From the sequence record PQ826431.1: a stretch of DNA of 64,000 bases; one strand, 5' to 3'. How positions within the stretch are numbered: the first letter of the stretch is position 1; each line of letters begins with the position of its first letter. The position numbers were made by a program, and so were the translations under genes. This document shows, one piece after another, positions 1 through 64,000 of the stretch. Source of the DNA: a phage. The notes under the pieces are model-generated. The model ran no database searches. It saw nothing but the letters and a program-made list of their open reading frames with translations, and was not told the DNA's origin.

Positions 1-30
1 AATAGTTCCCGCTAAAAAGAGAGAAAGACC

Positions 31-384
31 ATGAAAGCACAAAATGCAATTAAAGAGTACATCCTTGCCGCTATCGATTTTAATGATTATGGTATTACAA
101 CCGAAAAAGAGAAGATCGCGGAATTGATGCGCCGTTTTAATTCCGAATACTGGTACCCTGATAATCAAAAACGGTACGATCATAGTATTATTAAAGCAAT
201 AGCATCATGGTTACAAGGTTTGCCATCAAATATTAATATCGCTTTCGAGTATTGGGAAGTAGATCGGTTGTTAACATCCTGGGGATACATTAAAGAGAAT
301 AGCAGCGATGATAAAATCCAACGAGAAAGGGAAAATTATTGGCTTTATATTGCAGGCGTGATCCTTGCTTGCTCTTATGAATGA
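31..384 (+). CDS. hypothetical protein (117 aa)
   Basis: ORF track; preceded by conserved hairpin fragment (1-13) and purine-rich RBS; no domain recognised. Confidence 0.55.
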   Translation: MKAQNAIKEYILAAIDFNDYGITTEKEKIAELMRRFNSEYWYPDNQKRYDHSIIKAIASWLQGLPSNINIAFEYWEVDRLLTSWGYIKENSSDDKIQRERENYWLYIAGVILACSYE

Positions 385-390
385 TAAACC

Positions 391-444
391 TTGACAATTT
401 TACAAAACAGTTTAAATTAACAATATAGCGGCAATGGTGCCGCT
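391..444 (+). promoter_or_regulatory. promoter (-35 TTGACA) plus conserved 5' stem-loop AGCGGCA-ATGG-TGCCGCT
   Basis: TTGACA at 391-396; hairpin ~427-444 immediately upstream of RBS of 464 ORF. Confidence 0.45.
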
Positions 445-463
445 CATATGAAGAGGAAACAAA

Positions 464-610
464 ATGAATACATCTAATCGCGCAGAAAAAATTCAATCTT
501 CCAAGATCCGCAAGGCCTGGAACGAGGAAGTGATCCGCAAAGGTGACAAGCGTAATAAAACAAAGCGCGGGAAGAGTGACAAATATAATTGGATGGATTT
601 AGAGGATTAA
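464..610 (+). CDS. small highly basic protein (48 aa)
   Basis: ATG with RBS GAAGAGGAAA; not in ORF track (<60 aa); followed by terminator. Confidence 0.4.
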   Translation: MNTSNRAEKIQSSKIRKAWNEEVIRKGDKRNKTKRGKSDKYNWMDLED

Positions 611-618
611 CATAACAA

Positions 619-644
619 GGGCGCATCAAGCGCCCTTTCTTTTT
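619..644 (+). terminator. intrinsic terminator GGGCGCA-tcaa-GCGCCC + T-run (copy 1 of 3)
   Basis: GC hairpin followed by TTTCTTTTT. Confidence 0.7.
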
Positions 645-665
645 ACATGTAGAGGATAAACAAAA

Positions 666-851
666 ATGACTTTAAACGAGCTTAAAACAGCCTACAACGC
701 AACATTAAAAATAGCCGTGCGTTACCGTGACGAGTACGGTTTTATCGCGCAGGGCGTGATCCTGGGCTTTTCTGACGATGGTTTGATCTATGTTGATGCA
801 CATCATAACAAGGTAAAACCTGAAAACGTCATTAGCATAAAATATCTTTAA
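666..851 (+). CDS. hypothetical protein (61 aa)
   Basis: ORF track; RBS GAGGATAAAC upstream. Confidence 0.5.
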   Translation: MTLNELKTAYNATLKIAVRYRDEYGFIAQGVILGFSDDGLIYVDAHHNKVKPENVISIKYL

Positions 852-857
852 AAGTGG

Positions 858-914
858 TTGACACCATAACCGGACCTGTTAAACTGTATTACATCAGGCG
901 GGGAATAGTTCCCC
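858..914 (+). promoter_or_regulatory. promoter (-35 TTGACA) plus 5' stem-loop GGGGAA-TAG-TTCCCC
   Basis: TTGACA 858-863, TGTATTAC box, hairpin ~900-914. Confidence 0.45.
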
Positions 915-936
915 ACCATACAAAAAGGTAAATATT

Positions 937-1143
937 ATGATCACCGCAAAACAAGAGAAAATCATTATCGACGTTGCAGCCGTTGCCGCTATTGCTATTA
1001 TTGGATCTTATTATGATACCCGTTTCCCGTCGGCTATGCATGAGGTCGCCGCCGTTGCATCAGTTGGCGTACTGTTTTACGTTGGTAAACGCTATTTATC
1101 ACCAATGATTAACAAGCTGACACCGTGGAAAAATAAAGGTTGA
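937..1143 (+). CDS. small membrane protein (68 aa)
   Basis: ORF track; hydrophobic stretch; RBS AAAAAGGTAAA. Confidence 0.5.
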   Translation: MITAKQEKIIIDVAAVAAIAIIGSYYDTRFPSAMHEVAAVASVGVLFYVGKRYLSPMINKLTPWKNKG

Positions 1144-1198
1144 CCCTGTTTTACATTGTGTTATAGTTATCGTGTAGGGCGGCAATGGTGCCGCGCCC
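1140..1198 (+). promoter_or_regulatory. promoter (TTGACC-16-TATAGT) plus 5' stem-loop GGGCGGCA-ATGG-TGCCGCGCCC
   Basis: -35/-10 spacing 16; hairpin 1177-1198. Confidence 0.5.
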
Positions 1199-1214
1199 CT
1201 TTGAGGATGCAATC

Positions 1215-1499
1215 ATGAGTAAAGCTAACACCGTGCTAATGTTTTCCCTGATTAATGATCTCGCTTACTTGTCCAACATGACGCAGGAGGGTAACACATT
1301 AACGGCAACATTCACCAATAAGCTTGACCGAGTGATCATCATCTCACTGAAAACAGTTAGTAAAGGCTTTTACTCGTTAGCTTATCATTGGATCACCGAT
1401 ACCGATGAGACAAGCCAGGACTATAGCGCCCCTTTCCCTGAATCAATGGCACGGGAGATCATCGCCGCCGTTGTAAATGATGGTTTGTTTACTGAATAA
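1215..1499 (+). CDS. hypothetical protein (94 aa)
   Basis: ORF track 1185-1499 trimmed to internal ATG with RBS GAGGATG; track start lies inside hairpin. Confidence 0.55.
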   Translation: MSKANTVLMFSLINDLAYLSNMTQEGNTLTATFTNKLDRVIIISLKTVSKGFYSLAYHWITDTDETSQDYSAPFPESMAREIIAAVVNDGLFTE

Positions 1500-1517
1500 A
1501 ATAATTTAGAAAAAGGC

Positions 1518-1574
1518 TTGCAATCATTTTGAGATAGTGTATATTTAATTCATAGGGCGGCGGGAATAGTTCCC
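1518..1574 (+). promoter_or_regulatory. promoter-like (-35 TTGCAA) plus 5' stem-loop GGGAA-TAG-TTCCC
   Basis: same module architecture as 858-914. Confidence 0.4.
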
Positions 1575-1597
1575 AAAGCAAACGAGAGGATTACACG

Positions 1598-1717
1598 ATG
1601 AGCAAGTACACAGTAGAATACACGGTAGAAAATCCGGCAGTATCCGAAGGTAAAAAGATGACATTTGCCATCAGTATAATCGCTTTCGTTGTCACTATCT
1701 TATCAATCATGTTATAA
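1598..1717 (+). CDS. small membrane peptide (39 aa)
   Basis: ATG after RBS GAGAGGATTAC; hydrophobic C-terminus; not in track. Confidence 0.35.
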   Translation: MSKYTVEYTVENPAVSEGKKMTFAISIIAFVVTILSIML

Positions 1718-1727
1718 GGTGCACACC

Positions 1728-1889
1728 ATGAAAACAACAGACATTATCAAAGAGATCGCCCTTGCCGCTGGCGTTGAAGTCGAGGAAGTGATCGCGCTCA
1801 ATCTTACAGAAAACGATCTGCGCAACTATGAAGCGGAAAGCGTGAAAGCAAGCGGCGCGGTCCTGGTATATGATCCGGCTAACAAGTAA
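1728..1889 (+). CDS. hypothetical protein (53 aa)
   Basis: track ORF 1689-1889 trimmed to ATG with RBS AAGGTG. Confidence 0.45.
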   Translation: MKTTDIIKEIALAAGVEVEEVIALNLTENDLRNYEAESVKASGAVLVYDPANK

Positions 1890-1898
1890 GGGGATAAC

Positions 1899-2009
1899 AT
1901 GAATCCGAAAGATATGCAAGCATGGAAAGGGTACGACGATCTAAGCGCCTTGCGCAATAAGTCAAGCCGTAACCTTAGACGGTTGGAAGCAAAGAAAAAG
2001 AAAAAATAG
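1899..2009 (+). CDS. small basic protein (36 aa)
   Basis: ATG with RBS AAGGGGATAAC; not in track. Confidence 0.3.
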   Translation: MNPKDMQAWKGYDDLSALRNKSSRNLRRLEAKKKKK

Positions 2010-2010
2010 T

Positions 2011-2066
2011 TTGACAAGTCCGCCTAGTCTGATAATATGTATCTTGTAGGGCGGCAATGGTGCCGC
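2011..2066 (+). promoter_or_regulatory. promoter (TTGACA-16-TAATAT) plus 5' stem-loop GGCGGCA-ATGG-TGCCGC
   Basis: sequence motifs. Confidence 0.5.
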
Positions 2067-2087
2067 TCACAAGAAGAGAGAAAAATC

Positions 2088-2372
2088 ATGAAAATCACAA
2101 AAAGCCTAACTAATTATGCAGCACGTCGCGGATTATGTTTAACCGTTGAAAACTTAGGGAAAGAAGACTTTTTGTGTTTTTGGGAGCTTGAAAATGATTG
2201 CGAGTGGATGTTTTCTTATTCTATCTGCGAAGATCAAAACGGTTGTTTGTTAACCTGGCGCGGTAATATCTATTTACCGGAAGAAATTAAAGAAGAGTTA
2301 CCAGGTACGATCATGACAGAGAGACAGCTTAAGGAAATGATTAATTTTGTAGGGCAAAACATTAAAAAATAA
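2088..2372 (+). CDS. hypothetical protein (94 aa)
   Basis: track ORF trimmed to ATG after RBS AAGAAGAGAGAAAAA. Confidence 0.55.
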   Translation: MKITKSLTNYAARRGLCLTVENLGKEDFLCFWELENDCEWMFSYSICEDQNGCLLTWRGNIYLPEEIKEELPGTIMTERQLKEMINFVGQNIKK

Positions 2373-2373
2373 T

Positions 2374-2437
2374 TTGACAGCACGCAAACAACGTAGTAAA
2401 GTTTATTACATAGAGCGGCGGAATGGTCCAGCCGCTC
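2374..2437 (+). promoter_or_regulatory. promoter (-35 TTGACA) plus 5' stem-loop GAGCGGCGGA-ATGG-TCCAGCCGCTC
   Basis: sequence motifs. Confidence 0.45.
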
Positions 2438-2458
2438 ACAACAGAAGAGAAACAAATC

Positions 2459-2629
2459 ATGATCCCGACTATGTTTTATGTATCGCGCAAAGGTCACAAT
2501 ATTTTTTGGTCTGAAGATTTAAATGAAGCTATGACGTTTGCCCGTGATCGTGTTGCTATCGGTGGCGTTAATATCACCGTGACCGATGAAAACGGCATTG
2601 AATACTATAACGGCGATGATGAAGAGTAA
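2459..2629 (+). CDS. hypothetical protein (56 aa)
   Basis: track ORF trimmed to ATG after RBS AGAAGAGAAAC. Confidence 0.5.
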   Translation: MIPTMFYVSRKGHNIFWSEDLNEAMTFARDRVAIGGVNITVTDENGIEYYNGDDEE

Positions 2630-2673
2630 TCAACAAGGCGGGATTAATCCCGCCTATATTAAAGGGCAATATA

Positions 2674-2811
2674 ATGAAAACTTTCAACGCAACAGCCTCG
2701 ACAATTGGTTATATTATTACAGTACAAGCCGTTGACCTGGTAGCGGCAGCAAACAAGATTAAAAAAATGATCCCAACAGGCAGCGAATTTTCCGTTTGGG
2801 AAGTAAAATAA
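2674..2811 (+). CDS. hypothetical protein (45 aa)
   Basis: ATG downstream of hairpin GGCGGGA-TTA-TCCCGCC; not in track. Confidence 0.35.
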   Translation: MKTFNATASTIGYIITVQAVDLVAAANKIKKMIPTGSEFSVWEVK

Positions 2812-2814
2812 AGC

Positions 2815-2876
2815 TTGACAATAATTTGTTATCTAGTAAAGTGTATTACGTAGGGCGGGGCAATGGTGCAACGCCC
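2815..2876 (+). promoter_or_regulatory. promoter (-35 TTGACA, TGTATTAC box) plus 5' stem-loop with ATGG loop
   Basis: sequence motifs. Confidence 0.45.
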
Positions 2877-2894
2877 ATTAATGAGGGTAGAATC

Positions 2895-2999
2895 ATGTTA
2901 GAGAAAATTTTCACGGTTGCAGTGGTTGGCCTGGCGTTATCGGTTGGAGTAGTTGCAACTATGGCTAATATGATCCTATCTTCCCACGGTATCGGTTAA
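2895..2999 (+). CDS. small membrane peptide (34 aa)
   Basis: track ORF trimmed to ATG after RBS GAGGGTAGAATC; hydrophobic. Confidence 0.35.
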   Translation: MLEKIFTVAVVGLALSVGVVATMANMILSSHGIG

Positions 3000-3009
3000 G
3001 GTGAAACAA

Positions 3010-3225
3010 ATGATCACGAACAAAACAGGCAAAACGGAATTTTTACGCGGCTTACAAGTTGGTAAGCCTGAGATCTGGCATTGCACGAAGTCCGCGCATA
3101 ATGAAATGAAAGATTTTACCGCTACTTTACAACGTGTTAAAATATCTATCACACAGAAAAAAGCCTTGTTAGTAGTAGAAAACGAGATCCCGCAAACTAT
3201 TATTATTGTCGAGCGTACAGCATGA
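3010..3225 (+). CDS. hypothetical protein (71 aa)
   Basis: ORF track; ATG after RBS AAGGTGA. Confidence 0.5.
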   Translation: MITNKTGKTEFLRGLQVGKPEIWHCTKSAHNEMKDFTATLQRVKISITQKKALLVVENEIPQTIIIVERTA

Positions 3226-3608
3226 AAACAGAAATCATTATTGAAATCATCAACGGCTATAAAGAAGCCTTTATTTTTGCTGAATCAGCAAGGGATCATG
3301 AAGGTAATTTTATTGAATACTTAGACTATTATGATTTTTCTCCTGGTGCGGATGAACGGATCGCCCAGGATGTAACAGCCTTTATTAATGCTAATCTTGC
3401 CGCTATCTCTGAGGCAATGAGCGACGGCGCAACAGCCATCCAGATCGGGAGTGATTTACATTTTACCCGTAACGGTCACGGCATAGGCTTTTGGAATCGC
3501 CCTGAAATATACACCACTAACACGGCAAACCGCTTAACCAGTGCCGCCGAGGTCATGCCGGACGTGTCGGCTTACATTGGGGAAGATAATTTGATTTATA
3601 TAGAATAA
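3222..3608 (+). CDS. hypothetical protein (128 aa)
   Basis: ORF track; start overlaps upstream stop (coupling). Confidence 0.55.
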   Translation: MKTEIIIEIINGYKEAFIFAESARDHEGNFIEYLDYYDFSPGADERIAQDVTAFINANLAAISEAMSDGATAIQIGSDLHFTRNGHGIGFWNRPEIYTTNTANRLTSAAEVMPDVSAYIGEDNLIYIE

Positions 3609-3614
3609 AAAGTA

Positions 3615-3673
3615 TTGACACCGATCCCCAATATGTTACTATTTACCACGTGGGCGGGAAATGGTTTCCCGCC
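3615..3673 (+). promoter_or_regulatory. promoter (-35 TTGACA) plus 5' stem-loop GGCGGGAAA-TGG-TTTCCCGCC
   Basis: sequence motifs. Confidence 0.45.
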
Positions 3674-3696
3674 AGGTAATCAAAAAGGTAAATACT

Positions 3697-4086
3697 ATGC
3701 GCAACCTGGTTTCTGTTTCTAACGTTGAAAAATTCCAATCTTTACAGGGTATCATTAACAACGTAGCGCCTTTTTTAGTCAATGGCTTGATTGCAAAGAT
3801 GAAGAATAAGCATCATGCGGCATGGTCTGCTTACTGCTTTGATAATGATGAAAAAGCGGCTGAAATGATGTTAAATATGCTGTTAGACAGTGTAGAATCA
3901 TCTTTACCGGAAAACATCGCAGAAGAGATCACCTATCGTTATAATATGGCGATCACTTACCAGGAAGTGGCACAGTTCAACATGATGGATGATGACGAAC
4001 AACAGGATCAAGAAATGTTTTGGGAGTATGCAGATCGTCAATCGGCTTTTGATGAAAAGTTAGCGATGTATTATAACGAATATTAA
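3697..4086 (+). CDS. hypothetical protein (129 aa), acidic C-terminus
   Basis: track ORF trimmed to ATG after RBS AAAAAGGTAAATACT. Confidence 0.6.
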   Translation: MRNLVSVSNVEKFQSLQGIINNVAPFLVNGLIAKMKNKHHAAWSAYCFDNDEKAAEMMLNMLLDSVESSLPENIAEEITYRYNMAITYQEVAQFNMMDDDEQQDQEMFWEYADRQSAFDEKLAMYYNEY

Positions 4087-4102
4087 TACACGGTAGAAGA
4101 AA

Positions 4103-4126
4103 GGGGCGCACTAAGCGCCCTTTTTT
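4103..4126 (+). terminator. intrinsic terminator GGGGCGCA-ctaa-GCGCCC + T6 (copy 2 of 3)
   Basis: hairpin plus T-run. Confidence 0.75.
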
Positions 4127-4473
4127 GTATTCTTTTTTCACGATGGAAACAACACGTAAAGAATAGGCGTAAAGGTGGCGTAAAACCATCTAAAACCGAC
4201 TGTAACCGCTTAAACAAGGTAGGGATGATTAATCACCTTACCAGGATGAAAAAGCCGTTATAAAGCTATCTAGAGCGTTTAAAGCACATAGGAAATAATT
4301 TGCTTTTTATCTTGCCTTTTATTCTGCTTTTGATTATTATTATGGAACGGGCGGCACCTGGGGGACAGGGGAAGATAATCACCGGAAGATCCCGCTATAT
4401 ATCGATAGCTAATACCTATCAAACAACAAAACATCAAAGAGATAAACTATCAAATCTTTACAATCCTACATAT

Positions 4474-4502
4474 TGACCGATAAATCACAACAGTTTAATA
4501 TT
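4474..4502 (+). promoter_or_regulatory. promoter (TTGACC-17-TAATAT)
   Basis: consensus-like -35/-10 upstream of 4550 ORF. Confidence 0.45.
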
Positions 4503-4549
4503 GTTTTTAGAGGTTAGAATATTCCCCAAACGAAAACAGGAAAAAGAAA

Positions 4550-4786
4550 ATGAAAGAAGTCATGATCCTCAAAAAATCACCTATTTTACGTGGTGGCTTT
4601 ATCGCTTACTCTGATGATCTGTTAATTGCAACAGTTGCAAAAATACTAAAATCAGAAGATGACAGTAAAAACGGCGTTTATCGTATCTGTTTCACCCGTG
4701 GAAAATTACAAGGTAAGATCGCTTATGCTTTTGATTTACAAGATGTAAACGATAAAATATGCGCTGTTATTGATTATGCAAAATAG
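4550..4786 (+). CDS. hypothetical protein (78 aa)
   Basis: ORF track; RBS AACAGGAAAAAG. Confidence 0.55.
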   Translation: MKEVMILKKSPILRGGFIAYSDDLLIATVAKILKSEDDSKNGVYRICFTRGKLQGKIAYAFDLQDVNDKICAVIDYAK

Positions 4787-4798
4787 TTAATTTTCTTA

Positions 4799-4827
4799 TT
4801 GACACCGGATCACGCTTGCATTATTAT
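4799..4827 (+). promoter_or_regulatory. promoter (TTGACA-17-TATTAT)
   Basis: good consensus; followed by degenerate TAGGGC box. Confidence 0.5.
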
Positions 4828-4873
4828 TTATCACGTAGGGCAAATCATTTTAAACGGTAAACGAGGAATCACC

Positions 4874-5257
4874 ATGAGCAATATCATCAACCTGGCAGCG
4901 ACTGTAAACGGTAAAGACTTTAACGGCGCTGTAGACCGTGATCCTATGTGGTGCTTATCAGTGTTTAAAGGCGACCTGGTTGAAGTTAGAACAACCGAAG
5001 GATATAGCGATGATTATAAATGTGAGGTCCATTTGCATAACTGGTACACGGGTAAAACTTATGCGCTGAATCACGCGTTTATCGGAAAAATCGAATATCG
5101 TGAGATGATCGACGAAGAAACGGGGCAAGATTTTAGCGAAAACGTTTATATCCGTTCAGAAACATTGGCCGAACGTTTGATCGAGAAAATGAAAGCAAAA
5201 AATAAAATTAACTTATCTCATTGGATTGATATAACAAACGATCCAGCTTATCAATAA
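4874..5257 (+). CDS. hypothetical protein (127 aa)
   Basis: track ORF trimmed to ATG after RBS AAACGAGGAATCACC. Confidence 0.6.
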   Translation: MSNIINLAATVNGKDFNGAVDRDPMWCLSVFKGDLVEVRTTEGYSDDYKCEVHLHNWYTGKTYALNHAFIGKIEYREMIDEETGQDFSENVYIRSETLAERLIEKMKAKNKINLSHWIDITNDPAYQ

Positions 5258-5273
5258 ATAACATTTCATACCA

Positions 5274-5299
5274 GGGCGCACCAAGCGCCCTTTCTTTTT
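5274..5299 (+). terminator. intrinsic terminator GGGCGCA-ccaa-GCGCCC + T-run (copy 3 of 3)
   Basis: hairpin plus TTTCTTTTT. Confidence 0.75.
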
Positions 5300-6780
5300 G
5301 CCCGAACAATGTTGATAGCTTCCGCCTATGAAAAACCGACACAGAACAAAACTGAATAAATCACGGTATCGAGCTAATCAACCAGCAAACGAATAACCAT
5401 ACACCCCAGGGCAACAGGCTGTTAGAGAGCTATTTAGAGCGGTTAAAATCGATCAACAACCAACAACAAACCATCAAAAACACGCTTTTCTTTCCTTTCC
5501 AGTGCAATGATAACCATTATCATCTACCCATGATTATCTATGCAATATAAGCGCATAACTATAATGTTGATAATAGTTCGCAACAACTAACCAACCAACA
5601 ACCTAAAACAATAAGCAAACTAATCATAATCAAAGGAATAATAGAAAGATGATTGATAACGACAAACAATCAAACCATGATGAATACTAAGCAAGATAAC
5701 GATAACACGACAAAACAACCAACTAACGAACAATAACAAACGAAACCATTAAAATAATAACTATTGCCATAATAGTGACTGAATGAAATCATTCCCAGGA
5801 TCATCATTAGCACGCTATGCCGGACACATAGCGAGCTAATAATAAGCCAACTACACCCCAACAATCATAACCATCGGTGATGGTTATTTCTTGTTACTGC
5901 GTAGCTTGCAATAATTGCAAGCGTAATGACGCTTACACTTATTGCGCTGGCTTATTATTAGCATTATATGTAATTACCAAGATCATAACATTAGCGCAAT
6001 AACAATAATCATTGTAATAATTACAGTATGAGATCATTAGCATGGCAATAATTATTGGGGGCAATGGGAGGATGATTATCATCATTCCGATACATTGCAC
6101 ACTATGCACATAATAGAATAAAAGTCAATACTTTTGGGGGCGAAATGTTACCGCCACAGGCGGGAATGTTGAGCATCTTCTCTTAAACGTAAATAAAATC
6201 AGAAAATTCTTGATTTATTCTGGTTTTTATGTTAATAAACGTTTAAATAATAATCATTCTCATATAAATAATAGTCTGCTTGTCATGAGCGGGATTAGTT
6301 GACATTGTTCCGTCATATGATGAAGTTGCCAAACCATTGATAAATAAGTGTTTGTGTGATTTATAATCAAGTGGCCCACCTTGTCGCTACGTTGGCATAA
6401 GCCTTGCATAAGTCATTGAATACGAATGATAATTATTCTCATTCGCATGATATTTGGGAATTGTCGCTGCGTGGACCTGACGGCCCGAAAATTCGCGTTA
6501 AGCACTTCTTACGTATGCGCCATGATTTTTGCCATATCCTATTGATTCTATTAGATATTCTTGCCATGATTGCCATGAAACAGGGTGTCCCGAAATAATC
6601 TCTCCCCGTAGATATTTTGGGTTACTTTTTATACAAGAGTGGGGTGTCAAAAATAATCGGTATATATGGGATAATTGATAGGAATCCCCTATGATAATTC
6701 GATTGTAATTCCCTAAGATTGATCGTATGATGTTGGTGATTGATGATTGCCATGAAAGATGGCTAACGATGAGAGGAGAT
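5300..6780. other. long non-coding region: G-poor A/C-rich tract with CAA/AAC repeats (5300-5880) then AT-rich palindromes (5880-6400)
   Basis: no RBS-supported ORF; strong strand compositional skew; palindrome GCTTGCAATAATTGCAAGC near 5903. Confidence 0.6.
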
Positions 6781-6784
6781 TATC

Positions 6785-7129
6785 ATGCAAGAGAGTAAAA
6801 ATGTTCCGTTGAGTAGCTTACGTCTAATGAAGTTTTACAAAGCTTGGCTTGCTGGTGAGGTAGAAGGTCACACAACGAGTGGTTTGTGCATATGTTTGAT
6901 TAAGTATGTAGAGGGAACATACCCTGATGAACTGTTACCTCGTCTACAACAGGAGATGAAATCACAGTTTATTAGTGCAGGATTGGATTACAATTTCCCG
7001 TTTAATGAAGGTGGTTATGAGGAATACACCTTCGAACATAAAAAACATATTTGCCATAAAAACAAACATCGTATACAATGGGTGCTAGATAGAATTCAGG
7101 ATTACGAAGGAGAGAAAAATGACAAATAA
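6785..7129 (+). CDS. paralog family member 1 (GLCxCL / WVKDR motifs), 114 aa
   Basis: ORF track; RBS GAGAGGAGATTATC; shares FYKAW, TSGLC, GLDYNFPFN, QWV-DRI motifs with six other ORFs. Confidence 0.65.
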   Translation: MQESKNVPLSSLRLMKFYKAWLAGEVEGHTTSGLCICLIKYVEGTYPDELLPRLQQEMKSQFISAGLDYNFPFNEGGYEEYTFEHKKHICHKNKHRIQWVLDRIQDYEGEKNDK

Positions 7130-7487
7130 TATTCCGTTGAGTAGTGCAGCATTGCTTCGCTTCTATAAAGCATGGATTGCCAACTATCCTGCAATGAATC
7201 GCACAACGAGTGGCTTATGTGGTTGTCTGGTAGATTATGTAGATGATTTTGTTGGTGAGACAACTAGAGAAGAAGATAGAAGATGGCGGGATAGTTTGTT
7301 AGACCGTTTGAAATATGAAATGAGGAAACAATTTACATGTGCAGGGTTGGACTACAATCTTCCGTTCAATGCAGATTGCATGGATTACCTTTCAGAGTGT
7401 ATAAACTTGGCGTGTCATACCAACACGTTACGTCTTCAATGGGTGAAAGATCGCATTGAAGATGCAAATAATGCTTGCATTGAATAA
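7119..7487 (+). CDS. paralog family member 2, 122 aa
   Basis: ORF track; motifs FYKAW, TSGLCGCL, GLDYNLPFN, LQWVKDRI. Confidence 0.65.
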   Translation: MTNNIPLSSAALLRFYKAWIANYPAMNRTTSGLCGCLVDYVDDFVGETTREEDRRWRDSLLDRLKYEMRKQFTCAGLDYNLPFNADCMDYLSECINLACHTNTLRLQWVKDRIEDANNACIE

Positions 7488-7546
7488 AAATGTCTGTATG
7501 ATAGTTTGCATACCGCGCATAACAGATAGCCAATGAGGAGATTGAA

Positions 7547-7813
7547 ATGTCAAATATGAAAAATACCTTTTACTCTGAAATTTGTGATCGATACGAAGCC
7601 ATTCTTCTTCAAGTAGAAGATCCAGATCAAGGTAAAACAGGTGCAAATCATTTGTTGTGGATGCTCAGTGAACTGCAAGATGATAGCAACCAAATGTCAG
7701 AAACCAAACGTCACCGTTGGTTGGGCTACATTCAGGGCGTAATGGTTATGAAAAATCTCATTAACGTTGAAGATGAACGTAATGCCACCCGCCCTATTTT
7801 TAAAGGAGCGTAA
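7547..7813 (+). CDS. hypothetical protein (88 aa)
   Basis: ORF track; RBS GAGGAGATTGAA. Confidence 0.55.
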   Translation: MSNMKNTFYSEICDRYEAILLQVEDPDQGKTGANHLLWMLSELQDDSNQMSETKRHRWLGYIQGVMVMKNLINVEDERNATRPIFKGA

Positions 7814-7814
7814 C

Positions 7815-8015
7815 ATGAAAATTCGTATTGAGAATGATGGTGGTTATAAAGGATTGGCACATGCAGAATTTCCACTTGTGTTGGAAGCTACAGTGGAATA
7901 CAGTGGGCTTGCTCATGTGCGATTCTCGAAGATGATGGAAGTGCAGGAGTGGTTTTGGGACGAGATAGATGCACGAGAAGGGGGAAGATTATGTTTTCTT
8001 TCCTCACGAATATGA
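7815..8015 (+). CDS. hypothetical protein (66 aa)
   Basis: track ORF trimmed to ATG after RBS AAAGGAGCG. Confidence 0.5.
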   Translation: MKIRIENDGGYKGLAHAEFPLVLEATVEYSGLAHVRFSKMMEVQEWFWDEIDAREGGRLCFLSSRI

Positions 8016-8040
8016 AATTGTCTATTAAAGGTTGTGTGCA

Positions 8041-8280
8041 ATGATCACACCACAACAGAACGAAGCAGCAATGGATCTTCTTGATAGTTTGTATTTCGAT
8101 AATTGGTACTCCGAATGTGAATGGATGAATATGCAAACTCTGAAAGAGAAAACAGAAGCGTTGATTACAGTAGATCAATTTCTTGCAGAGACGGAAAGAA
8201 TGAACTATGATATGGCATCTCGCGCACGACGCGTTTCCATTTTCAATAAAATGTTAGCATTATGGGGAGGTAGAAAATGA
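8041..8280 (+). CDS. hypothetical protein (79 aa)
   Basis: ORF track (TTG 8032) trimmed to first ATG. Confidence 0.5.
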   Translation: MITPQQNEAAMDLLDSLYFDNWYSECEWMNMQTLKEKTEALITVDQFLAETERMNYDMASRARRVSIFNKMLALWGGRK

Positions 8281-8738
8281 GACAATTCACTATACTGGCA
8301 GCTTATGTGCAATGTGTTCACGATTATGTTAGTGCTCATACAGGTTTGCTGGAAGTTACCAGTAAAATTGAAGGTAATATGGGTACTGTCTGTGTGCAAC
8401 ATACTTTATCCAATGTGCCGTTTAAAGTGTTCACTGTTGTAGCTGCCGATTACAATCGTGTAGATGTGCGTTTCTTGGATCATAATTTTCGTAACGCACT
8501 AGATAATATCGAAGATTATCTTCCCGTGAAACCTTTGTCATTTCCACCGAGTCGTGCAAATAATGTAGTGACAAACCTTAATGAAAGGAATGTGGCTATG
8601 CACAAAAAAGTCCGTCAACTGAAAACGCTGATGGAAATGCAAGAAGAGATTGAAAAAGAACTGAAAGAAGATTTTGGTATGCTTACAAAAGACGCTTTGA
8701 AATGGTATGATGAACTAGGAGGAGAAAGTTATGAATAA
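8277..8738 (+). CDS. hypothetical protein (153 aa)
   Basis: ORF track; RBS GGGAGGTAGAAA; overlaps upstream stop. Confidence 0.6.
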   Translation: MRQFTILAAYVQCVHDYVSAHTGLLEVTSKIEGNMGTVCVQHTLSNVPFKVFTVVAADYNRVDVRFLDHNFRNALDNIEDYLPVKPLSFPPSRANNVVTNLNERNVAMHKKVRQLKTLMEMQEEIEKELKEDFGMLTKDALKWYDELGGESYE

Positions 8739-8925
8739 AGGAACTACTGTATATTTAGTAACAAAGAATACCCCAGGCTGGAGCCAATGCAGCACTGTCC
8801 CTTACAAGATCTGTGCAACATTAGAACTAGCACAACGTGCAGAAGAAGAAGTGGATGCTATGCGATACAGCTACGGTGAAATCATTCCTTTTACTCTTGA
8901 ACAAGAAGGAGCACATCGTGTTTAA
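8731..8925 (+). CDS. hypothetical protein (64 aa)
   Basis: ORF track; RBS GGAGGAGAAAG. Confidence 0.5.
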   Translation: MNKGTTVYLVTKNTPGWSQCSTVPYKICATLELAQRAEEEVDAMRYSYGEIIPFTLEQEGAHRV

Positions 8926-9373
8926 AGTAGGGTTTACTTATAAATTCAAAAGCGTTGCTGACCAAGGAGCTATGGCAACACAGGACAAAGCAAATATTGC
9001 TGTTTGCCAAGCAATTGGAAACGAAGTTTTCAAAGTTATGAATACAGATGATAAGTATGGTCATGTTCTTGAGTTTTATATCAATGGTACCCTCTATACA
9101 GCAGGTGTTACCCCAGGGTTTAATTCGTATACTTATTTGATTGATAACGAAGAATTTAAATATTTTGAAGAAGCAAAGGAGGAAACAATGGGTAAAGCAG
9201 AACCACAATGGCATGTTGTGATCGTAGGATCAGAGTGTGTAGATGTTTGTTCTAGTTTTGAAAAAGCTTCTGAAGTCGCTACAAAAGCTAAGAAGGATTA
9301 TCCGTCGAAGACGGTTGAGATTTACGCTCGTGTTGCAGTAGCAAACGCCACAATCACTATTGATAAGGAGTAA
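8918..9373 (+). CDS. hypothetical protein (151 aa); C-terminal domain paralogous to 9379-9834
   Basis: GTG start 6 nt after AAGAAGGAG; track ORF 8837-9373 starts upstream without RBS. Confidence 0.5.
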   Translation: MFKVGFTYKFKSVADQGAMATQDKANIAVCQAIGNEVFKVMNTDDKYGHVLEFYINGTLYTAGVTPGFNSYTYLIDNEEFKYFEEAKEETMGKAEPQWHVVIVGSECVDVCSSFEKASEVATKAKKDYPSKTVEIYARVAVANATITIDKE

Positions 9374-9378
9374 AGCCA

Positions 9379-9834
9379 ATGTTCAAAGAAGGTCATGTCT
9401 ACCGTTTCCAGGATGAAGATTATATGCAATTATATTCTACCTTTGATAACAGTATGGCTGCTATCATTGGAGAGAATTTTTTCGAGGTGTTGAGCACTGA
9501 TGCAAATGGTAATATCTTGTCAATTGTTGTGATAGGGAGAGACGGTATTATCACTGCTAGTGATGGGGATCGTTACATAATCAATTCTGCTCATATAGAT
9601 TATTTTGTTGACGGTGGTATTCGTGGTGGTCGTGGAAAACCCCAAGAAGAACCTGTTGATACAACAAAAGAAGAGTGGTATGTTGTAATGACTGATGACA
9701 CCTGTATTTCTGGATTTGAAAGTTATGAAGAAGCTTTGAAAGAAGCAGCAGAGCATAAAATGGCTAATCCTACAGAAGAGGTTGAAGTTTATAAACGTTT
9801 GGTTGTTGCTACCATCGGCGTATCTTTTGTTTAA
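9379..9834 (+). CDS. hypothetical protein (151 aa)
   Basis: ORF track; RBS AAGGAG; C-terminus W-x-VV...VE-Y-R similar to preceding gene. Confidence 0.6.
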   Translation: MFKEGHVYRFQDEDYMQLYSTFDNSMAAIIGENFFEVLSTDANGNILSIVVIGRDGIITASDGDRYIINSAHIDYFVDGGIRGGRGKPQEEPVDTTKEEWYVVMTDDTCISGFESYEEALKEAAEHKMANPTEEVEVYKRLVVATIGVSFV

Positions 9835-9846
9835 AAGGGGAATGTT

Positions 9847-10284
9847 ATGTTTAAAGTTAATGCTGTTTACTGTTTCAAAAGTAAAGCTGCATGTGAAGCT
9901 TTCTCTATGATCTCTGATGAAAATTTCAAAATGGCAGCTTTGATTGAAGGGTCTTGTTTCCGCGTCGAAGATGTTAGTGAATCAGGGTCTGTTTGCTCAT
10001 TGACTTTATTGGACAGCGGGGATATTATTGAAGCTGGACAGTATCCGTTCAGGAGTTGGGAGATATTGTTAGCTCGCGGAGAGCGTAACTTTTTTATGTG
10101 CGTGTCTGCGGGGGAAATTGTGAAAGAAACTAAGGATGTTTCTGTTTACAATTCTGAATTTATAAGTTATAGTGAGTATCAACATCTGGAAGGCATTGTT
10201 GGTCACTTGTTATCTCTGATTGACATTGAATGTGACTTGCCTGAATCATTGAAAGAAGAGTTGAAAGCATTAGATCTGCTGTAA
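9847..10284 (+). CDS. hypothetical protein (145 aa)
   Basis: ORF track; RBS AAAGGGGAATG. Confidence 0.6.
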   Translation: MFKVNAVYCFKSKAACEAFSMISDENFKMAALIEGSCFRVEDVSESGSVCSLTLLDSGDIIEAGQYPFRSWEILLARGERNFFMCVSAGEIVKETKDVSVYNSEFISYSEYQHLEGIVGHLLSLIDIECDLPESLKEELKALDLL

Positions 10285-10311
10285 TGTTTCACACAACGAA
10301 AGGAGAATAAG

Positions 10312-10611
10312 ATGAATCTGACTGAACAGTTACGCCGTATTGCAAAAGAAGCTTCCTTCAACTTCCCTGTTGAAGAAGTGATCGAGACATGTTTCGCTGA
10401 AGCACGAGCGGGAAACTCTTCAAGAAATTTCACGCCATCTGATTTTGGTTTGGATAATTCTCCTACTCATCCAGGGGAAATCTACAATCAGGTGAAGTGG
10501 ATGGATGAAGCAGTAGCAATTCTTCGTGAGCGTGGGCTTATTGTTTATAAAGAAATGGATCTGAACGGAGCATATGAGTGGATCACTATTGATTGGTCCG
10601 AGGTGAAATGA
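10312..10611 (+). CDS. hypothetical protein (99 aa)
   Basis: ORF track; RBS AAAGGAGAATAAG. Confidence 0.6.
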   Translation: MNLTEQLRRIAKEASFNFPVEEVIETCFAEARAGNSSRNFTPSDFGLDNSPTHPGEIYNQVKWMDEAVAILRERGLIVYKEMDLNGAYEWITIDWSEVK

Positions 10612-10844
10612 TGAAAGGTAACAAGATGAAAGTTAATCAAGTGCCGAGCGCATACACTTTGTGGCTTGCGCGAGCATTACACCAGACGATCAAAAACCCT
10701 AAGAAGCCAATGAAGAGTGGGAAGAAGTTTATGTCTAAGGGCAAAACAACCTTTGGCTTCACTCGTATGTCTGTTAAGATGAAAAGGCTGGGGTACAAGC
10801 CAAACTACGCTCGTTACCCTTCTGAATACAACTGGTTTGACTAA
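10608..10844 (+). CDS. small highly basic protein (78 aa)
   Basis: ATG overlapping upstream stop, RBS GAGGTG; K/R-rich. Confidence 0.55.
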   Translation: MMKGNKMKVNQVPSAYTLWLARALHQTIKNPKKPMKSGKKFMSKGKTTFGFTRMSVKMKRLGYKPNYARYPSEYNWFD

Positions 10845-10857
10845 AAAGGAGAAAGCA

Positions 10858-11331
10858 ATGGCAGGTTTGAAACTGGAGATGTTGACAAAGCAAGAATTTG
10901 TTCCCGAACACGGTGAAACTTACATTGCTTTCTTGATTAGTGATTTTTATGGGGATTTAGAGTATGTTGAACTGGAGTGTGAGTTTCACTACCAAATGAT
11001 CGACGCAGAAACTGGTTATTGTCTGGGTACGTCTGCGGTGTATAATGGTGATAATGGCATTCCTTTTCATACCCCAATGAGGTACGAAGCGAAAAACCGA
11101 TTCAAACTTCTCACAGAAGAAGAAAAAGAGACATATAAATATCACGAAGAGGAGGATCAACGCTTCTGGTGGGAGAAAACTTGGTTCCTGTCTGATCGCC
11201 GTAATCTTCAGATTCACCCAGAAGAACTGGATGAAATGTCTATTGGCATTATGAAGAAGAAAGACTTCATGTTCCAGGTGAGAGAAGCTAATAAGTTCCG
11301 TATTGCAATTAAAGAGGAGAACAAAACATGA
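10858..11331 (+). CDS. hypothetical protein (157 aa)
   Basis: track ORF trimmed to ATG after RBS AAAAAGGAGAAAGCA. Confidence 0.6.
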   Translation: MAGLKLEMLTKQEFVPEHGETYIAFLISDFYGDLEYVELECEFHYQMIDAETGYCLGTSAVYNGDNGIPFHTPMRYEAKNRFKLLTEEEKETYKYHEEEDQRFWWEKTWFLSDRRNLQIHPEELDEMSIGIMKKKDFMFQVREANKFRIAIKEENKT

Positions 11332-11612
11332 AAACATCTATTCGCGTAAAACATGATCCAAACAGCAGTTACCCATACGCGGATGTTGAACGTCATGAAG
11401 GAGACTATTACACCATAAAACGTAAAGTCCCAACTGATACAGGGTTTAACTTTGATGTTATTGCGCTGGATGATCAAGGTGTTGATAATCTGGTGAATGC
11501 ATTACTCGCATTGAAGGAAGTGCGATATGAAAATCAGACTAAAGGTAAAGTGGCTTTCGATTCTTGTGATCGTTTAGCCGAAGAGATTGCCGAATGGCGT
11601 GACACTAACTAA
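11328..11612 (+). CDS. hypothetical protein (94 aa)
   Basis: ORF track; RBS AAAGAGGAGAAC. Confidence 0.6.
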   Translation: MKTSIRVKHDPNSSYPYADVERHEGDYYTIKRKVPTDTGFNFDVIALDDQGVDNLVNALLALKEVRYENQTKGKVAFDSCDRLAEEIAEWRDTN

Positions 11613-11627
11613 AACAGGAGAAAGATT

Positions 11628-11804
11628 ATGGCTACTTTTCAACAATTGAAAGATGTTTCACGTTTAGTAAGAAAAATCCGAGAAGCAGACGCTGCTGTGC
11701 GGAATGCATTAACGCCAGCAGAGCGTGAAGATCTTGAAGAGGAGGTGAAAACAGCCGAGAATGCTTTTGCTGTGTATCTTTCAACACTGTATACAGGAGG
11801 TTAA
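11628..11804 (+). CDS. hypothetical protein (58 aa)
   Basis: ATG after RBS CAGGAGAAAG; fills gap; not in track. Confidence 0.45.
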   Translation: MATFQQLKDVSRLVRKIREADAAVRNALTPAEREDLEEEVKTAENAFAVYLSTLYTGG

Positions 11805-12119
11805 ATGTCAGAAGAACTTAAAGAATTTTATCAGGCATATCATAACTGGCTATTAGCTGGTGCTCCAGATAATAATCCTTTCTGGCATGATAAAGGATTA
11901 TGTAGTTGCCTCTACCTTTGGACTGGTGGTTACGATGATCTAAATTATGAAATGCAAATGCAATTTCGAGAAGCAGGGTTGTCTGAAGAATACCCGTTTG
12001 ATGACGGAGACTGGTTTAAATATGATTTTGCACAAAGAAACGGGCTATTGCATTTGAATGCTGCCCGTATAAAATGGGTAAAAGATCATGCTACACAGGA
12101 GGATGTGCAATGCCAATAG
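11805..12119 (+). CDS. paralog family member 3, 104 aa
   Basis: ORF track; motifs FYQAYHNWL, GLCSCL, EEYPFDDG, IKWVKDH. Confidence 0.65.
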   Translation: MSEELKEFYQAYHNWLLAGAPDNNPFWHDKGLCSCLYLWTGGYDDLNYEMQMQFREAGLSEEYPFDDGDWFKYDFAQRNGLLHLNAARIKWVKDHATQEDVQCQ

Positions 12120-12310
12120 TGTTTAGTTTCTTGATAATTGTTATGGTTGTTCTTTTCGCGGCATGGCTTTGGGATTTTGACCCAGGAGCAGCGCAGCAAA
12201 GAGCTACAGACTGGAAAGAACAATGTATTGTGCTCAAACATGAACGAAATGCGGAGAAATTTCTTGACCTAGAGTGTGATCGCCTTGTAAGATACAAGCA
12301 AGATAAATAA
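12110..12310 (+). CDS. small membrane protein (66 aa)
   Basis: track ORF trimmed to ATG after RBS CAGGAGGATG; one predicted TM helix. Confidence 0.5.
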   Translation: MPIVFSFLIIVMVVLFAAWLWDFDPGAAQQRATDWKEQCIVLKHERNAEKFLDLECDRLVRYKQDK

Positions 12311-12324
12311 CCTTGAGGTGCAAA

Positions 12325-12513
12325 ATGGTAATTGAGATTAAACTTGAATATGCTGGGGCTGTTGCTCTGATCGCACAAATGCTTGGAGCAAAGATTGAAG
12401 AAGTGTATATCAATGCCTGGAGCGTAGAGATTGATGTTCCTATGGACAACATTGCTAATCGCTTGCTGGTGGCAGAGTGTGAACGCACCAACATAATCTA
12501 CAAAGGAGCATAA
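12325..12513 (+). CDS. hypothetical protein (62 aa)
   Basis: ATG after RBS GAGGTG. Confidence 0.5.
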   Translation: MVIEIKLEYAGAVALIAQMLGAKIEEVYINAWSVEIDVPMDNIANRLLVAECERTNIIYKGA

Positions 12514-12514
12514 T

Positions 12515-12736
12515 ATGAAAATTAGAGTTTGCGATGTATTGGGTTATGTTGGTTTTGAGAATGTTCAGATTCCTTTTGTTGTTGAAGCACATCTTGTTAG
12601 CGATGATATGACAACATTCTTTGTTACGATAGAAGAAATGTCCAAAGTTGAGGGATGGGAGTGGTTTGAAGAAGATGTTTGGGAAGGTTGTGATTACGTA
12701 TTTTTCTCTGATGAAGTGAATGTTCTTTCGGAGTAG
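12515..12736 (+). CDS. hypothetical acidic protein (73 aa)
   Basis: ORF track; RBS AAAGGAGCATAAT. Confidence 0.55.
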   Translation: MKIRVCDVLGYVGFENVQIPFVVEAHLVSDDMTTFFVTIEEMSKVEGWEWFEEDVWEGCDYVFFSDEVNVLSE

Positions 12737-12738
12737 GT

Positions 12739-12945
12739 ATGTCTTGTTTTACAAAAGCAGTGTCCATATGTAAGAAACAGTATGAAAGTGATTACGGAAT
12801 ATTTAATATTCCAGTGGATCATACGGAGTATTGTTCATGTGGTGGCAGGATGAAGAAAACAGTGATTTATGCGGATAGTGGAGACGAACTTGTTCCGGTT
12901 ATGGTTTGCAAAGCTTGTCATTCTGTTAAAACATTAAAAGCGTAA
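12739..12945 (+). CDS. small zinc-ribbon-like protein (68 aa)
   Basis: ORF track; Cys pairs CSCGG and CKAC. Confidence 0.55.
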   Translation: MSCFTKAVSICKKQYESDYGIFNIPVDHTEYCSCGGRMKKTVIYADSGDELVPVMVCKACHSVKTLKA

Positions 12946-13040
12946 GGAGTCGGGACACCCGACGATTGGAGCTAAAAATTTTGCGTACAACCCTTTCCGC
13001 CCAACAGGGGCGCGTCGGGTAAATAAAGAGGAGAGTTTAT

Positions 13041-13439
13041 ATGAAAAAGATCATTGTAGGTTTATTGTTACTCATTGCATCACTTGGAACAGCAAATGCG
13101 TCTCAAGTTTATGAGTGTGTGTCAGAGGTGGTTGTTAAAAATCTGAAAGGTGAAGTTATTTCTGGTCCTAAGAAAATGGCTTCTGTTGTCATTAACAAAG
13201 ATAACTCCTTTATCCTTAAAAATTCAGGTGGTGCTTTGATGAGTGGCATTCTGCAATACACAGGAGAAAAAAGTAAAGATGGTAGTGCTATGTACGGTTC
13301 ACAACAGTTTATTGGCACTACTGAAGTAGTAATGATGCGCACAGAGTATCGAGACACTTTGGCTTGGTTTGCATTTCTAAAAAATGATAAAACAATAACG
13401 AATGTTCTTACTCTAGAAGCTGATTGTACGCAACGATAA
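13041..13439 (+). CDS. secreted/periplasmic protein with N-terminal signal peptide (132 aa)
   Basis: ORF track; MKKIIVGLLLLIASLGTANA signal-like N-terminus; RBS AAAGAGGAGAG. Confidence 0.6.
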   Translation: MKKIIVGLLLLIASLGTANASQVYECVSEVVVKNLKGEVISGPKKMASVVINKDNSFILKNSGGALMSGILQYTGEKSKDGSAMYGSQQFIGTTEVVMMRTEYRDTLAWFAFLKNDKTITNVLTLEADCTQR

Positions 13440-13448
13440 GGGGGATTT

Positions 13449-13895
13449 ATGACTAAAATGAGACATTACGCTGTAAACTGCAACGATGCTTGGCGTTTGT
13501 GTCCTGATGATCCGACAGAAGGCACATTTGTAAGATATGAGGATTATAAAGAGTTATCGGATGCTGTGATCGCATTGTTAACTGATATCCGTTCACGTTA
13601 TCCAGGACAAGATTTCACTTGCCCTCACATCAAACTTCTTGCTTGTCTGGTAGAAGGTGAGAAAGAAGTGGAAGATGGCTTCAAGCGTGTAGAGTATCAA
13701 GGTGAAACTTTAGATGTTCCTGAATTTGTTAATTATATTGCAACAGACTCGGATGGTGATCGTTATGGTTACAGCCATAAGCCAGAGATTCCTGATTGGA
13801 TTCCCGCTTGGCGTATTTCCGTTAGTACCGGAGACTATATCTTCCTTGGCGTAGGTAGTAGTAAGGATTGGCGTTTCTCTTTGACAGAGGTTTAA
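13449..13895 (+). CDS. hypothetical protein (148 aa)
   Basis: ORF track; RBS AAGGGGGATTT. Confidence 0.6.
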   Translation: MTKMRHYAVNCNDAWRLCPDDPTEGTFVRYEDYKELSDAVIALLTDIRSRYPGQDFTCPHIKLLACLVEGEKEVEDGFKRVEYQGETLDVPEFVNYIATDSDGDRYGYSHKPEIPDWIPAWRISVSTGDYIFLGVGSSKDWRFSLTEV

Positions 13896-13899
13896 TAAT

Positions 13900-14163
13900 A
13901 TGAAAGAGACATTGCCAGCAGCATACCGTTTGAATGATGAACGTATTTGGGAGTGGACCGACGTTTCTTGTTTTTACCCTGAAATAGTTCAATATTGGCG
14001 AGCAAAAGGGTGTGTTGTAGTTATCAACCCTTGTGGACCAGTAGATGAAGATTGTTTGTATCTCAATGGAAAGTGGCACAGTTATTGTCGCTGGCCTTTT
14101 GAGTGGATGTGTAAAGAAGATCTCCCAGAGGGTTGGGAGTATCCGAAAGCAAATAGGAGATAA
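13900..14163 (+). CDS. hypothetical protein (87 aa)
   Basis: ORF track. Confidence 0.55.
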   Translation: MKETLPAAYRLNDERIWEWTDVSCFYPEIVQYWRAKGCVVVINPCGPVDEDCLYLNGKWHSYCRWPFEWMCKEDLPEGWEYPKANRR

Positions 14164-14164
14164 T

Positions 14165-14527
14165 ATGTCTAAAGATTTTGTTGAAGTGTTTGTCAAAGAC
14201 GAAGAAACTGGTTTAGGCACAGGTTTCATTTGCGAAGAAACTTTTAAGCGTGAACAAGAAAAAGCTATTCTTATGCACCGTTATGATCATGCATTAGAAC
14301 AATGGAAAAATGCAGAACAAAAATGCAAAAACCTTTACGCAGAAAATAGAAAACTACAAGATCAAATGGAGTTGTTAGCTATCAGTTTACGATCTCTCAT
14401 TTTGGCTGTAGAAGATGGTTTTAAAAATCCAGATGGTTTTCCTGTGAGCGATATTGAACATGATTTGTATCTTGCTCGTGGTGCTTACTTTTATGTTAAA
14501 CAGAAGCCTGTAGAAGGAGAGAAATGA
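14165..14527 (+). CDS. coiled-coil protein (120 aa)
   Basis: track ORF trimmed to ATG after RBS AATAGGAGATAAT. Confidence 0.55.
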   Translation: MSKDFVEVFVKDEETGLGTGFICEETFKREQEKAILMHRYDHALEQWKNAEQKCKNLYAENRKLQDQMELLAISLRSLILAVEDGFKNPDGFPVSDIEHDLYLARGAYFYVKQKPVEGEK

Positions 14528-14724
14528 TGGAAGAAAAACTGGAACGTATTATCGAGTTAGCCATGTCTATTGGCTACGACGATTGTTTTCTCCAAACTAT
14601 TGGAGAAACACAGGACGATTACGACTCTTGGGTGAAAGAGTTGGAAGAACTCAAAACTTCCTTGATTGCTGACTTTGCTGAAGCAGAGGATAAAGCAGAT
14701 CGTTACAACTATCTGTGTCGATAA
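14524..14724 (+). CDS. hypothetical acidic protein (66 aa)
   Basis: ORF track; RBS GAAGGAGAG. Confidence 0.55.
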   Translation: MMEEKLERIIELAMSIGYDDCFLQTIGETQDDYDSWVKELEELKTSLIADFAEAEDKADRYNYLCR

Positions 14725-14727
14725 GCC

Positions 14728-14756
14728 TTGACATTTATTTTATGTATGGTATACAT
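14728..14756 (+). promoter_or_regulatory. internal promoter (TTGACA-17-ATACAT)
   Basis: -35 consensus; intergenic. Confidence 0.4.
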
Positions 14757-14786
14757 ACATTATCAACGTGAGAAAGGTGGTGTAAT

Positions 14787-15059
14787 ATGAATAAAGATCG
14801 GTTTCTTTCTTTAGTCGCGGAAGCGCCTTTTGATGTTCTTGGGGTGAGATTATGGAAAGACAGAAACTATGGGTTAGATGTTCAAACATATTCTCTTTGG
14901 TTGGTTGGGGAGCACAGCTTAGATGAAAGCTTGTGCATGGGTAGGGATTCTCGTTCCCTTTGTTTAAAGTTTAGAAGCTTAGAACGCGCAAACAAAGAGC
15001 AAGAAAAACTAACGAGGTGGCTAAATGAAAACAAGCGCAGGGTTGATGGAGTTTTATAA
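14787..15059 (+). CDS. hypothetical protein (90 aa)
   Basis: ORF track; RBS GAAAGGTGG. Confidence 0.55.
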   Translation: MNKDRFLSLVAEAPFDVLGVRLWKDRNYGLDVQTYSLWLVGEHSLDESLCMGRDSRSLCLKFRSLERANKEQEKLTRWLNENKRRVDGVL

Positions 15060-15351
15060 AATTTATCTAGCATGGATTGATGTTGGTGCTCCTGAAGGTG
15101 AACCTTTTCGGCGAGATTGCGGTTTGTGTGCCAACTTGTTCGATTATGTGCACGCAGATGGCTACAATCTCCTTATAACAACCTTGTCAGACGAAATGCA
15201 CTCACAGTTTTACTACAAAGGGTTGAGTCAAGAACTCCCTTTCAATGAGAACTACGATGCATATGTCTTAGAATCAGATGCAGAGGTATGTCACCTGAAC
15301 GTGGACAGGATTAATTGGGTAAGAGATCGTATTGCAGAGGAGGATGAATAA
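15025..15351 (+). CDS. paralog family member 4, 108 aa
   Basis: ORF track; motifs FYKIYLAWI, GLCANL, ELPFNEN, INWVRDRI. Confidence 0.65.
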   Translation: MKTSAGLMEFYKIYLAWIDVGAPEGEPFRRDCGLCANLFDYVHADGYNLLITTLSDEMHSQFYYKGLSQELPFNENYDAYVLESDAEVCHLNVDRINWVRDRIAEEDE

Positions 15352-15578
15352 TGTCGGATTATAACTGGTATGAACTTGAGGCCGTTTGTCAGTTTTACGA
15401 CTCAATAGTTCTGCGTGATCCAATCTGTCAAGAATTAAGTCGCCGTGCAAGTGCATTGGCAATCAATGTTAAAGTGCACGATTGGAACGCAGATCTGGAA
15501 AAAGAATTGGAATTCCTTTTGGAAACAACCCGTGTCTTCCATAAAGTGTTCCCTGAATGGTTTGAGATGGAGGAATAA
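15351..15578 (+). CDS. hypothetical protein (75 aa)
   Basis: ORF track; RBS GAGGAGG; ATG overlaps upstream stop. Confidence 0.55.
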   Translation: MSDYNWYELEAVCQFYDSIVLRDPICQELSRRASALAINVKVHDWNADLEKELEFLLETTRVFHKVFPEWFEMEE

Positions 15579-15580
15579 GC

Positions 15581-15793
15581 ATGTGGATTGTCCGTCTTAA
15601 GTATGATGGCAAGTTTCCGTGGGAGAAAGATGTTTGTGCCTGTGATTCAGCAGCACATGCCAAAGCAGCGGGTCAGGCAGTAGTTGACATGTATAACAAC
15701 ACCCCTTTTGATCCAGAAATGGCAGGTGTTACAATGAGCATGTTCACTTACTATTCTTTTGAGGTTTACTATCACGAAGGAGAGTGGAAATGA
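15581..15793 (+). CDS. hypothetical protein (70 aa)
   Basis: ORF track; RBS GGAGGAATAAGC. Confidence 0.55.
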   Translation: MWIVRLKYDGKFPWEKDVCACDSAAHAKAAGQAVVDMYNNTPFDPEMAGVTMSMFTYYSFEVYYHEGEWK

Positions 15794-16110
15794 GCGAAGA
15801 ACTATTAACATTTTACCGCACGTATTTGGCATGGTTGGAAGCTGGTGCTCCTGAAGGTGAACCGTTCACCCGTTGCACAGGTTTGTGCACGAACCTCTAT
15901 GATTTTTACGACATAGGAGAAAGCGAACGATACGAACCTGTACTGGATGAAATGCATGAGCAGTTCTACCTCAAAGGTTTGGTTATGGTGTTGCCTTTCA
16001 ACAGTAATTTTGGAAAGTACACCTTAGAAGCGGAAAAAAGCCGTTGTCATTTGAATGTGGATCGTGTGAACTGGGTAAAAGAACGTGTAGCAGAAGAAAT
16101 AATTGGTTGA
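15790..16110 (+). CDS. paralog family member 5, 106 aa
   Basis: motifs FYRTYLAWL, GLCTNL, VLPFNSN, VNWVKERV. Confidence 0.65.
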   Translation: MSEELLTFYRTYLAWLEAGAPEGEPFTRCTGLCTNLYDFYDIGESERYEPVLDEMHEQFYLKGLVMVLPFNSNFGKYTLEAEKSRCHLNVDRVNWVKERVAEEIIG

Positions 16111-16135
16111 CAGAAGGATCTGTCTTTGTCATAAT
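16107..16135 (+). promoter_or_regulatory. promoter (TTGACA-17-CATAAT)
   Basis: good -35/-10 consensus upstream of 16165 ORF. Confidence 0.5.
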
Positions 16136-16164
16136 CATCTCATCGAAACAGAGAGGAGAAAATC

Positions 16165-16578
16165 ATGAAAAAGTTTATTTGCACCCGTTCCACTAACAGT
16201 GATATCCTTGTAGGTAAGGTTATCAAAGGAGACCTCTTCCATGCAAACGGTAAGAAATATATTCTGCTGAAAGATTCTTTCAACGGGGAATATCCGCGCT
16301 GCACTTTCTTCAATTACAACACTCCATTTGCTTTAGAAGGAGATTCTTGGGACTGGGCTGAACTCAATCCTTGTTGTGAGGAAGAAGAATCTATGTTCTT
16401 AGGTTTAAACGTTTACCGTGTAGATTACACCATGTGCGGAGCGGAACATTCTGTTCGCGTAGAAGCCGAATCCAAACTACAAGCACCTTTCAAGGCAGGA
16501 TTGACTTTGGGTCATTGTTTGGCAAACATTGAAGATGTTGTGATCCAAAGGGTTGTTTTAGAGAAAGAGGCTATTTGA
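16165..16578 (+). CDS. hypothetical protein (137 aa)
   Basis: ORF track; RBS AGAGAGGAGAAAATC. Confidence 0.6.
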   Translation: MKKFICTRSTNSDILVGKVIKGDLFHANGKKYILLKDSFNGEYPRCTFFNYNTPFALEGDSWDWAELNPCCEEEESMFLGLNVYRVDYTMCGAEHSVRVEAESKLQAPFKAGLTLGHCLANIEDVVIQRVVLEKEAI

Positions 16579-16631
16579 CAGAAGACGGTACAATATTTAA
16601 AATATAAAGATTAACCACAAAGGAGATAGAT

Positions 16632-16931
16632 ATGCAAGTTGAAGACCTGATCCACATTCTGAATAAAGCTAAAGAGAAGGGTGCTATCAAAGACTGGAAA
16701 CGTGAAACAAGTGAAGATTTATCTTATTGTTGCCGAGAGTTTTACATCGAAGGTATTGCTGACGATCATTATACTATCGAATGGTATATCAACTTAATGA
16801 CTCTTAAGCACGGTTCGTTTGAGGTTTGGTTTGATGACATTGATGTAAATGGTTTTCATCCTGGCTATAAAATCGCTATGCAGTTATCTTATCGTAGAGA
16901 AGTTGTAGCACATTTGGGTTTACATAACTAA
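16632..16931 (+). CDS. hypothetical protein (99 aa)
   Basis: ORF track; RBS AAAGGAGATAGAT. Confidence 0.6.
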   Translation: MQVEDLIHILNKAKEKGAIKDWKRETSEDLSYCCREFYIEGIADDHYTIEWYINLMTLKHGSFEVWFDDIDVNGFHPGYKIAMQLSYRREVVAHLGLHN

Positions 16932-16941
16932 GGAGAAAAGA

Positions 16942-17265
16942 ATGCAAGCAGTTGTTAACGAAGCTATTATGAACTTATCCTTCTTGTTAGCTGGTTTAGG
17001 AGGTGTTCTCATAGGCTTGGCTCTTATCTGGTGTATTCGTCGATTAATCGGGTACCGACAAAAAGGTGTTTCATGTTTTGTATCTTACAATTTTACAACT
17101 GCTTACAGTAATGAGGTTGGATCTGGCAATGCTCAAGCATTTTTACCAACATATCCTCCTACGGTGGAAGATATTCGAAACTTGGAAGTAGAACTTATGG
17201 GACTAGGTGATAACTATACATCTCTCGTTATTCAAAATATTTTTCGACTAAAACAGGAGTCGTGA
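16942..17265 (+). CDS. membrane protein (107 aa)
   Basis: ORF track; one TM helix; RBS AAGGAGAAAAGA. Confidence 0.55.
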   Translation: MQAVVNEAIMNLSFLLAGLGGVLIGLALIWCIRRLIGYRQKGVSCFVSYNFTTAYSNEVGSGNAQAFLPTYPPTVEDIRNLEVELMGLGDNYTSLVIQNIFRLKQES

Positions 17266-17478
17266 ATGAAGGCACATTACCCTCATCCCTTTGATCCTAA
17301 AAACAAAGCCGTAATTCTTCGTCAGTGGCAACGGGTTTGTCGTACTAAATGTCCAATCAATAGCCCACACAATGTAGACAAGGACTATCTTGGGACATTT
17401 GTTGAATACACTTACATAGACAAAAACAAGCGTAAACAACATGTCGAGGAATACTGCTTAAGAGTAGAATGGCTGTAA
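17266..17478 (+). CDS. hypothetical protein (70 aa)
   Basis: ORF track; RBS CAGGAGTCG. Confidence 0.5.
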   Translation: MKAHYPHPFDPKNKAVILRQWQRVCRTKCPINSPHNVDKDYLGTFVEYTYIDKNKRKQHVEEYCLRVEWL

Positions 17479-17490
17479 ATAATAAATACC

Positions 17491-17519
17491 TTGACAAGTG
17501 TTTATTCGTTTTGTAAAGT
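17491..17519 (+). promoter_or_regulatory. promoter (TTGACA-17-TAAAGT)
   Basis: upstream of recombinase gene. Confidence 0.45.
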
Positions 17520-17548
17520 GAGAATACAGTAATAGTTTAGGAGTGGTT

Positions 17549-18220
17549 ATGAAAAAGTTTGTTGTTTACAGTCGTCTTTCTAAACAGAAAAAAGGTGAGG
17601 CACAATATGGTATGGAGAGCCAAGAGAACGATATCCGTTACTTCTTAGACTCTGTGCCTGATGCTGAAGTTATTGGTCAATTTTCTGAATACTATTCGGG
17701 TAAGGGCGATTGGAAGCAACGTAAGGAACTGGTCAAAGCGGTTGAAATGTGTAAAGCTACCGGAGCAACTTTATTGGTAGCTAAAGTTGATCGCTTGGGT
17801 CGTAACAACGCCTCCGTAGCAACTCTTCTGGAGATGATCGATGTTAAGATAGCCATCATGCCAGACGCAGATAAAATGGTTATACAGCTTCTGTCTGTTC
17901 TGGCTGAACAAGAAGTTAGAGGTATTGCTGATCGTATTAAAAAGGGTCTTGCTGTAGCAAAAAGTAAAGGTGTTTTATTAGGCAGTGCTAATCCTAAAAC
18001 TGCCGCTGCACGTAGAAAAGGAAAAATGGAATACAATTCTGTTAAAGCAGACGCTTTTGCAGAGACATTCCGTGAACGCTTGGAGATCCTTAGAGATTTA
18101 AATACACCTTACAAAACTATTGCTGAAAAATTCAATAGTAAGAAAATAGCAACAGCACGTGGTGGTAAATGGGATGCTAAAACTGTTTCTCGTTTGTGTG
18201 CCAGACTGAACATTAAATAG
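17549..18220 (+). CDS. small serine recombinase (resolvase/invertase family), 223 aa
   Basis: N-terminal Y-S-R-L-S catalytic serine motif, LVAKVDRLGRN motif, GIADRIKKGLAVAKSKG, C-terminal HTH; RBS AGGAG. Confidence 0.7.
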   Translation: MKKFVVYSRLSKQKKGEAQYGMESQENDIRYFLDSVPDAEVIGQFSEYYSGKGDWKQRKELVKAVEMCKATGATLLVAKVDRLGRNNASVATLLEMIDVKIAIMPDADKMVIQLLSVLAEQEVRGIADRIKKGLAVAKSKGVLLGSANPKTAAARRKGKMEYNSVKADAFAETFRERLEILRDLNTPYKTIAEKFNSKKIATARGGKWDAKTVSRLCARLNIK

Positions 18221-18228
18221 GAGAGGAT

Positions 18229-18651
18229 ATGAAACAAGAAAATGAATCTGTAGATCACTTAATCATGCTGTCAGCCCTTTTTGCCGGATGGGACGTATTT
18301 TTTGAAAATTTGTTCAATTCTGCTACAGATGGTTCCGATTTTATGCGCCAGTTTAAACGACGAACTGTTGAGGACTATACCTTCTATTCAGGTCTGATTG
18401 AAAAAGGTTACGAAGATACAAATACAACACTCACCATTAAAGTTTTAGATGTGATGTTTAGTGTTATAGATGCTATCGACGAAAGTCTTCCGATCCTAGA
18501 CAATTGTAATACGAAAGCCTATGTTTACAAAATAGCTTGTGCTTATGTGTCTGCAAACAGTTGTCTTCTTTCCACCCAGATTGCCGTGAACAATCTTGCC
18601 AACTTGTTTGATGAAGGAGAAACTTTTTATGACAATCGATTTGAAGTGTAA
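18229..18651 (+). CDS. hypothetical protein (140 aa)
   Basis: ORF track; RBS TAGGAGAGG. Confidence 0.6.
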   Translation: MKQENESVDHLIMLSALFAGWDVFFENLFNSATDGSDFMRQFKRRTVEDYTFYSGLIEKGYEDTNTTLTIKVLDVMFSVIDAIDESLPILDNCNTKAYVYKIACAYVSANSCLLSTQIAVNNLANLFDEGETFYDNRFEV

Positions 18652-18994
18652 GAGGATTCTTTTAGATTTCTATAATAATTGGTTAGAACACCTCCGTCTC
18701 TTTCCAAGAGAAAGTGGTTACGCTGATGTTGGCTTATGCCGAGGTCTGCGTATGTATATAAGTGATGAATTTCGGGCAGAGCATTCTTTAGCATATTCTG
18801 TTTATGGTATGCAATTAGCCAGTTTTGAAAACGCTGGCTTAGATACAACTTTCCCATTTAACACAGCAAAATCTTTTGAGCAAGAGTGTAAGGAAAAACG
18901 TTGTATGTTTAATGAAAAACGTGTACAGTGGGTTAAGGATCGAGTTAAACAACTGGAACAAGAGTTGGATTTCTTCTATGATGAGGCAGAATAA
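18629..18994 (+). CDS. paralog family member 6, 121 aa
   Basis: track ORF trimmed to ATG after RBS AAGGAG; motifs FYNNWLEHL, GLCRGL, TFPFN, VQWVKDRV. Confidence 0.65.
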   Translation: MTIDLKCKRILLDFYNNWLEHLRLFPRESGYADVGLCRGLRMYISDEFRAEHSLAYSVYGMQLASFENAGLDTTFPFNTAKSFEQECKEKRCMFNEKRVQWVKDRVKQLEQELDFFYDEAE

Positions 18995-19266
18995 TGGATA
19001 GACAAACCTTAAAAACAATGGCAGATGCTACTAATTCCCCGTACTTTGAAAAAGTAAGTAAGTTGGTAGCTCAAGCCGCAGAGGAAGGATATTATAACAT
19101 AAACATCCACAACCCAAGTCTTATACTAGAAATGCCAAATGATAAGAAGATACAAGAAAGTATCTGCGAAGGTATTGTTAGTTACTGGCGCGAGCGTGGG
19201 TGTGGTGCAAACATGGCTTTAGACAGTGCAAACATTGTAAGATATATAAATATTTCTTGGGGGTGA
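18994..19266 (+). CDS. hypothetical protein (90 aa)
   Basis: ORF track. Confidence 0.55.
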   Translation: MDRQTLKTMADATNSPYFEKVSKLVAQAAEEGYYNINIHNPSLILEMPNDKKIQESICEGIVSYWRERGCGANMALDSANIVRYINISWG

Positions 19267-19270
19267 TTTT

Positions 19271-19882
19271 ATGATTCAATGCACTCATATCCAAATTACT
19301 TGGAGAGATGAACTTTACCATTTGGGACAATTTACTGTAGGGGAAACATACCCTATCATTAAACATAATCCTAACATCGCAAACTTTGACAGGATGGTTC
19401 TTGTTGAGGACGATCTAGGTCAAACTTATTCTTTAGATCTAAAATATCCGTTTTCTTACGGCTACGATTGGATCGTTACTTTTGAAGACGCGGAGGAAAA
19501 TAAAACAATGAACGAAAAAAATTCTTGGTATTATCGTTGTGAACTGCCGCCAGTAGGTGAAAAGGTTATCTTTGTTCCTGATTTGGAAAGATATTCTTGG
19601 GACAGTTCTTATTCTGTTCCTAAAGAAGGAACAGAAGTTGAAGTTATTGCACATCGCACAACTTCGCATGGTAACGATGTAGCAGTTGTTTTCTGGGATG
19701 ATGAAGGCGCTGCTTGTGCAGGTGGCTTTGTTGCAGGTAATTTTGAACCCCTGCCAGATCCTTTGAAGGAGGCAATTTTAGGCGTAGCTTCTTTTGGACT
19801 CTCTTACACATCTGCACAAGAGATCGTAGAAGGTATTTTAAACGGTACCGTTCCAAACGAAATTTTTAAACAGATTAAATAA
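19271..19882 (+). CDS. hypothetical protein (203 aa)
   Basis: ORF track; RBS GGGGGTGATTTT. Confidence 0.6.
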   Translation: MIQCTHIQITWRDELYHLGQFTVGETYPIIKHNPNIANFDRMVLVEDDLGQTYSLDLKYPFSYGYDWIVTFEDAEENKTMNEKNSWYYRCELPPVGEKVIFVPDLERYSWDSSYSVPKEGTEVEVIAHRTTSHGNDVAVVFWDDEGAACAGGFVAGNFEPLPDPLKEAILGVASFGLSYTSAQEIVEGILNGTVPNEIFKQIK

Positions 19883-19887
19883 TAGTT

Positions 19888-19915
19888 GCACCCCGTTCTG
19901 CGGGGTGTTATTGTA
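19888..19915 (+). terminator. weak terminator-like hairpin GCACCCCG-ttct-CGGGGTG + T-rich
   Basis: hairpin plus TTATTG. Confidence 0.35.
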
Positions 19916-19933
19916 TATGTAAAGGAGGCGCTA

Positions 19934-20272
19934 ATGTATTACACTGAAGACTACATACTGTATAACTTTTTTAAAAGCTGGTTGAAATGGGCTGAACAAG
20001 CTCCTGTCGGAGATTGTGTTTTTCCTTGGGATTCTCGTCAAGGTTTGTGTCGTTGTTTGGAAGATTGGCTTATAACCACAAACTACAATTCAGAAACTAA
20101 GAAATCTACATCAAATCGATTAAAAATGTTGTTTGAAGAAGATGGTTTAGATCCAATTTATCCTTTCGGTGAGGAAAGTTTCCACAATGGTCTTTTCCTT
20201 GGCACTCAACATTATGATAAAGATCGTGTAGATTGGGTAAAAGAAAAGGTAGCACAGTATGAATGGGGTTAA
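19934..20272 (+). CDS. paralog family member 7, 112 aa
   Basis: track ORF trimmed to ATG after RBS AAAGGAGG; motifs FKSWLKWA, GLCRCL, IYPFGEES, VDWVKEKV. Confidence 0.65.
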   Translation: MYYTEDYILYNFFKSWLKWAEQAPVGDCVFPWDSRQGLCRCLEDWLITTNYNSETKKSTSNRLKMLFEEDGLDPIYPFGEESFHNGLFLGTQHYDKDRVDWVKEKVAQYEWG

Positions 20273-20462
20273 GAATTATCACCGCTGGTTAGAAAGCTAT
20301 CTTAAGAAATGTGAACTTGGTGTTCCAGGTTATACTTACGACACGGACGAGATCCTTGATGAAATGGAAGTTTGGTTTAAAGAGCCTCGTGAACTATTGG
20401 AAAACATTCTAATGGCTTGGGATGGTACGGCACAAAGCATTGAAGGAGGTAGAAATGAGTAA
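20259..20462 (+). CDS. hypothetical protein (67 aa)
   Basis: ORF track. Confidence 0.5.
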   Translation: MNGVKNYHRWLESYLKKCELGVPGYTYDTDEILDEMEVWFKEPRELLENILMAWDGTAQSIEGGRNE

Positions 20463-20589
20463 GAAATTGTTTAATATTCGTGAGAACCGTGATGGATCGT
20501 TCTCTGTAGTCAATGAGTTTAACGTTTCGGTTGGGACTTTTATTACTAAACGTCAAGCAGAACAAGTAAGAGATACTTTAAACAAGTAA
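20455..20589 (+). CDS. hypothetical protein (44 aa)
   Basis: ATG after RBS GAAGGAGGTAGAA; not in track. Confidence 0.4.
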   Translation: MSKKLFNIRENRDGSFSVVNEFNVSVGTFITKRQAEQVRDTLNK

Positions 20590-20606
20590 ATTTTTAAGGG
20601 GGACTT

Positions 20607-21026
20607 ATGTTAGGTAAGATCAAAGCCTTTTTCAAACGTATTATCGAAGGAAGTCCAACAGAAGGTGCATTAGGAAGATCCCTAACAGGAGAACCACTTG
20701 CCATAATTTCTATCAGTCGGCATGGTGGATATTCCATTCGACAAACACCTTTAGGTATAAAAGGTAGTATGCTTTCTTGGACAATATCTCAAGTTGGTGA
20801 TAACAGGCTTGCAGCTATAGCGTTACTTCGTGGGGAGTATGACTACTGTTTATCAGCATCTTCTAAAAAGCACCTCATAGAGCACATTAGAGACAGAGTA
20901 GAAAGAGAAGGCGGATACTTCTTCGAAACTAAGAGAAACGAACAAGGAACTCTTGACTTCACTAAGGTTTACTGGGACAATCATACTCGTCAAACTGTTG
21001 AACAACTTCTGGAGGAAAGATGTTAA
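20607..21026 (+). CDS. hypothetical protein (139 aa)
   Basis: ORF track; RBS AAGGGGGACTT. Confidence 0.6.
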   Translation: MLGKIKAFFKRIIEGSPTEGALGRSLTGEPLAIISISRHGGYSIRQTPLGIKGSMLSWTISQVGDNRLAAIALLRGEYDYCLSASSKKHLIEHIRDRVEREGGYFFETKRNEQGTLDFTKVYWDNHTRQTVEQLLEERC

Positions 21027-21229
21027 AAGCTTTTGCTGTATACTCTACTGTAGGATTCTTTTATTGGATTATAGTTGTTGTTGGATGTTGGTTGGGTTCT
21101 TCTGTTGTGATGGGAGAATGGTTAACATACAATGTATTTGAATGGGATGTAGTTTGTAGATCATTACTTGTTATATGGACTGCTATTGTTTGTTGGATAA
21201 CTGTTAGTCTAACATTAGATCTATATTGA
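21020..21229 (+). CDS. small membrane protein (69 aa)
   Basis: ORF track; two hydrophobic helices. Confidence 0.5.
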   Translation: MLKAFAVYSTVGFFYWIIVVVGCWLGSSVVMGEWLTYNVFEWDVVCRSLLVIWTAIVCWITVSLTLDLY

Positions 21230-21522
21230 TTAATAGATGGTAGATAGATGATCATAGTTTATCTACCTTCACTTACGTTTCATACCTCACTATCGTGAGT
21301 AACATGAAACATTATTATATAGAAATCTACTACTCGCTATCGCTCGTAAACATATGTTTAGGGTACCATATTTTTTTGAAAAAGTCAATGCTGATTCACC
21401 TATCAATTATCTGTTTAAGATAAGTCTTACCTATCAATCTAAGTCTTAACTAGTATTGCACCTATAGTAAGACTATTCCTATAGTTATTAACCCTCTTCT
21501 TCTGTAGAATGTAATTAGATCC
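21230..21522. repeat. intergenic region with short repeated motifs (CCTATCAAT, AAGTCTTA, CCTATAGT) and inverted repeat GGTAGATA...TATCTACC
   Basis: no ORF; repeated words visible by eye. Confidence 0.4.
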
Positions 21523-21551
21523 TTGACAAACTCACAAAACTTGTGTTACAT
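21523..21551 (+). promoter_or_regulatory. promoter (TTGACA-17-TTACAT)
   Basis: -35 consensus upstream of 21590 ORF. Confidence 0.45.
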
Positions 21552-21589
21552 TGTGTCTCACAGGTGAATAATACCGAACAGGAGGAAGA

Positions 21590-21805
21590 ATGAGTTCCAA
21601 TTTTCTATACAAAGCAAAAGATTCACGAGATGGAGAGAACCATTGGTGGTTGATCACAGAAGATGGTGTTATCATCCTACCGTGGGACGGAGAGACGAAA
21701 GTTCAAATATTAGAGAAAGTAAAAGGTGTTAGTTTTAATGTTAGTCATGACATAACAACTTTCAAAGCTTTTGCTATGAATCCTAATCTTGTTGCTGAAT
21801 GGTAA
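21590..21805 (+). CDS. hypothetical protein (71 aa)
   Basis: ORF track; RBS AACAGGAGGAAGA. Confidence 0.55.
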   Translation: MSSNFLYKAKDSRDGENHWWLITEDGVIILPWDGETKVQILEKVKGVSFNVSHDITTFKAFAMNPNLVAEW

Positions 21806-21818
21806 TCCAGGAGAAAAT

Positions 21819-22037
21819 ATGACTAAAATGTATGCAGCCGTTGATAAGCTGGATGGGTCTGATTCTGTTTTTATTTTGAATAAAATGGGTGTCTTAGTTT
21901 ATGCCCGAACTTCTCAAAACATAGAACACCAAGTGGAAGCAGCACAAATTTTAGAGCAAATAACCCCTCCATACCTATACTCAAATGTTGAGCGTTTTAA
22001 CGATGCACTTGGTTTGACGTTAATAGCAGAATGGTAA
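21819..22037 (+). CDS. hypothetical protein (72 aa)
   Basis: track ORF trimmed to ATG after RBS CCAGGAGAAAAT; C-terminus ...IAEW resembles preceding gene ...VAEW. Confidence 0.55.
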   Translation: MTKMYAAVDKLDGSDSVFILNKMGVLVYARTSQNIEHQVEAAQILEQITPPYLYSNVERFNDALGLTLIAEW

Positions 22038-22039
22038 TA

Positions 22040-22237
22040 ATGGCGAAAATGTTGGAAATTGATAATGTTGTAACAATCACTACGTCCATACCTTGTCATC
22101 CTATGCCTTGCCCTTATTGTGGTGGTGCAGGATATGTTATGGCGGATGTAGGTCAAATTTACGAGTGTAACCCGTGCAAAACCACAGGCTATATCGAAAT
22201 AGAATCAGAGGAGAAACACTATGAGCCAAAACGCTAA
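22040..22237 (+). CDS. small zinc-ribbon protein (65 aa)
   Basis: CPYCGG and CNPCKTTG Cys pairs; start uncertain. Confidence 0.5.
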   Translation: MAKMLEIDNVVTITTSIPCHPMPCPYCGGAGYVMADVGQIYECNPCKTTGYIEIESEEKHYEPKR

Positions 22238-22670
22238 AGAAAAAGAAGTAATCACGGTAATCCGTCAGATGGAAGGTGCAGAAAACAATGCTTTTGTTAC
22301 TAAGATTCTTCTTAATATCTTTGAAGATATTATTTTAAACAATCCTGGTCATAAAGATTATCAGTATGATGTTATGATGGGTGCTTTGCTTGAGATTAAC
22401 AAAAACACTTTTGCTGAATATGAGCAACACATGCTTTTACCAGAGGAAGATCAGGATTATTTGTTATCTGGTGCTTTAAGTGCACAAGAAAATTTCTACC
22501 ACGTTCTTAATATGGCTTATGCAGATGAACTTGCTGTTTCCCTTGAAGAGCGTATTCAAATGGTTCGTGATGTGATGAATGAACAAATCCAAGAAGTTGA
22601 AGATTTGGTGGCAGAACCTTTAGCAGAAATTCGTGCAGCTATTGAAAAACAAAAAGGAACTCAATCATGA
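22221..22670 (+). CDS. hypothetical protein (149 aa)
   Basis: ORF track; RBS CAGAGGAGAAAC. Confidence 0.6.
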   Translation: MSQNAKEKEVITVIRQMEGAENNAFVTKILLNIFEDIILNNPGHKDYQYDVMMGALLEINKNTFAEYEQHMLLPEEDQDYLLSGALSAQENFYHVLNMAYADELAVSLEERIQMVRDVMNEQIQEVEDLVAEPLAEIRAAIEKQKGTQS

Positions 22671-22834
22671 TGCAAGTAGGTGATGTGGTTTGCCTTAAAG
22701 GTGCAAACAAACAAATGACAGTAATAGAAAGTTATGGTGAATCTTGTAAAGTAACTTGGTTCGATGAAAACGGGGAATTGCAACACGCCATATTCGATCA
22801 AAAAGCTTTGAGGAAGGTTGAAGAAAAAGAATGA
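22667..22834 (+). CDS. small beta-barrel protein (55 aa), DUF2158-like pattern
   Basis: GDVVxLKG...MTV...C.V.WFD pattern; not in track. Confidence 0.4.
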   Translation: MMQVGDVVCLKGANKQMTVIESYGESCKVTWFDENGELQHAIFDQKALRKVEEKE

Positions 22835-23094
22835 GCCATCCGTCAATATTTTTCTGTTTTGTAGATCTTGAAAACGAGTCTTTAATCGTTGATAGTGAGG
22901 GTTACTTCACTTATTGGGAATCCGAGCACGAAACTATAAGTGTAGTGAAAGAAATTATGCAAACCAATCCAAACCTACCAGCGCATAAGTACGGTATTGC
23001 AAAAGTGTTTGTTACTAAAACAGAGTACACAAAAGAGCGAAGCACTTTGTACCATAATATTGAAGTGATTCACTATTTCAAAGATGTTATTTAG
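22831..23094 (+). CDS. hypothetical protein (87 aa)
   Basis: ORF track. Confidence 0.55.
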   Translation: MSHPSIFFCFVDLENESLIVDSEGYFTYWESEHETISVVKEIMQTNPNLPAHKYGIAKVFVTKTEYTKERSTLYHNIEVIHYFKDVI

Positions 23095-23102
23095 GAGGTT
23101 AT

Positions 23103-23711
23103 ATGGAAGAGAAGATTTGGGATGGTAAAGATCCTTTAGAAGTTGGACACGTAGTGCGTGTCAAAAAATCTACTACAGGTCCTGGTTTTTCTGGTTTGTA
23201 TCATATACCAGAAGAAGGTCAGCACGTTACAATTTTGGCTCGTGACAAACAAAACGGAGCAACGCCTGTGTGGATTGTTCGTTGGTATGACAAAGATCTT
23301 AACATTTGCTTGTCACCTATTATGGCGCATTTGCTGGAAGCACCTTGCTCTGAAGAAGCTCTAATTTTTGTTTCGGCTTTTCAGAAAGCCACAGGTTTAA
23401 CATTAGATGCAAAAGATGTGCAAAAAGCATTTGACATTATTCAGGAAGACAACGATACTACATCTAACGACGAACTGGTTGAAGTTACAATCTTATCTTC
23501 AGCAGATATCCGAGAGATTGATAATTGTGATTTTCCAATCACATTTAAAATGTCGCAGAAAGACATGCAGTCATCTGGAAGTTGTTTTGGTATACCTCGT
23601 TGGTTTTTTGATTCTATCAAAAATTCTACTACAGAGGGATCAGACTATGATCAAGATGACGTGCTTTGGTTCTTAAAAAACCGAGAGATTGTTCTCTCAC
23701 CACTTAAATAA
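23103..23711 (+). CDS. hypothetical protein (202 aa)
   Basis: ORF track; RBS TTAGGAGGTTAT. Confidence 0.6.
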   Translation: MEEKIWDGKDPLEVGHVVRVKKSTTGPGFSGLYHIPEEGQHVTILARDKQNGATPVWIVRWYDKDLNICLSPIMAHLLEAPCSEEALIFVSAFQKATGLTLDAKDVQKAFDIIQEDNDTTSNDELVEVTILSSADIREIDNCDFPITFKMSQKDMQSSGSCFGIPRWFFDSIKNSTTEGSDYDQDDVLWFLKNREIVLSPLK

Positions 23712-23720
23712 GGAGAAATA

Positions 23721-23822
23721 ATGGTTTCATTTATCGTAGGTGTAGTTGTAGGCTATCTTATTAACAAATATCAAGACGTTATCACGGCAAAAGTAAAAGA
23801 CATTTTAGACTCATCTAAATAA
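23721..23822 (+). CDS. small membrane peptide (33 aa)
   Basis: ATG after RBS TAAGGAGAAATA; hydrophobic; not in track. Confidence 0.3.
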   Translation: MVSFIVGVVVGYLINKYQDVITAKVKDILDSSK

Positions 23823-23874
23823 TCTATCAAAGCTGCATCTTCAATAGGTGCAGCCTTTTAAAAGGAGATATGGC

Positions 23875-24048
23875 ATGACTAAACGCACTGATTTTAAATG
23901 TATGCATTGTGGGAAATCTTTTGGGGATCATCAAGCTCGCACATTCAACTGTCCACGTAAAGGTCGCGGAAATTTTAAAGGTTTTAATCCCGCACATGTT
24001 TATTCTCCAGATTACGATAAGCCAGAAGAAGAAAAATTTGTTATTTAA
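23875..24048 (+). CDS. small zinc-binding protein (57 aa)
   Basis: track ORF trimmed to ATG after RBS AAAAGGAGATATGGC; CMHCGK and CPRKG motifs. Confidence 0.45.
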   Translation: MTKRTDFKCMHCGKSFGDHQARTFNCPRKGRGNFKGFNPAHVYSPDYDKPEEEKFVI

Positions 24049-24060
24049 TAAGGAGGTCAT

Positions 24061-24342
24061 ATGGAACTCGTTCAAGAATTGTATAATGCTTTAGGAGCAA
24101 AAGGAAAAGATTGGCCCGAACATGCGCTTATTGCTATAAGAGACTCCGATGGTGAGATTAAGTTTTCAAGCGTAAGTAAAGAGCACATCGTAGAAACAAA
24201 ACTGGGTATTTACATGCGTGGAACTTATTGCTTATTCAACACCAGAATGGTAGAAGCCCCTGTTATCGAGGATGGAACAAAAGATTGCCCCACAATCGTA
24301 ACAAAATCTGAATATGAGAAGTTTTTCTACGCTAAGGCTTGA
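24061..24342 (+). CDS. hypothetical protein (93 aa)
   Basis: ORF track; RBS AATAAGGAGGTCAT. Confidence 0.6.
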   Translation: MELVQELYNALGAKGKDWPEHALIAIRDSDGEIKFSSVSKEHIVETKLGIYMRGTYCLFNTRMVEAPVIEDGTKDCPTIVTKSEYEKFFYAKA

Positions 24343-24387
24343 CACAGAAACAATACTATAGGATAGTGATCCTATCGTAGCAATAGA

Positions 24388-24409
24388 ACCCGCTTCGGCG
24401 GGTTTTTTC
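24388..24409 (+). terminator. intrinsic terminator ACCCGC-ttcg-GCGGGT + T6
   Basis: hairpin plus TTTTTT. Confidence 0.6.
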
Positions 24410-24433
24410 ATATCTGTAGCAATAGGAGGTCGT

Positions 24434-24664
24434 GTGTTAAATAAAATCGAAGAAGGTTGTATGGCATTTTTGGTAGATAACCCGTTTCCCTTTATGGTTA
24501 AGGTCCATGTAGGAGAGTATTTAGGTTATGACGAATGGGATTGTAGTATCAATAGTGAAATGCACCACTACCAACCAACAATACTTAAGACGGATCAAAT
24601 AGCGCGTATTACAGTAGAGGATGAATTGATCATTGAGTTATACGAGAGAGCACTACACAAGTAA
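24434..24664 (+). CDS. hypothetical protein (76 aa)
   Basis: ORF track; GTG start after RBS TAGGAGGTCGT. Confidence 0.5.
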   Translation: MLNKIEEGCMAFLVDNPFPFMVKVHVGEYLGYDEWDCSINSEMHHYQPTILKTDQIARITVEDELIIELYERALHK

Positions 24665-24708
24665 GCTAGAACCCACCTAAATCGAACAGAGACGCTCTAA
24701 AATAGAAA

Positions 24709-24737
24709 AGGCACCCACTTGGGTGCCTTTGTTTTAT
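24709..24737. terminator. bidirectional terminator at convergence of plus and minus gene blocks
   Basis: hairpin GGCACCCA-ctt-GGGTGCC flanked by A-run and T-run. Confidence 0.65.
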
Positions 24738-25006
24738 TCTTCGTTAGATTGCGTCTCAGACGCGTTAAATTCGGTTTCAGTACAACTTGCTAGGTAACTT
24801 ATATTTTGCATCACTACAACTACAGGTGTTTGAAGTTTATTTTCTAGCCCCGCAGCCACTTGAGCCAAGGCATTATCAATATTTGATTTTCTAACGCCTG
24901 TTCCATGTCCTGTTGCCAAGTAAAGATTACCTTCCCCTTTTTGCGTAGCATTGGCAAAGTAGTAAACGTAATGTGCAAGGTAGTAATCACGGATTTCTTC
25001 AGTCAT
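24734..25006 (-). CDS. hypothetical protein (90 aa)
   Basis: ORF track; RBS AGGAGAATAAA. Confidence 0.55.
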   Translation of the reverse strand: MTEEIRDYYLAHYVYYFANATQKGEGNLYLATGHGTGVRKSNIDNALAQVAAGLENKLQTPVVVVMQNISYLASCTETEFNASETQSNEE

Positions 25007-25049
25007 TTTATTCTCCTAATAAGAAAGGGGCCGAAGCCCCTTGAGTGGT

Positions 25050-25865
25050 TTATTTGTTTAAGTGGTCTTCGACCATTTTAATGAAACCTTCATTGCTGAA
25101 GGCTGTTGCAGCTTTTTCTCGGTAAACAAAAACTCCACGATCTTCATAGAGAAGTGTTTCTTCGTAATTAACTCCAGGGTTAACTACAACCATTTTTGTA
25201 CCCATACTAAGTGCAGGAAATAATTCCCAATTAAAATTGATAACTTGGTTTGAACATCCTACTACTACAACCAAATCTTGCATGGTCAAAGTATCGAACA
25301 AGTGAGCCATATCTGCATACAAAGGTGCAGCCTCACCAAAAAATACAACATTAGGCTTCACCCAGTTATAATCATCTATGTTTATACTATTGTAACCAAT
25401 ATCTACCAGTGTTTTGTAATCTCCAGGATGCATACGGTAAACTACTTCAGGAAGATATCCGTGTACGTGAATAACAGAATCTCTGTCTACACCTGCTCGC
25501 TCTAGTAGATCATCAACGTTTGTTGTCAAGTTTACTATTTGGTTAGGATATTCCTTAAACCACTTTGCTATTTGAATATGTGCAGCATTAGGTTGTACAT
25601 CTTTAAGCTCAACACGTCTTTTGTTATAAAATTCGTGTGTTTTGGCATACAAATCCATACCGTTCTCGTCTACACCACCGACCACTGGAAGATCTGGAGA
25701 TGTTCTAACACGATAACCTGCTTGGAAAGCTCCAATATCGCAGACCTCTTCTAAATCATATTCTTCCCATAAAGCACGACCACTATCTGTGTCTGTTCTA
25801 AATGTTCGAATCCCACTGTCTGCACTTAAACCTGCACCGCTTACAAAAATCACTCGTCTTGGCAT
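25050..25865 (-). CDS. Sir2-family (sirtuin-like) NAD-binding protein, 271 aa
   Basis: N-terminal FVSGAGLSADSGIRTFR (sirtuin GAG-S-x-x-SGI-P-x-FR-like motif), IHVHG motif; no Zn-ribbon cysteines seen. Confidence 0.65.
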   Translation of the reverse strand: MPRRVIFVSGAGLSADSGIRTFRTDTDSGRALWEEYDLEEVCDIGAFQAGYRVRTSPDLPVVGGVDENGMDLYAKTHEFYNKRRVELKDVQPNAAHIQIAKWFKEYPNQIVNLTTNVDDLLERAGVDRDSVIHVHGYLPEVVYRMHPGDYKTLVDIGYNSINIDDYNWVKPNVVFFGEAAPLYADMAHLFDTLTMQDLVVVVGCSNQVINFNWELFPALSMGTKMVVVNPGVNYEETLLYEDRGVFVYREKAATAFSNEGFIKMVEDHLNK

Positions 25866-26335
25866 TCTTCCTCCTCAAATGGATCATAAGAATTGTACTC
25901 GTAAGTATCATCTTCTGAAAATTCTACTTCGAAATAAATATCAAACTCTGCAAACAGACGTAGGATGTTAGACATGCTGTAATAATTATCGTAGGCAGAT
26001 TCAGCTTCATAGTAAACATAAAGCAAATGGTTAGCCTTATCATCTTCCAAATATTTCCCGTCTGCATACGCATAGTCTGCATATGCTTTACCTGCATCTT
26101 CCACAAGAGAACGATCAAGCAGAGTAGGAAATGGTTTCTCTTTTTCTTTTAGTTTGCTCACTAACCAATGTGCAATATCATTCCATTCTGCATCCATACC
26201 ACTAAAGCAACTTGCTTCTTCTCCAAAAGAAGCTTCTCCTAAATCGCCACTAATACGAACAACATTAGATGAATTATAGCCACACGTTTCACAATCAGAG
26301 TAACTATTATGCACATTGACATTTACTTGAAACAT
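25850..26335 (-). CDS. hypothetical acidic protein (161 aa)
   Basis: ORF track; D/E/Y-rich. Confidence 0.55.
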   Translation of the reverse strand: MFQVNVNVHNSYSDCETCGYNSSNVVRISGDLGEASFGEEASCFSGMDAEWNDIAHWLVSKLKEKEKPFPTLLDRSLVEDAGKAYADYAYADGKYLEDDKANHLLYVYYEAESAYDNYYSMSNILRLFAEFDIYFEVEFSEDDTYEYNSYDPFEEEECQDE

Positions 26336-26393
26336 ATTCCCTCCTATAAAAGAAAAGCCCCCTGAAACAGGAGGCTTTGTTCAGATATTGGCA

Positions 26394-27047
26394 CTATACC
26401 AGACTTTCAAGGTATTTGTCAAGGGCTTCTTGATCACCTTGACAAACATAGCAACGGAAGTCTTGAGCCGAAGGTTGTTTATTTTCATCCCAATCCCAAT
26501 AAACATTACCTTTATAACGCGAGCCAGGGAACTCAAAAGAGGCTGTATGTGTAATGTATCCTGGGCCACCAGTGAAATCACAGAATGAGAATTGAGGGTA
26601 TGCCGCCTTTACTGCCTCAATAAACCAAGCTTTACGATCTAAAGCTTCATTGATGCTATACGCATGTCTCTCCATTTCTTCCCACGTTTTCCAGACACTT
26701 CTCTCATCAGGAGAAAAGACAAGCCATTCTGGAAGGTATAGAGTGTCATAGTAATCATCATATTCGATCTCGGAGGCGCACGAAGCTGACTCCTCCAGTT
26801 TTGAGTAATCAAAAGCAGAATATACCCACCAACCATCTTCCAGTAACGCTTTGATAGGGACGAAGCCTTTATCAGCATATTGATCGAATTGTTTGACACG
26901 GTGGCTTGTGCAGTCTTCAAACTCACATTCTAAACGATATGCACCTTTTCGACGAGCCTCAAGACCGTGTGTACTGAAAATAACAACACTTCCTTCACCA
27001 TCATTACGATCTACTTGATAAGCAACCACTGGTTTTGAATTTGACAT
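26394..27047 (-). CDS. hypothetical protein (217 aa)
   Basis: ORF track. Confidence 0.55.
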   Translation of the reverse strand: MSNSKPVVAYQVDRNDGEGSVVIFSTHGLEARRKGAYRLECEFEDCTSHRVKQFDQYADKGFVPIKALLEDGWWVYSAFDYSKLEESASCASEIEYDDYYDTLYLPEWLVFSPDERSVWKTWEEMERHAYSINEALDRKAWFIEAVKAAYPQFSFCDFTGGPGYITHTASFEFPGSRYKGNVYWDWDENKQPSAQDFRCYVCQGDQEALDKYLESLV

Positions 27048-27730
27048 TATTTCTCCTTATCTAGAAGATTGTTAGACAAAAACACTGCACGAGCAAAACC
27101 ACGTGCGGTTAGTGATCTAAGTTGTTTTGTTTTTGCACTAGCTCCACCTAAGCTTTTCCAACCCCAGAAGCAGCCTATATGATCTACTGGTTTCTTCACT
27201 GGTTGAACAAAACCATTGCCGTGCCAAATACAAGTTTTCTTTGTATACCCATCACGGGTAGGCATTTTAGGATGAAAACTTCCTTCCTCTTCAAACAAAT
27301 ACCCACCATACTCATAAGGATCAAAGTAAAAATCAGGTTTACGCCATAAGGTTGAAAGTTTACCTACTGGGTTTTCAATCATCCAAGGAACATTATATTT
27401 GTTACCCAAAGCTTCCACTACACGAATATTAGCTAAAGCTTCATCTAATTCCTCTGTGCTACGTTCGTGTTTGCTACCACTACCTGCTAACATAGTGCAG
27501 GGTGGAAATCCAAAAATAATATCGGGTTTAGGTATCCCATGATCTTCAGGGTTGAATGTAGAATCTATCCAGGCATTCACATAAGTTATGTTTGGGTGCT
27601 CCATCCTAACCTCGTATTTACCGTGATCCCCTTCATCAGCGTTTACACAAAAACACTTGTGACCTGCTTCGGCATAACGTAACACCATGATCCCAGATCC
27701 GTCAAACATAGACAAAACTGTTTTACTCAT
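27047..27730 (-). CDS. C5-cytosine methyltransferase-fold protein, short (227 aa), Pro-Cys-Thr in place of Pro-Cys-Gln
   Basis: motif I-like FDGSG, motif IV-like DIIFGFPPCTMLAGSG, motif VI-like ENPVGKL; track ORF trimmed to ATG after RBS GGAGGGG. Confidence 0.5.
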   Translation of the reverse strand: MSKTVLSMFDGSGIMVLRYAEAGHKCFCVNADEGDHGKYEVRMEHPNITYVNAWIDSTFNPEDHGIPKPDIIFGFPPCTMLAGSGSKHERSTEELDEALANIRVVEALGNKYNVPWMIENPVGKLSTLWRKPDFYFDPYEYGGYLFEEEGSFHPKMPTRDGYTKKTCIWHGNGFVQPVKKPVDHIGCFWGWKSLGGASAKTKQLRSLTARGFARAVFLSNNLLDKEK

Positions 27731-28118
27731 TACCCCTCCATTCAAGACAAGCCATAACTTTACGCCAATCACTTTCTGTAAGAAAAATCTCGTTTGCTTT
27801 CTTCCACAAATCTAAATCGTGAAGGGTTGGAATACGATATGTTAGTTCACAGAATCTATGCTCTTCTTCTGTAATATAACCAAAATGCAGAGCCACATCG
27901 TGAAACCAACACCAACCATGCATCTCTCGAACAACATGGTCATGCTGAGACATTGTTTTATGCCGTAAACCTAACCAACAAGGAACAGATACTTTAGTAG
28001 TCTTTAATCTGTGATCAACAGTATTAGAGTATTCAATAATAGCTGTCAGTTTCAATCGTGCTTTTTCTAAATCCTCATGCGTCACTTTGAAATAACTTTC
28101 TGAAAGATATCCACACAT
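27723..28118 (-). CDS. hypothetical protein (131 aa)
   Basis: track ORF trimmed to ATG after RBS GAAGGAGG. Confidence 0.5.
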   Translation of the reverse strand: MCGYLSESYFKVTHEDLEKARLKLTAIIEYSNTVDHRLKTTKVSVPCWLGLRHKTMSQHDHVVREMHGWCWFHDVALHFGYITEEEHRFCELTYRIPTLHDLDLWKKANEIFLTESDWRKVMACLEWRGNE

Positions 28119-28119
28119 A

Positions 28120-29061
28120 TTAATAACCTCCTTCAAAAGGCTTTACTACATGTTGATTAGCTTTAAAACGTTCAACATAGTCGTTTTCGCCCATGTTTTC
28201 ATATAGCTTAGTAACAACATAAAAGTTTTCCCAAGCATATTCCCTAAACCAACCACTAGTGATGGATGTGCAGACTTTAGATAAAGCCATTATAAAACTT
28301 TGCTTAGGGGTTGGACCTCCGATCTCTCCACCGAAAGGAATTTGTGAACGTTCCAAAGCCAAAACACACGCTTCTTCATAAACACCTAACAGGCGCACAT
28401 GTTTTGGTTGAGCAAAAAACTTTTCTTTGCTGGTCATAACTTCACTTCCATCTTTCATATAAGATTTATATGCCGGAGCATCCATTACCGCGATTGCTTC
28501 ATGGATAGAATCATGATCATAAACATACGGAACCTCATCACCTTTAAAAAAGTCTTTACTTTTTACGTTTAAGTTCGGATGAGAGTAAGTGTATGTTTCT
28601 TTCTCACGCAACTCATAAATACTCTTAAGATTTTCTGGGATCTTTGCGCCCAGTGACCGCATGAAATGAATATCTTTCATAGTTTTAAAGAAGTGAGGAC
28701 TATCCTTTTTAAAACGATGACTCATTTTAAGAAGGTAGAGCACATCTAAAGGAGCAACAACATGTCCAGCGTAAGTTCGACGAACATCATCAGAATCTTC
28801 ACAATAACTAATCAAAGCTTCTGTGCTATCTCCTTGAGAAGCAATATCGTATTCCAAATGTGCACCAGCTATCATTTTGACATGGCCTTTGTTTCCTTTA
28901 CGTTCTACAAGTTCAACAAACTCCTCTTGAGAGAACATTTTTGATAATTCTTCCCACTCTTGTTCTGTACACAGGTAATCTAAATCTACACAAGGGCGAT
29001 ACAAGTCTTTTCCCATGTCCATAGCATGAATTTGCAATGCACGGCTACCAATTAACACCAT
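28120..29061 (-). CDS. hypothetical protein (313 aa); possible nucleotidyltransferase-like N-terminus
   Basis: ORF track; N-terminal LIGSRAL...DLD pattern only weakly resembles NTase GS...D-x-D motif. Confidence 0.5.
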   Translation of the reverse strand: MVLIGSRALQIHAMDMGKDLYRPCVDLDYLCTEQEWEELSKMFSQEEFVELVERKGNKGHVKMIAGAHLEYDIASQGDSTEALISYCEDSDDVRRTYAGHVVAPLDVLYLLKMSHRFKKDSPHFFKTMKDIHFMRSLGAKIPENLKSIYELREKETYTYSHPNLNVKSKDFFKGDEVPYVYDHDSIHEAIAVMDAPAYKSYMKDGSEVMTSKEKFFAQPKHVRLLGVYEEACVLALERSQIPFGGEIGGPTPKQSFIMALSKVCTSITSGWFREYAWENFYVVTKLYENMGENDYVERFKANQHVVKPFEGGY

Positions 29062-29091
29062 AATATTTCTCCTCTATTGGTTGATAGGTTA

Positions 29092-29120
29092 AGTTTATCA
29101 AGCTTCCAGATTCCTGTCAA
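29092..29120 (-). promoter_or_regulatory. promoter on minus strand (TTGACA-17-TAAACT)
   Basis: reverse-complement reading; upstream of 28120-29061 gene. Confidence 0.5.
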
Positions 29121-29141
29121 TAAAAAACCCGCCGAAGCGGG
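29121..29141 (-). terminator. intrinsic terminator (CCCGC-UUCG-GCGGG + U6) on minus strand
   Basis: UUCG tetraloop hairpin followed by U-run in minus-strand RNA; abuts promoter. Confidence 0.6.
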
Positions 29142-29151
29142 TTATTATTTA

Positions 29152-29424
29152 CTAACACATTGAGGAAGAAGAGATCCAAACACCTCTTGTGGTTAAACCA
29201 TTTTCATCCAACTCTACACCATAATCTTCACAAATGAAATCAATATAGTGATCTGCGGCTGGCGTTCCTGTAGGGTAATAAGTTTCTCCGTTACCGTAGT
29301 CACCTATCCAAGCTTGTTCCTGAAACTGTTCACAAAGTTCTTCAATCTCCTTACGGAACTTTCTTTGTGCTTGTTCCATCTCTTTAACTTTCTTTTTTAT
29401 CAGCAGTTCGCCTTCAGACTCCAC
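29152..29424 (-). CDS. small acidic protein (90 aa) with C-terminal GVW-x-SSS-x-C tail
   Basis: ORF track (GTG start); tail shared with 29434 and 29939 ORFs. Confidence 0.5.
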   Translation of the reverse strand: MESEGELLIKKKVKEMEQAQRKFRKEIEELCEQFQEQAWIGDYGNGETYYPTGTPAADHYIDFICEDYGVELDENGLTTRGVWISSSSMC

Positions 29425-29433
29425 AATCTCTCC

Positions 29434-29652
29434 TTAACAGCTACTACTGTGCCAAACGCCTTGAGAATTAACGACGAAACCATCATCACCTTCACCATAA
29501 CAAGAAGAGGATTGCCAATCTTCAAAACAGATTGCGTCATTTTCTAAACTAAGACCAAAACCAGCATCTTCAGCTTCTTTTGTAAGTTCGTCCACTAAAG
29601 CCATAATAGCTTGGGCTTTTTCAGTTAATTCTTCAACATTACGATCACTCAT
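29434..29652 (-). CDS. small acidic protein (72 aa) with C-terminal GVWHSSSC tail
   Basis: track ORF trimmed to ATG after RBS AGAGGAGAAATACTA. Confidence 0.5.
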   Translation of the reverse strand: MSDRNVEELTEKAQAIMALVDELTKEAEDAGFGLSLENDAICFEDWQSSSCYGEGDDGFVVNSQGVWHSSSC

Positions 29653-29927
29653 TAGTATTTCTCCTCTGGTTGGAAAACTGAACGACAAGCCCACATACTA
29701 GCTTCTTTTAAATGTTTAATAGCACAACGGATTTGATCAATACGTTCGTATGCAAGATCTAATTCTTTTTCTGTGCCGTCAAAAGACCCATGATCTGCTT
29801 CACAATACTCTTCCTCTAAAGCTTTGAAGATTAAACCTAAACGCTCTTCTGCATCTTTAATAGCGTTAACCTTGCCAATCTTATCGTCAGTATGCGCCTT
29901 ATAACCTTTGATATCTTCGATTCCCAC
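29652..29927 (-). CDS. hypothetical protein (about 91 aa)
   Basis: track ORF 29652-29966 (TTG, no RBS) trimmed to GTG after AGGAGG; start uncertain. Confidence 0.4.
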   Translation of the reverse strand: MGIEDIKGYKAHTDDKIGKVNAIKDAEERLGLIFKALEEEYCEADHGSFDGTEKELDLAYERIDQIRCAIKHLKEASMWACRSVFQPEEKY

Positions 29928-29938
29928 TTTACCTCCTA

Positions 29939-30136
29939 TTAACAACTTAAAGAAGATGGATGCCAATTTGTTCCAGTATTCTCATTTTCATCTTCTGGAT
30001 CATAATAGCCACCCATCCCATATTCAGGGGAGAAACGGAAACCTTTACCAGTCTCATCTGCTAACTGCTCTGCTTCCGCTAAAGCCTCATAAGCTGCTTT
30101 TACGGCTTCTTCTACTGTTTTAAACTTGGTCGTCAT
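29939..30136 (-). CDS. small acidic protein (65 aa) with C-terminal NWHPSSLSC tail
   Basis: ORF track. Confidence 0.5.
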   Translation of the reverse strand: MTTKFKTVEEAVKAAYEALAEAEQLADETGKGFRFSPEYGMGGYYDPEDENENTGTNWHPSSLSC

Positions 30137-30410
30137 AAAATTTCTCCTCTCCTAAAGACATGTTGACATGAAATGCACGATATGTAAATTCGTTGTCCGT
30201 TGTGTTTGAATAAAACTCAAATTGAACAACACCGTCTTGAGAAGACAGATACATGCCAATTTGAACTGTCCCTTCTGGTACCAGGTAAGCATACTCTGGA
30301 CGTAGTGTTACATTGTAAAAATAAAGTTCCCCAACACCCATTTCATCCCAAGCTTCCCAAGCGGTAACGAAGTTACTTTCAAAACTTGTTACTGATCCGA
30401 ACTCTGCCAT
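30120..30410 (-). CDS. hypothetical protein (96 aa)
   Basis: ORF track. Confidence 0.5.
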   Translation of the reverse strand: MAEFGSVTSFESNFVTAWEAWDEMGVGELYFYNVTLRPEYAYLVPEGTVQIGMYLSSQDGVVQFEFYSNTTDNEFTYRAFHVNMSLGEEKFYDDQV

Positions 30411-30901
30411 AAAACCTCCTCAATCTTGTAGTTTGACTCCATCTCCAACACATTTCCACGAACGTCTCTCCGAAGAAAGGCATAAGCTTTATTAGGTATT
30501 GTAGACTCATATTTAACCATATCTGGCACAGCAAAAGATACTACTACTCCTGCTGGGCTTCTGTCAAGAGCCTTATTAATATTTCTAAGAATATCGTTAG
30601 CCAAGATTTCTGCCAATTCTCCAAGAACAGTTTCGGTTATATCTTTATATCCCATTAAGTATTTGTTGATATCTTTCATCTCTGTATTGTTCAGAGTATA
30701 ATCCAAAGGATAGAAATTCAAAGCGGAGTCACTTTTATGTGTCCACATGAAATGCACCCGATCCGAGCAGAATCGTAACCCTCTTTGAAGAATATCTTCT
30801 ACAACAGGCAGAATTTCTTTTGTCACATCATTAACCATGTTGTAATCTAAGATTTCTGCCAAGTTTGTTCTTTGTTCACCACGTTTACGTTTAGGAATCA
30901 C
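30389..30901 (-). CDS. hypothetical protein (170 aa)
   Basis: ORF track. Confidence 0.55.
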   Translation of the reverse strand: MIPKRKRGEQRTNLAEILDYNMVNDVTKEILPVVEDILQRGLRFCSDRVHFMWTHKSDSALNFYPLDYTLNNTEMKDINKYLMGYKDITETVLGELAEILANDILRNINKALDRSPAGVVVSFAVPDMVKYESTIPNKAYAFLRRDVRGNVLEMESNYKIEEVLWQSSDQ

Positions 30902-31472
30902 TTGTTATTGCCCTCATTACCAAAGGTCGTAGAAAATCGTAAATCTCTTGTTTTGTTTTCCCACGAATGTTTAAACAAGGAACATTATTGGCTTTAGCTA
31001 TCTTCCAAGCCGTAGCTGTTCCACCTTTTGCATCTCCATGTTTATCAGTATTAGCACAAGCCAACAAGAAACATGATGGAGCAGGATTCTCCAAATCTCT
31101 ACCTAACACTTGATGCACATTACGTTGGTGCAATTTTCTAGCACCCTGCTTAAGCTTTTCATAGACTGGGTGAACATCTTTGATCCATTGCACAGAGATA
31201 GCATAGTTCATTGTATCTGGTTTTGCAAGAACAATAACATCCCCTGGAATCTGATTACCTTTGAAATTTTCCCAAGGAACATAAATCTCCTTGTTAGTAG
31301 GATTTTCAGACTCTTGGACACCTGTTTCAAAAGCAGAATCACTACCCTCTGCCTTCCCAGACCTTAATTTAAACCCAAGGTTTGAAAGCCATTTCCCTAT
31401 GCCTACCATCAAAGCCCACTCTTCTTCGGATATGTCTCTACTTCCAACTCCCGTATAGAACAGTTCTGCCAT
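30891..31472 (-). CDS. hypothetical protein (193 aa); weak DprA/SLOG-like Rossmann pattern
   Basis: VGSR...SGKAEGSDSAFETGV resembles DprA/SLOG nucleotide-binding motif; track ORF trimmed to ATG after RBS GAGGTG. Confidence 0.45.
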   Translation of the reverse strand: MAELFYTGVGSRDISEEEWALMVGIGKWLSNLGFKLRSGKAEGSDSAFETGVQESENPTNKEIYVPWENFKGNQIPGDVIVLAKPDTMNYAISVQWIKDVHPVYEKLKQGARKLHQRNVHQVLGRDLENPAPSCFLLACANTDKHGDAKGGTATAWKIAKANNVPCLNIRGKTKQEIYDFLRPLVMRAITSDS

Positions 31473-31479
31473 AATCACC

Positions 31480-31788
31480 TCAACAAGTAATTTCAAAAGG
31501 TGTATACGGTTCCGTATTTCTCATGATCCAAGGACTGCTAGGATTGCTCGGATCATAAGGACCAAAAGGTTTTATGGTCGGTTGTGTTTCTTTCTTCTGA
31601 ATCTCTTCAAAAATACGACGAAGTTCAGAATATTCTTGATCCACCATAAGATTCGGTGCATCTGATTCTACAGCTTGCAGGTTATCTTCCTTAAGAACAA
31701 TCTCACGAACAAGATTAACATCTTCTGTTTCTAAGATAACTTCTTTACGGATATTACCTACACTTTGAATAATTGTAATCTTATACAT
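31480..31788 (-). CDS. hypothetical protein (102 aa)
   Basis: ORF track. Confidence 0.55.
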   Translation of the reverse strand: MYKITIIQSVGNIRKEVILETEDVNLVREIVLKEDNLQAVESDAPNLMVDQEYSELRRIFEEIQKKETQPTIKPFGPYDPSNPSSPWIMRNTEPYTPFEITC

Positions 31789-32531
31789 TAATCCTCCTCA
31801 AGAGTTGAATAAAATTGAAGACCACCGTCCATATCGAAATAAGCAAATGTTAAGTTATTATTGAACACAGATCCAGTATCCATATAAACACGATTCGCAT
31901 TGATAATAGGTGTTTTTACATAAGAGTGTCCATGAAACACATAATCCACACCCATCACAACAGGAAGTTTCATTCCCTCTTTAGCACAGTCTACCATATC
32001 TCTGTCCCACATAAGTGCTTCAGCAAAACGGTTTTCCTGTGTTTTTGTCATCTTCGAAATGTATTCTGGAATATCTGTTACAGGGAGATATTCCAAAGAA
32101 GATGGATACCCACCATGAATAAACGCAAGTTTCATGCCTCTGTAGTTAACAATGAGAACAACAGGTAAATCTTCTGTCATCATTGCTAAGGCTGTAGCTC
32201 CTTCTTCACCACATTCTTCAAAGACCGTATATCCTCCATTTTGATACCAACACTCGTAGTAGCTACGATCTCCTTCCAGCATACCTTTAATCATCATGTC
32301 TTCATGATTGCCACGAATAGCGTAGCGATTGTGTTTACGAGTAAATTCTAAAACACAACGAAAGTTTTGCTTTCCACGGTCAGTAAGATCTCCTAGAGAT
32401 ACAACCACATCTGTATCTCGGATACCTAACTTTGCCTTTCCTTTTTCATACAAATTATAACAACCGTGTAGATCTCCAATTATAAAAAGATCTTGATCGC
32501 TTTTAACAGTAATTTCTCTGTGTATGATCAC
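31788..32531 (-). CDS. Ser/Thr protein phosphatase (calcineurin-like metallophosphoesterase), 247 aa
   Basis: GDLHG, GDLTDRG and GNHE motifs. Confidence 0.85.
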   Translation of the reverse strand: MIIHREITVKSDQDLFIIGDLHGCYNLYEKGKAKLGIRDTDVVVSLGDLTDRGKQNFRCVLEFTRKHNRYAIRGNHEDMMIKGMLEGDRSYYECWYQNGGYTVFEECGEEGATALAMMTEDLPVVLIVNYRGMKLAFIHGGYPSSLEYLPVTDIPEYISKMTKTQENRFAEALMWDRDMVDCAKEGMKLPVVMGVDYVFHGHSYVKTPIINANRVYMDTGSVFNNNLTFAYFDMDGGLQFYSTLEED

Positions 32532-32857
32532 TTATCCTCCTCAAAATCTAAGAAAATAAAAATATTCACCTTTCCTTCAATCTCTTGTTCTAAAACAAGA
32601 TCGGCAAATTCTGCATAAGCTTTCTCTTCAACTTTTTCAATATGTTCTGCGGCATCTTTAAAAGGCGTATCCCCATCCACCTTTACTAATAAGAAAAGAG
32701 ATCGCATTTCGACGTTTTTACTGTTACGAGGAAGGAAATCTACAGCTTCAACAATTCTCCAACCCAAATAGCCAGGGGTTTTATGAATCTCCCCTAAATA
32801 CTTTTCTAAGATTTTACGACCCTCGTCGATAAGGGCTTGTTCTGTAGTAATTTCCAT
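32528..32857 (-). CDS. hypothetical protein (109 aa)
   Basis: ORF track. Confidence 0.55.
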   Translation of the reverse strand: MEITTEQALIDEGRKILEKYLGEIHKTPGYLGWRIVEAVDFLPRNSKNVEMRSLFLLVKVDGDTPFKDAAEHIEKVEEKAYAEFADLVLEQEIEGKVNIFIFLDFEEDK

Positions 32858-32867
32858 TCCTTCCTCC

Positions 32868-33458
32868 TCAAATTATTAACGAAACCGCATGACTAAATCT
32901 TGGTTCAGATATAACCTCTGCTACAGTCACATATGTATCGTGCAGCCAAAAAGATTCTACTCTACAAACACAAATACCGTTGATAATGAAATCTACACAG
33001 GCTTTATTATTTTCGCACACTTGTTGACTATAAACAACCCCTAAAGAGTCATAAAGTGATCTCACTGTTGCTACCATTTCATCTGTTTCGTCTTCCTGTG
33101 AAACAAAGAAAACGAATACAGACAAGTTATTAGCGAAAGTATTGCTATTCTCTACTTCAACCGACTTACAAGGTAAAAAGGAGTAATATTTACCGTTAGG
33201 TATCAATTTCGCCTCAACCTGGTTAAGTATGCTTTGAGATGGTTTTGTTACATAAAAAAGATTTTCTGTTGGGTTTTCAACATTGCTCCTTACTATGCAA
33301 CGAGTGGGGTTCGAAGGATCAAAAACATGATCGAAATCGACACACACAGGTAAGTTAACAACTTTAAACTTTTTGCTAAGAATGCTTACTGCTGTAAAAA
33401 TCAAACCAGCATTTATTTTGCCAGTGAAAGTTGAACGCATAACTACTCCTCGGATCAT
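32868..33458 (-). CDS. hypothetical protein (196 aa)
   Basis: ORF track. Confidence 0.55.
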   Translation of the reverse strand: MIRGVVMRSTFTGKINAGLIFTAVSILSKKFKVVNLPVCVDFDHVFDPSNPTRCIVRSNVENPTENLFYVTKPSQSILNQVEAKLIPNGKYYSFLPCKSVEVENSNTFANNLSVFVFFVSQEDETDEMVATVRSLYDSLGVVYSQQVCENNKACVDFIINGICVCRVESFWLHDTYVTVAEVISEPRFSHAVSLII

Positions 33459-33649
33459 TCTACCAAAGAGAATTCCGCCTCTTCCAGGTAGATTACAGAC
33501 CTTGTTGCATGATATTTAACGCTCCAGAAATTACCTTCGCGCCGTAAAAGTATCTCATTCACATCAAGATTGCTTAGAAAAACCATATAACTTAAAGCTT
33601 GTTGACGCGTTGAGAATTGTTTCTCTAAAAGTTCTTCTCCGCTCTGCAT
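33455..33649 (-). CDS. hypothetical protein (64 aa)
   Basis: ORF track; RBS AGGAGGG after hairpin. Confidence 0.5.
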   Translation of the reverse strand: MQSGEELLEKQFSTRQQALSYMVFLSNLDVNEILLRREGNFWSVKYHATRSVIYLEEAEFSLVE

Positions 33650-33694
33650 AATCCCTCCTTAAAATACTCCCTCCGAAAAGGGAGTATAAGTATA

Positions 33695-33898
33695 TCACGT
33701 AGTTGTTATGTTGTCTTCTTGGATACTAGAATCCACTTCTGCAAACATATCTTCTGCACTGTAATTATTTCCAGTCCAGCGTGATAAAAGGATAGCACCA
33801 ATCTCTTTTGCATGAGATTCGGACTCTGCATAAACGTTAGTCCCAGTGTCACCTTTTTTCTTTTCATGTGCATAAATGCAGTAATAATTGTAAGCCAT
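33695..33898 (-). CDS. hypothetical protein (67 aa)
   Basis: ORF track. Confidence 0.5.
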   Translation of the reverse strand: MAYNYYCIYAHEKKKGDTGTNVYAESESHAKEIGAILLSRWTGNNYSAEDMFAEVDSSIQEDNITTT

Positions 33899-34134
33899 TA
33901 ATCTTCCCAGTCATTGCCCTCGGTAGAGTGAACTAAAGCTCGCACGATACCACCGTAATCTACTGCCTGATTTGCAGCATGTTCGGCATAAACTTCAATG
34001 GCTTTTTTGAAGAAAAGAGCAGTAGCTGCTTCAATATTATCCATTTCGCCATCTACGTCAGTAGAAAGTGAAAGGTTGAGGCTTTCATCTACTTCATCAA
34101 AATCAATAGCCACTGTCATAATTAGTTTACCCAT
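33898..34134 (-). CDS. hypothetical acidic protein (78 aa)
   Basis: ORF track. Confidence 0.5.
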   Translation of the reverse strand: MGKLIMTVAIDFDEVDESLNLSLSTDVDGEMDNIEAATALFFKKAIEVYAEHAANQAVDYGGIVRALVHSTEGNDWED

Positions 34135-34146
34135 AGTTCACACTCC

Positions 34147-34656
34147 TTAAACAAAATAAAATGGTTGAGAGAGGCCCAAACGATTCTTTGGGTCGTATAC
34201 ATACCAAGCGTATGCTGTCTTATCTGTTCCACCTGCAACAAACGAAGGCCGTTCTGAAAGGACTATAAGGTTTGTTGGTGGATTCTTTTGATGGAACTCT
34301 CGTCGTTTCTTTGACTCCAAGAAGCCCAACCGAAGAAGATAAATACAAACATCCGCCTCTTTTAAGCTCTTTTCCAAGAACTCCATTGCTAACTTAAATG
34401 GAGGATTTGTGATTATAATGTCGGGACGATTTTCCCATTCATGACTAAAATAATCTTTACCTTCTTCAAGTTCGCAATATTCTGAACCTTCAGGAAAATG
34501 GCGATAAATCGCTTCAGCTTCACCTCTGCAAGGTTCTGCAAAAACCCAACCTTCTTCCTTTAGATTTTTGAAATCTATAACACTAAACAAACTATTGATT
34601 GCTTTTTGCGGTGTCGGATAATAATCGCTCGTTGGGCGATCATAATCTAATGCCAT
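34147..34656 (-). CDS. putative N6-adenine (amino-)methyltransferase-like protein, 169 aa
   Basis: catalytic-type IIITNPPF (N/D-PP-F/Y) motif and N-terminal YYPTP motif. Confidence 0.5.
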   Translation of the reverse strand: MALDYDRPTSDYYPTPQKAINSLFSVIDFKNLKEEGWVFAEPCRGEAEAIYRHFPEGSEYCELEEGKDYFSHEWENRPDIIITNPPFKLAMEFLEKSLKEADVCIYLLRLGFLESKKRREFHQKNPPTNLIVLSERPSFVAGGTDKTAYAWYVYDPKNRLGLSQPFYFV

Positions 34657-35074
34657 CTAAAATCTCCTCTTTTGTAATATTATCCAACTCTTTAAAGGAT
34701 GAAATCTCGTTTAATAATCCTATTTGATCAGCTTCTAGAGGATAAGTGTTTTTATCTGTTTTTCTAGACAGAATATCTTCAACAAACTTATCAATAGCCA
34801 AAGAAGAATCATAAAATTTTAAAAGTTGGTAATCCATAGGAGATATTTTGTCATCTCTTAGAAATATTTCTAACATGTTTTCAGGAGTATCATGGTTTAG
34901 TTTATGTTCACCAAAAATATTAACTTCATAAACATCTTTGCCAAACCAACGTTTCTTCTTTTCAACAGTATAGGTTTTTGCCACCAGACCATCTAAACAG
35001 TTTCTTGCCCTCTTACATGTTTGACGGTAAGAGTGGATAGCGCCTTCAACAAACTTAGCAGGAACTTGTAACAT
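34640..35074 (-). CDS. hypothetical protein (144 aa)
   Basis: track ORF trimmed to ATG after hairpin and RBS TAGGAGATTAATA. Confidence 0.5.
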   Translation of the reverse strand: MLQVPAKFVEGAIHSYRQTCKRARNCLDGLVAKTYTVEKKKRWFGKDVYEVNIFGEHKLNHDTPENMLEIFLRDDKISPMDYQLLKFYDSSLAIDKFVEDILSRKTDKNTYPLEADQIGLLNEISSFKELDNITKEEILDGIRL

Positions 35075-35120
35075 TATTAATCTCCTATGTTTAAGAAATG
35101 CCCCCGAAGGGGGCAGTTTG

Positions 35121-35813
35121 TTAAATAGCGGTTCCTTCGAAATCCGCCACATTTACGAGATTAATATTTTCAGATTTAGAAGTCAAGTTGTTTTCTGCAA
35201 CAGATTTTTCTTCAGTATCCGCCTCGTTACCTGCCACGTTACGAGGTTCTTCTTCACCGTAGGGATTACCGAATTTCAAAAGATTGATCAATTCTTCTTT
35301 GGAGAAGTTTTCTAAATCATCATCTGTTAATTCAATAATCTCGTCTTGTTCTTCAATAAATGTTTCACCACCAGAAAAAGCATCTCGCTTTTTAGCTACT
35401 TCCATAGCCTGTTCTGGTGTTGCTCCTGCATCAAGAGCAGCTAAAGCAAAGTCTGACCCGCTTCCTACCGCATAATATTCTTCATCAATCGGATATGCAC
35501 GTGTTGGGTTGTTACCTTCGTGCAGGAAAATACGTCCATCTGGATGAACAACAAGTGCAATAAACTCTTCATCTTCTTTATCTGGATCAGAGTGAATCAT
35601 CAAACCAGGGACAGCATCACGTGCTGCTTCGCACTGTAGATTTTGTTCAAACCATTGAAAGAAAGAAAGCACGGAGGTCAGACGACCAGCACCGCCTACA
35701 AGGTAATCTCCAATTTTTCGGACCTTTTTGAAATTAATAGAATCTACACGTCCACCAAAAGTTACCTTACCGTCACTCAAAATCTTATTTTTGGTCGCAA
35801 TAATTGTCGTCAC
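35121..35813 (-). CDS. HslV-like (proteasome beta-type, N-terminal Thr) peptidase with acidic C-terminal extension, 230 aa
   Basis: MTTIIATKN N-terminus, GGRV, LVGGAGR, AVGSGSDFALAAL resemble HslV/ClpQ. Confidence 0.55.
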   Translation of the reverse strand: MTTIIATKNKILSDGKVTFGGRVDSINFKKVRKIGDYLVGGAGRLTSVLSFFQWFEQNLQCEAARDAVPGLMIHSDPDKEDEEFIALVVHPDGRIFLHEGNNPTRAYPIDEEYYAVGSGSDFALAALDAGATPEQAMEVAKKRDAFSGGETFIEEQDEIIELTDDDLENFSKEELINLLKFGNPYGEEEPRNVAGNEADTEEKSVAENNLTSKSENINLVNVADFEGTAI

Positions 35814-36316
35814 TATTCTTCCTCCTCTGTTAATGTTTTAAGAACCGCTTTCCCGCCATTCACATATTTGCAGATGTATTCTATCGCACGTAGTGTCTCT
35901 TTGTCAACAAAAATTTGATCAGACGTTGCGAGCGGGTTATTAAGAAGATCACTGCAATCACGAACAAGCAGTGCTTTCTTATTAAACAAATTACTTAAGA
36001 ACAGTAACTTCGCCTCTTCTTCTGTTATGTGCAGAAGGCTAGGATCGGAGCCAGCTATTCCTATTATACAATCAAACAAGCTTTCTTTACTATCAGAAAG
36101 TTCTTGAAAATGGTTTAAAAGCCAATCTTCTCCTAGACACCAACATTTAAACATTTCCAGTTTATCTCGGAGGGTCATATTCTCTAAAGTAAGAGCAATC
36201 TCTTTTTCAATATGGTTTACACAAATTTGACGAAATTCGTTAGGTTTTACGAGTCCCGTTTGATAGCACTCATCTATACCGCTTCTTCCGATAGCTATTG
36301 TTGCTACACCCATCAA
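35813..36316 (-). CDS. hypothetical protein (167 aa)
   Basis: ORF track. Confidence 0.55.
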   Translation of the reverse strand: MMGVATIAIGRSGIDECYQTGLVKPNEFRQICVNHIEKEIALTLENMTLRDKLEMFKCWCLGEDWLLNHFQELSDSKESLFDCIIGIAGSDPSLLHITEEEAKLLFLSNLFNKKALLVRDCSDLLNNPLATSDQIFVDKETLRAIEYICKYVNGGKAVLKTLTEEEE

Positions 36317-36348
36317 TCCTCCTTATAAATGGCTTCCCTGCCACATTA

Positions 36349-37107
36349 TTAAATAAACACTTCAGTAATCAGTTTAGACAAACGTCCACGTTTATTATCG
36401 TCCGTTGTCAGTTCAACATATCCAATAAAATCTACAATTGGCTCACGAACACCCTCTTCATTCTCTGGATATAAAAGTTCCAAAATTTGATGCAGACCAT
36501 TGCTACGTTTTTTAATTGCATATGTCTGGCGAACATCGCCTAATACAATAACATGCGTATTAATACCTGCACGTTCAATAAGAAGTTTAAGTGTTTCTGT
36601 TGACATAAGTTGTGCTTCGTCAATAATGACGATTGTATTATCCAGGGTAGCCCCCAACAAATAGTTAGGAATATTCAATTCGATCTTACCTGATCCAATA
36701 TCGTTTTCCAATTTGTTGGCTGTCATGAATTGCTGGAAAATACGTTTTGTAGATTCATAGTGTGCTGCTAGTTTATCTGTTTTATCCCCAGACAAGAAAC
36801 CAATCTGGTCATCTCCGACTTCAGTAGGGTTCTTGATAAAAAGTAGTTTACGGAAGTCTCCTGAACGAAGCATCTGCAAAGCTTTCCATAAAGCAACAGA
36901 GGTTTTACCAGTCCCTGCCGGAGCATTTACAACAGTCAGATCATTCCAAATCATGCTTTGAACAATCTTATTTTGGTCCCCTTCAGGCATAAATTCATCT
37001 AAACGGTAATCGTCATTACCTACCGCTTTTGCTGCATAACGGCTTTCAATCTTTGCTGAATTAGCCAGTTTCTGCCGTTGTGTTTTAGCTGCGGTTTTAT
37101 TTCCCAT
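36349..37107 (-). CDS. phoH: PhoH-like ATPase
   Basis: Walker A APAGTGKTSVAL, IIDEAQL and GDVRQ motifs; track ORF trimmed to ATG after RBS AAAAGGAGTG. Confidence 0.85.
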   Translation of the reverse strand: MGNKTAAKTQRQKLANSAKIESRYAAKAVGNDDYRLDEFMPEGDQNKIVQSMIWNDLTVVNAPAGTGKTSVALWKALQMLRSGDFRKLLFIKNPTEVGDDQIGFLSGDKTDKLAAHYESTKRIFQQFMTANKLENDIGSGKIELNIPNYLLGATLDNTIVIIDEAQLMSTETLKLLIERAGINTHVIVLGDVRQTYAIKKRSNGLHQILELLYPENEEGVREPIVDFIGYVELTTDDNKRGRLSKLITEVFI

Positions 37108-37126
37108 AGTAGCACTCCTTTTAGAA

Positions 37127-37140
37127 GGGGCCGAAGCCCC
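37127..37140 (-). promoter_or_regulatory. intergenic UUCG-tetraloop hairpin GGGGC-UUCG-GCCCC (copy; also at 25027 and 41413)
   Basis: identical 14-nt hairpin at three minus-strand junctions, each followed by RBS. Confidence 0.5.
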
Positions 37141-37144
37141 TTTA

Positions 37145-37645
37145 TTAGTTGTAAGCATCTAAAGTTCCAGAAGTCAGAACTTTAATTACTCGTTCAGCAC
37201 GGTTTGGCGTCTGGCTATACCATCGGCTTTTACGCATGTTTTTACCTGCTTGAGTATAATATGCATTGCTGATTAAAGTCAAGCTATTTTGAAACCCTTC
37301 AGCACCTTTTAACCCCAACTGGAAAACCATGTTGATTATTCCCAATTTACGAGTATCACTAACCTTATCATAGATTGGTGATAAGATAGTACTGTTTTTT
37401 ATGTCTCTCTTCACTTTTGCAACATCGTCAGCAAAGATTTGACGGGCTTCTTTTTCTGTGATAACTCCATTAGTCTTACGACCAAGAAGATTATCTAAGA
37501 TTTGAATAGCCTTTGCTTTATCTTTTATTTTAGTCAGAAGGTGTCCTATGCCGACTGTCCAATAACCAAGATGGTCTTGATAAACAGTAAGCTTCAGTCC
37601 TTCATCGACTCGTAGCATATCAAACTCATCTACTACTTTAGCCAT
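37145..37645 (-). CDS. T4-type lysozyme (endolysin, GH24), 166 aa
   Basis: near-colinear similarity to T4 lysozyme: EFDMLRVDEGLKL..YQD..GYWTVGIGHLL, catalytic E/D/T positions conserved. Confidence 0.9.
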   Translation of the reverse strand: MAKVVDEFDMLRVDEGLKLTVYQDHLGYWTVGIGHLLTKIKDKAKAIQILDNLLGRKTNGVITEKEARQIFADDVAKVKRDIKNSTILSPIYDKVSDTRKLGIINMVFQLGLKGAEGFQNSLTLISNAYYTQAGKNMRKSRWYSQTPNRAERVIKVLTSGTLDAYN

Positions 37646-37652
37646 TTACTTC

Positions 37653-37802
37653 CTATTCGTCGTCTCCTACTCCGTGATCCAACTCGTTAAACAACAAATG
37701 TTCTGGAGAAGTTTCACGTTTTGGTTTCGTTTTCTTTATGTTGGACTTCAGCTCATTTGCCAAAGCACGAGAAAAGATCTTACGTTTCTGTTTACTTTTC
37801 AT
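37653..37802 (-). CDS. small basic protein (49 aa)
   Basis: ATG after RBS GGAGTAACAATT; not in track. Confidence 0.35.
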   Translation of the reverse strand: MKSKQKRKIFSRALANELKSNIKKTKPKRETSPEHLLFNELDHGVGDDE

Positions 37803-37807
37803 AATTG

Positions 37808-38068
37808 TTACTCCGCAATTTGAGCCATGAGATCACGCAGTTCGGTAAAACCGCCTACGTATGTTACCTCCCCGTTCACTTCAGACAGAATTTGTGGAAA
37901 TGTGCGTGGAGGAACTCCGGTAAGATCAACAACTGTTTTAGTCATTGATTCTAAATCATAGTCTTGATCAAGACTTAAATATTCAAACTGTTTATTGCGC
38001 ATGGTTAATAGTTGTTTTGACATTTCGCAAAATTGACAGTTAGGTTTACCAAAAATTACAAATTCCAT
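37808..38068 (-). CDS. glutaredoxin-like protein (NrdC/NrdH-type), 86 aa
   Basis: thioredoxin-fold CxxC (KPNCQFC) and TFPQI...GG motif. Confidence 0.75.
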   Translation of the reverse strand: MEFVIFGKPNCQFCEMSKQLLTMRNKQFEYLSLDQDYDLESMTKTVVDLTGVPPRTFPQILSEVNGEVTYVGGFTELRDLMAQIAE

Positions 38069-38910
38069 TACCTCTCCTTATTAAGTAATACTGCTAAAGA
38101 CTGTTCAATACCTTTATTTAAATCTGATTTTGTAAGATAGTGACTGGTTACTAGTTGTGACTTCACCGGACGTGCTGCTGGAGCATTATAGGTTGAAGCT
38201 GATACCGCCGATATCTTAACAGGTTCTGGCATCTGTGTCAAGATCTTTTCCGCAAACTCCGCCCAAGAAATAAAATGGCTTCCTGCAAAATGGTAAGTCT
38301 TAACAGACCTTGACCAACCTGTTTTTAATACTTCAAAAATAGCTTCTGCTAAATCTGGAGCATATGTTGGACAAGAGAACTGATCAGCAACAACAATAAA
38401 ATCACGTTGTCCATCATTATAGCGAGACAACATGGTTTTTAGAAAGTTATTTCCAAATTCGCTATATACCGAGGCTGTTCGAATAATATATGCATTTGGG
38501 TTAACTCCTCGCACCATTTTTTCACCAAGTTCTTTCGTATACCCATAATTGTTTATTGGGTTAGGTGTAGTATCTTCAAAAATAGGATGAGAATAATTAA
38601 AAATATAATCTGTAGAAATATGCACAAAATCAATTTTAAGTTTGCTGCACACTGCCGCAATATTTGCAGGTCCATACGCATTAACAGCCAAAGCAGTAGC
38701 AAAATCATGTTCTGCTTTATCTACAGCCGTATAAGCGGCGCAATTAATAACACCATCTACATAATCTTCAACAATAGCGTTTCGCACAGCTTCAAAATTT
38801 GTAATATCTACACGTTCTTTAGGATAAATTAAAGATACATTTGAAGGAACCACTTTACGTAAAGCTTGTCCCAGTTGTCCATTACCGCCCAATACCAGAT
38901 ATGTTAGCAT
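38068..38910 (-). CDS. rmlD: dTDP-4-dehydrorhamnose reductase
   Basis: GGNGQLG, INCAAYTAVDKAE, HISTDYIF, YGYTKELGEK (YxxxK), RTASVY..GNNFLKTML closely match RmlD. Confidence 0.85.
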   Translation of the reverse strand: MLTYLVLGGNGQLGQALRKVVPSNVSLIYPKERVDITNFEAVRNAIVEDYVDGVINCAAYTAVDKAEHDFATALAVNAYGPANIAAVCSKLKIDFVHISTDYIFNYSHPIFEDTTPNPINNYGYTKELGEKMVRGVNPNAYIIRTASVYSEFGNNFLKTMLSRYNDGQRDFIVVADQFSCPTYAPDLAEAIFEVLKTGWSRSVKTYHFAGSHFISWAEFAEKILTQMPEPVKISAVSASTYNAPAARPVKSQLVTSHYLTKSDLNKGIEQSLAVLLNKER

Positions 38911-39470
38911 ACACCCTCGCTACGTAACTGTTGAAAAGATTTAGCCATTGCATCTTTTGTTGATAGGATAGGTTTAAAACCTTCGTCAAAAATCATATCG
39001 AAGCCCCAATCGATCCCTATGTCAGGATCATCCCAACGTAAACTTTGTTCACTAGAAGGGTCGTATGGAGTTGTGCATTTGTATTCAAAGATCGCATCCA
39101 TACTCAAAACTATAAAACCATGTGCCAAACCAGGAGGAAGCCAAAACTGCGTATGGTGTCGTGCACGAAGAACAACACCGTCCCAAGCACCGTAAGTTGG
39201 ACTGTCTTTACGTAAGTCTACAGCGAAATCCAATACTTCCCCACTTACACAACGAACAAGCTTACCTTGCGGATTATTTGTTTGAAAGTGCATTCCTCGC
39301 AAAACACCGAAGTTTGATTTAGACATATTATCTTGAACGAAAGTTTGTTTACCAATAATATCTTCGTATTTTTGTTCATTGTATGTTTCTAAAAAGAAAC
39401 CACGATCATCTTTATAAACGTCTGGTTTGATAATTACCGCACCTTCAATTTTTGTTTTTTCTACTTTCAT
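38904..39470 (-). CDS. rmlC: dTDP-4-dehydrorhamnose 3,5-epimerase
   Basis: DDRGFFLETY, FVQDN-SKS-FGVLRGMHFQ match RmlC cupin signature. Confidence 0.85.
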   Translation of the reverse strand: MKVEKTKIEGAVIIKPDVYKDDRGFFLETYNEQKYEDIIGKQTFVQDNMSKSNFGVLRGMHFQTNNPQGKLVRCVSGEVLDFAVDLRKDSPTYGAWDGVVLRARHHTQFWLPPGLAHGFIVLSMDAIFEYKCTTPYDPSSEQSLRWDDPDIGIDWGFDMIFDEGFKPILSTKDAMAKSFQQLRSEGVC

Positions 39471-39479
39471 TTTCTCTCC

Positions 39480-39806
39480 TTACCAGACATGTTGAGAAAT
39501 AATAGTTTCCGTTTTAATGTTATATTTTTCAAGTAGCTCTGCATAGGCTTCTTTTGCATTCTCATTCAATTGCTCAAGATCTACAGCTATGCTTCCTTCT
39601 CCACCTTCTAAATCAAGGCCATATATGCAATAAGACTCATCTGCATCGTAGAAAGGAGAGATGCGGCTTAAGTCAAGACCTTCTTGTAAGAACCAATTAA
39701 AATCTCCATCAAATTCTTCTTCAATTCTAGGATCTTCTCCTACAGCCTCTTCCCACTTATTAAAAGGTGCACCCTGTAACATACGCCATTCGATATCAAT
39801 ACCCAT
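39480..39806 (-). CDS. hypothetical acidic protein (108 aa)
   Basis: ORF track. Confidence 0.55.
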   Translation of the reverse strand: MGIDIEWRMLQGAPFNKWEEAVGEDPRIEEEFDGDFNWFLQEGLDLSRISPFYDADESYCIYGLDLEGGEGSIAVDLEQLNENAKEAYAELLEKYNIKTETIISQHVW

Positions 39807-39960
39807 TTTTCATCTCCTCCTCTTCTTGAGCAGCTTTAATAATTGCTTCATAAATATCGTAAGCAATGCCTCCACAACATCTAGCTTCGAAAGCTATTGC
39901 TTCTGCAATGTGATCTGTTAATTCTCGTGGAATACGGACATACTCTTTTTCATTCTCCAT
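39796..39960 (-). CDS. hypothetical protein (54 aa)
   Basis: track ORF trimmed to ATG after RBS GAGGTGGAAG. Confidence 0.4.
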   Translation of the reverse strand: MENEKEYVRIPRELTDHIAEAIAFEARCCGGIAYDIYEAIIKAAQEEEEMKNGY

Positions 39961-40096
39961 CTTCCACCTCTTCTTTTTCAAAGACTACTACTCGTCCCTC
40001 ACCATGACAATTCAGGCAAGGAAATGTTACCATAATTTCCACTTCCATCTGTCCAGTCCCACCGCACACAGGACAAAAAATAAGTTTTTCAGCCAT
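39956..40096 (-). CDS. small zinc-ribbon protein (46 aa)
   Basis: CPVCGG and CLNCHG Cys pairs; not in track. Confidence 0.4.
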
Positions 40097-40305
40097 TATT
40101 CCTCCTTAATTATTTCAAACTTGGCAACACCATTTACAATAATATGACCACAAGACATAACTCCTAGCCAAGGATCGCCGTTTTTCTTCAGGCGTTTACC
40201 GAATACATCACAAAAACCATTCTTCATTTCGGAGGCTTCATAAGAAGCCCCTTTGTCAAAAACGTCTTTGAATGTGTCGATTATACCAACACATCTCAAA
40301 ATCAT
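40096..40305 (-). CDS. hypothetical protein (69 aa)
   Basis: ORF track. Confidence 0.5.
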   Translation of the reverse strand: MILRCVGIIDTFKDVFDKGASYEASEMKNGFCDVFGKRLKKNGDPWLGVMSCGHIIVNGVAKFEIIKEE

Positions 40306-41390
40306 TAGAAGTCAAGCTCCTCATCATCAGAGAGATCTTTGTTAGCTGAATTCAATTTGTAGTTAGTTAACTGAATCTCTTGGGCTGCTGACTGAATCAA
40401 ATCAGGATTCAACCATTTTTCCATCCAAGCTAAAGGACTATGTTTAGGTGCTTTAAACTTAGCTTTCATTTTCAATCGACGATAAATAGGAGCAGCATTG
40501 AAATAAACCCACTGTTTAGACAATTCGGCGTTAAGACCTACAATAAAACGACCTTCACTAAACAGGTAGTCACACCACTGTTCCTCTTGTTCAACAACAG
40601 TGTCGAGGATCAAAGTCAACTCTTCAATATTGTCTTCGTAAATTTTACGCCAAATTGGGTCATGCATCAATGCATCAATTACAGCATAATCCATCTTAAC
40701 ATGCAAGATTTCATCTAGCATAATTTTCTGGATCAGTTTACAAGCCCCAACAAACAGTTGTTGTTCTGCCATAGCAAAAGTAGCAGAGAAGGAAGATATA
40801 AACTGAATACCTTCTAATCCAATCAGGGCTACCATCCCTTTAAGAATCAGCAGTCGAAGTTCATCGTTAGCTTCAATCAATCCTAGAGCATACTTATGAC
40901 CAGCTTCTTCCAACTGACCCATGATATCAGCAATGATACCCATACGATTGAAAATTTTATCATTAATCATAATCTGATTGATGACTTCAATTGGATCTGG
41001 AGTACATTGACGGATTATTTCAGAATACGTTAACGCATGGAGAACTTCCATTTCACTCTGCTTCATCATCATAGCACAGGCTTCATTGTTACTCAAGAAT
41101 GGAGAGAACAAAGTGATGATTGATTTTGCAAGAGAATCATTTTCCCATTGGAACGATAAGTTTTTAATCATAACATCATAGTTGTTTTTAGAACAAGCTA
41201 CGAAATCTTTACGTGTCTGATCCAGATTAACTTCGTTTTCATCCCAATCTTGTGCTTTTTGAAGTTTGTAGAGTTTGTGCATTTCTGGATAAGTTACGTT
41301 AACAGAATCAAAGATCCCTAATTGCTCCCCCAAAAATACTGGATATTTTCCTGTTTTGTAAACTTCATTGTGTAAATTAATTGCTGCCAT
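40305..41390 (-). CDS. nrdB: ribonucleotide reductase class Ia beta subunit
   Basis: di-iron ExxH motifs (MEVLHA, DEILHV), size and adjacency to nrdA. Confidence 0.85.
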   Translation of the reverse strand: MAAINLHNEVYKTGKYPVFLGEQLGIFDSVNVTYPEMHKLYKLQKAQDWDENEVNLDQTRKDFVACSKNNYDVMIKNLSFQWENDSLAKSIITLFSPFLSNNEACAMMMKQSEMEVLHALTYSEIIRQCTPDPIEVINQIMINDKIFNRMGIIADIMGQLEEAGHKYALGLIEANDELRLLILKGMVALIGLEGIQFISSFSATFAMAEQQLFVGACKLIQKIMLDEILHVKMDYAVIDALMHDPIWRKIYEDNIEELTLILDTVVEQEEQWCDYLFSEGRFIVGLNAELSKQWVYFNAAPIYRRLKMKAKFKAPKHSPLAWMEKWLNPDLIQSAAQEIQLTNYKLNSANKDLSDDEELDF

Positions 41391-41407
41391 TTAAAATTCT
41401 CCTCAAT

Positions 41408-41426
41408 AAAAAGGGGCCGAAGCCCC
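41408..41426 (-). terminator. UUCG-tetraloop hairpin + U5 (attenuator-like) immediately upstream of nrdB RBS
   Basis: GGGGC-UUCG-GCCCC followed by UUUUUAUUGAGGAGAA in minus-strand RNA. Confidence 0.55.
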
Positions 41427-41433
41427 TTTATAT

Positions 41434-42087
41434 TTAGCCTCGAAATACTGTTTTTGTTTCCGCCAGGTGCCAATAGAAATCCGCCTTGTTTACAAGAGTG
41501 TTGTACACCTCTGGATAAAAATGTTCTTCCTCTTTGTAACGATCCGCTGTTTCCCTGATTGACTTAGCTTTATCTTTTAGCCAAGCGAAGTGTGCCTCTT
41601 CCTCTGTAGCGAAGTAACCTAAATGCTTTCCTTTGTGTCCAGATGATTTAGAAGAAATCTTACCATCGGATTTTCTTACAGTTACCCCTAAAAGGGATTT
41701 TCTTTCCGTCCTTTTTGAGTAACTTAACAGAGTATTCACATATGCTGGAACAAACCTACAATACGCTGGACAATAGACCGTATTACCTTCAAGTACAAGG
41801 TCTTTGTCCAGAACAAAGTTTGCTACAAAGTTTTCTTGATACCACATGTCGAAGTTTGAAAACATAAACCACTCGTCACAAACCGTCACACCTGTATACC
41901 CAGGTCTTGCTTGTTCCATTTTATAGGCTCTTTCGAACATGTTTTTCCAAGCTTTGTAAGACGGGTCTGGCTTCCCGTCTACAAATAATCGTCTTTCTAC
42001 ATCAACTACTAAGGGGATTTCTCCCCTTTCGGTAGTAACGGTCACTGCACGTTTACCTTTGAGCATTTGACCTCCTACATGCTGCAA
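41434..42087 (-). CDS. homing endonuclease-like protein (degenerate HNH-type N-domain + AP2-like DNA-binding domain) between nrdA and nrdB
   Basis: YKAW..M..RAY...GVTVCDEW..F.NFDMW pattern shared with 52446 ORF; C-terminal GYFATEEEAHFAW AP2-like motif. Confidence 0.5.
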   Translation of the reverse strand: MQHVGGQMLKGKRAVTVTTERGEIPLVVDVERRLFVDGKPDPSYKAWKNMFERAYKMEQARPGYTGVTVCDEWFMFSNFDMWYQENFVANFVLDKDLVLEGNTVYCPAYCRFVPAYVNTLLSYSKRTERKSLLGVTVRKSDGKISSKSSGHKGKHLGYFATEEEAHFAWLKDKAKSIRETADRYKEEEHFYPEVYNTLVNKADFYWHLAETKTVFRG

Positions 42088-44321
42088 CCCTCACATCCAG
42101 ACTCTTTCAGGTTATCTTCTTGTGCTAAAGAATCTGCTGATTTTGTTCTACTATTAAGGTAATACAATGACTTACCACCCAGTCTAGCAAAGTTCAAAAT
42201 AAATTTCATCTCTTCTTTAACTGATAAACGTCCCCCTACCAATTTAGAATAATCTAACCAAGAATCACAAGAAATTCCTTGGTCCGTAAACTTGGTAAAG
42301 ATACCATACATTTCTGCAAGATCTTTAGCCGGAGTATCCCAGGCAGATTGGTAGAACATTTTCAGTTTTTCATAGTCTGGAACAATAAATAATACACTGC
42401 CTTTCTGACTTTGTTTATACATAATGGTATCACGAACAGGATACAGAGAGTTAGTAGTATTGCTTACCAAACTGCTGGACTCATTAGGTGCAATAGCAGC
42501 CAAGACACTGTTACGGATACCACCTTGTTCAATGATTTCAGCACGTAAGCCTTCCCAGTCCATTTTAAGATCAAAATTACCGATACTATCTACTGTTTTA
42601 GCATAAGTGTCAATTGGTAGCCAACCTTGAGGCCATTTGGTCTTATCGATCCACTCCGCATTACCTTTTTCCTTAGCCAGACGCAGAGAGGCTTTTGCCA
42701 ACCAAAAGTAATGACGTTCTGCAAGTTCATGCATTAATTTTTTAGCATAAGCATCTGAATAATTTACAAAATTACTTGCCAAGTAATGCGCTAAGTTTGT
42801 AATGCCTACACCAATAGATCTACGTGCTTTAGCAGTTATTTCGTTATGTTTAAATGGATAATCCATTGTTTCAATAACGTTGTCAATTGTCAATACAGTG
42901 TAGTATGCAACATCTTCATATTCTTCAGGTAATACACGACCAGCAACAATAGAAGATAAGAAACATAAAGCCAATTCTTGATCTTCTGTATTCTCACCAG
43001 TAAAGAGATCCGGCATACTGTGGAAAGCTTTAGTTGGTAAGAAGATCTCTTGACACAGGTTTGATTGATACACCGTATCCAGGAAAGGTGTATGGTTGTT
43101 AACGTTGTCAGCAAAGAACATGTAAATACGTCCTGTTTCTGCACGTTGAACAATAATCTCTGTCAGAAGATCACGAGCCTTAACAAATTTTTTCTTAATG
43201 CGACGACGGCTTACTTTGTCATAAACTGCATCAAACTCTTCTTCACTTTTATACAAAGCTTCATAAAGTTCAGGAGCATCATCACAACTAACTAACATCC
43301 AATCTTCGTTTTTTGCTGCTCGACGCAAGAACGAACGGTTAACAACAATAGAATAATCCAGTTTGTCTACTCGTTTATCTATAGGTGTTGTTGGATTCTT
43401 CAGTCGAATCAGATCGTCGAAGTCTGGTTCAAGTATGGTAAAGGTAACTGTAGCACTACCTCCACGGCTTGCTTGCTTCGAAGCTCCAACACTATCTTCC
43501 ATCCATTTCAGATACGGAAGAAGACCACCATGAATAATACGATTATTCTTAACACCTTGACCTGTGGCACGAGTTTGAAGATTAACACCAATACCTGCGT
43601 TATTCAACGTATACTCATGAGCTAAGTAATTAGCAATGGCTAAAGATTCTGCCGTATCGTCTGCACGGAATAAACAACAAGACGCACTTCCTTTGATTGG
43701 AGTTCGTAGAGTTGTCAGATACGGCGATGGCAGATTAATCTTAAGATCGCTAACATAAGTATAAAGTTTTTTAATATCTTCTATACGGCGTTCTTTTGGT
43801 TGGATCTCCATAACCTTCATTGCGATACCAATGAAAAGAAACTGTGGAGACTCATGCACCACATCGTTTACTGCATCTCGAATAAGATATTTATCTACCA
43901 TCTGACGTAAAACAGAATAACCATAAGTTAGATTTTTATTATGCTTTACAATCTTACCGATTTCTTTGATCTCTTCATCAGTATAATCCATTTTAGCCCA
44001 ATGTCCACGTTCTACCATATCATGATAAAAGGTATTCAGTGAAGGGATACTGTGGTATCCCCCATGAGCCTGTTTGTAAATCATACCCAGAAGAAGTCTT
44101 CCTGCCATATCACTGTAAGCTTGTGTTTTCTTGTCAATACACGCTGCAATCATTGCTTTATGCAGATCACGTGTAGACACACCGTCATAACACCGCTTCA
44201 CAGCTTCTAATTCAATTTCAGACCAGTTTAGTTTACCTGCTGCAAATTCAGACCACTTGCGAAGTTTTTCTGGATTAAACTCCTCTGTCTTACCGTTAGA
44301 TTTAGTTACAAAACGAATCAA
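42075..44321 (-). CDS. nrdA: ribonucleotide reductase class Ia alpha subunit
   Basis: 748 aa; ATP-cone N-terminus, catalytic-core motifs (NLCQEI, PNESSS), C-terminal CEGCSM tail analogous to T4/E. coli NrdA. Confidence 0.9.
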   Translation of the reverse strand: MIRFVTKSNGKTEEFNPEKLRKWSEFAAGKLNWSEIELEAVKRCYDGVSTRDLHKAMIAACIDKKTQAYSDMAGRLLLGMIYKQAHGGYHSIPSLNTFYHDMVERGHWAKMDYTDEEIKEIGKIVKHNKNLTYGYSVLRQMVDKYLIRDAVNDVVHESPQFLFIGIAMKVMEIQPKERRIEDIKKLYTYVSDLKINLPSPYLTTLRTPIKGSASCCLFRADDTAESLAIANYLAHEYTLNNAGIGVNLQTRATGQGVKNNRIIHGGLLPYLKWMEDSVGASKQASRGGSATVTFTILEPDFDDLIRLKNPTTPIDKRVDKLDYSIVVNRSFLRRAAKNEDWMLVSCDDAPELYEALYKSEEEFDAVYDKVSRRRIKKKFVKARDLLTEIIVQRAETGRIYMFFADNVNNHTPFLDTVYQSNLCQEIFLPTKAFHSMPDLFTGENTEDQELALCFLSSIVAGRVLPEEYEDVAYYTVLTIDNVIETMDYPFKHNEITAKARRSIGVGITNLAHYLASNFVNYSDAYAKKLMHELAERHYFWLAKASLRLAKEKGNAEWIDKTKWPQGWLPIDTYAKTVDSIGNFDLKMDWEGLRAEIIEQGGIRNSVLAAIAPNESSSLVSNTTNSLYPVRDTIMYKQSQKGSVLFIVPDYEKLKMFYQSAWDTPAKDLAEMYGIFTKFTDQGISCDSWLDYSKLVGGRLSVKEEMKFILNFARLGGKSLYYLNSRTKSADSLAQEDNLKESGCEGCSM

Positions 44322-44337
44322 CTTCTCCTCCCTATTA

Positions 44338-44592
44338 TTAATGCATATTCAAAACATCTACATCATAACCGAACTTCATTTCATTAAAAAGTCCATTAGC
44401 ATATAGAAAACCTTCAAAATGAGTTATGTCATCAAACCCTTTTGCTTTTGCTCGACGGTCTGCTTCTTGTCTTTTAGGAGATAAACGTTTTGAAGTGTCT
44501 AGAATTACAGTTACATTACAACCAACAGTTTCATCAAAATAGACTTCGATTTCACAGCCTTCATATTTATTATCAGTCATTGTCCCTCTCAT
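44338..44592 (-). CDS. hypothetical protein (84 aa)
   Basis: ORF track. Confidence 0.5.
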   Translation of the reverse strand: MRGTMTDNKYEGCEIEVYFDETVGCNVTVILDTSKRLSPKRQEADRRAKAKGFDDITHFEGFLYANGLFNEMKFGYDVDVLNMH

Positions 44593-44999
44593 TGATTAGT
44601 ATCATCTGCTTTCGCAGGATCATAAGAGTTACCGAAATCATCCATCTTAATATGTGACGCACCCCAACCTGTAAATTCTTCATCACCAAAATGAAAAATA
44701 TCATTTTCTTGATAGATTCGTTTAAAACCACAATTAGGTGAAACAGGGAAAGTGAAAAGCGTTGTATTTGCAAACACTACTCGCTTATCGTTATTGCTTC
44801 GGATATTCACATTACGCTCAACAGAATAGTGTGAATCTTCAGCCATACCCAGCATTACAAGCGACGCTCTAATAACAGCATTTTGTTTCTCGTGTGGGAT
44901 ATTACCATTGTGTTTATTTGATTCTAGTTTCCAGATAGGGGTAGACATTACAGTAGACATGCTTACGGTAGCCCAAGTTGTAGTATTTACTAATGACAT
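44589..44999 (-). CDS. hypothetical protein (136 aa)
   Basis: track ORF trimmed to ATG after RBS AAGGAGAAAAT. Confidence 0.5.
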   Translation of the reverse strand: MSLVNTTTWATVSMSTVMSTPIWKLESNKHNGNIPHEKQNAVIRASLVMLGMAEDSHYSVERNVNIRSNNDKRVVFANTTLFTFPVSPNCGFKRIYQENDIFHFGDEEFTGWGASHIKMDDFGNSYDPAKADDTNQ

Positions 45000-45053
45000 A
45001 TTTTCTCCTTCATTTTGAATGGGAGGACTCACCTCCTCCCAGTATTGTGCTAT

Positions 45054-45081
45054 ATTATACTAAAACTAATACTAAAGTCAA
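45054..45081 (-). promoter_or_regulatory. strong promoter on minus strand (TTGACT-16-TATAAT)
   Basis: near-consensus -35/-10 in reverse complement. Confidence 0.6.
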
Positions 45082-45097
45082 TAACTATTTAAACAGA

Positions 45098-46096
45098 TCA
45101 CCATTTAGTATGATTTGTTAAAAGTTGACGATGTTGAATCCAGCCTTTGAAATTGCCAGACCAAAACTTACCATTACGATCTACATGGGTAATGCCTGGC
45201 TCCCAAGAGTTAAAATCCCAAGGAGCATTGATAAACAAATCTTCAAAACAGTTCTCTCCATATTGTTCGTATGTTTCTTGCATTGGAGTGGCTTGATGTT
45301 CAAACGGAGAAGCATGAACCTTGCGCCCAGTCAGCAAACGACCATAGATATCTAAAGCTTTATCTTTAGTTGCATTCAAACGACGATAGCTAACCTGTGC
45401 ACAACACGAAGCTGAAATAGCTTTGGCTTCTTCCAAAGTAAGCACAACAACTTCTCCAGATTCATCTTGAACGTAGTATCCACCAAAAACAAAATGATCG
45501 TCACCTTCTGTGCCAATAGTATCATAGAAATGGTCTACATAAGGTGTGTGCCATTGCCCTGGTTTCAGCACTTCTGGTGTAGATCCTTCATACTCTTTGT
45601 GCATCTCTTTAGCCAAAGCTTCGATAGTAGGATCGGCTTCTTTGTCATCACGCAGCCACCAGAAATTTTCATATTCTGTTGCTGTCAGAACTGTTTTAAT
45701 TCGTTGGAAAGGTTCCAGAAGACGGTTTGCAACTTGTTTGTGGTACCCTGCCAAAGAGAATTCTTCTGCAAAACGTGCTGCACTAAGCGCGGCAAGATCC
45801 CACCACTCTTGAGCAGTATAACCTGCATCAATAAGAGCGTCATGATCAACACCTTTATCCTGCATACCAGGTTGGTTAGCCCCAAAACGATAAGGACGAG
45901 CAGGTTGATTTCGCACCATTTCAATCAGTGTTTTAACAGGTATAGCACGGCTAGAAGCAGCATTACGACTGAACAGGCGGTGAGTCATCAATTCTGAATG
46001 AATAATACGTGGATATTCTAGTTCAAAAGTTACAATCTCTTTTCCGTCTTCAGTGATGGAATGCGCAATAATACTAGCCGAAATCTGTTTTGTCAT
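45098..46096 (-). CDS. thyX: flavin-dependent thymidylate synthase-like protein
   Basis: ThyX signature variant THR-x3-S-x4-SSR (LMTHRLFSRNAASSRAIP); 332 aa. Confidence 0.65.
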   Translation of the reverse strand: MTKQISASIIAHSITEDGKEIVTFELEYPRIIHSELMTHRLFSRNAASSRAIPVKTLIEMVRNQPARPYRFGANQPGMQDKGVDHDALIDAGYTAQEWWDLAALSAARFAEEFSLAGYHKQVANRLLEPFQRIKTVLTATEYENFWWLRDDKEADPTIEALAKEMHKEYEGSTPEVLKPGQWHTPYVDHFYDTIGTEGDDHFVFGGYYVQDESGEVVVLTLEEAKAISASCCAQVSYRRLNATKDKALDIYGRLLTGRKVHASPFEHQATPMQETYEQYGENCFEDLFINAPWDFNSWEPGITHVDRNGKFWSGNFKGWIQHRQLLTNHTKW

Positions 46097-46112
46097 TTTT
46101 TCTCCTTAGTTT

Positions 46113-46715
46113 TTAAAAATTGTTCAAAGTGTTAAAAACATCCAAACATGTTAGCCACTGATCTTCTAAACCTGTGATCACAACATTTGGTTTTTTCTTT
46201 AGTTCTTCTAGATGGTTATCTTTATAAGGCGTATTAAAATATATTTTAACCACTTCATCTGGAAAATATAGTAGGTTATCAGCCCTGTCATCTATTGCTA
46301 TATCACAAGGCAATAAGTATTTTTCTTTCGTAGCAAAAAAGCCGTTGCCAGATCCTTTGCTAAAATCAATCGTATCTAATGTTCTTAAAACATGCTTATG
46401 TTTAGAACTTAAGTGACCACCTTTTGTCACACTTGCGATCAAAAGATTGCTACCTTTCCTTGAAACATACTTTAAGAAATCTGGCATACCTGGAACAAAA
46501 CCCATTGTATCATAGAGATGAGGATTATCCAGAAATCCGTAAGGATCTATATTGAACTCCTCCCTGAAACCAGGAAAGTAGTTGGTAAGATCATAGTCTG
46601 CATTTTTTGTGAATGTGTCTATCTTAACACCAAGTCCACTAATCTTATTCAACCATTCTAACCAAGCAACATCTAATGGAGCCACAACTAAATCCCAATC
46701 ACATACTATCTGCAT
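46113..46715 (-). CDS. HAD-superfamily phosphatase, 5'(3')-deoxyribonucleotidase-like, 200 aa
   Basis: N-terminal CDWDLV (DxD motif I) and IAIDDRADN (motif IV). Confidence 0.5.
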   Translation of the reverse strand: MQIVCDWDLVVAPLDVAWLEWLNKISGLGVKIDTFTKNADYDLTNYFPGFREEFNIDPYGFLDNPHLYDTMGFVPGMPDFLKYVSRKGSNLLIASVTKGGHLSSKHKHVLRTLDTIDFSKGSGNGFFATKEKYLLPCDIAIDDRADNLLYFPDEVVKIYFNTPYKDNHLEELKKKPNVVITGLEDQWLTCLDVFNTLNNF

Positions 46716-46736
46716 AAAACCTCCTCTCTCTCTTTT

Positions 46737-46764
46737 AGTATAGTTATCTTATACTAACTTTCAA
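46737..46764 (-). promoter_or_regulatory. promoter on minus strand (TTGAAA-16-TATACT)
   Basis: reverse-complement reading; upstream of 46715 start. Confidence 0.45.
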
Positions 46765-47329
46765 TTTCCTGCAATAGGATTTTGACTATTTGTTTGCGGC
46801 GTTTTGCTACTGTGCTTTCAGGTTCTATTTTACGCTTCTTCAGCCATGCCTTATCTTTCTTAGCTCTACACAAAGCTATCGCTTCTTTTTCAGCTTTTGC
46901 TTCTTCAAAAGATATGCCTTGCTTGTCTGCATAAGCAAGAATAGAGTTGCACAATTTACAAACCATTCGCAAATCTTCTTCTTTCACATAGATCAAACGG
47001 AAAACAAAAAGAGGAATATCATCAAAACATTGAAGTTGTTTTGCTGCGTGAATATGATCCACTTGGAAGTCTTTCATTCCTCCCCTATGTCCACATATTT
47101 CGCACTCACAATTCCAAACTTGTTTTGGTTTTCCAGTTTTCTTGTCTATCATTACATTGCCGTCTTTATCTACTCGATCAACTTTAAAACGCCTTGCATT
47201 GATAACCTTAATTTTATTAGGGTGTCTCATCCATGCTTTTCTAAAACATCCCCTAAGATAAGTATAAAATTCAGCTTGTGTTTTCCAGGGTGTTCCTTCA
47301 CCCCACATTATTTTTGGTTCACCTGCCAA
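46754..47329 (-). CDS. HNH endonuclease, 191 aa
   Basis: CECEICGH...DFQVDHIHA...LCKLCN (CxxC-HNH-CxxC); start uncertain. Confidence 0.6.
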   Translation of the reverse strand: MAGEPKIMWGEGTPWKTQAEFYTYLRGCFRKAWMRHPNKIKVINARRFKVDRVDKDGNVMIDKKTGKPKQVWNCECEICGHRGGMKDFQVDHIHAAKQLQCFDDIPLFVFRLIYVKEEDLRMVCKLCNSILAYADKQGISFEEAKAEKEAIALCRAKKDKAWLKKRKIEPESTVAKRRKQIVKILLQEIES

Positions 47330-47375
47330 TATTGCTCACCTTTTTAGCTGTATATTCCCCTGGTGGGATATTGTG

Positions 47376-47408
47376 TTTAAAAAACAAAAGGCGGTCTAAC
47401 CCCGCCTT
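47376..47408 (-). terminator. intrinsic terminator on minus strand
   Basis: hairpin GGCGG..CCGCC followed by UUUUGUUUUUU in minus-strand RNA. Confidence 0.6.
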
Positions 47409-47496
47409 GCACATTGTTTCTGGAATAGTCAAAGTTAGTAAAAGTTTATCACCTTTTCGGTTGAATATTTTATAAACTTCTCCTGCTCCATATTGT

Positions 47497-47898
47497 TTAG
47501 TATTGCTCGCCACTAATACGTTCCTTAAGTTGTTTAATAGCTTCAACTGCATCTACATAAGAAGAGTTATACATGTGTTTCAGTGCCACTCGGATTAAAG
47601 GATCTTTTGTGAAGAAATCAATAAGAAGCATAGCTTGATCATGTTTAGCTGCATTTGTCATAGATGGATAATTTTCACGAACCATATACGTGTTATTTTC
47701 CATAAGGGTTCTTTCTAGTTCAATACAATGAATAGCTTTATCTAGGTTAATCTGACGTTCACCTTTGATACGTGTTGCGTATTTTGCCAATTTGCAAAAA
47801 CAAGGTGTGCCACCAACCAAATAAGCTAGTTCAATAGGTTGCATTGCCATTTTTGTGTAGTGATCACCGTCAACCTGATTATCAAAAGCATTAGACAT
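47497..47898 (-). CDS. DUF3310-like phage protein, 133 aa
   Basis: VDGDHYTK..MQPIE...KYATRIKG pattern typical of DUF3310. Confidence 0.6.
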   Translation of the reverse strand: MSNAFDNQVDGDHYTKMAMQPIELAYLVGGTPCFCKLAKYATRIKGERQINLDKAIHCIELERTLMENNTYMVRENYPSMTNAAKHDQAMLLIDFFTKDPLIRVALKHMYNSSYVDAVEAIKQLKERISGEQY

Positions 47899-48118
47899 AA
47901 TTTTCCTCCTGAATTCCTACTGCGCCGTCTTCTGGGTAGTCTGTATAATAAGCTACCCTACCTTGATAGATAACATCACCATCGCTATTGTAGATTGCTG
48001 TATCTTCTTGAATTGTTATTTCAACGTCAAGTAAATCTGGGTCTTTCTCGATGGTATAGTTCAAACCTAACATTTCAAACAGTTCGAAAATTTCGTTACC
48101 TGTTAATGTAATGCTCAT
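47891..48118 (-). CDS. hypothetical protein (75 aa)
   Basis: track ORF trimmed to ATG after RBS AAAGGAGGAAAT. Confidence 0.5.
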   Translation of the reverse strand: MSITLTGNEIFELFEMLGLNYTIEKDPDLLDVEITIQEDTAIYNSDGDVIYQGRVAYYTDYPEDGAVGIQEENYV

Positions 48119-48145
48119 ATTTCCTCCTTTTATTGTGGTTAGCAG

Positions 48146-48174
48146 AGTATACACTAATATAAAATTTTTGTCAA
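48146..48174 (-). promoter_or_regulatory. promoter on minus strand (TTGACA-17-TATACT)
   Basis: near-consensus in reverse complement. Confidence 0.6.
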
Positions 48175-48175
48175 T

Positions 48176-48198
48176 AAAAAAGGGAGCAATAAGCTCCC
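48176..48198 (-). terminator. intrinsic terminator on minus strand abutting promoter
   Basis: hairpin GGGAGC..GCTCCC + U-run. Confidence 0.6.
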
Positions 48199-48204
48199 TG
48201 ATTA

Positions 48205-49164
48205 TTAGATTCCAATAATAGTTGCTGCTCGTTTATCCTTGGATCTGGTGTTTGCTCTACTACGTGACAAACCTCCACAAGATTCACAACGAATGATATC
48301 GAAAGAACTTACCGCAGTGTGGTATTGTTTACCAGTAACAACGTGAACGTGATCACTGCCACAACGAGAACAACGGACCTTCTCATCTGGGTAATAAGCG
48401 GATAAGTTAGGATGCTGTGGAATCCACGGAAGGATTTTCATATACAAATCACGGAGTGAAACAACATCACCATCATTGTAAATCTGCATACGTTCAAAAG
48501 CATCACGATCACCTTCACAACATGCTTTCCATAAAGGGAACCCCTCGTTATCCAGTTTTTCACTTTCTGTTTCGAAATATGCTCCCATTTCTTTAAGGGA
48601 GTTGGAAGGAAGTGCAAATTGTTTCTTAGCTGCCTTCAATGTATCAACGACTACATAATTAGAAGGAGGAGCCATATCGTGATATGCAAATCGTTGGTTA
48701 ATGTATGCACGGTCAAACTTATACCCGTTGTGTGCCACAACTACATCTGCCTCGTTCAGAAGGTTCCAAAGATCTTGGCAAAGCTCCCAATCATCTGTAT
48801 GATCAATATCAAAAAGAGGATAAGAAGACAAGTTCTTACCTTCCACTTCACCTGTATACAAATCAGCAGAAGAGTAAGATAACAAATAACCCCTACGAAT
48901 TACTTGATCTGGAGAAATGAAGGCTTTGAATCGACGGAAAGTATATGCAATCTCTGGTGCAGTTTCAACATCAATAATTTTAATAACTGGTTGTTTCTTT
49001 TTAACTGGCTCTTGTCTACTTGCTCCGAATCGTGCAAGGAAATCGTTCACTGTGCTTTTTCTTGTTGGACTACCTAAAACAATTGCTGCAATATTGCGAG
49101 AAGACATACCCTCTGCACTCATACTAAGGATATCTGCTTTCTGCTCTTCTGTTAATCTGCTCAC
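48205..49164 (-). CDS. DnaQ-like DEDD 3'-5' exonuclease with N-terminal HTH and C-terminal zinc ribbon, 319 aa
   Basis: Exo I IIDVETAP, Exo II VVAHNGYKFD, Exo III YNDGD; CSRCG/CESCGG. Confidence 0.6.
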   Translation of the reverse strand: MSRLTEEQKADILSMSAEGMSSRNIAAIVLGSPTRKSTVNDFLARFGASRQEPVKKKQPVIKIIDVETAPEIAYTFRRFKAFISPDQVIRRGYLLSYSSADLYTGEVEGKNLSSYPLFDIDHTDDWELCQDLWNLLNEADVVVAHNGYKFDRAYINQRFAYHDMAPPSNYVVVDTLKAAKKQFALPSNSLKEMGAYFETESEKLDNEGFPLWKACCEGDRDAFERMQIYNDGDVVSLRDLYMKILPWIPQHPNLSAYYPDEKVRCSRCGSDHVHVVTGKQYHTAVSSFDIIRCESCGGLSRSRANTRSKDKRAATIIGI

Positions 49165-50279
49165 TCTGCCTCCTGTTGCGAGATGTATGACTGAAGCATA
49201 CTCTCAAATGTTGTATCGTCATTATCCCAGCGTTTCATGTATACCAACTGGAAAATTGTTTCTATCCATTCATCTGTTGTCATATGGACTTCTTCTCCAT
49301 CCCAAGAAGTAAAATTAACACCATCTGGGAACCATGAGTAGTAAGTATCTTTAACTGTTTGGAAAAGTTCTGCTTGAGTTTTACAAGCTGAAAGAAGATT
49401 AAAACAAGTAATATCTCCGAACTTAATATCAAAATCTTGATAAGGTCGGATACTATCTGTTTTATCTCCCATTAGCATCTGGTATGCTAACCAGTAACTG
49501 CCCCAACCTTTAACTTCTTTCTTTTTACCTTTATCTACGATCCATATATCGCCAATAGACTCGTCAATAAGAATTATATCTGGATTTTTAAATACTCCAT
49601 CCTCTTTGTAGAAATTAAAAAGGATACTAGGAGTATGTAAACTATCTTTATCTATAGATACTACGATATAAGAAAATTTACCCGTCCTTTTATAATCTTT
49701 ATAACCTTGGAAACCATACTTCTCTAACTCATCATCAGCTTCTATTACAGTAACAACATCACCATTGTGGAACTCCACAAGATAATCTTTGGTTTCTGAA
49801 AGCTGAAGTGGTTTGATATCTAATCGTTCAGATTTATATTCTACAGGCATTTTGAAGGCGTGTCTGAAAGTTTTTCCTACGCCAATAACTCCGCAATATT
49901 TTTCTAAACGTAGATGTTTTAGAATACCTAAGACTTTTGTTTTAGCTGCTTGGAAGGTGTGTCCGATATCTTCTGGCGGGTATTGCTTATCAATGATTTC
50001 GAACTCTTCCTTTGTGAAGGGACGTTTGTTTTTGGAGGCTCTTTCTGCATTTGTATCTCCTAGCCAACCTCCAATTTTAGTCTTACTTTTACCCCAAAAC
50101 TCTGTCTTATTTTTAAATTCCTTTTGAGCACCTGAAGGGATGTGCTTCGCAATGATTGTTCTTTTCTCTAATGCAGACGCTGCTTGGAAAGCGATCTGAT
50201 CATAATCAATTGCAGCTATTGTTTCTTCGTTGACATATAAATGAAGATCTTCAGGTTTAATTAAAATATAACCGCTAAT
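49161..50279 (-). CDS. rnh: T4 RNase H-like 5'-3' exonuclease / flap endonuclease; start codon unresolved
   Basis: IAAIDYDQIAFQAAS and GDKTDSIRPY resemble T4 RNase H; conserved N-terminus lies in open frame upstream of first ATG (49850) with no ATG/GTG/TTG; 5' end placed at candidate ATT. Confidence 0.6.
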   Translation of the reverse strand: MSGYILIKPEDLHLYVNEETIAAIDYDQIAFQAASALEKRTIIAKHIPSGAQKEFKNKTEFWGKSKTKIGGWLGDTNAERASKNKRPFTKEEFEIIDKQYPPEDIGHTFQAAKTKVLGILKHLRLEKYCGVIGVGKTFRHAFKMPVEYKSERLDIKPLQLSETKDYLVEFHNGDVVTVIEADDELEKYGFQGYKDYKRTGKFSYIVVSIDKDSLHTPSILFNFYKEDGVFKNPDIILIDESIGDIWIVDKGKKKEVKGWGSYWLAYQMLMGDKTDSIRPYQDFDIKFGDITCFNLLSACKTQAELFQTVKDTYYSWFPDGVNFTSWDGEEVHMTTDEWIETIFQLVYMKRWDNDDTTFESMLQSYISQQEAE

Positions 50280-50291
50280 ATTTCCCCCTAA

Positions 50292-50501
50292 TTATTCATC
50301 GTCATCCTCTGTTGAGAATGTTTTAGTATACGGACATTGACGACTTTTCGGGATTGCTATAACTTCATCTTGGTTAGCGTTAGAATAGTAGCAATATTTT
50401 GTATTGCCATTAACTTCAGAATCAGACAAGATTAAAGTAATTTGACCTGCTGCTACTGTGAAACTAAAAGCTAAAAGAACGACTGTCAGAATCTTTTTCA
50501 T
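50292..50501 (-). CDS. small secreted protein with signal peptide (69 aa)
   Basis: ORF track; MKKILTVVLLAFSFTVAAG signal-like; RBS AGGAGG. Confidence 0.55.
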   Translation of the reverse strand: MKKILTVVLLAFSFTVAAGQITLILSDSEVNGNTKYCYYSNANQDEVIAIPKSRQCPYTKTFSTEDDDE

Positions 50502-50539
50502 AACGCCTCCTAAAAGCCTACCTCATTAAGTAGGTAGGC

Positions 50540-50568
50540 ATAATATCATAACTAATCCCGCAAGTCAA
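50540..50568 (-). promoter_or_regulatory. promoter on minus strand (TTGACT-17-TATTAT) followed by 5' hairpin
   Basis: reverse-complement reading; hairpin GCCTACCT..AGGTAGGC between -10 and RBS. Confidence 0.5.
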
Positions 50569-50572
50569 GAAC

Positions 50573-51451
50573 TTATTTAAGGATTGTTGCTTTGGTTAAA
50601 TCTTCCATCAGACCTCGAATCTCATTGAAGCACAGAAGGACCGAAGCTTCAATACTACCTTCTTCGTCTGCAAAATATTTCGGAAAACGTAGTTTAGAAA
50701 GTTTAAACTCTTTATCCACTACAAAATCTACAACACCATCATATTCAAGACCGATTGCAACAACATTTTTACCATCTTCTTTTAGTTCGACAGCTTTAGA
50801 CTCATATAAGGATTCTTTACTCCAAACAACAACGCCCTCGCTATCCTCCATTTTGATATAATTTCCGAGAGTAATACGATCTGCTTCGTGATTCTCCAGC
50901 AATTCACCAAAACCTTTTACAATAGCTTCTTCATGCACACTAAAACCTACTGAAGGGAAAGTCCCCAGAACGGAACGGAGGAAAGAAGTAATCTCTTCTG
51001 CAACCTTTTTACTTCCATTAAGAACATAAAGAAGATTCGTAGTTTTATCCAAGACAACATAGTTAAAGAAATCTTCAGGTTCTGTTTCAGGCAATAGTGC
51101 AAATTCAATATCTTCCTTCATTGCTTTGACTACTTCTTTATCGACATAAAACTCTTTACCTTCGCTCTCCATGTCCTGACGCATTTCTTCTAGACGTTCA
51201 TTCAGAATACGTTTAACTTTCTTTTTATCTACCTTCTTCACAGATTGACCTACATTAAGTAGTTCAAGATCTGAGAACTCTTTTACAAATTTAGAGTCAT
51301 CTTCGAAACGAACAAGACCGATAGTGTGTGACTGGGAGCCTTCTGCTGTTACAAATTCCAGAGGAATATCTGTAATGCTGTTAAGGGATGCTACAGAAGC
51401 ATCGTCACCAACAACCATAGGCAGAGCGGATTTAAAAGATTTTACAAACAT
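50573..51451 (-). CDS. RdgC-like recombination-associated protein, 292 aa
   Basis: LRSVLGTFPSVGFS and LNGSKKVAEE resemble RdgC; size matches. Confidence 0.45.
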   Translation of the reverse strand: MFVKSFKSALPMVVGDDASVASLNSITDIPLEFVTAEGSQSHTIGLVRFEDDSKFVKEFSDLELLNVGQSVKKVDKKKVKRILNERLEEMRQDMESEGKEFYVDKEVVKAMKEDIEFALLPETEPEDFFNYVVLDKTTNLLYVLNGSKKVAEEITSFLRSVLGTFPSVGFSVHEEAIVKGFGELLENHEADRITLGNYIKMEDSEGVVVWSKESLYESKAVELKEDGKNVVAIGLEYDGVVDFVVDKEFKLSKLRFPKYFADEEGSIEASVLLCFNEIRGLMEDLTKATILK

Positions 51452-51507
51452 GTTTCCTCCTATTTAATACATCTCACATTACCGCCCGTAAAGGGCGGCT
51501 TACAACA

Positions 51508-52233
51508 TTACTTGTTAATAATACCTGCGATATTAGGTTTAATGAAACCTGACCACTTCATGATCTTACCTTTATCATCAAAGAACACATACACTTTCTG
51601 TTTTTCATTATAAACGGCATGAACACCAGTGTATGCCCCTTCTGGACGATTGGCATTTCGTTCTTCAATTGAAGCGCATTCTTGTGCAATGGCTGAATCG
51701 ATATCTGAAGTTTTCCAAGTTTTCAGCAACTGTTGTTTAGTTGGATACTTGGAATCATTACTTTTCAATACCTCTTTAATAACTTTCTTTTCTGGATATT
51801 TTGAACGGATTAGAGTGTCACGAGACATACGCATGATACCAGCAGCCATTAGTGCCATTTGAACTGGCTCTGTAAATGTTTGTTCCAAAGCATCAAAATC
51901 AGTATACACAGTTGGAGTAAAAACATCGCCTACAGCATAGTCCAAGAAATTCATCGTATGTTCTTCACCAAAGAACATGTAAGTAAGATAACTGGATACT
52001 ACAAAAATATCCGCTGCTGCATCCAAGAGTTCTACATGATCGTTTACTTTCGCGGCTGTTTCATACTCTTTAAGCTCTTCACGAACGAACCCGATTTGGG
52101 ACATAAATAGCTCTTGAGTGAATTCAGGTTGTTCACCACCTCGTGCTTTGGCATTCCAATCAATTACGTGCTTTGCTGCATTTTTGAAAAATTCAGTATC
52201 GAATTTAATATCTTTAAAAAAATTCTCGATCAT
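51508..52233 (-). CDS. MazG-like nucleotide pyrophosphohydrolase-domain protein, 241 aa
   Basis: EExxxYE...ELLDAAADIF resembles MazG EExxE/D motifs. Confidence 0.4.
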   Translation of the reverse strand: MIENFFKDIKFDTEFFKNAAKHVIDWNAKARGGEQPEFTQELFMSQIGFVREELKEYETAAKVNDHVELLDAAADIFVVSSYLTYMFFGEEHTMNFLDYAVGDVFTPTVYTDFDALEQTFTEPVQMALMAAGIMRMSRDTLIRSKYPEKKVIKEVLKSNDSKYPTKQQLLKTWKTSDIDSAIAQECASIEERNANRPEGAYTGVHAVYNEKQKVYVFFDDKGKIMKWSGFIKPNIAGIINK

Positions 52234-52242
52234 TGTTTCTCC

Positions 52243-52434
52243 TTATTTAAAATATTGTTTTGTAAATTCCACCAGATATACAACAACTGCACCCATTTGT
52301 GTACCTGCTGCACCGTAGACAATAATTAGACTAACCTTCTGCCACCATGTTGGGTGAGGGAAAGTTGATGCGCCAATTATACCACAAGCAACAATAGAAA
52401 GGAACACAAGAACCAGAATAACTTCAATGCTCAC
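52243..52434 (-). CDS. small membrane protein (63 aa)
   Basis: ORF track; GTG start after RBS AAGGAGG; two TM helices. Confidence 0.5.
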   Translation of the reverse strand: MSIEVILVLVFLSIVACGIIGASTFPHPTWWQKVSLIIVYGAAGTQMGAVVVYLVEFTKQYFK

Positions 52435-52445
52435 TGCAACCTCCT

Positions 52446-53075
52446 TTATGTTTTAATCTTGCCAAAATACAATACTTCAGCTTCCTGTCTTGCTGATATA
52501 GCATCTTCAATATCAGTAAATGCTCCAAGACGGATATCTTTTCCTTGATAGGATATACGAGCAATCCATCTTTTTTCTTTCTCGCTCCACACAACACCTG
52601 TTTTACCAGAAGTGTTGTTTTTCTGTTTTCGTGTATTGTATGACTGGACAGACCTTGTAGCCCAGCGACAATTTTCTTTACTGTAATCTTTTTCCGAGTC
52701 TATTCTGTCAAGAGATAAACCTTTAGGTCTATCTCCCATATCCTCAAAAAATGCAGAGAATGAATTTCTCCAAGCATCGCAGACCTTAATACCACGACCA
52801 CCGTAGTATTCAAAGTGAGTATTGTTTTTGTTATAGCATCTCCCTAACATAGCTTCCCACGATTTGTATGCTCCTGTTTGTGTTGTTTGCGGTCTACACT
52901 TCGAACAATAAGAACTTTTATTCTTCCTAAGTGTTGCCATAGTTACCGTGCAAATATTACCACAATCACAAGAACAAGTAAAACGTCTTTTGCCATGCTT
53001 GTCCCTTTCAATCTCTTCTAAGACAGTATAACAACCACATTTCTTACCTACAAGGTCTACTCTCTTGGCTCCCAT
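52446..53075 (-). CDS. HNH-AP2 family homing endonuclease-like protein, 209 aa
   Basis: LDRIDSEKDYSKENCRWAT (HNH_3-like) and C-terminal AP2-like WIARISYQGKDIRLGAFTDIEDA. Confidence 0.6.
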   Translation of the reverse strand: MGAKRVDLVGKKCGCYTVLEEIERDKHGKRRFTCSCDCGNICTVTMATLRKNKSSYCSKCRPQTTQTGAYKSWEAMLGRCYNKNNTHFEYYGGRGIKVCDAWRNSFSAFFEDMGDRPKGLSLDRIDSEKDYSKENCRWATRSVQSYNTRKQKNNTSGKTGVVWSEKEKRWIARISYQGKDIRLGAFTDIEDAISARQEAEVLYFGKIKT

Positions 53076-54184
53076 GTTCCCTCCACCATTTCCCGTAAAC
53101 GGACACCTGTTGGTTTAGTAGGTATTCCACCATCAGAAAACTCTTCATACTCAATCTCAACAAATTTACCAATTAACATTTCGGCATTCTCTGCTTTACG
53201 ATAATTGATAGTCTCATGAGCATCTTTACGCATTAAGAATTCGACTACTTTACCATTTTCCATCTCACCTGTCAACACTCCATCGCCATTTTTATCACTT
53301 TTTGAATTTGTTACTTTAACTTCAAGGGTGTGGCGAGGCTTACGTTTAATAACGTCATAAGAACGTTTATCAAATTCGTAAACTCCGTGAGCATTACGAT
53401 ATACTACACCTTCAGCTTTCTCAAGTAAAGCTTTTTCATAGAAAGCATCAAACTGTTCTTGGTTTTCAATATACTCTGTATGAACTACGCAAATAAGCTC
53501 GTCAAGACCATAATCTTCAACTACTGCCTTAAGAGCAGTAAGAACATCAACACGTTTTTCAAACGGTAGATCTGGAACTGGAATATCGTATACGTAATAG
53601 TTCAGCAAAGGTGTATTTGCATTATGCTTCTTCCAGGCACTGTTAATTTGTTGTAGACTAAGGACACCTAACCCAGCAAACACTTCACCATCAAGAGGAT
53701 GACCAACAACTTCACTAATAAAGTTTGGAATACCTTTCCAATGAGGTGGCAGGTTGTACACTTCCCCAGCTTTTGATAAACACTCTCCTTTCATGTTAAT
53801 CATAGAACGTAACCCGTTCAGTTTGTATTGTGCATAACCAGGGAACACAACCCTTTCAGGATAATCTTTATAATCCTGGCATTTCATTGGTGTGGAAGGA
53901 ACATGGTTTTCAGCTTCTTCTTTTGTTTTATAATAGCCATTCTTTAACTGTTTTGTCCATTTGGCAAAAGCTTCAAGTTCAGCTTGTTCTTCTGGTGTTG
54001 TTTCATTGGAACGACCAATGTTTTTTGCTTCTGCTGTATAAGATTTTTCTGTGATTTTTCCACCTACCCTTCCATGAGCTACAGTAACAACTGCACCATC
54101 TGTATACACTGTCCACTGTTTAAGTTTTCCTTTTGAATCTTTACCATACAGCGTTTGATTTGTTTGTTGCATTAGTCCTCCCAC
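53057..54184 (-). CDS. ATP-dependent DNA ligase-like protein, 375 aa
   Basis: nucleotidyltransferase motifs I (KLNGLR, Asn replacing usual Asp), III (DGEVFA), IV (EGVVYR), V (VIKRK). Confidence 0.6.
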   Translation of the reverse strand: MGGLMQQTNQTLYGKDSKGKLKQWTVYTDGAVVTVAHGRVGGKITEKSYTAEAKNIGRSNETTPEEQAELEAFAKWTKQLKNGYYKTKEEAENHVPSTPMKCQDYKDYPERVVFPGYAQYKLNGLRSMINMKGECLSKAGEVYNLPPHWKGIPNFISEVVGHPLDGEVFAGLGVLSLQQINSAWKKHNANTPLLNYYVYDIPVPDLPFEKRVDVLTALKAVVEDYGLDELICVVHTEYIENQEQFDAFYEKALLEKAEGVVYRNAHGVYEFDKRSYDVIKRKPRHTLEVKVTNSKSDKNGDGVLTGEMENGKVVEFLMRKDAHETINYRKAENAEMLIGKFVEIEYEEFSDGGIPTKPTGVRLREMVEGTWEPRE

Positions 54185-54393
54185 TTAAAAACTGAAATTT
54201 TCAATCTGTTACACACTTCATCCAAATCTGCGTCGAGTAACGTTGTAGATGTTGCCAACATATAATCAATGCTTGTGAAACCTTGCCCTTTGGCATAGTC
54301 AAGCATATCTTCATACATATCTTCAAGATCACCGTCATCAAAAGTAGCTAGAAAATCCTCGTCCCCGCTACGAACATAAAATGCAGTACTCAT
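54172..54393 (-). CDS. hypothetical acidic protein (73 aa)
   Basis: ORF track. Confidence 0.5.
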   Translation of the reverse strand: MSTAFYVRSGDEDFLATFDDGDLEDMYEDMLDYAKGQGFTSIDYMLATSTTLLDADLDEVCNRLKISVFKWED

Positions 54394-54578
54394 TCATCTT
54401 CATCCCAAGATTCACAAGCACAACAATCATAGATTTCTATAATACCAGTACGTCCACAAGAAAGGCAAGTGATTTTATCACCGTAGAATACATAATTCTC
54501 GTCTCCGTTGGTATTCACGGAAATCAGATCACTGCCACAGGGACATTCCAACCAAGGCACAATGATATCTTTCTTCAT
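54390..54578 (-). CDS. small zinc-ribbon protein (62 aa)
   Basis: CPCGSD, CLSCG, CCAC. Confidence 0.5.
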   Translation of the reverse strand: MKKDIIVPWLECPCGSDLISVNTNGDENYVFYGDKITCLSCGRTGIIEIYDCCACESWDEDE

Positions 54579-54587
54579 GTTTTCTCC

Positions 54588-54740
54588 TTAACCTTTAGGT
54601 GTGCAGAATCCACGATCAAATACATTCTTACGGATGCCTTCTGCTAAAGCCATCTCACAAGCCCCTTGCGATCCGAATTCTTGTGTATAATCATTACTAC
54701 CATGACTCCAAAGAGCAAACAAAATATAGATTGTTGCCAT
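54588..54740 (-). CDS. hypothetical small protein (50 aa)
   Basis: ATG after RBS AAGGAGG; not in track. Confidence 0.35.
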   Translation of the reverse strand: MATIYILFALWSHGSNDYTQEFGSQGACEMALAEGIRKNVFDRGFCTPKG

Positions 54741-54749
54741 TTTTCCTCC

Positions 54750-55076
54750 TTAAGCATTCAGTTCGCTGTTGAGTTCATATATCTCCTCTTGAAGAGAATA
54801 GATCTCTTCCTCCAAACGGGAGATCTCTTCTTTTAGATATACCATTTCGGATTCTTTCTCTTCTAATTCATTTTCAAATTTTACTTTATTAGCCTCATTT
54901 TCATAATGCAGTTCAGCGTAATCATCACGCATTTGTTCAATAAGATGAATCAGAGACAAGATATAATTGTCTCCCGTTTCATCACACCACTCTTCACCGT
55001 GACGGAGAACGGTAATTCGTCCAGTATCTTCATCTAAAATTGTCTCATATTTACAATCATCTGTATAAATCTGCAT
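54750..55076 (-). CDS. coiled-coil protein (108 aa)
   Basis: ORF track; heptad-rich C-terminus. Confidence 0.55.
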   Translation of the reverse strand: MQIYTDDCKYETILDEDTGRITVLRHGEEWCDETGDNYILSLIHLIEQMRDDYAELHYENEANKVKFENELEEKESEMVYLKEEISRLEEEIYSLQEEIYELNSELNA

Positions 55077-55085
55077 TATTTCTCC

Positions 55086-55490
55086 TTATTGAAGTTTAAG
55101 TGAACCACGAAGACGTTTCTCTTGCTGATCACGGATATATTGTGGAACCTCGTGAATTGAATCATTACCGTGCCTATTTTCAACAACTAAAGAGATAACT
55201 TGATAACCAAACTCTTCAGCAAGAGCTAGATAAGGTTTAAGTTCTTTCTCTGTGGTTGAAGTATTAGAAACAATAATCTTGTTAAGATTAGATGCCATAG
55301 CATCACGAACAATACCCTGACACCATGCGTGTGCTTTACCTACATTTTCTGGCTTCCAATCGTAAACACCACTCTCTGTGTAATGATATTGATCTGCCTC
55401 ACAGATAGGCCAATAACCTTCAGAAATAATTTCTGCTACTGTAGATTTACCAGCACCTGAAACACCACGTAAAATGATAAGTTGTTTCAT
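55086..55490 (-). CDS. P-loop nucleotide kinase (polynucleotide kinase-like), 134 aa
   Basis: Walker A GVSGAGKST; immediately downstream of RNA ligase gene. Confidence 0.6.
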   Translation of the reverse strand: MKQLIILRGVSGAGKSTVAEIISEGYWPICEADQYHYTESGVYDWKPENVGKAHAWCQGIVRDAMASNLNKIIVSNTSTTEKELKPYLALAEEFGYQVISLVVENRHGNDSIHEVPQYIRDQQEKRLRGSLKLQ

Positions 55491-56423
55491 TTATCCTCCA
55501 AAAAAGTTTTCGATTTTTTCACGTCGCTCTTGCTGATTTAAAGCAGCCCATTGAATCTTCGTAAAATTATTTCGAATCCATTCTAACAAAGCGTAATATT
55601 CTTCGTCAACCATTTGTTTGGCATTTTTTGGATTATCCCAAATCAGATCCCACTTTTTATCTCCACCGCGCATAAGAAACTTCTTAGTAAGATAGTGTGG
55701 TGATTTAATTTTTAAAAGTAAGTTGAACGGATAGTTTGTTTCACGAACTACAAACCCTTCGTGTTTACAATGTTTAGACATTTCAACAACATCTGAAAAC
55801 TTAACCATTGGATGAACTTCAGGACGCTTAAATTTGGTGACAGAAGCAATTCCATCAAGAGCACCTTCAGGTAACATAAAACTTGTCCCATCAGGATTTT
55901 GAATTCTGGCACCAATTAAGTATGCACCTGGTTCTTCTTCGACAATATGCGGATCAGAAGGATCACAGATTTCAAAAAGGAAAGTTGCTTTTGCACTCTC
56001 TGTCCATTTGATGAAATGTTCTATGTCATCACACTCTGAAATAATATGATTCTTTGCAATACTTGCAAAATCTGATTCAAGGCTTCCTGTTGTCGATACA
56101 ATAAGTTGACCTTTATATACACCTACAGAGGCCATAAAACCATTTACTTTACGAACCACATCTACAAGTTCATCCGCTGGTAGATCTGTGCCATTCTCAA
56201 AACGATTAAAAATCTTAGTGAAAGGCCAAATAACAACATTGTCATCAGCATCAACAACGATTCCGCGACATTCTAGAAGACGAGAATCAATGCTCCATAA
56301 GTTATCCCAGAAAACTTTGTTCTTATACTTAAGAACAGATAGACCAGAATACTCTCCTTCTTTATATGTTTTCTTATGAACTAAACCTTTTTCAACCAAA
56401 TCGTCGCAATTAAATTTAGCCAC
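55491..56423 (-). CDS. RNA ligase (Rnl-type nucleotidyltransferase), 310 aa
   Basis: motif I RKVNGF (K-x-x-G), motif IV EGFVVRE, motif V LLKIKS. Confidence 0.6.
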   Translation of the reverse strand: MAKFNCDDLVEKGLVHKKTYKEGEYSGLSVLKYKNKVFWDNLWSIDSRLLECRGIVVDADDNVVIWPFTKIFNRFENGTDLPADELVDVVRKVNGFMASVGVYKGQLIVSTTGSLESDFASIAKNHIISECDDIEHFIKWTESAKATFLFEICDPSDPHIVEEEPGAYLIGARIQNPDGTSFMLPEGALDGIASVTKFKRPEVHPMVKFSDVVEMSKHCKHEGFVVRETNYPFNLLLKIKSPHYLTKKFLMRGGDKKWDLIWDNPKNAKQMVDEEYYALLEWIRNNFTKIQWAALNQQERREKIENFFGG

Positions 56424-56424
56424 A

Positions 56425-56976
56425 TTATTCTCCTTTGATTATTTTGTGATGGTCTACAGTCACGATATCTCGTTTACTCATCATAGAAATTATCTCATCA
56501 AAATGCAAGATTTTTCCGTGTGCATCCCAACCCACATCTAACATTTTACCATAAGCTTCATCAGGGAAAGATCCGTGGGAATGCCCGTGTAGCATGATTG
56601 ATCCACGACCTTGTTTATTCCAGGAGGCCATAGGGTAATGGCTTAAGACGAAGAACAGCTTCTGATATTTCACTTCGTCATAATACACCACTTCTCCATA
56701 CTCTGCAAGCACTTCTCGGTGTTTGCTGTAGTCATGGTTCCCAACACAGTAGGTGATATCTCCTTGGAGACGGGAAGCAATTTTACGGGTATCTTCTTCA
56801 GTTCCGAAACAGAAGTCGCCCAAATGCCACATCTTAACACCAGGAGTAGTAGCACATTTGTTCCATGCTTCGATCAAGGCTTCTGTCATGTGGTCCATAT
56901 CTTCCCACGGACGATATTCAGGAGCAAACTCTCGAATACGTTTATGCATAAAATGCAAATCGCTTGTAATAAACAT
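56425..56976 (-). CDS. calcineurin-like metallophosphoesterase, 183 aa
   Basis: DLHFMH, GDF, GNHD, HGHSH motifs. Confidence 0.7.
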   Translation of the reverse strand: MFITSDLHFMHKRIREFAPEYRPWEDMDHMTEALIEAWNKCATTPGVKMWHLGDFCFGTEEDTRKIASRLQGDITYCVGNHDYSKHREVLAEYGEVVYYDEVKYQKLFFVLSHYPMASWNKQGRGSIMLHGHSHGSFPDEAYGKMLDVGWDAHGKILHFDEIISMMSKRDIVTVDHHKIIKGE

Positions 56977-57332
56977 TAGTATAATCCCTCGCTAAATAAT
57001 TCATGGTCGTGACCATTACGCTCATGGTCGATCTGGTCAGCATTTTCCGCGATAATGTAAGCATCCGCACGACTCCACCAATTGTAATACTGATCGATAA
57101 AGCCTTGATTATCTGGTGTGCACAAAGTTTTGTTGATTACACCTGCTTCTTTCAACACGTTTAACTGTGCATATAGTACAGGATTTGCATGTCGAACACA
57201 AGGAATAATTAATTCTTCACCATTATTCAAAATATACTTATTTGCAGCACAGACGATAACACGTTGCGCATAATGCCCCTCACCAATCCAGGTAAGAGGT
57301 TGGTAACAAATGTTGTTTTCAATACCACTCAT
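56976..57332 (-). CDS. hypothetical protein (118 aa)
   Basis: ORF track. Confidence 0.55.
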   Translation of the reverse strand: MSGIENNICYQPLTWIGEGHYAQRVIVCAANKYILNNGEELIIPCVRHANPVLYAQLNVLKEAGVINKTLCTPDNQGFIDQYYNWWSRADAYIIAENADQIDHERNGHDHELFSEGLY

Positions 57333-57338
57333 TGTTTC

Positions 57339-57482
57339 CTAATCCTCCTCTCTTAAGTTATCCTCGAAAAAACTAGTATCTGGAAGTAAAAGATCATTGC
57401 TTGTGTCGGGCCAATCCTCTTCTTCTCTGTAGATAAAGTAACCTTCGTCCTCTTCTTGTTCCGACCAAACCGAATGATGCAT
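57339..57482 (-). CDS. small acidic protein (47 aa)
   Basis: ATG after RBS TAAGGAGAG; not in track. Confidence 0.35.
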   Translation of the reverse strand: MHHSVWSEQEEDEGYFIYREEEDWPDTSNDLLLPDTSFFEDNLREED

Positions 57483-57491
57483 GTTCTCTCC

Positions 57492-57848
57492 TTAGTAGTG
57501 CACACGAATCATTTTAATACCATAACGCTGCATGGATTCTTTTGCAAGCATGAATTTATCCCCAGCGGCGGGATTAGAAGTATGCACGAAAATGGTAGGT
57601 GAACCAAAGCAAGGTTTACCAAACGCCAGAAGTTCTTCCAGATGCAGGAAAACATCATACCCATCTTGGTCTGACTCCATACCCAAATCGTTGTCAAAAT
57701 GCCACTCGTCTACAAAACGATAACCCTTCTGCACCTCATTCATGTAGTGAGAGGCAAGAAGTTCCTGTGATGTTTTAAACCAGATTGCATCTGGACAACC
57801 ATAATCTTTTGGATCACGTAAATCATCAAGCCAAATAATAGTACTCAT
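57492..57848 (-). CDS. hypothetical protein (118 aa)
   Basis: ORF track. Confidence 0.55.
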   Translation of the reverse strand: MSTIIWLDDLRDPKDYGCPDAIWFKTSQELLASHYMNEVQKGYRFVDEWHFDNDLGMESDQDGYDVFLHLEELLAFGKPCFGSPTIFVHTSNPAAGDKFMLAKESMQRYGIKMIRVHY

Positions 57849-57858
57849 ATAACCTCCT

Positions 57859-58329
57859 CTAAGCTGGCATTATTAAAAAAGAACTCTCCACTTCAAAATG
57901 CCAATCGTCAACAAGCCCTGATTCCCAATCCTTCTCTTCATGGAAAGAGCAAATCCAACGGTACATACCTGGCGGTGTATTATCAACATCTTCTGGCAAC
58001 CCGTAATCCAAAGCTGTCAAACCGTTCTCTGTAAAACTAGGATGGAGATTAGGAGCTTTCAATACAGAAACCCTTCCTCCAACATCTACAGCCACAATCC
58101 ACTCTGTCATGTATGGGCTGTCATATTGAGGTTCATCAGAACCTACCTCAACAGCCTCTGTGCGTAAGATGATAATAGCCTGCTCTGTGATTGGGGCTTT
58201 GACAATATACCCGTGATCCTCAAAAAGATCGATAACCTCGAACTCATCGCCGTTTTCGACACCATAACTCTTATTCAAAGAGATAAACTTCGGGTTATCA
58301 TCGTAAGCTTTAGTTACTTTAATTCTCAT
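57859..58329 (-). CDS. hypothetical protein (156 aa)
   Basis: ORF track. Confidence 0.55.
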   Translation of the reverse strand: MRIKVTKAYDDNPKFISLNKSYGVENGDEFEVIDLFEDHGYIVKAPITEQAIIILRTEAVEVGSDEPQYDSPYMTEWIVAVDVGGRVSVLKAPNLHPSFTENGLTALDYGLPEDVDNTPPGMYRWICSFHEEKDWESGLVDDWHFEVESSFLIMPA

Positions 58330-58550
58330 TTTTCCTCCTTCACTTTAACCTCAAATTCTACAGGCTTACCCTCAATGTAAAAACAATGATACTCTGCCTT
58401 ATCATCCTCATCACGAGGCCAAGTTACCAAGGAGTTATAGCAATCTTCTGGTGCTTTGAAGATGGTTTTAGTCTCCACAGTAACATTCCCATTAAGTGTT
58501 GCCAATACCACCCACCCAGTTACAGGGATCATAGTGCCTCCACTTTCCAC
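58326..58550 (-). CDS. hypothetical protein (74 aa)
   Basis: ORF track. Confidence 0.5.
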   Translation of the reverse strand: MESGGTMIPVTGWVVLATLNGNVTVETKTIFKAPEDCYNSLVTWPRDEDDKAEYHCFYIEGKPVEFEVKVKEEK

Positions 58551-58711
58551 GTTTTACCCTTATCAACCAAGGTCTTTGCTACAGCATACTCCTTCCCATT
58601 AACAAGGAAATAATAAACGATAAAAGATTTCCCGATTGTTACTGTCTTAGTAACCTCTACACGTTTAACACCTTGCATGTATTTTGCCTTACCGGAATAG
58701 AGTAAAATCAT
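58529..58711 (-). CDS. hypothetical protein (60 aa)
   Basis: ORF track. Confidence 0.45.
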   Translation of the reverse strand: MILLYSGKAKYMQGVKRVEVTKTVTIGKSFIVYYFLVNGKEYAVAKTLVDKGKTWKVEAL

Positions 58712-58989
58712 TTTGCATTCCTCTTGTTGTTGATAACATCCATAGCAGTATATGGTTTATTAGTGCCATGATACTCCAGAATCATTGGAGAGCCTTCTTG
58801 CACTACTTCAAAGATACCATAAACAGAACTTTCAGCAAATACCATTTGCTTCGTGCCTTCATCGTTTACAACGAGAGAAAACTTCTTGCCTGTCCCGTTG
58901 AGGATCTCGTATTTCTTGCCAGCAGTGAATAATCCAGAGTACCACTCATTATCTGTTGCTTTTACACACTTCAGGAAAGTCTTGATCAT
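58708..58989 (-). CDS. hypothetical protein (93 aa)
   Basis: ORF track. Confidence 0.5.
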   Translation of the reverse strand: MIKTFLKCVKATDNEWYSGLFTAGKKYEILNGTGKKFSLVVNDEGTKQMVFAESSVYGIFEVVQEGSPMILEYHGTNKPYTAMDVINNKRNAK

Positions 58990-59339
58990 TTCTTTTTGCT
59001 CCTCTTTTTAGATTTCTCATACAAACCTAACACAGCCGCTTCTTTTGCACAAGTAGGAACTGAAGTCATCCCTCTTCTTTTTGCTTCTGGTAGTTGCAAA
59101 GTCCATATTCCCCACCAATAAATTTGGTCTGCCGTGAGTGGTTCAGCCATTGGATCTGCCTCCTGCTCCTCAAGACGTTGCAACGCTTCTTCAATCTTCT
59201 CGATTGGTGTGTCAAAGACGAATGCCTCCGTATCAAATTTATCTTTCTTAGGAACTGATTTAGCTACTTTGAGAACCTCGTTTTTCGGTTTCTTAGTAAC
59301 GTTCTTTGGCTTTGATAACTTCTTCGGTGTTTTCGCCAC
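58986..59339 (-). CDS. lysine-rich basic protein (117 aa), possible DNA-binding
   Basis: ORF track; N-terminal K/P-rich histone H1-like tract. Confidence 0.5.
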   Translation of the reverse strand: MAKTPKKLSKPKNVTKKPKNEVLKVAKSVPKKDKFDTEAFVFDTPIEKIEEALQRLEEQEADPMAEPLTADQIYWWGIWTLQLPEAKRRGMTSVPTCAKEAAVLGLYEKSKKRSKKK

Positions 59340-59532
59340 TTACTACCTCCATACGATCTAAAAAGTCATTCACAAATCTCCAGTAACGTTGACCTGTTCT
59401 AAGATCTTCATAGATAACCACAGGATCAAACACTTTAGATATTCCGGCAGGTTTTGGAAATTCCACTACTGTATATAAACCACCTTTTGCTACACAAGAA
59501 TAGGTTACGCCTGTAATTGGATAGTTGCTCAT
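59293..59532 (-). CDS. hypothetical protein (79 aa)
   Basis: ORF track. Confidence 0.5.
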   Translation of the reverse strand: MSNYPITGVTYSCVAKGGLYTVVEFPKPAGISKVFDPVVIYEDLRTGQRYWRFVNDFLDRMEVVSGENTEEVIKAKERY

Positions 59533-59723
59533 TTCTTTACGTACTCCATGATTGGGGTATGGTCGCCAGTAAGCGTAACACGGCTGTAGGACACATCTTG
59601 TGTCTTCAGTGTATCAATCCACTCTAAGAAGTGTTCTTTCGCTTCTGTGTAGTTCTGTGTTCCTTTAACAACGTGTATACCATCTAGAGTTACACGGAAT
59701 ACCATTTGAATAACGTCTTTCAT
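59529..59723 (-). CDS. hypothetical protein (64 aa)
   Basis: ORF track. Confidence 0.5.
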   Translation of the reverse strand: MKDVIQMVFRVTLDGIHVVKGTQNYTEAKEHFLEWIDTLKTQDVSYSRVTLTGDHTPIMEYVKK

Positions 59724-59836
59724 TTCTTACCTCCTTTGTTGTCAAAATAACTTACCAGAACATCGTGAACCACACACATGGCAAAAATCAGAACAATTGT
59801 TGTCAGGACTGGATTCTCACTAATTAGTGCTATCAT
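59720..59836 (-). CDS. small membrane peptide (38 aa)
   Basis: track ORF 59720-59917 trimmed to ATG after RBS GGAGGTGG. Confidence 0.35.
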   Translation of the reverse strand: MIALISENPVLTTIVLIFAMCVVHDVLVSYFDNKGGKK

Positions 59837-60143
59837 CTTTAACCACCTCCAATTGCCTTTCGAGTTTGACTTTGTTTGAGAACTGATAATGACACAACTT
59901 ACATTGCATGTCAACAATCTGATCGTGATTTAACCCTACAATTTTAACTTCCTTTGCACCATCCCACTCCAAATACTCAAAGCCATCCAAATGATTACTC
60001 TTGTCCAACAGGAATGCTATCTGCTGCCATTCAATCTGAATGTCATTTAAATGATATGCTGCACAGAAGATATCTTCATAGTAAAAGACGATCATTGTCA
60101 TTGCTTCGTCCAGCACAACTACCTCTTGTCTTGTAAATCTCAT
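59820..60143 (-). CDS. hypothetical protein (107 aa), first gene of minus-strand block
   Basis: ORF track; RBS TAGGAGGCT. Confidence 0.55.
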   Translation of the reverse strand: MRFTRQEVVVLDEAMTMIVFYYEDIFCAAYHLNDIQIEWQQIAFLLDKSNHLDGFEYLEWDGAKEVKIVGLNHDQIVDMQCKLCHYQFSNKVKLERQLEVVKDDSTN

Positions 60144-60624
60144 TCTAGCCTCCTAAACGCGTCTCTGACGCACTTTTTATATATAAGATGATAAATCACC
60201 TTACCTAGTAAGTAAACTTGCTCTACGAGCCTCTTATGAAGCTTGTGTTATAGGCTATACTATTGCTACCTGTTTAAGCAAGGTTTTTGCACACAGAAAA
60301 TAATTTTTAATAAAACTCTTGACTTTTGTGTTCGAAGTATGCTACCCTGGAAATCTATTAACGAGCGCAGCGAGTTAAGGTTTTAGGTTGTTGATGTAGT
60401 ACTCTGTACTCAAGTACTGTATTCCGTACTAGATTAATAATTATTAAATATTAATAATAAATAATTATTAGATCTAACAAACAGGTACAGTGTATCAGAA
60501 CTGGTACGTACAGATCAACTTCTATCAATTAAAAATAAAATAATAAATTATTATAAATAATACTTGATCTATAGATCAGTATGAAGTACAGTACGGAACA
60601 TCTTAACAAGAATGGAGGTGTGCA
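60144..60624. other. divergent AT-rich intergenic region with nested palindromes; candidate origin / bidirectional control region
   Basis: palindromes TGATCTATAGATCA, TAATAATTATTA tracts, distant inverted repeats GTATTCCGTACT / AGTACGGAAC; no ORF. Confidence 0.5.
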
Positions 60625-60810
60625 ATGATTAGTGAGAATCCGTGCAAATGGCATCATGTGCCTATTAAAGATTGTATGTCTTGTAATCCACGTTCTATTT
60701 ATAACATTGCATCTTATGATGACGACAATGTGTTAGACGATGATGAAGGCTGGGAGGATTTAGATTGGACTGGTTATGAAACCAAAAAGGATAAAATTAT
60801 TCCTAGTTGA
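60625..60810 (+). CDS. hypothetical acidic protein (61 aa)
   Basis: ORF track; RBS GGAGGTG. Confidence 0.5.
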   Translation: MISENPCKWHHVPIKDCMSCNPRSIYNIASYDDDNVLDDDEGWEDLDWTGYETKKDKIIPS

Positions 60811-60847
60811 CTTAAGATATCCTTCGTGCTAAACTAGAAGTGAGGAG

Positions 60848-61099
60848 ATGCCGATCACTCCCCATTTGGGGTTCGAAGGATATATGCAAAATAGCTTTTA
60901 TTTTAGGTGCCGTGCTTGTAATAGGCATTTGACAAACCACTCCAGACGTGATAAAAATGGAGTCATCAAGGAATCAGACCTCTGTTCTATTTGCACAGGT
61001 TTGGCTTTTGATGATAGTCCCGAAAGGGTTTATCAGCATCAATGTATAACAGACGTTCTCGTGTCAAACTTGGTAGAGGACGAACAACTAACAGATTAG
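60848..61099 (+). CDS. zinc-ribbon protein (83 aa), start uncertain
   Basis: CRACNRH and CSICTG; RBS spacing poor at track start. Confidence 0.45.
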   Translation: MPITPHLGFEGYMQNSFYFRCRACNRHLTNHSRRDKNGVIKESDLCSICTGLAFDDSPERVYQHQCITDVLVSNLVEDEQLTD

Positions 61100-61107
61100 G
61101 AGGAACA

Positions 61108-61356
61108 ATGTCTCTATTAGAAAAACACGTGTTTGAAGATGGTAACGGCAATGCAGTTTTTCTTTTCCATCCAGAAAAATACACATCTGAAAACAATGGT
61201 ACAACTTCTATTGTAATCACTAAAGATGTTAAAGTTATTGATTTCTTGGCTCTGATGCGAGAGATGGATCTTGAAATTAATACTTTTAACGCAGAAGCTT
61301 TGGTTGTTGCTCTTCTGGAAAAGAAAGATAGTGAAGAAGTAGCAGAATATGCTTAA
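61108..61356 (+). CDS. hypothetical protein (82 aa)
   Basis: track ORF trimmed to ATG after RBS TAGGAGGAACA. Confidence 0.55.
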   Translation: MSLLEKHVFEDGNGNAVFLFHPEKYTSENNGTTSIVITKDVKVIDFLALMREMDLEINTFNAEALVVALLEKKDSEEVAEYA

Positions 61357-61364
61357 ATAACTAT

Positions 61365-61393
61365 TGACAAACGTATCCTTCATATGTTAGGAT
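61365..61393 (+). promoter_or_regulatory. promoter (TTGACA-17-TAGGAT, ATGT box)
   Basis: same promoter class as 61951, 63038, 63803. Confidence 0.5.
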
Positions 61394-61600
61394 ACGTTCA
61401 TCAAGTGTGGTAACAGGGTCGTTGACTTTTGTTAAGAGGGGCTTGCACTGCGGTAGTGTTAGAGACTACTTCTTCAGAGGTTAGCTACCAAAGAGGAAAA
61501 GGAATAGTCTCGGCTCAAGAACTTTTACGCTGAAAGTTGGGCTTGGTCTTAGAGAATGTAGCGGTTCTCTACAATCGTCAGCGTCTCTGTTACCACATTT
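61394..61600 (+). ncRNA. candidate structured leader / small stable RNA upstream of tRNA cluster
   Basis: no ORF; several local hairpins and long-range complementarity GTGGTAACAG / CTGTTACCAC at its ends. Confidence 0.3.
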
Positions 61601-61602
61601 AT

Positions 61603-61677
61603 GGCCCTGTAGCTCAATGGGAGAGCTGTCGGCTCATAACCGATAGGTAGCTGGATCGAAACCAGCCAGGGCCACCA
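61603..61677 (+). tRNA. tRNA-Met (anticodon CAT; initiator/elongator/Ile2 not resolved), incl. CCA
   Basis: manual cloverleaf: acceptor GGCCCTG/CAGGGCC, D GCTC/GAGC, anticodon loop CTCATAA, T-arm GCTGG-ATCGAAA-CCAGC. Confidence 0.8.
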
Positions 61678-61679
61678 AC

Positions 61680-61754
61680 GTCTTTATGGTGTAATGGATA
61701 GCACAGGAGTCTTCTAAACTCTTAGTCAAGGTTCGATTCCTTGTAAAGACACCA
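61680..61754 (+). tRNA. tRNA-Arg (anticodon TCT), incl. CCA
   Basis: manual cloverleaf: acceptor GTCTTTA/TAAAGAC, anticodon loop CTTCTAA, T-arm CAAGG-TTCGATT-CCTTG. Confidence 0.8.
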
Positions 61755-61950
61755 GAACATTTTAACATGAATTAGCTCAAGTGATTTGAACCCACTACTG
61801 ATCATGGTGGCAGAGAATGAGGCAAGTATGTCAGACATTATAAACAAAGGCCACGGTTATATTAGAAGACATAAATGCTCGAAGAGCACCGTTCGTTGAG
61901 AACGGGGGTTGGTGGAGTCACCATTCATGGTAAAATGTTTTAAAAAACTA

Positions 61951-61979
61951 TTGACAACTAACATTATTTTATGTTAGAT
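61951..61979 (+). promoter_or_regulatory. promoter (TTGACA-17-TTAGAT)
   Basis: consensus -35; upstream of tRNA-Ser. Confidence 0.5.
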
Positions 61980-61988
61980 TATAAGTAT

Positions 61989-62079
61989 GGAAGGGCAAAT
62001 CGACGTGGCGACGAAAACGGTCTTGAAAACCGCCGAGCTTGAAAGAGCCTTGGGAGTTCGACTCTCCCTCCTTCCGCCA
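61989..62079 (+). tRNA. tRNA-Ser (anticodon TGA), type II long variable arm, incl. CCA
   Basis: acceptor GGAAGGG/TCCTTCC, anticodon loop CTTGAAA, variable-arm hairpin GCTT-GAAA-GAGC, T-arm GGGAG-TTCGACT-CTCCC. Confidence 0.7.
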
Positions 62080-62084
62080 GATTA

Positions 62085-62170
62085 GGTAGATTGGTGAAAT
62101 GGTAGCCACAACAGTTTGCTAAACTGTAGTCGGAAACGGCGTGTAGGTTCGAGTCCTACATCTACCGCCA
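62085..62170 (+). tRNA. tRNA-Ser (anticodon GCT), type II, incl. CCA
   Basis: acceptor GGTAGAT/ATCTACC, anticodon stem ACAGT/ACTGT loop TTGCTAA, T-arm GTAGG-TTCGAGT-CCTAC. Confidence 0.75.
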
Positions 62171-62303
62171 AGTTCTTTTTAATATAGCTTACTTTAATAG
62201 AGTAAACTTTCAGCAGATGGCCCCCCCACCATCTTACTGATAACTCATAGTTAGTGGTGTGAACACTGGCTATTTTAAAAAGAATTTTAAATATTAGTAT
62301 TTA

Positions 62304-62391
62304 GGTGAGTTAATTCCGTAGGGGTAGCGGGGCAGACTGTAAATCTGTTATCATTGCGATTCGGGTGGTTCGACTCCATCACTCACCACCA
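62304..62391 (+). tRNA. tRNA-Tyr (anticodon GTA), type II, incl. CCA
   Basis: acceptor GGTGAGT/ACTCACC, anticodon loop CTGTAAA, long variable arm. Confidence 0.7.
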
Positions 62392-62397
62392 AATTAA

Positions 62398-62483
62398 GAT
62401 GAGTTGGCTGAATGGTTTAAGCGGCGGACTGTTAATCCGTGTTCGAAAGAACGATATAGGTTCAAATCCTATACTCATCGCCA
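62398..62483 (+). tRNA. type II (long variable arm) tRNA; manual fold gives anticodon GTT (Asn), identity uncertain
   Basis: acceptor GATGAGT/ACTCATC, 3-bp D stem, anticodon stem GCGGA/TCCGT loop CTGTTAA, variable hairpin GTTC-GAAA-GAAC, T-arm ATAGG-TTCAAAT-CCTAT. Confidence 0.5.
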
Positions 62484-62490
62484 GAATTAT

Positions 62491-62567
62491 GGACTTGTAG
62501 AGTTAAGGTAAACCCCCAGTCGCCAAGAGGCTTCTGGAATTGCAGGTATCGAATCCTGCCGAGTCCC
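62491..62567 (+). tRNA. tRNA-like element with non-canonical anticodon domain (possible pseudo-tRNA)
   Basis: acceptor GGACTTG/CGAGTCC and T-arm-like GCAGG-TATCGAAT-CCTGC present, but no 5-bp/7-nt anticodon arm. Confidence 0.3.
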
Positions 62568-62686
62568 AGAAAAGAAACAGGGTCGCTCCCTGTAAGTCGT
62601 CCAACTGAAGCCCACTGCGGTGTTCCTCCTCCCACAGTTTAACTGTGTTCTGGTCAACATCAAGCATGGTTGAAGGGGCGCAATAT

Positions 62687-62762
62687 GCTTCAATAGCTCA
62701 GTTGGTAGAGCACTTGCCTTGTAAGCATGAGGTCGTAGGTTCGAGTCCTACTTGGAGCACCA
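62687..62762 (+). tRNA. tRNA-Thr (anticodon TGT), incl. CCA
   Basis: D-arm TAGCTCAGTTGGTAGAGCA, anticodon loop CTTGTAA, T-arm GTAGG-TTCGAGT-CCTAC; one T-T mismatch in anticodon stem. Confidence 0.75.
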
Positions 62763-63037
62763 ACACAACATTAAGAGCACTGTGATTGATCGTCGTATCC
62801 TGTGCACAAGGTCTGTTCGAAAGACAGTGTTCTTAGTATTGTGTTGATCACACAAAAAGAGTCACCTGAAACTTGACCGGAGTAGGGTTGGATGGGGTAA
62901 AAGAAGAAGCGGCTCTCCCATCGACAGCAACGAAGAATAATATTTGACTTTGGTTTTGTATTATTTTAAGTTAGCTTACCGAACGTAGGGCTAGTCACCC
63001 AATGGGATACTCGTCACTGTCCCACTCAATAAAACTA

Positions 63038-63068
63038 TTGACAACCAATAGTAAAATGTAGTATAGTA
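63038..63068 (+). promoter_or_regulatory. promoter (TTGACA-17/18-TATAGT)
   Basis: consensus -35; upstream of tRNA-Gly. Confidence 0.5.
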
Positions 63069-63078
63069 AAGAGGTAGG

Positions 63079-63152
63079 GCGTTCTTGGTGTAGCGGTAGC
63101 ATTCCGTCCTTCCAAGTCGGCGGCACGAGTTCGATCCTCGTAGAACGCTCCA
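63079..63152 (+). tRNA. tRNA-Gly (anticodon TCC), incl. CCA
   Basis: acceptor GCGTTCT/AGAACGC, anticodon loop CTTCCAA, T-arm ACGAG-TTCGATC-CTCGT. Confidence 0.75.
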
Positions 63153-63250
63153 AATTATTTAATAAAGGGTTGCCAGAAAACTTTCTCTTTTACTCATGGT
63201 TTTCTCCTTCTCTCACACCTCTTCTGGTTGCCCTTCATTAAATGATTTAT

Positions 63251-63326
63251 TGGTTTGTAGTGTAGTCAGGTAGCACACGACACTTTGACTGTCGTAGGTT
63301 TGGTTCAAATCCAGACAGACCAGCCA
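63251..63326 (+). tRNA. tRNA-Gln (anticodon TTG), incl. CCA
   Basis: acceptor TGGTTTG/CAGACCA, anticodon stem CGACA/TGTCG loop CTTTGAC, T-arm TTTGG-TTCAAAT-CCAGA. Confidence 0.7.
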
Positions 63327-63331
63327 TATAA

Positions 63332-63408
63332 CGGAATTTAGCTCAGTTTGGTAGAGCATACGCTTTGGGAGCGTAGGGTCGCAGGTTCGAATCCTGCAAT
63401 TCCGACCA
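63332..63408 (+). tRNA. tRNA-Pro (anticodon TGG), incl. CCA
   Basis: acceptor CGGAATT/AATTCCG, anticodon stem TACGC/GCGTA loop TTTGGGA, T-arm GCAGG-TTCGAAT-CCTGC. Confidence 0.8.
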
Positions 63409-63414
63409 ATTTAA

Positions 63415-63488
63415 TGTTTCGTAGTTCAATGGTAGAACCCACGACTGATAATCGTGAGACACAAGTTCGATTCTTGTCGAAACAACCA
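63415..63488 (+). tRNA. tRNA-Ile (anticodon GAT), incl. CCA
   Basis: acceptor TGTTTCG/CGAAACA, anticodon stem CACGA/TCGTG loop CTGATAA, T-arm ACAAG-TTCGATT-CTTGT. Confidence 0.75.
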
Positions 63489-63490
63489 AT

Positions 63491-63560
63491 TTCCCGTTAG
63501 ACTTACAGGATAAGAGTTCCACAACTTATTGTGATGCTGGTTCGAATCCAGCACGGGATA
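63491..63560 (+). tRNA. tRNA-like element with degenerate anticodon arm (possible pseudo-tRNA); no encoded CCA
   Basis: canonical T-arm GCTGG-TTCGAAT-CCAGC and acceptor TTCCCGT/ACGGGAT but anticodon region forms CACAA-CTTA-TTGTG hairpin (4-nt loop). Confidence 0.3.
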
Positions 63561-63566
63561 CCTAAT

Positions 63567-63645
63567 AGCGGGATAGAGGAGTCTGGTCGTCCTCGCCAGT
63601 TTCATATGCTGGAGATCATTGGTTCAAATCCAATTCCCGCCTCCA
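63567..63645 (+). tRNA. tRNA-Met (anticodon CAT), second copy, incl. CCA; A1-C72 unpaired
   Basis: acceptor AGCGGGA/TCCCGCC, anticodon stem CCAGT/GCTGG loop TTCATAT, T-arm ATTGG-TTCAAAT-CCAAT. Confidence 0.65.
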
Positions 63646-63760
63646 AATATCGCTTGCCAGCGGTATCTTTGAAGACCTTGCCTGGTTCCTTCTAAGATGG
63701 AGGGGTGCGACTCCTTAACGCACAATTATAATAAAGCATTTCAAATTAACAGTATTTATT

Positions 63761-63785
63761 AGCCTCCTTATTGGAGGCTTTTTGC
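63761..63785 (+). terminator. intrinsic terminator after tRNA cluster
   Basis: hairpin AGCCTCC-ttatt-GGAGGCT + TTTTT. Confidence 0.7.
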
Positions 63786-63802
63786 TATCTATTGAATAAA
63801 AC

Positions 63803-63831
63803 TTGACTTATTATTTTTTATATGTTAAGAT
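63803..63831 (+). promoter_or_regulatory. promoter (TTGACT-17-TAAGAT)
   Basis: same class as tRNA-region promoters. Confidence 0.5.
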
Positions 63832-63852
63832 AAAGTTTAGGAGGATTTTATT

Positions 63853-64000
63853 ATGCCTAAACTAAAACGTGGTCGTGGAAGACCAACAGCCGAAATGCAA
63901 CAGATTTACGCAATGGATGCGGCGCAAGCAAGTGTAAAAGAATTATTTGCAGAGCATTATTTAGAAGCTATGCGGTATATTGTTGAACTTGTTAATGATA
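63853..64000 (+). CDS. AT-hook-containing protein, 5' partial (runs off window)
   Basis: ATG after RBS TAGGAGGATTTT; MPKLKRGRGRPT N-terminus; no stop within window. Confidence 0.5.
   Translation, partial: MPKLKRGRGRPTAEMQQIYAMDAAQASVKELFAEHYLEAMRYIVELVND

Follow-up and report, generated by a model that had tools for sequence, protein, structure and literature searches.

The 64,000-nucleotide stretch analysed here (the window; record PQ826431.1) comes from an E. coli phage, a phAPEC8-like Phapecoctavirus. It carries two adjacent minus-strand genes, rmlC and rmlD, predicted to encode the third and fourth enzymes of dTDP-L-rhamnose synthesis, in a string of nucleotide-metabolism genes laid out as follows.

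37145–37645: T4-type lysozyme, downstream of rmlCD past the glutaredoxin gene and one small ORF
37808–38068, minus strand: glutaredoxin, 86 amino acids (PF00462, 1.8e-09), directly downstream of rmlD
38068–38910, minus strand: rmlD, dTDP-4-dehydrorhamnose reductase, 280 amino acids (TIGR01214, PF04321 and structure matches)
38904–39470, minus strand: rmlC, dTDP-4-dehydrorhamnose 3,5-epimerase, 188 amino acids (TIGR01221, PF00908 and structure matches)
39471–39479, minus strand: site of the deletion junction and of a ribosome-binding site (GGAGAGAAA on the minus strand), lying between the rmlC ATG and the stop codon of the small ORF before it
39480–39806, minus strand: conserved small ORF, phrog_15453, 108 amino acids, the left boundary of the rmlBA deletion
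40305–41390, minus strand: nrdB (PF00268 match)
41434–42087, minus strand: HNH-type ORF between nrdB and nrdA
42075–44321, minus strand: nrdA, from the annotation of a 99%-identical record

An initial annotation had placed RmlC and RmlD homologues at 38068–39470, and two minus-strand ORFs fill exactly that interval, the rmlD start overlapping the rmlC stop by 7 nt. Both products pass the curated NCBIfam cut-offs of their equivalog models: RmlC scored 225.3 bits against TIGR01221 (cut-off 155.75), with residues 2–181 of 188 covered, and RmlD scored 239.5 bits against TIGR01214, a narrow pass (cut-off 224.05). They also matched PF00908 (RmlC, E=7.8e-67) and PF04321 (RmlD, E=1.5e-73); RmlD fell below the cut-off of the enterobacterial-type model NF007440 (118.6 bits versus 308). 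Each protein matched crystallised members of its family in the PDB over almost its whole length, RmlC for example 1dzr (E=7.6e-56) and RmlD both 3sc6 (2.5e-44) and 1kbz (9e-29). Mono-epimerase relatives of the NovW and EvaD type matched RmlC far more weakly (2c0z, 3.3e-29, versus 7e-56 for a true RmlC).

The catalytic residues point the same way. RmlC keeps H61 (GMHFQ), K70 (QGKLVR), Y130 (FEYKC) and D173 (STKD) relative to E. coli RfbC and phi92 RmlC, and the same residues align with solved RmlC structures. RmlD keeps G8xxG11xxG14, T100 (ISTDY) and Y122xxxK126 (YGYTK) relative to E. coli RfbD and phi92 RmlD, and its GxxGxxG motif and Thr/Tyr/Lys residues align with 3sc6 and 1vl0. For the S. 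enterica enzymes, we take the catalytic residues to be the His63–Asp170 dyad, the acid Tyr133 and the enolate-stabilising Lys73 in RmlC, and the SDR triad Thr104, Tyr128 and Lys132 in RmlD. With both proteins above their equivalog cut-offs and their catalytic residues kept, a generic cupin or SDR identity is rejected; judged by sequence, they are genuine family members and a predicted functional pair. Some RmlD-like reductases (Tll-type) can yield 6-deoxy-L-talose and not L-rhamnose, a distinction that sequence alone cannot draw.

The neighbours are also those originally described, with rmlCD lying between glutaredoxin and lysozyme on one side and the nrd genes on the other. Downstream, the rmlD stop and the start of the glutaredoxin gene share 1 nt; the synteny is kept in phAPEC8, phi92 and phiWec186, and a PhoH gene is among the further neighbours. 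Upstream, four small ORFs separate rmlC from nrdB; the phrog_15453 ORF, which precedes rmlC here, precedes rmlB in phages with the full cassette. Together with nrdAB, the glutaredoxin gene and a ThyX-like gene, rmlCD form one tight minus-strand string. We rejected promoters or terminators as a break between rmlCD and the nrd genes: no minus-strand terminator-like site was found between 36000 and 46500, and promoter-like sites barely exceeded background (39 versus a shuffled expectation of 30 ± 4.9). As had been suggested, rmlCD are probably co-transcribed with these genes of dNTP synthesis.

The initial annotation also held that the window is without rmlA and rmlB, which our searches bear out. 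We queried it by tblastn with the phAPEC8 proteins, which themselves score 464.5 bits against TIGR01207 (RmlA) and 431.2 bits against TIGR01181 (RmlB). Zero RmlA homologues were found in the 64-kb window, and RmlB returned only weak SDR cross-similarity to rmlD. The rest of the genome was covered through the closest complete relative, 148 kb long and 99% identical, in the whole of which tblastn found neither gene. A location of the pair elsewhere is thus rejected for both the window and that genome.

Comparison with phAPEC8 places the loss. There, the upstream ORF ends in TAA-GGAGA-ACTG-ATG, the start being that of rmlB, and rmlA ends in GC-GGAGA-GAAA-ATG, the start being that of rmlC. The window reads TAA-GGAGA-GAAA-ATG at rmlC, an exact 1,876-bp loss of rmlB–rmlA between two Shine–Dalgarno-like GGAGA repeats that leaves the rmlC ribosome-binding site intact. 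The identical junction is present in 10 rmlBA-less relatives as well as the window. MirsaeidiM_Esher1 has lost rmlBA with a different junction, DIJ07P2 carries an ~800-bp internal deletion in rmlBA, and intact rmlBA has been lost via at least three different lesions.

Among the 65 Phapecoctavirus records with rmlCD, 41 have full rmlBA, 1 has part of it and 23 have none, such that intact rmlBA is absent in about 24 of 65. The earlier description of the arrangement as unusual does not survive this survey: roughly one in three sequenced Phapecoctavirus records shares it, and the ancestral cassette has four genes. Namely, the order rmlB-A-C-D occupies the slot between nrdB and the glutaredoxin gene in phAPEC8, in phi92 (sister genus) and in the divergent phiWec186. 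Because phi92 and phiWec186 have all four genes in that order at that position, the rmlBACD cassette is ancestral to the subfamily and the rmlCD-only form is a derived deletion variant; on the same ground, we rejected an ancestral rmlCD-only state with a recent rmlBA insertion in phAPEC8. In local trees built from rmlC, from rmlD and from the flank on either side, rmlBA-plus and rmlBA-minus states are interleaved. This pattern indicates a recombining polymorphism, and the loss is rejected as a clade marker. A laboratory recombinant of ESCO5 and ESCO37 fits such a polymorphism, and the paper describing it states that ESCO37 is without rmlA and rmlB (PMC10269720). The rml genes, the rmlAB-less variant and the speculation on DNA glycosylation have all been published previously. 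The rml genes are themselves ordinary; more than 60 public genomes already have them annotated.

What remains of the cassette is conserved. The rmlC and rmlD ORFs are intact in 19 of 19 relatives compared, and we found no frameshift, stop or truncation in either gene in 20 genomes, 12 of them without intact rmlBA. Over the relatives, dN/dS was 0.02–0.04 for rmlC and 0.11–0.15 for rmlD; within the rmlBA-less genomes it was 0.03–0.04 and 0.14–0.15, like that of rmlBA-plus genomes. Purifying selection on both genes is strong (dN/dS about 0.03 for rmlC and 0.14 for rmlD), an estimate that derives from polymorphism and may partly reflect variation recombined in from rmlBA-plus genomes. Our survey of Phapecoctavirus records found no genome that keeps rmlBA and has lost rmlCD.

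A phage with rmlCD only must use host dTDP-4-keto-6-deoxy-D-glucose, a conclusion we share with the initial annotation. Among the 5,426 complete genomes of E. coli searched, 5,309 (98%) have rffG–rffH, which sit in the enterobacterial-common-antigen (ECA) cluster in the adjacent order rffG-rffH-rffC-wecE. By comparison, rfbC was detected in 2,348 of the 5,426 (about 43%), a lower bound given the search used (blastn, 65–70% identity); E. coli K-12 carries rfbBDAC. Phage RmlA shares 65% identity with RffH, and phage RmlB 50% with RffG. Vequintavirinae and relatives are reported to depend on ECA (wecB), which serves these phages as primary receptor (PMC8594841).

We consider it fairly probable that RmlC and RmlD are the retained half of the cassette and convert a host-made intermediate into dTDP-L-rhamnose, which a phage glycosyltransferase cassette would use for a non-DNA glycan. 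The precise rmlBA deletion leaves rmlC in the early/middle transcription string of the nucleotide-metabolism genes. In the scheme that we favour, RmlC and RmlD would, during infection, turn host dTDP-4-keto-6-deoxy-D-glucose into dTDP-L-rhamnose. The intermediate would be supplied by RffH and RffG of the ECA pathway, plus RmlA and RmlB where present. Since practically all E. coli can provide it, phage rmlA and rmlB would be dispensable, and especially so with ECA as the primary receptor, since every adsorbable cell then runs that pathway. By contrast, rmlC and rmlD would be retained because many hosts are without them.

Glycosyltransferases, which the initial annotation had proposed looking for in the rest of the genome, are indeed encoded there. 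In the rmlCD-only genome that is 99% identical, four glycosyltransferase genes, GT4-GT3-GT2-GT1, stand side by side, outside the window and ~75 kb from rmlCD. GT3 is modelled as a GT-A fold in which a DDD motif is invariant, and GT2 as a GT-B/GT4-like fold; comparison of GT1, GT3 and GT4 with PDB sequences gave nothing useful. RmlC and GT3 homologues occur in the same phage clades (106 versus 107 Escherichia records; 65 each in Phapecoctavirus), a co-occurrence that phylogeny confounds, each gene set being a clade marker within one subfamily. In two unrelated phage contexts, a GT4-like/GT3/GT2 cassette contains an inserted SDR whose best match is dTDP-glucose 4,6-dehydratase, below the dehydratase cut-off (171–180 bits versus 365). 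A dehydratase-like SDR inside the cassette suggests a tie to 6-deoxyhexose chemistry, and cassettes with such a gene occur in unrelated lytic phages as well as in prophages of Enterobacter and Pseudomonas. By this guilt by association, the rml genes and the glycosyltransferases are likely linked.

In Stephanstirmvirinae, the cassette adjoins primase/helicase and DNA polymerase genes, not structural genes. That placement is equally compatible with a DNA-directed role. In temperate prophages, a homologous cassette lies between lysis and terminase/head genes. GT3 also retrieved, by tblastn, glycosyltransferase genes of Mycobacterium phages (about 330, with 25–27% identity). Its match to Che8 gp108 was weak (23% identity, pairwise E=4e-4) and hhalign of GT3 against Che8 gp108–110 gave no significant match, leaving only remote GT-A similarity to gp108; orthology of GT3 with the virion glycosyltransferases of Che8 is therefore disfavoured. 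No rml genes are known from mycobacteriophages.

The later steps of our preferred reading are less certain. dTDP-rhamnose may supply the GT4-GT3-GT2-GT1 cassette, which could assemble a glycan containing rhamnose on an acceptor other than DNA; our best guess for that acceptor is a virion protein, with a host envelope component as the alternative. A broader proposal, which we put forward as a speculation that may well prove wrong, is that Stephanstirmvirinae decorate their own virions with a deoxyhexose glycan, using phage dTDP-L-rhamnose and a conserved, mobile GT4-like/GT3/GT2 cassette that was duplicated to give GT1. If true, phages of Gram-negative bacteria would thereby gain their first described system of virion glycosylation, and rmlBA-plus and rmlBA-minus variants would differ in the dependence of glycosylation on host ECA or O-antigen precursors. 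Our literature searches found no functional work on the rml genes of these phages.

The initial annotation had named glycosylation of phage DNA first among its ideas, as speculated for these phages by Olsen et al. 2020 (PMC7552041) and repeated in PMC10844046. Phage glycosyltransferases would then put the sugar of dTDP-rhamnose on phage DNA for nuclease protection, as T-even phages do with glucose on hydroxymethylcytosine. The rml genes do sit among nucleotide-metabolism genes, and the glycosyltransferase cassette adjoins primase/helicase and DNA polymerase genes both in the subfamily and in a distant 135-kb phage. GT3 moreover has a weak local match to the TET-associated glycosyltransferase family PF20691 (E=1e-3, 19.5 bits versus 27.5) and another to a beta-glucosyl-HMC alpha-glucosyltransferase PHROG (7.6e-6, about 40 residues). 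These matches, however, are confined to the nucleotide-binding portion common to GT-A folds. Membership of GT3 in the TET-associated family is disfavoured, the match being sub-threshold and 37 residues long and the fold search returning generic GT-A neighbours; phage DNA glucosyltransferases were absent among the Foldseek matches listed for GT3 and GT2 against solved structures. The window's 332-amino-acid ‘thymidylate synthase’, its only thymidylate-synthase-like gene, matches ThyX alone, and weakly, with no ThyA-family match, and is rejected as a hydroxymethylase for DNA glycosylation. Neither a pyrimidine hydroxymethylase nor a TET/JBP dioxygenase is annotated among the 279 features of the closest genome. 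Four glycosyltransferases, furthermore, suggest oligosaccharide assembly, and the location of the prophage homologues between lysis and terminase/head genes argues against a DNA substrate. Finally, PMC8594841 describes relatives with a complete rml pathway as ‘exceptionally susceptible’ to restriction-modification systems. In aggregate, we disfavour DNA rhamnosylation and regard it as unlikely.

We also considered whether the sugar nucleotide is a dead end, with RmlC and RmlD draining the ECA/O-antigen intermediate, or dTDP-L-rhamnose inhibiting RmlA-type enzymes and so sparing dTTP. dTDP-rhamnose feedback-inhibits RmlA-type thymidylyltransferases, as is established enzymology, and rmlCD are co-located and probably co-transcribed with nrdAB, the glutaredoxin gene and the ThyX-like gene. 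An rmlCD-only phage also necessarily competes with WecE for one intermediate, in a pathway that makes the receptor of these phages (PMC8594841). Against such pool manipulation, the ancestral and majority state has rmlA and rmlB, which consume dTTP and raise dTDP-sugar flux, the opposite of sparing, and ECA already on the surface would persist through one lytic cycle. It would also leave unexplained the four-glycosyltransferase cassette and the dehydratase-like gene it has in other phages, and we find this reading improbable.

That rmlC and rmlD are functionless passengers heading for deletion after the loss of rmlBA seems very improbable: the cassette has lost half of its genes on at least three occasions, and many isolation hosts (K-12, Shigella flexneri) produce dTDP-rhamnose themselves, which could render the phage genes redundant there, but both genes stay undisrupted with or without intact rmlBA, their dN/dS is indistinguishable between the two groups, the deletion preserved the optimal ribosome-binding site of rmlC, and the reciprocal loss was not found among the surveyed records.

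The function of these genes matters beyond this locus. Phapecoctavirus and Justusliebigvirus are among the broadest-host-range coliphages and are entering therapeutic and biocontrol cocktails; AV125 and AV126 infected 84 and 65 of 198 ESBL/AmpC strains, respectively (PMC10844046). Three papers call the dTDP-rhamnose genes of these phages unexplained. If virions bear the sugar, it could alter their recognition by the immune system as well as their pharmacokinetics, effects reported for glycosylated mycobacteriophages; a sugar on DNA or the host surface would bear on defence evasion or superinfection. Our analysis adds an experimental handle, namely natural near-isogenic rmlBA-plus and rmlBA-minus phages together with a defined four-glycosyltransferase cassette. 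It also predicts that phages with rmlCD only need rffG/rffH of the host, or rmlA/rmlB in hosts that have them.

Among known systems, T-even DNA glucosylation resembles this one in its phage glycosyltransferases, its use of sugar nucleotides in replication and its large lytic myovirus setting. It differs in that a hydroxymethylase was not found here, the donor would be a dTDP-deoxyhexose and not UDP-glucose, and the relatives are restriction-sensitive (PMC8594841); T4 AGT and BGT gave no fold match to the glycosyltransferases of the window lineage among the matches listed. Mycobacteriophage virion glycosylation by Che8 gp108–110 (Freeman et al. 2023, as cited in PMC11256854 and PMC12363180) likewise involves a phage-encoded multi-glycosyltransferase cluster. 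The likeness between gp108 and GT3 is at the level of the GT-A domain only.

The bacterial RmlABCD pathway (E. coli rfbBDAC; S. enterica 1dzr and 1kbz) is alike in the enzyme families of steps 3 and 4, their catalytic residues and the expected chemistry. The window encodes steps 3 and 4 only, and its RmlC and RmlD share 50% and 31% identity with their E. coli K-12 counterparts. Gene order is B-A-C-D in the full phage cassette versus B-D-A-C in E. coli, and the genes lie in a phage nucleotide-metabolism string here versus an O-antigen or capsule cluster in bacteria. Closer still is phAPEC8, the Phapecoctavirus type species, whose gp100–gp103 (rmlD, rmlC, rmlA, rmlB) share slot, strand and gene overlaps with the window and whose RmlC and RmlD are 99.5% and 97.9% identical to those described here; it differs in having rmlB and rmlA upstream of rmlC, exactly the 1,876 bp absent in the window. 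The nearest counterparts are the rmlBA-less genomes (iGC_PHA_EC001, ESCO37, nepoznato, Mt1B1_P17, anhysbys, ZCKP1, SF1-1, ECO340P1 and others), which match the window in gene content and junction, with 98–99.6% identity over rmlCD and no material difference.

The initial annotation placed RmlC and RmlD homologs at 38068-39470, and these coordinates proved exact:

38904-39470, minus strand: rmlC, a 188-aa ORF overlapping rmlD
38068-38910, minus strand: rmlD, a 280-aa ORF overlapping rmlC

RmlC matched PF00908 at 7.8e-67 and, at 225.3 bits, exceeded the cut-off of 155.75 for the NCBIfam equivalog TIGR01221; RmlD matched PF04321 at 1.5e-73 and narrowly passed the equivalog TIGR01214 (239.5 bits against a cut-off of 224.05). 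Over nearly their whole length, RmlC resembles crystallised RmlC (1dzr and others, about 7e-56) and RmlD resembles the crystallised enzymes 3sc6 (2.5e-44) and 1kbz (9e-29). Alignment with E. coli K-12 RfbC and RfbD and the phi92 proteins showed that RmlC keeps H61, K70, Y130 and D173 and RmlD keeps G8xxG11xxG14, T100, Y122 and K126, the residues known from the Salmonella enzymes. The products are predicted to be real Rml enzymes dependent on a host intermediate. This part of the earlier interpretation stands; two other parts do not, since the gene arrangement is far from unusual and glycosylation of DNA is unlikely.

The neighbours were also as first described: glutaredoxin, a small ORF, T4-type lysozyme and PhoH lie downstream of rmlD, with four small ORFs, nrdB, an HNH-type ORF and nrdA upstream of rmlC; tblastn confirmed that rmlA and rmlB have no match in the window. 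Because the surrounding genes overlap or are tightly packed and no minus-strand terminator-like site was found in window 36000-46500, co-transcription of rmlCD with the nucleotide-metabolism genes is plausible. Other genes in this region include:

45098-46096, minus strand: 'thymidylate synthase', 332 aa, matching the flavin-dependent ThyX model only, far below its threshold (31 bits against a cut-off of 87.9)
36349-37158, minus strand: PhoH-like ATPase
35121-35813, minus strand: HslV/proteasome-like peptidase (weak PF00227 match)

The 332-aa protein, a strong match to the PHROG thymidylate synthase family, is an unusually long and divergent ThyX-like protein and a putative thymidylate synthase. 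The peptidase and ATPase genes are auxiliary and follow closely after rmlCD in that gene string. Between nrdA and nrdB, the 217-aa ORF at 41434-42087 (minus strand) is labelled HNH endonuclease in a 99%-identical record and has no Pfam match. This spacer varies among relatives (no annotated ORF in ESCO37, nepoznato, anhysbys and ECO340P1; another ORF of 339-408 bp in phAPEC8, SF1-1 and ZCKP1) and looks like a mobile homing-endonuclease site. GC skew changes sign at about 24000-25000 and about 60000, matching coding-strand switches: plus-strand small ORFs precede 24 kb, a long minus-strand early/middle block spans 25-60 kb and a plus-strand tRNA/late region follows. The window crosses the arbitrary ends of a linearised relative's record (11608-25096 maps to 134955-148445, and 26142 onward to 1164 onward).

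Across this region, Escherichia phage iGC_PHA_EC001 shares 99.2% identity with the window, and dozens of phAPEC8-like phages (genus Phapecoctavirus, subfamily Stephanstirmvirinae) share 98-99%. Where the window has only rmlC-rmlD, type phage phAPEC8 carries rmlB-rmlA-rmlC-rmlD in transcription order, its RmlA and RmlB well above their equivalog cut-offs. Phage phi92 of the sister genus (gp067-gp064) and the divergent phiWec186 carry these four genes in identical order, between glutaredoxin and the small ORFs after nrdB. Since all three have the four genes in one slot, the cassette is ancestral and the window a derived deletion; rmlCD without rmlAB, initially thought unusual, is a deletion variant found in many public records. 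Over these genes, several phage records with other host labels match E. coli Stephanstirmvirinae at 93-99% identity (Campylobacter phages B15, A150 and A110a, Acinetobacter phage vB_AbaM_ABPW7, Pseudomonas phage PsgM04F, Serratia phage KKP_3264 and Klebsiella phage ZCKP1); either these phages infect a very wide range of hosts or the labels are unreliable.

The deletion is clean. In phAPEC8, the upstream small ORF ends TGG-TAA, followed by GGAGA-ACTG-ATG (rmlB), and the end of rmlA, which overlaps the start of rmlC, is GC-GGAGA-GAAA-ATG; the corresponding sequence in the window is TGG-TAA-GGAGA-GAAA-ATG (rmlC). Exactly 1,876 bp were lost between the two occurrences of a 5-bp Shine-Dalgarno-like repeat, leaving rmlC a well-spaced ribosome-binding site. 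The junction is the same base for base in 10 rmlBA-less genomes. MirsaeidiM_Esher1 has another junction, in a divergent flank, and Phapecoctavirus DIJ07P2 (OZ035771.1, locus L031 2500-3570) a third, independent route of loss: an ~800-bp internal deletion (about 9 bp junction overlap) that takes out the bulk of rmlA and ~77 nt from the 3' end of rmlB, leaving a 306-aa truncated RmlB ORF. There are thus at least three kinds of rmlBA lesion. WPEC1 (PV659873.1, locus L008 3913-6403) is ordinary immediately upstream of rmlC, in its first small ORF and its junction; beyond these, a run of unrelated small ORFs takes the place of nrdB/nrdA. WPEC records have lengths of 155-161 kb, and in WPEC2 the query had matches at 16 places; this layout may reflect rearrangement, duplication or an assembly problem.

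Among 65 phage records with rmlCD at at least 95% identity, counts that include GenBank/RefSeq duplicates, 41 have full rmlBA, 1 has it in part and 23 have none. We found no record of rmlBA without rmlCD, and rmlC and rmlD are intact in 20 of 20 genomes examined. Nei-Gojobori dN/dS is essentially the same among rmlBA-less (rmlC 0.03-0.04, rmlD 0.14-0.15) and rmlBA-plus genomes (0.017 and 0.11). Neighbour-joining trees built from rmlC, from rmlD and from each flank mix plus and minus genomes, so the deletion behaves as a polymorphism shuffled by recombination, consistent with REC, a laboratory recombinant of ESCO5 and ESCO37 in which rmlA and rmlB had been regained (PMC10269720).

We infer that host supply from the enterobacterial common antigen (ECA) pathway is why rmlA/B go and rmlC/D stay. 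The RmlC substrate, dTDP-4-keto-6-deoxy-D-glucose, is also an ECA intermediate, which RffH and RffG make. K-12 has rffG-rffH-rffC-wecE adjacent, and rffG-rffH occurs in 5,309 of 5,426 complete E. coli genomes; blastn detected a K-12 rfbC homolog in 2,348 of the 5,426, a lower bound given its sensitivity. The phage RmlA shares 65% identity with RffH, and the phage RmlB 50% with RffG. According to Maffei et al. (PMC8594841), ECA (wecB) is the primary receptor required by Vequintavirinae and their relatives, phi92-like phages among them. With ECA as receptor and its pathway as source, any cell open to adsorption would also make RmlC substrate; phage rmlA/rmlB would be redundant everywhere, and rmlC/rmlD only in hosts with rhamnose-containing glycans.

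The window holds no glycosyltransferase. Searching elsewhere in the genome, as initially suggested, revealed four adjacent genes (GT1-GT4) at 87.4-90.5 kb in a complete rmlCD-only relative, adjoining primase/helicase and DNA polymerase:

L004:37378-40522 (OR437326 record 87378-90522), outside the window: glycosyltransferase cassette
L026:2103-5319 and L028:7797-10921: further loci of the cassette

All four fall in PHROG glycosyltransferase families with weak or no Pfam matches (no family for GT4, nothing above threshold for GT3). The conserved cassette comprises a GT4-like gene (181-187 aa), GT3 and GT2, to which Stephanstirmvirinae add a GT2 paralog (GT1/GT2, 41% identity). The GT3 model (pLDDT 88) adopts a GT-A fold and carries an invariant DDD motif, the nearest solved structures being STIV A197, vaccinia H3, TarP and LH3; the GT2 model (pLDDT 94) is GT-B/GT4-like, the nearest solved structures being PglA, BshA, MshA, SdgB, TarM and Gtf3. 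RmlC and GT3 homologs turn up in matching phage clades, their record counts almost equal; as both genes are clade markers, this is weak evidence of a link. Other phages provide a stronger argument: a distant 135-kb phage contig and an Enterobacter huaxiensis prophage share the order GT4-like, SDR, GT3, GT2, the SDR best matching dTDP-glucose 4,6-dehydratase (sub-threshold, 171-180 bits) and being 30% identical to phage RmlB. The dehydratase-like SDR thus suggests that the cassette travels with 6-deoxyhexose chemistry. A Pseudomonas silvicola prophage (L027) has a GT3-GT2 pair adjoining terminase; in both prophages the cassette lies directly upstream of terminase, portal and capsid genes.

The rmlCD feature itself is already known, with rml genes annotated in >60 GenBank records. 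Olsen et al. (2020) called the rhamnose pathway 'peculiar' and complete in all phapecoctaviruses (PMC7552041), which is untrue of their own nepoznato and anhysbys; Nicolas et al. (2023) reported ESCO37 without rmlA and rmlB (PMC10269720). We found no functional study of these phage rml genes in the literature. New here are the recurrent clean rmlBA loss with strict rmlCD retention, the host-ECA logic proposed to account for it, and the finding that a mobile glycosyltransferase cassette has a link to deoxyhexose synthesis; together they make the target of phage glycosylation directly testable.

As to that target, modification of the host envelope is possible, as is pure manipulation of the dTDP-sugar or dTTP pool. 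Glycosylation of DNA with phage dTDP-rhamnose, raised initially and proposed as rhamnosylation of hydroxymethylated nucleotides (Olsen et al. 2020, PMC7552041) and again, with the caveat of restriction sensitivity, by Vitt et al. (2024, PMC10844046), is unlikely: full-pathway relatives are exceptionally restriction-sensitive despite 'putative dTDP glycosylation machinery' (Maffei et al. 2021, PMC8594841), no hydroxymethylase is annotated in the closest complete genome, ThyX is the only match for the window's sole thymidylate-synthase-like gene, GT3 matches to DNA glycosyltransferases are local and sub-threshold, and four glycosyltransferases suggest a multi-sugar glycan. Our best guess is that virion proteins are the acceptor, given the cassette's prophage position and remote likeness to mycobacteriophage glycosyltransferases; against this, it adjoins replication genes in this subfamily. 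Mycobacteriophage capsid glycosylation is documented (Freeman 2023, as cited in PMC11256854 and PMC12363180), and GT3 shows weak similarity, at 23% identity, to mycobacteriophage Che8 gp108.

Follow-up and report, generated by a model that had tools for sequence, protein, structure and literature searches.

The closest described relatives of the gene studied here are the homing endonuclease genes that Barth, Dunham and Seed defined as IPA-HNH (PMC10448857). The accessible text of that paper names as founding proteins ICP1 Gp59, the fused Gp115-Gp116 (written 'Gp114-115' in its methods), and Gp209. As described there, IPA-HNH proteins have an N-terminal HNH-related domain that is too divergent for the Pfam HNH_3 profile and a C-terminal AP2 domain. 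The genes are free-standing and adjoin essential genes (18% of them lie near ribonucleotide reductase (RNR) genes), and they were assigned as homing endonuclease genes (HEGs) from domain architecture and comparative genomics. The same text reports T4 as a phage without IPA-HNH genes. A literature search on the family name returned this work only, and its accessible text assigns no PacI-type active site to the family.

Three other systems are relevant for comparison. HNH-AP2 endonucleases of phages and cyanobacteria (Magnani et al. 2004, as cited in PMC10448857 and PMC5714182) and I-HmuI-type HNH_3 enzymes share with the gene studied here the modular combination of a nuclease and an AP2 domain on selfish phage genes. 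In phage T4, the gene order is nrdA, mobE, nrdB.1, and nrdB, so that an endonuclease gene stands between the two RNR subunit genes. Finally, PacI is an HNH enzyme without the histidine, in which Asp and Asn are the metal ligands and an omega-loop Tyr stands in for the histidine base (PMC5714182, PMC4081073, PMC3384342); the His-Me finger classification of PMC5714182 places it in group 20, and its structures are PDB 3LDY and 3M7K.

We analyzed a 64,000-nt stretch of phage DNA (PQ826431.1, hereafter the window) in which an endonuclease-like gene lies between nrdA and nrdB. In our view, it is probably an intact, free-standing IPA-HNH homing endonuclease gene that encodes a divergent His-less HNH-like nuclease domain and an AP2 domain, and that is placed between the nrdA stop and a terminator hairpin on the nrdB side. 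Judged by its sequence, the window protein is a member of the published IPA-HNH/AP2 family: it is directly homologous to ICP1 Gp59, one of the three founders and the one against which homology was established, its N-terminal HNH-related domain is missed by Pfam HNH_3, and its AP2 domain is C-terminal. The gene is also free-standing and adjoins essential genes, as the accessible text of PMC10448857 describes for the family. The lineage is different, since the hosts in that text are ICP1, Barbaviruses, and Flaumdraviruses, whereas the window belongs to the Stephanstirmvirinae coliphages. Compared to Gp59, the window clade adds an N-terminal beta-hairpin and a C-terminal helical hairpin, and lacks two of the four family cysteines.

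The initial annotation likened the insertion to T4 mobE. The analogy holds for the relative position, directly downstream of the nrdA stop and upstream of nrdB, and the presumed lifestyle is equal. However, BLASTP of the window protein against T4 MobE detected no similarity (E 8.4), so MobE is a positional analogue and not a homologue. MobE also differs in matching the canonical Pfam HNH profile and in having no AP2 domain. As in T4, the endonuclease gene of some phapecoctaviruses is separated from nrdB by a small ORF; this ORF (orf112) was considered as a homologue of T4 nrdB.1 and rejected, the sequences being unrelated.

A literature search for phapecoctavirus homing endonucleases gave no title or abstract specific to the nrdA-nrdB junction. 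Records of relatives in GenBank already give the gene an HNH endonuclease annotation, and a description of the family appeared in 2023; thus, the practical impact of the present analysis is modest.

The gene and its neighbors

The phage is a phAPEC8-like myophage of the genus Phapecoctavirus. A total of 128 phage records matched a 4.5-kb stretch around the gene, and only Escherichia phage EF1-1 covered it in full, at 98.5%. An ORF between the RNR subunit genes had been noted initially, and this placement was confirmed: the gene is on the minus strand and both neighbors were identified by Pfam (Table 1), although the match of nrdA to the ATP-cone profile was weak (E 1.2e-4; 23.0 bits, under the 25.8-bit cut-off).

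The ORF listing gives 41434-42087 on the minus strand, with a TTG start at 42087 that falls inside nrdA. The likely start is the ATG at 42066, which has AGGAGG ahead of it. With this choice, the gene is identical in extent to the annotated gp102 of EF1-1 (633 nt/210 aa). The two proteins are 100% identical, the genes differ by three synonymous nucleotides, and gp102 is annotated as 'HNH endonuclease'. Moreover, the phi92 record annotates an AGGAGG ribosome-binding site at the equivalent place. The overlap of AGGAGG with the nrdA stop would permit co-transcription and coupled translation with nrdA.

After the TAA of the endonuclease gene, the order is the hairpin with its T-run and then the nrdB ribosome-binding site. 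The hairpin is annotated as 'terminator' in phage Schickermooser; a consensus terminator scan did not flag it, despite its conservation.

Table 1. Location of the features discussed in the text, in window coordinates
Feature	Position	Strand	Remarks
nrdB (RNR small subunit), downstream neighbor	40305..41390	minus	Pfam Ribonuc_red_sm 6.3e-33
GGGGCTTCGGCCCC hairpin, then T-run	41413..41426	minus	left edge of the cassette; common to filled and empty junctions
EF1-1-type cassette, 687 bp	41427..42113		gene, last 39 nt of nrdA, and 7 nt past the gene stop
Homing-endonuclease-like CDS	41434..42066	minus	633 nt, 210 aa; TAA stop 41434-41436
C-terminal helical hairpin, residues 167-210	41437..41568	minus	AF2 helices H155-178, H185-203
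AP2/ERF-type DNA-binding domain, residues ~125-166	41569..41694	minus	from family profile; AF2 three strands and helix
IPA-HNH nuclease-like domain, residues 30-124	41695..41979	minus	helical subdomain, then beta-beta-alpha unit
Predicted beta-beta-alpha-metal unit, residues 84-114	41725..41817	minus	D87-K88-D89 41800-41808; Y98 41773-41775; C103; N111 41734-41736
N-terminal beta-hairpin extension, residues 1-29	41980..42066	minus	AF2 strands E6-12, E15-21
Shine-Dalgarno AGGAGG	42071..42076	minus	overlaps nrdA stop TAG (42075-42077); 4 nt ahead of ATG
Recoded nrdA 3' end linked to the gene	42075..42113	minus	encodes ...DNLKESGCEGCSM, then stop
nrdA (class Ia RNR large subunit), upstream neighbor	42075..44321	minus	Pfam Ribonuc_red_lgC 1.8e-97, Ribonuc_red_lgN 3.3e-11
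Paralogous His-less HNH-like/AP2 gene, 'DRID' subfamily	52446..53075	minus	phrog_374 1e-72

Polymorphism of the nrdA-nrdB junction

The junction was polymorphic among 73 related phage records, and six states of it were distinguished. About 36 were empty, with 44 bp between the genes (Mt1B1_P17 and ~35 other records with an uninterrupted junction match), and 22 held the full-length gene. The endonuclease gene is the only insert in the window, EF1-1, ETEC-TG, nieznany, and phi92, and it is accompanied by an unrelated 112-aa ORF beside nrdB in ESCO5, vB_Ec-G1, and MirsaeidiM_Esher1. The 112-aa ORF stands alone in ESCO25 and, as judged from insert size, also in phAPEC8, UP17, dw-ec, DIJ07P1, and SF1-1. 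ZCKP1 combines it with an internally deleted remnant of the endonuclease gene, and DE16 presents a scar, in which the ribosome-binding site and the first six codons are fused to the hairpin. The sequence of the empty Mt1B1_P17-type junction includes ...GATGGTGGTTGTGAAGCTTGCAAGATGTGATGAAACTAGGGGC...

The initial annotation proposed a mobile endonuclease at this site, and held that conservation in all related phages would argue instead for a fixed functional gene. The filled and empty records, the remnant, the scar, and the 687-bp cassette within a backbone of the gene-less type all favor mobility, and the ORF is not fixed, being absent from roughly half of the records. One junction in culturable coliphages would display the HEG life cycle of invasion, divergence, internal deletion, and loss with the linked nrdA allele kept. 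For annotation and phage engineering, the phapecoctavirus nrdA-nrdB junction is a site at which insertions are tolerated and vary naturally.

The limits of the cassette in the window were set from three-way informative sites (window, EF1-1, and Mt1B1_P17). Its 687 nt have 3 mismatches to EF1-1 and are replaced by 41 nt in Mt1B1_P17. The rest of nrdA (2208 nt) shows 46 mismatches to EF1-1 vs. 6 to the gene-less Mt1B1_P17, and the next 2426 nt show 20 vs. 0. Since the nearest Mt1B1-type markers are at 41412 and 42132, the gene was placed into an empty-type backbone with at most ~57 bp of flank on the nrdA side and ~22 bp on the nrdB side. Co-conversion of the flank was found, as the last 39 nt of nrdA accompany the gene into the Mt1B1_P17-type backbone, and other carriers have longer linked haplotypes. 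Apparently, the endonuclease gene was copied recently into the window genome, and the cassette resembles the product of recent homing or recombination.

The last ~40 nt of nrdA exist in three versions, all of which keep the C-terminal CxxC. The nrdA 3' ends were aligned with MAFFT, and nrdA contains a 3-nt indel. The NrdA protein ends with ...DSDGGCEACKM at empty sites, with ...DSEDEGCSACKM in ETEC-TG-type alleles, in the scar of DE16, and in the remnant of ZCKP1, and with ...DNLKESGCEGCSM in the window, EF1-1, and ESCO25; MirsaeidiM_Esher1 has a one-residue variant of the last, DNLKESSCEGCSM. Between the window and Mt1B1_P17, the recoded end accumulates 8 mismatches and 8 gap columns, compared to 6 mismatches over the other 2208 nt of nrdA. 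We infer that it is a candidate disrupted-target or immunity region.

The window allele of the endonuclease gene is also a mosaic when compared to the ETEC-TG/nieznany type. Its 5' two-thirds, which encode the nuclease-like domain and the first AP2 strands, are divergent (~60-85% identical in 40-nt blocks), and from ~41630 to the stop codon it presents 98-100% DNA identity to the otherwise divergent ETEC-TG-type allele. On a longer time scale, orthologues at 51-60% identity occupy the equivalent junction in metagenomic contigs of related phages; thus, the lineage has long been tied to the nrdA-nrdB site.

A cassette as clean as this one could also come from ordinary homologous recombination in the conserved nrd flanks, with no targeted break. 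In that case, the gene would be a 'moron'-like optional cassette moved solely by general homologous recombination among co-infecting phapecoctaviruses, and its protein would have no role in its own spread and might act on other targets or against competing phages. Flanks that are 99-100% identical among these phages make such recombination easy, the alleles are themselves recombinant, and a second optional ORF at the junction, orf112, varies independently and has no nuclease signature. However, the sharply recoded 39 nt of nrdA are tightly linked to the gene, and the gene-linked nrdA allele is retained in DE16 and ZCKP1, where only the scar or the remnant is left; both observations fit target-site disruption and immunity. 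Besides, the lineage holds exactly the nrdA-nrdB site down to 51% identity, and the accessible text of PMC10448857 describes homing-endonuclease-gene features for the whole family. We regard passive movement as a rather unlikely explanation.

Protein family and domain architecture

Searches against PHROGs placed the window protein in two families with the name 'HNH endonuclease', phrog_953 (E 2.5e-57) and phrog_374, and not in a non-nuclease family, the match that the initial annotation had said would refute its proposal. The protein encoded at 52446-53075 matched the same two families. Pfam and NCBIfam scans of both proteins gave no matches; the curated canonical profiles HNH (PF01844) and HNH_3 (PF13392) left the window protein unmatched, and a phmmer search of PDB sequences with the window protein returned a chance-level match only. 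An exhaustive profile search at E <= 0.001 retrieved 47168 cluster representatives, of which 6198 (clusters at 50% identity) had E <= 1e-30. With tblastn of phage genomes, 1409 records were matched, often in multiple places per genome, including Vibrio phage ICP1 and Rheinheimera "Barba" phages. The ICP1 match is Gp59, with 32% identity over 164 aa (BLASTP E 9e-25) in an alignment that includes LDKDIILSGNKVYCPEYCRLVPEKIN.

AF2 modeled the full protein with a pLDDT of 86.6 and the domain (residues 28-124) with one of 89.7. The N-terminal beta-hairpin extension is confined to the nrd-junction clade, and its GEIPL motif is conserved only in homologues P0002-P0008. The C-terminal AP2-like motif that had been noticed initially was borne out at the family level: a 133-sequence family profile matched AP2/ERF domains with solved structures, including those of WRI1 (E 2.7e-7), ERF096 (0.0015), and AtERF1 (0.0026), within a range to 0.011. 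For AP2, the window protein alone is under Pfam detection, and PF00847 is precomputed on homologues P0013 and P0015.

The domain pattern is common to the gene at 52446-53075, as initially stated, and the similarity is distant. BLASTP of the two proteins gave 24% identity (E 3e-5), and hhalign of the window protein's family (DKD family) against the family of the 52446-53075 protein gave a probability of 99.25% over 132 columns across both domains. On these comparisons, the gene at 52446-53075 is a distant paralogue of the window gene. R124, Y131, N135, C136, and W138 are invariant in 109 relatives of its protein.

Catalytic motif and selection

Residues 86-90 of the window protein are LDKDL, and its predicted beta-beta-alpha unit contains no histidine. 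The initial annotation described these letters correctly (DKDL instead of the DRID of the second gene) and took them as degenerate; that part was not sustained. We aligned the window protein with 151 relatives, nearly all from a library of 50%-identity cluster representatives. R46, Y57, D87, K88, D89, C103, and N111 were invariant in the 152 sequences, Y98 was present in 151 of them, and the window protein retains every one of these residues. ICP1 Gp59 has a matching motif, LDKD...Y.P..C....N. The paralogue at 52446-53075, which reads LDRID, lacks the canonical histidine as well.

In the AF2 model, the secondary structure (E84-87, E104-107, H108-114) has beta-beta-alpha topology: D87-K88 lie where strand 1 ends, Y98 belongs to the loop, and N111 is a helix residue. 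The canonical HNH histidine, located at the end of the first beta-strand, is replaced by K88, invariant in the DKD family, and by Arg in the paralogue and in PacI. In this respect, the window protein differs from canonical HNH-AP2 and HNH_3 enzymes, which have a D-H...N...N/H motif and a Pfam HNH_3 match, whereas it has Lys at the histidine position and is Pfam-negative. Because DKD, Y98, C103, and N111 are invariant or nearly so across the family, the motif is not degenerate. As the alignment indicates, 'DKDL' is not a decayed HNH motif and the absence of the histidine is a conserved family trait. This corrects a tempting mis-reading of phage "HNH-AP2" genes, in which missing H-N-H histidines are taken for decay.

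The family also has four cysteine positions (47, 60, 63, and 103). About half of the sequences are CCCC, and the window clade has A, V, C, and C. The AVCC pattern occurs in 14 sequences, several of them outside the nrd-junction clade, and it is therefore not a private lesion. If the four family cysteines bind zinc, the window clade has lost the zinc site, which could weaken a structural site.

At the nucleotide level, junction alleles are 73-80% identical to that of the window; dS is 0.85-2.9 and dN/dS 0.06-0.15. These ratios indicate that the alleles are under purifying selection and, given the strong divergence, that the gene is not a pseudogene.

These results bear on the proposal of the initial annotation that the element is decaying or domesticated, that is, a nuclease-dead relic or a DNA-binding protein, e.g., an AP2-type nrd regulator, that lost its catalytic motif. 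The beta-beta-alpha unit has no histidine, Pfam and NCBIfam give no HNH match, and two of the four family cysteines are gone; the phi92 annotators named the orthologue 'potential transcription factor', and strong purifying selection is equally expected of a domesticated gene. However, the residues that had been called degenerate are the invariant signature of the whole family and fit the active-site logic of PacI, an active enzyme. Moreover, the gene is absent from about half of otherwise 96-100% identical phages and deleted or scarred in others, which is unexpected for a useful function, and it rides a recently transferred cassette. Considering the dN/dS values, the invariant motif, and the recent cassette, we find decay or domestication improbable. 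That the ORF is spurious or a mis-called extension of nrdA, as its listed TTG start within nrdA might suggest, has practically no likelihood and was rejected, because strong homology to thousands of proteins, a confident structure model, dN/dS well under 1, and its own Shine-Dalgarno and ATG refute it.

Proposed PacI-type active site and homing cycle

The best structural match of the nuclease-like domain, as a predicted model, was PacI. The window family and PacI have in common the D-[R/K]-x-D ... Y-S-P ... N motif and the Tyr-to-Asn spacing. In PacI (VDRSDSFEGYSPQNARLACFICN), the D-to-Y distance is 8 and the Y-to-N distance 13 (Y100-N113), and the window protein (LDKDLVLEGNTVYCPAYCRFVPAYVN) has 11 and 13. 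The paralogue at 52446 (LDRIDSEKDYSKENCRW) has a D-to-Y distance of 8; its aligned position is Q, and an invariant N follows 16 after the Y. PacI differs from the window protein in being a homodimeric restriction enzyme of type IIP (142 aa) that has two Cys4 zinc sites per subunit and no AP2 domain. The window protein has a D-Y loop three residues longer and at most two cysteines (C63 and C103) at the family's cysteine positions.

At the sequence level, hhalign gave no significant match of the DKD family to either PacI or its family (probability 0.3-0.4%). The paralogue family aligned to the PacI family with E 9e-4 and a probability of 22.6%, in a short motif alignment of 25 columns. With hmmsearch, the paralogue family yielded no more than a motif alignment to PacI VDRSDSFEGYSPQNARL, with a database-level E-value that was non-significant. 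The site of the window protein is probably of the PacI type, with D87 and N111 as predicted metal ligands and Y98 in the role of the histidine; since the sequence-level link to PacI is weak, we infer this mechanism.

Within our preferred reading of an intact homing endonuclease gene, the following cycle can be proposed. The gene would be co-transcribed with nrdA and translated from the Shine-Dalgarno that overlaps the nrdA stop. On co-infection with a relative whose 44-bp junction is empty, the AP2 domain and the flanking modules would bind at the nrdA 3' end and the intergenic region, or close to them. The beta-beta-alpha-metal unit would cut or nick the empty-junction DNA. Metal would be bound by D87 and N111, Y98 of the omega-loop would serve as the base or the nucleophile, and K88 would occupy the canonical-histidine position. 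Repair off the gene-carrying genome would copy in the gene and a short flank, and the recoded nrdA 3' end of the carrier would protect it from cleavage.

More tentatively, and with somewhat less than even confidence, we suggest that the very large IPA-HNH family is a clade of PacI-type His-less beta-beta-alpha-metal nucleases that use an invariant omega-loop Tyr together with Asp and Asn. If so, a chemistry documented so far for one rare-cutting restriction enzyme would be the mechanism of a very abundant class of phage homing endonucleases. The phapecoctavirus nrdA-nrdB junction would then be a tractable natural test system, with empty, filled, remnant, and scar alleles available in E. coli phages whose junction surroundings are 96-100% identical.

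The nrdA-nrdB junction

At the nrdA-nrdB junction, we located an intragenic recombination breakpoint at ~41630, inside the AP2 domain of the window endonuclease gene. Over its 3' ~200 nt (41434 to ~41630), this gene was 98-100% identical to the divergent allele carried by ETEC-TG and nieznany, and over its 5' ~430 nt (~41630-42066) it was only ~60-85% identical to that allele (40-nt blocks). Moreover, this 5' part presented an 8-9-codon deletion after residue 28.

Two relatives retained traces of the endonuclease gene (see the table). In DE16, the gene is reduced to a scar in which its ribosome-binding site and six initial codons are fused to the terminator hairpin. In the ZCKP1 remnant, ~30 nt from the 5' end of the gene adjoin ~155 nt from its 3' end. 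The gene-linked nrdA C-terminal allele (DSEDEGCSACKM) was kept in both phages.

The junction also hosts a second optional cassette, an ORF of 112 aa that shares 14 nt with the start of nrdB and occurs both with and without the endonuclease gene. Judged by insert size, phAPEC8, UP17, dw-ec, DIJ07P1, and SF1-1 carry it too; it is missing from the window, where its expected place is ~41391. The ESCO25 version differed strongly from those of ESCO5, ZCKP1, and vB_Ec-G1. The ORF had no match in Pfam and no similarity to T4 nrdB.1.

Coordinates of junction features and of other endonuclease-type genes (L numbers denote separately numbered sequence segments of relatives)
Feature	Source	Location	Strand	Content
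Endonuclease-gene scar	DE16	L007:1500-1569		
Endonuclease-gene remnant	ZCKP1	L002:1496-1704		
112-aa ORF	ESCO25	L008:1378-1716		
112-aa ORF	ESCO5	L004:1158-1496		
112-aa ORF	ZCKP1	L002:1157-1495		
112-aa ORF	vB_Ec-G1	L006:1158-1496		
HNH-type ORF, 191 aa	window	46754-47329	-	...VDHIH... and CKLCN
Other homing-endonuclease-type gene	metagenomic relative	L016:78-506		
Other homing-endonuclease-type gene	metagenomic relative	L017:70-489		

Other endonuclease-type genes and genomic background

The nucleotide-metabolism block may be a hot spot for homing-endonuclease-type genes, since in some related contigs, and not in others, such genes adjoin the Thy1-like gene that lies a few kb upstream of nrdA. 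Among those of the two metagenomic relatives, the Pfam matches were to HNH_3, weakly to LAGLIDADG_1, and only faintly to LAGLIDADG_3.

The further HNH-type ORF of the window had no significant HNH match in Pfam. It looks fixed, not polymorphic, in the window, EF1-1, and Mt1B1_P17, because both relatives annotate an HNH endonuclease at the syntenic position.

Regarding the backbone, EF1-1 carries two extra dTDP-sugar genes (L013:3868-5747), a glucose-1-phosphate thymidylyltransferase and a second epimerase. Their absence from the window (~39470-39480), shared with Mt1B1_P17, is another sign of a Mt1B1_P17-type backbone.

Across the nrd region, two database records, MG065650 ("Campylobacter phage B15") and OP562383 ("Acinetobacter phage vB_AbaM_ABPW7"), shared >99% identity with phapecoctaviruses of E. 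coli; the host labels of these two records are questionable.

Finally, the paralogue at 52446-53075 (-) presented an N-terminal CxC...CxxC zinc-ribbon-like segment (residues 24-68), to which ribosomal protein bL31 is weakly similar (E 0.008), and it shares 19 nt with the end of the 375-aa ORF upstream of it (53057-54184).

Follow-up and report, generated by a model that had tools for sequence, protein, structure and literature searches.

In Escherichia coli, AUA, AUC, AUU, and CUG form a distinct class of initiation codons with an activity of about 1–2% of AUG, ranging from 0.02 to 3% depending on the construct, and the only confirmed natural AUU starts are those of infC and pcnB (10.1101/063800). 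In both genes, a conserved AUU preceded by a Shine–Dalgarno (SD) sequence stands in place of AUG, and the weak start limits expression (10.1101/063800, PMC3592434). The infC start lies a few nucleotides past the stop of the upstream gene, at the junction UAA GGU AUU; expression from this AUU is about twice as high when the upstream cistron is translated, and an AUG would give 4 times as much (PMC3592434). Moreover, reinitiation requires initiator tRNA and is depressed by an excess of IF3 (PMC2268962).

A comparable arrangement is found in a phage DNA of 64,000 nucleotides (PQ826431.1), hereafter the window, where a gene for a putative nuclease shares with infC and pcnB the conserved AUU behind an SD and, with infC, the position of the start just after an upstream stop. 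Unlike infC and pcnB, this is a phage gene and not a host gene, its start codon varies across the clade (AUU, AUC, AUA, or CUG), and initiation is predicted here from the nucleotide sequence; unlike infC, this gene encodes a nuclease rather than IF3, with no autoregulatory logic. The start arrangement works like that of infC and pcnB and is not categorically new, and the ATT start is already present in one record; what is new is its documentation across the clade, AUC, AUA, and CUG included, and the systematic mis-annotation that follows from it. The best explanation of the locus, to which we assign a probability of roughly 0.8, is that it encodes a flap nuclease of 372 residues with an SD-placed AUU start acting as a throttle, reinitiation probably contributing.

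The Locus and Its Start-Less Reading Frame

The region shares at least 95% identity with 65 genomes of Phapecoctavirus, a genus of phAPEC8-like phages in the subfamily Stephanstirmvirinae, and the source of the window is, judged by this identity, a phAPEC8-like Phapecoctavirus. All features of the locus lie on the minus strand. An ORF of 69 aa with a predicted signal peptide (50292..50501; SignalP annotation on its phi92 homologue, gp086) ends in a TAA at 50294–50292, and the nuclease frame resumes in the same frame at 50291 and runs for 376 codons to a TGA at 49163–49161. Upstream of the 69-aa ORF there is a promoter-like TTGACT-17-TATTAT with a TG before the −10 element (50540..50568), which is a consensus match only, and no terminator-like site was found between it and the nuclease gene. 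On the downstream side, the gene of a DnaQ-like exonuclease (48205–49164) begins with a GTG (49162..49164) that overlaps the nuclease stop as GTGA.

In the frame opening at 50291, codons 1–147 lack ATG, GTG, and TTG, and a canonical start first appears with the ATG at 49850–49848; in-frame ATT codons occur at 50279, 50267, and 50261. Within the long ORFs of the window, ATG, GTG, and TTG together account for 5.4% of the internal in-frame codons, from which the chance of 147 consecutive codons free of them is about 3e-4, and thus the start-less stretch exceeds what chance would give. Of the 51 ORFs of at least 150 codons, three begin with more than 27 start-less codons, and among these the nuclease gene alone is real; the remaining two, with 75 and 55 such leading codons, were discarded as antisense shadows of plus-strand genes. 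A previous sequence-only reading of the window had reported that the upstream codons lack an in-frame ATG, GTG, or TTG and that the frame opens directly past the TAA of the upstream secreted-protein gene, beside an SD-like element. The codon scan confirmed the former over 147 codons from 50291, the latter was confirmed with AGGGGG at 50289–50284, and the coordinates given there for the locus (50291, the ATT sites, and ATG 49850) are all correct.

That reading had also considered that a sequencing error might account for the missing start. An error of sequencing or assembly that removed an ATG from the window is extremely improbable, since nothing speaks for it other than the oddity itself, 64 independent phage records agree at every one of the first 50 residues of the open frame, and diverged lineages carry ATC, ATA, or CTG at the site. 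In addition, none of 121 isolate genomes (65 of Phapecoctavirus and 56 of Justusliebigvirus) perfectly matched a tblastn probe in which the start position was Met, and the error option is refuted by the 64 records together with these genomes.

Coding Capacity of the Start-Less Part

The whole open frame, used as a tblastn query, aligned from residues 1–5 through its last residue with homologous sequences in over 900 phage records, among them rV5-like phages, CR3, KB57, ICP1, and PAK_P3. In an alignment of 45 homologues (ATT = 1), the invariant residues are D25, F55, R139, Y148, K149, E180, D182, D183, D210, K211, D212, G243, G260, Q267, D272, D275, M348, and D354, and the codon of D25, GAT at 50207–50205, is placed deep within the start-less part. 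Over codons 2–143 (49851..50276), which would comprise strand β1 with Asp25, an inserted subdomain, and the core strand β2, comparison of the window with ten diverged relatives gave pN values of 0.16–0.37 against saturated pS values of 0.70–0.82, which indicates purifying selection on this region; pN/pS was used because the saturation of synonymous sites makes dN/dS proper incomputable for most pairs. The AlphaFold2 model has a mean pLDDT of 96 over all 372 residues and a pTM of 0.89, and both β1 (residues 16–25) and β2 (residues 127–137) precede Met144 in it. On these alignments and on the predicted model, the start-less part is genuinely coding, is subject to selection, and cannot be spared from the fold, and the earlier statement that about 143 upstream codons encode the conserved N-terminus of the nuclease is borne out by the invariant D25 and by the purifying selection. 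Residues 2–143 of the predicted nuclease include the peptide PEDLHLYVNEETIAAIDYDQIAFQAASALEK.

It could be argued that the real product is a protein of 229 aa translated from ATG 49850 and that the 143 codons upstream are an untranslated remnant, since this ATG (49848..49850, Met144) is the first canonical start and most GenBank records annotate the gene in this way. Nevertheless, this is very unlikely. The ATG has no SD and falls inside the invariant FRH...YK..R motif (F138-R139-H140...Y148-K149..R152; F138 to R152 at 49868–49824), which aligns to FRH..YK..R of Taq, so that Asp25 and two core strands would be lost; in other lineages the position of Met144 is occupied by L, V, or P, and the upstream codons evolve under purifying selection with saturated synonymous sites.

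Identity of the Nuclease

On its sequence motifs and its modeled fold, the predicted protein is a 5′–3′ exonuclease/flap endonuclease, a divergent and larger member of the bacterial and phage 5′ nuclease (FEN) superfamily, to which T5 D15, ExoIX, T4 RNase H, and the 5′ nuclease of Pol I belong. Its motifs can be aligned with those of Taq and T4 RNase H; the sequence holds putative metal-binding carboxylates, including the Asp that ends β1, and the basic YK..R arch motif, all of predicted function, and the model displays a PIN-like α/β core, a helical arch, and an H3TH region. As in T5 D15, E. coli ExoIX (Xni), and T4 RNase H, the first-strand Asp and the YK..R arch motif are accompanied by the acidic clusters E-x-D-D, D-K-D, and G-D-x-x-D. 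In contrast to these three enzymes, the phage nuclease has a large insertion between β1 and β2, at roughly residues 39–125, and a length of 372 aa versus 250–305 aa, of which about 212 residues superpose. Moreover, the second Asp (D67 in Taq and D71 in T4) is a Gly in the phage nuclease, within GVIGVG.

At the sequence level, the relationship is faint. The window protein reached no threshold in a Pfam search, which returned nothing relevant, and has no match to PF02739 (5_3_exonuc_N) at E ≤ 1; precomputed PF02739 matches exist for distant homologues (P0035 and P0073–P0084). The 372-aa protein found no match in a sequence search against PDB sequences, and a profile search against them returned Taq only, with an E value of 0.066. 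As these matches are weak, a comparison of folds was needed. Structure comparison scored 16.8 for a plastid exonuclease (9l55), 15.0 for the FEN of M. smegmatis (6c33), 14.7 for E. coli ExoIX (3zd8), 14.3 for T5 exonuclease (1ut5), and 13.8 for T4 RNase H (1tfr), and Foldseek was in agreement. The alignment to T4 RNase H on which the sequence-only reading had relied fared less evenly, as hhalign, run with a T4 RNase H sequence identical to that of 1tfr, gave a probability of only 26%, although the YK..R, EADD, D-x-D, and GD..D motifs are matched in the alignment.

A Probable Near-Cognate Start Behind a Conserved Shine–Dalgarno Sequence

The start site was read in 22 fetched loci of the clade and in the window, covering isolates and metagenomic contigs with 50–100% aa identity. 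The isolates included phAPEC8, iGC_PHA_EC001, ASO2A, ESCO13, phi92, ESCO32, and phiWec188, as well as the Klebsiella phages KP2025, phi1_175008, and 05F01. All 22 loci and the window show a strong SD and, 4–5 nt after it, ATT, ATC, ATA, or CTG. The SD of the clade loci is AGGAGG or AGGGGG (AGGAG in L030), and in all clade lineages the near-cognate codon stands 23–25 codons, 23 in most, before an invariant IDYDQ motif. ATT occupies the site in Phapecoctavirus, Justusliebigvirus, Klebsiella phage 05F01, and loci L015–L019 and L029; ATC in phiWec188/L009, KP2025/L014, phi1_175008, L012, and L013; ATA in L020, L030, and L031; and CTG in L028. No clade lineage among the 22 loci and the window has ATG, GTG, or TTG there.

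In the window, the SD is AGGGGG (50284..50289; AGGAGG in most relatives), and the proposed initiation codon, ATT (AUU) at 50277..50279, follows it at exactly 4 nt, being the first in-frame codon at the modal spacer. This is the commonest SD-to-start distance in the window, where 62 AGGRGG motifs occur, 45 of them ahead of a canonical start and 27 of these 45 with a 4-nt spacer. The full coding sequence proposed for the FEN-family 5′ nuclease therefore spans 49161..50279 and comprises 372 codons from ATT 50279 plus the stop TGA (49163–49161). None of the four codons between the upstream TAA and this ATT (TTA GGG GGA AAT) is near-cognate. The two other in-frame ATT codons, 50267 and 50261, were rejected as starts, lying 16 and 22 nt from the SD at positions that are not conserved (AAA in L018 and 05F01, ATC in phi92).

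The boundaries of the gene are further defined by its relatives. In locus L013, an in-frame TAA directly precedes the homologous ATC and the frame opens exactly there, which means that no start further upstream is possible. Codon 2 is Ser in the form of AGC, AGT, or TCA, depending on the lineage, and this use of differing codons points to selection at the amino-acid level from codon 2 onward. There is no canonical in-frame start that would give a functional product, and an SD at functional spacing is kept in the orthologues. Some lineages are less clear-cut: the distant L019, L020, and L030 have an ATG 9 codons downstream of the site, which could serve as an alternative start and is not preceded by an SD, and of the nine codons leading up to this ATG four differ between L019 and L020, only synonymously; in phiWec188/L009, an ATT directly before the ATC makes the exact start codon ambiguous. 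From the spacing and the clade pattern we infer that initiation takes place at ATT 50279–50277, and both support the rare-codon start that had been proposed from the sequence, with ATT 50279 listed first.

The comparison with related phages, proposed with that reading as a search for an ATG at the equivalent position, gave a divided outcome. Canonical codons are found in distant subfamilies, the homologous start being TTG in the rV5-like phage CarlMeissner (AGGAGGgtctTTG), GTG in KB57, and ATG in CR3 and PAK_P3, but in no member of the clade, and the clade members are independent genomes. The exonuclease orthologues of the Vequintavirinae (rV5-like phages, CR3, and KB57) are 37–42% identical over their full length and share with the window nuclease the N-terminus (x-G-Y-P..., S-R-E-Y-P...) and the SD geometry; unlike it, they start canonically, with the TTG of CarlMeissner, the GTG of KB57, and the ATG of CR3.

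Proposed Translational Throttling and Coupling to the Upstream Gene

Initiation at this site would be an ordinary SD-directed event, in which fMet-tRNA starts on the AUU at 50279–50277. The strong SD AGGGGG would place the ribosome at the usual 4-nt spacing of the phage, and the initiator tRNA would pair with AUU with a mismatch at the third position. Codons of the AUU class reach only a few per cent of the initiation rate of AUG and face discrimination by IF3, so the AUU could act as a translational throttle, built into the gene, on a nuclease that might do harm. In addition, ribosomes that finish the 69-aa ORF, which stops 12 nt ahead of the AUU and beside the SD, probably contribute by reinitiation. 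The start would therefore be weak, sensitive to IF3, and partly coupled, and the dose of nuclease would be kept low.

The four start codons of the clade are exactly the AUA, AUC, AUU, and CUG class of E. coli. Every AUH codon is one mutation away from ATG and synonymous sites are saturated, and no ATG has appeared, which suggests that a low dose has been selected. Taken alone, the statistical case for selection against ATG is weak: the independent codon changes are few and the lineages share ancestry, which leaves too few events for a formal test. The weak codon may have been selected to keep expression low, and the suggestion that expression is deliberately throttled, made in the first reading of the sequence, is consistent with the retention of weak codons throughout the clade.

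Other ways of using such a codon were considered. Folding of the RNA around the start gave no significant structure or other special signal (z = −0.25), so an RNA-switch explanation was dropped. The anticodon stem of initiator tRNA contains three G-C pairs. A phage initiator tRNA adapted to AUH was rejected, as tRNA-Ile(GAU) and both tRNA-Met(CAU) lack these three pairs; one phage tRNA-Met has an unpaired 1:72 position, a feature that does not explain the decoding of AUH.

In every lineage whose upstream sequence was available, a stop codon lies 1–20 nt before the start (12 nt in the window), and this proximity suggests coupling. The stop abuts or overlaps the SD (TAGGAGG, TAA-TTAGGGGG), whichever gene lies upstream. 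The two genes share a strand, and the gap agrees with the spacing of translationally coupled pairs, in which between a few and about 20 nt separate the first stop from the second start; the nuclease gene is probably coupled to the upstream ORF. A stronger form of coupling, in which terminating and reinitiating ribosomes mainly or exclusively serve the near-cognate start and the weak codon is tolerated rather than selected as a throttle, is a possibility that we regard as rather doubtful. It would fit the position of the upstream stop in these lineages irrespective of the gene, as well as the infC junction, where coupling doubles AUU-driven expression (PMC3592434). However, no lineage has lost the strong SD, and this argues for a role of de novo binding of the 30S subunit as well, short intergenic gaps are usual throughout this compact genome and such proximity may be unspecific, and overexpression of IF3 also lowers reinitiation (PMC2268962), so that discrimination of the codon would persist even then.

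Since both ORFs of the window are in the same frame and separated by a single TAA, the nuclease might also be produced as a fusion with the upstream 69-aa ORF through readthrough or a programmed frameshift, and the protein database does hold a 444-aa "fusion" entry. Such a fusion is highly improbable, as the offset between the two frames is 0, 1, or 2 depending on the lineage, with no conserved frame or recoding signal, two in-frame stops are present in L013, and L019 has a methyltransferase gene upstream where L028 has an HNH gene. Moreover, the upstream product has a signal peptide (SignalP, phi92 gp086), and a replication nuclease fused to it would be exported. The 444-aa entry itself was set aside as a gene-calling artefact, because its own contig has a TAG at the junction and yields no such translation. 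The throttled AUU start with a contribution of reinitiation remains the preferred reading.

At a broader level, we tentatively propose that a whole clade of large coliphages and Klebsiella phages, the Stephanstirmvirinae and their uncultured relatives (down to 50% identity), keeps its replication flap endonuclease under obligatory near-cognate initiation, with a codon that drifts between AUU, AUC, AUA, and CUG without arriving at AUG, GUG, or UUG. The weak codon would then provide a control of dosage or timing for a dangerous nuclease that is sensitive to IF3 and ppGpp and dependent on coupling. If obligatory near-cognate initiation is true, these would be the first natural and evolutionarily validated AUC, AUA, and CUG starts in the E. 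coli system. In E. coli systems, very few natural near-cognate starts have been confirmed (infC, pcnB). Four near-cognate codons at one SD-defined site across a deep clade, together with the TTG, GTG, and ATG of sister subfamilies, constitute a comparative system for how weak start codons persist. The clade also bears on whether phages dose toxic nucleases or sense the translational state of the host through IF3 and ppGpp.

Annotation of the Nuclease in Public Records

A search of the literature returned nothing specific on this start codon or on ATT/AUU starts in phages, nor proteomic or ribosome-profiling data for these phages. The RefSeq record of ESCO13 (NC_047770.1) already annotates an identical 372-aa CDS from the ATT, together with an RBS feature, and the genome announcement of this phage does not mention the ATT start (PMC5374246). 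Most Phapecoctavirus records hold only the 229-aa piece from ATG 49850, under the name "putative exonuclease" or "RNaseH", and in at least two records (phAPEC8 and phi1_175008) spurious small CDSs have been placed in the seemingly empty stretch. Records of the sister genus Justusliebigvirus (phi92, ESCO32) call the nuclease gene from an internal GTG, and that of phi92 comments on it with "No RBS identified; weak Prodigal statistics".

In most of the records inspected, the nuclease is thus mis-annotated, either as a 229-aa fragment or as a 344/345-aa fragment without the catalytic Asp, the correct product having about 372 aa, and a truncated annotation is probably present in most of the about 120 public genomes of phAPEC8-like and phi92-like phages. 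Because weak starts are kept by the whole phage group, the protein annotated in most public records is a truncated, non-functional one. Several phAPEC8-like and phi92-like phages are candidates for phage therapy.

Genomic organization around the FEN gene

The gene for the 5' nuclease (FEN) belongs to a chain of closely abutting cistrons on the minus strand of the window, formed by a signal-peptide ORF, FEN itself and, downstream, a gene for a DnaQ-like 3'-5' exonuclease that starts with GTG; the TGA stop codon of FEN overlaps this GTG within a GTGA motif (49161-49164, minus strand), and the three cistrons therefore form an abutting chain. The signal-peptide ORF directly upstream of FEN (window 50292-50501, minus strand) encodes a conserved secreted protein of 64-70 amino acids with an acidic C-terminal tail (...DDE), which is labelled 'pili assembly chaperone' in the record of Klebsiella phage KP2025, a designation that looks doubtful. 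The gene for this small protein is surrounded by a block of replication/recombination genes (rdgC-like, FEN and DnaQ-like). In several related phages, the position directly upstream of FEN is occupied by an HNH endonuclease gene in place of the secreted-protein ORF, namely in CR3, KB57 and one metagenomic lineage (L004 91-591, L007 119-556 and L028 1-433).

Upstream of the signal-peptide ORF, the minus strand carries a promoter-like site recognized as a consensus match, TTGACT-17-TATTAT, with a TG preceding the -10 element (window 50540-50568). This site overlaps a hairpin, GCCTACCT...AGGTAGGC, followed by TTTT, the two together lying within 50509-50568, and in the record of phage ASO2A this hairpin is annotated as the rdgC-like gene's terminator. 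Thus, this terminator and the next promoter seem to be interleaved immediately before the signal-peptide ORF, which has 69 amino acids in the window.

Probable annotation artefacts and other start-less frames

The first 147 codons of the FEN frame, which contain no ATG, GTG or TTG, form a seemingly gene-free stretch that has been filled with small 'hypothetical protein' CDSs in GenBank records. These include G377_gp266 of phage phAPEC8, located in a frame other than that of FEN (window 49928-50050, minus strand), and, in the record of Klebsiella phage phi1_175008, two CDSs on the antisense strand (L025 475-840), all of them probably spurious. A protein-database entry of 444 amino acids (P0005, L014 601-1935) presents the signal-peptide ORF and the nuclease as a 'fusion', with Gln at the position where the contig reads TAG, and translation of the contig with code 11 does not yield this protein. 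The entry is probably the product of a gene caller that picked an alternative genetic code, a choice probably due to the ORF being both long and start-less.

Elsewhere in the window, two long minus-strand ORFs begin with 75 (9520-9981) and 55 (12091-12543) start-less codons; both run antisense to densely spaced genes on the plus strand and are most likely shadow ORFs.

tRNA genes

A cluster of 10 tRNA genes is located on the plus strand (window 61603-63645; Met, Arg, Ser, Asn, Thr, Gly, Gln, Pro, Ile and Met). The tRNA-Met(CAU) at 63567-63645 (plus strand) does not have the three G-C pairs typical of initiator anticodon stems; in its fold, the acceptor stem shows an initiator-like trait, with A1 and C72 left unpaired at its top.
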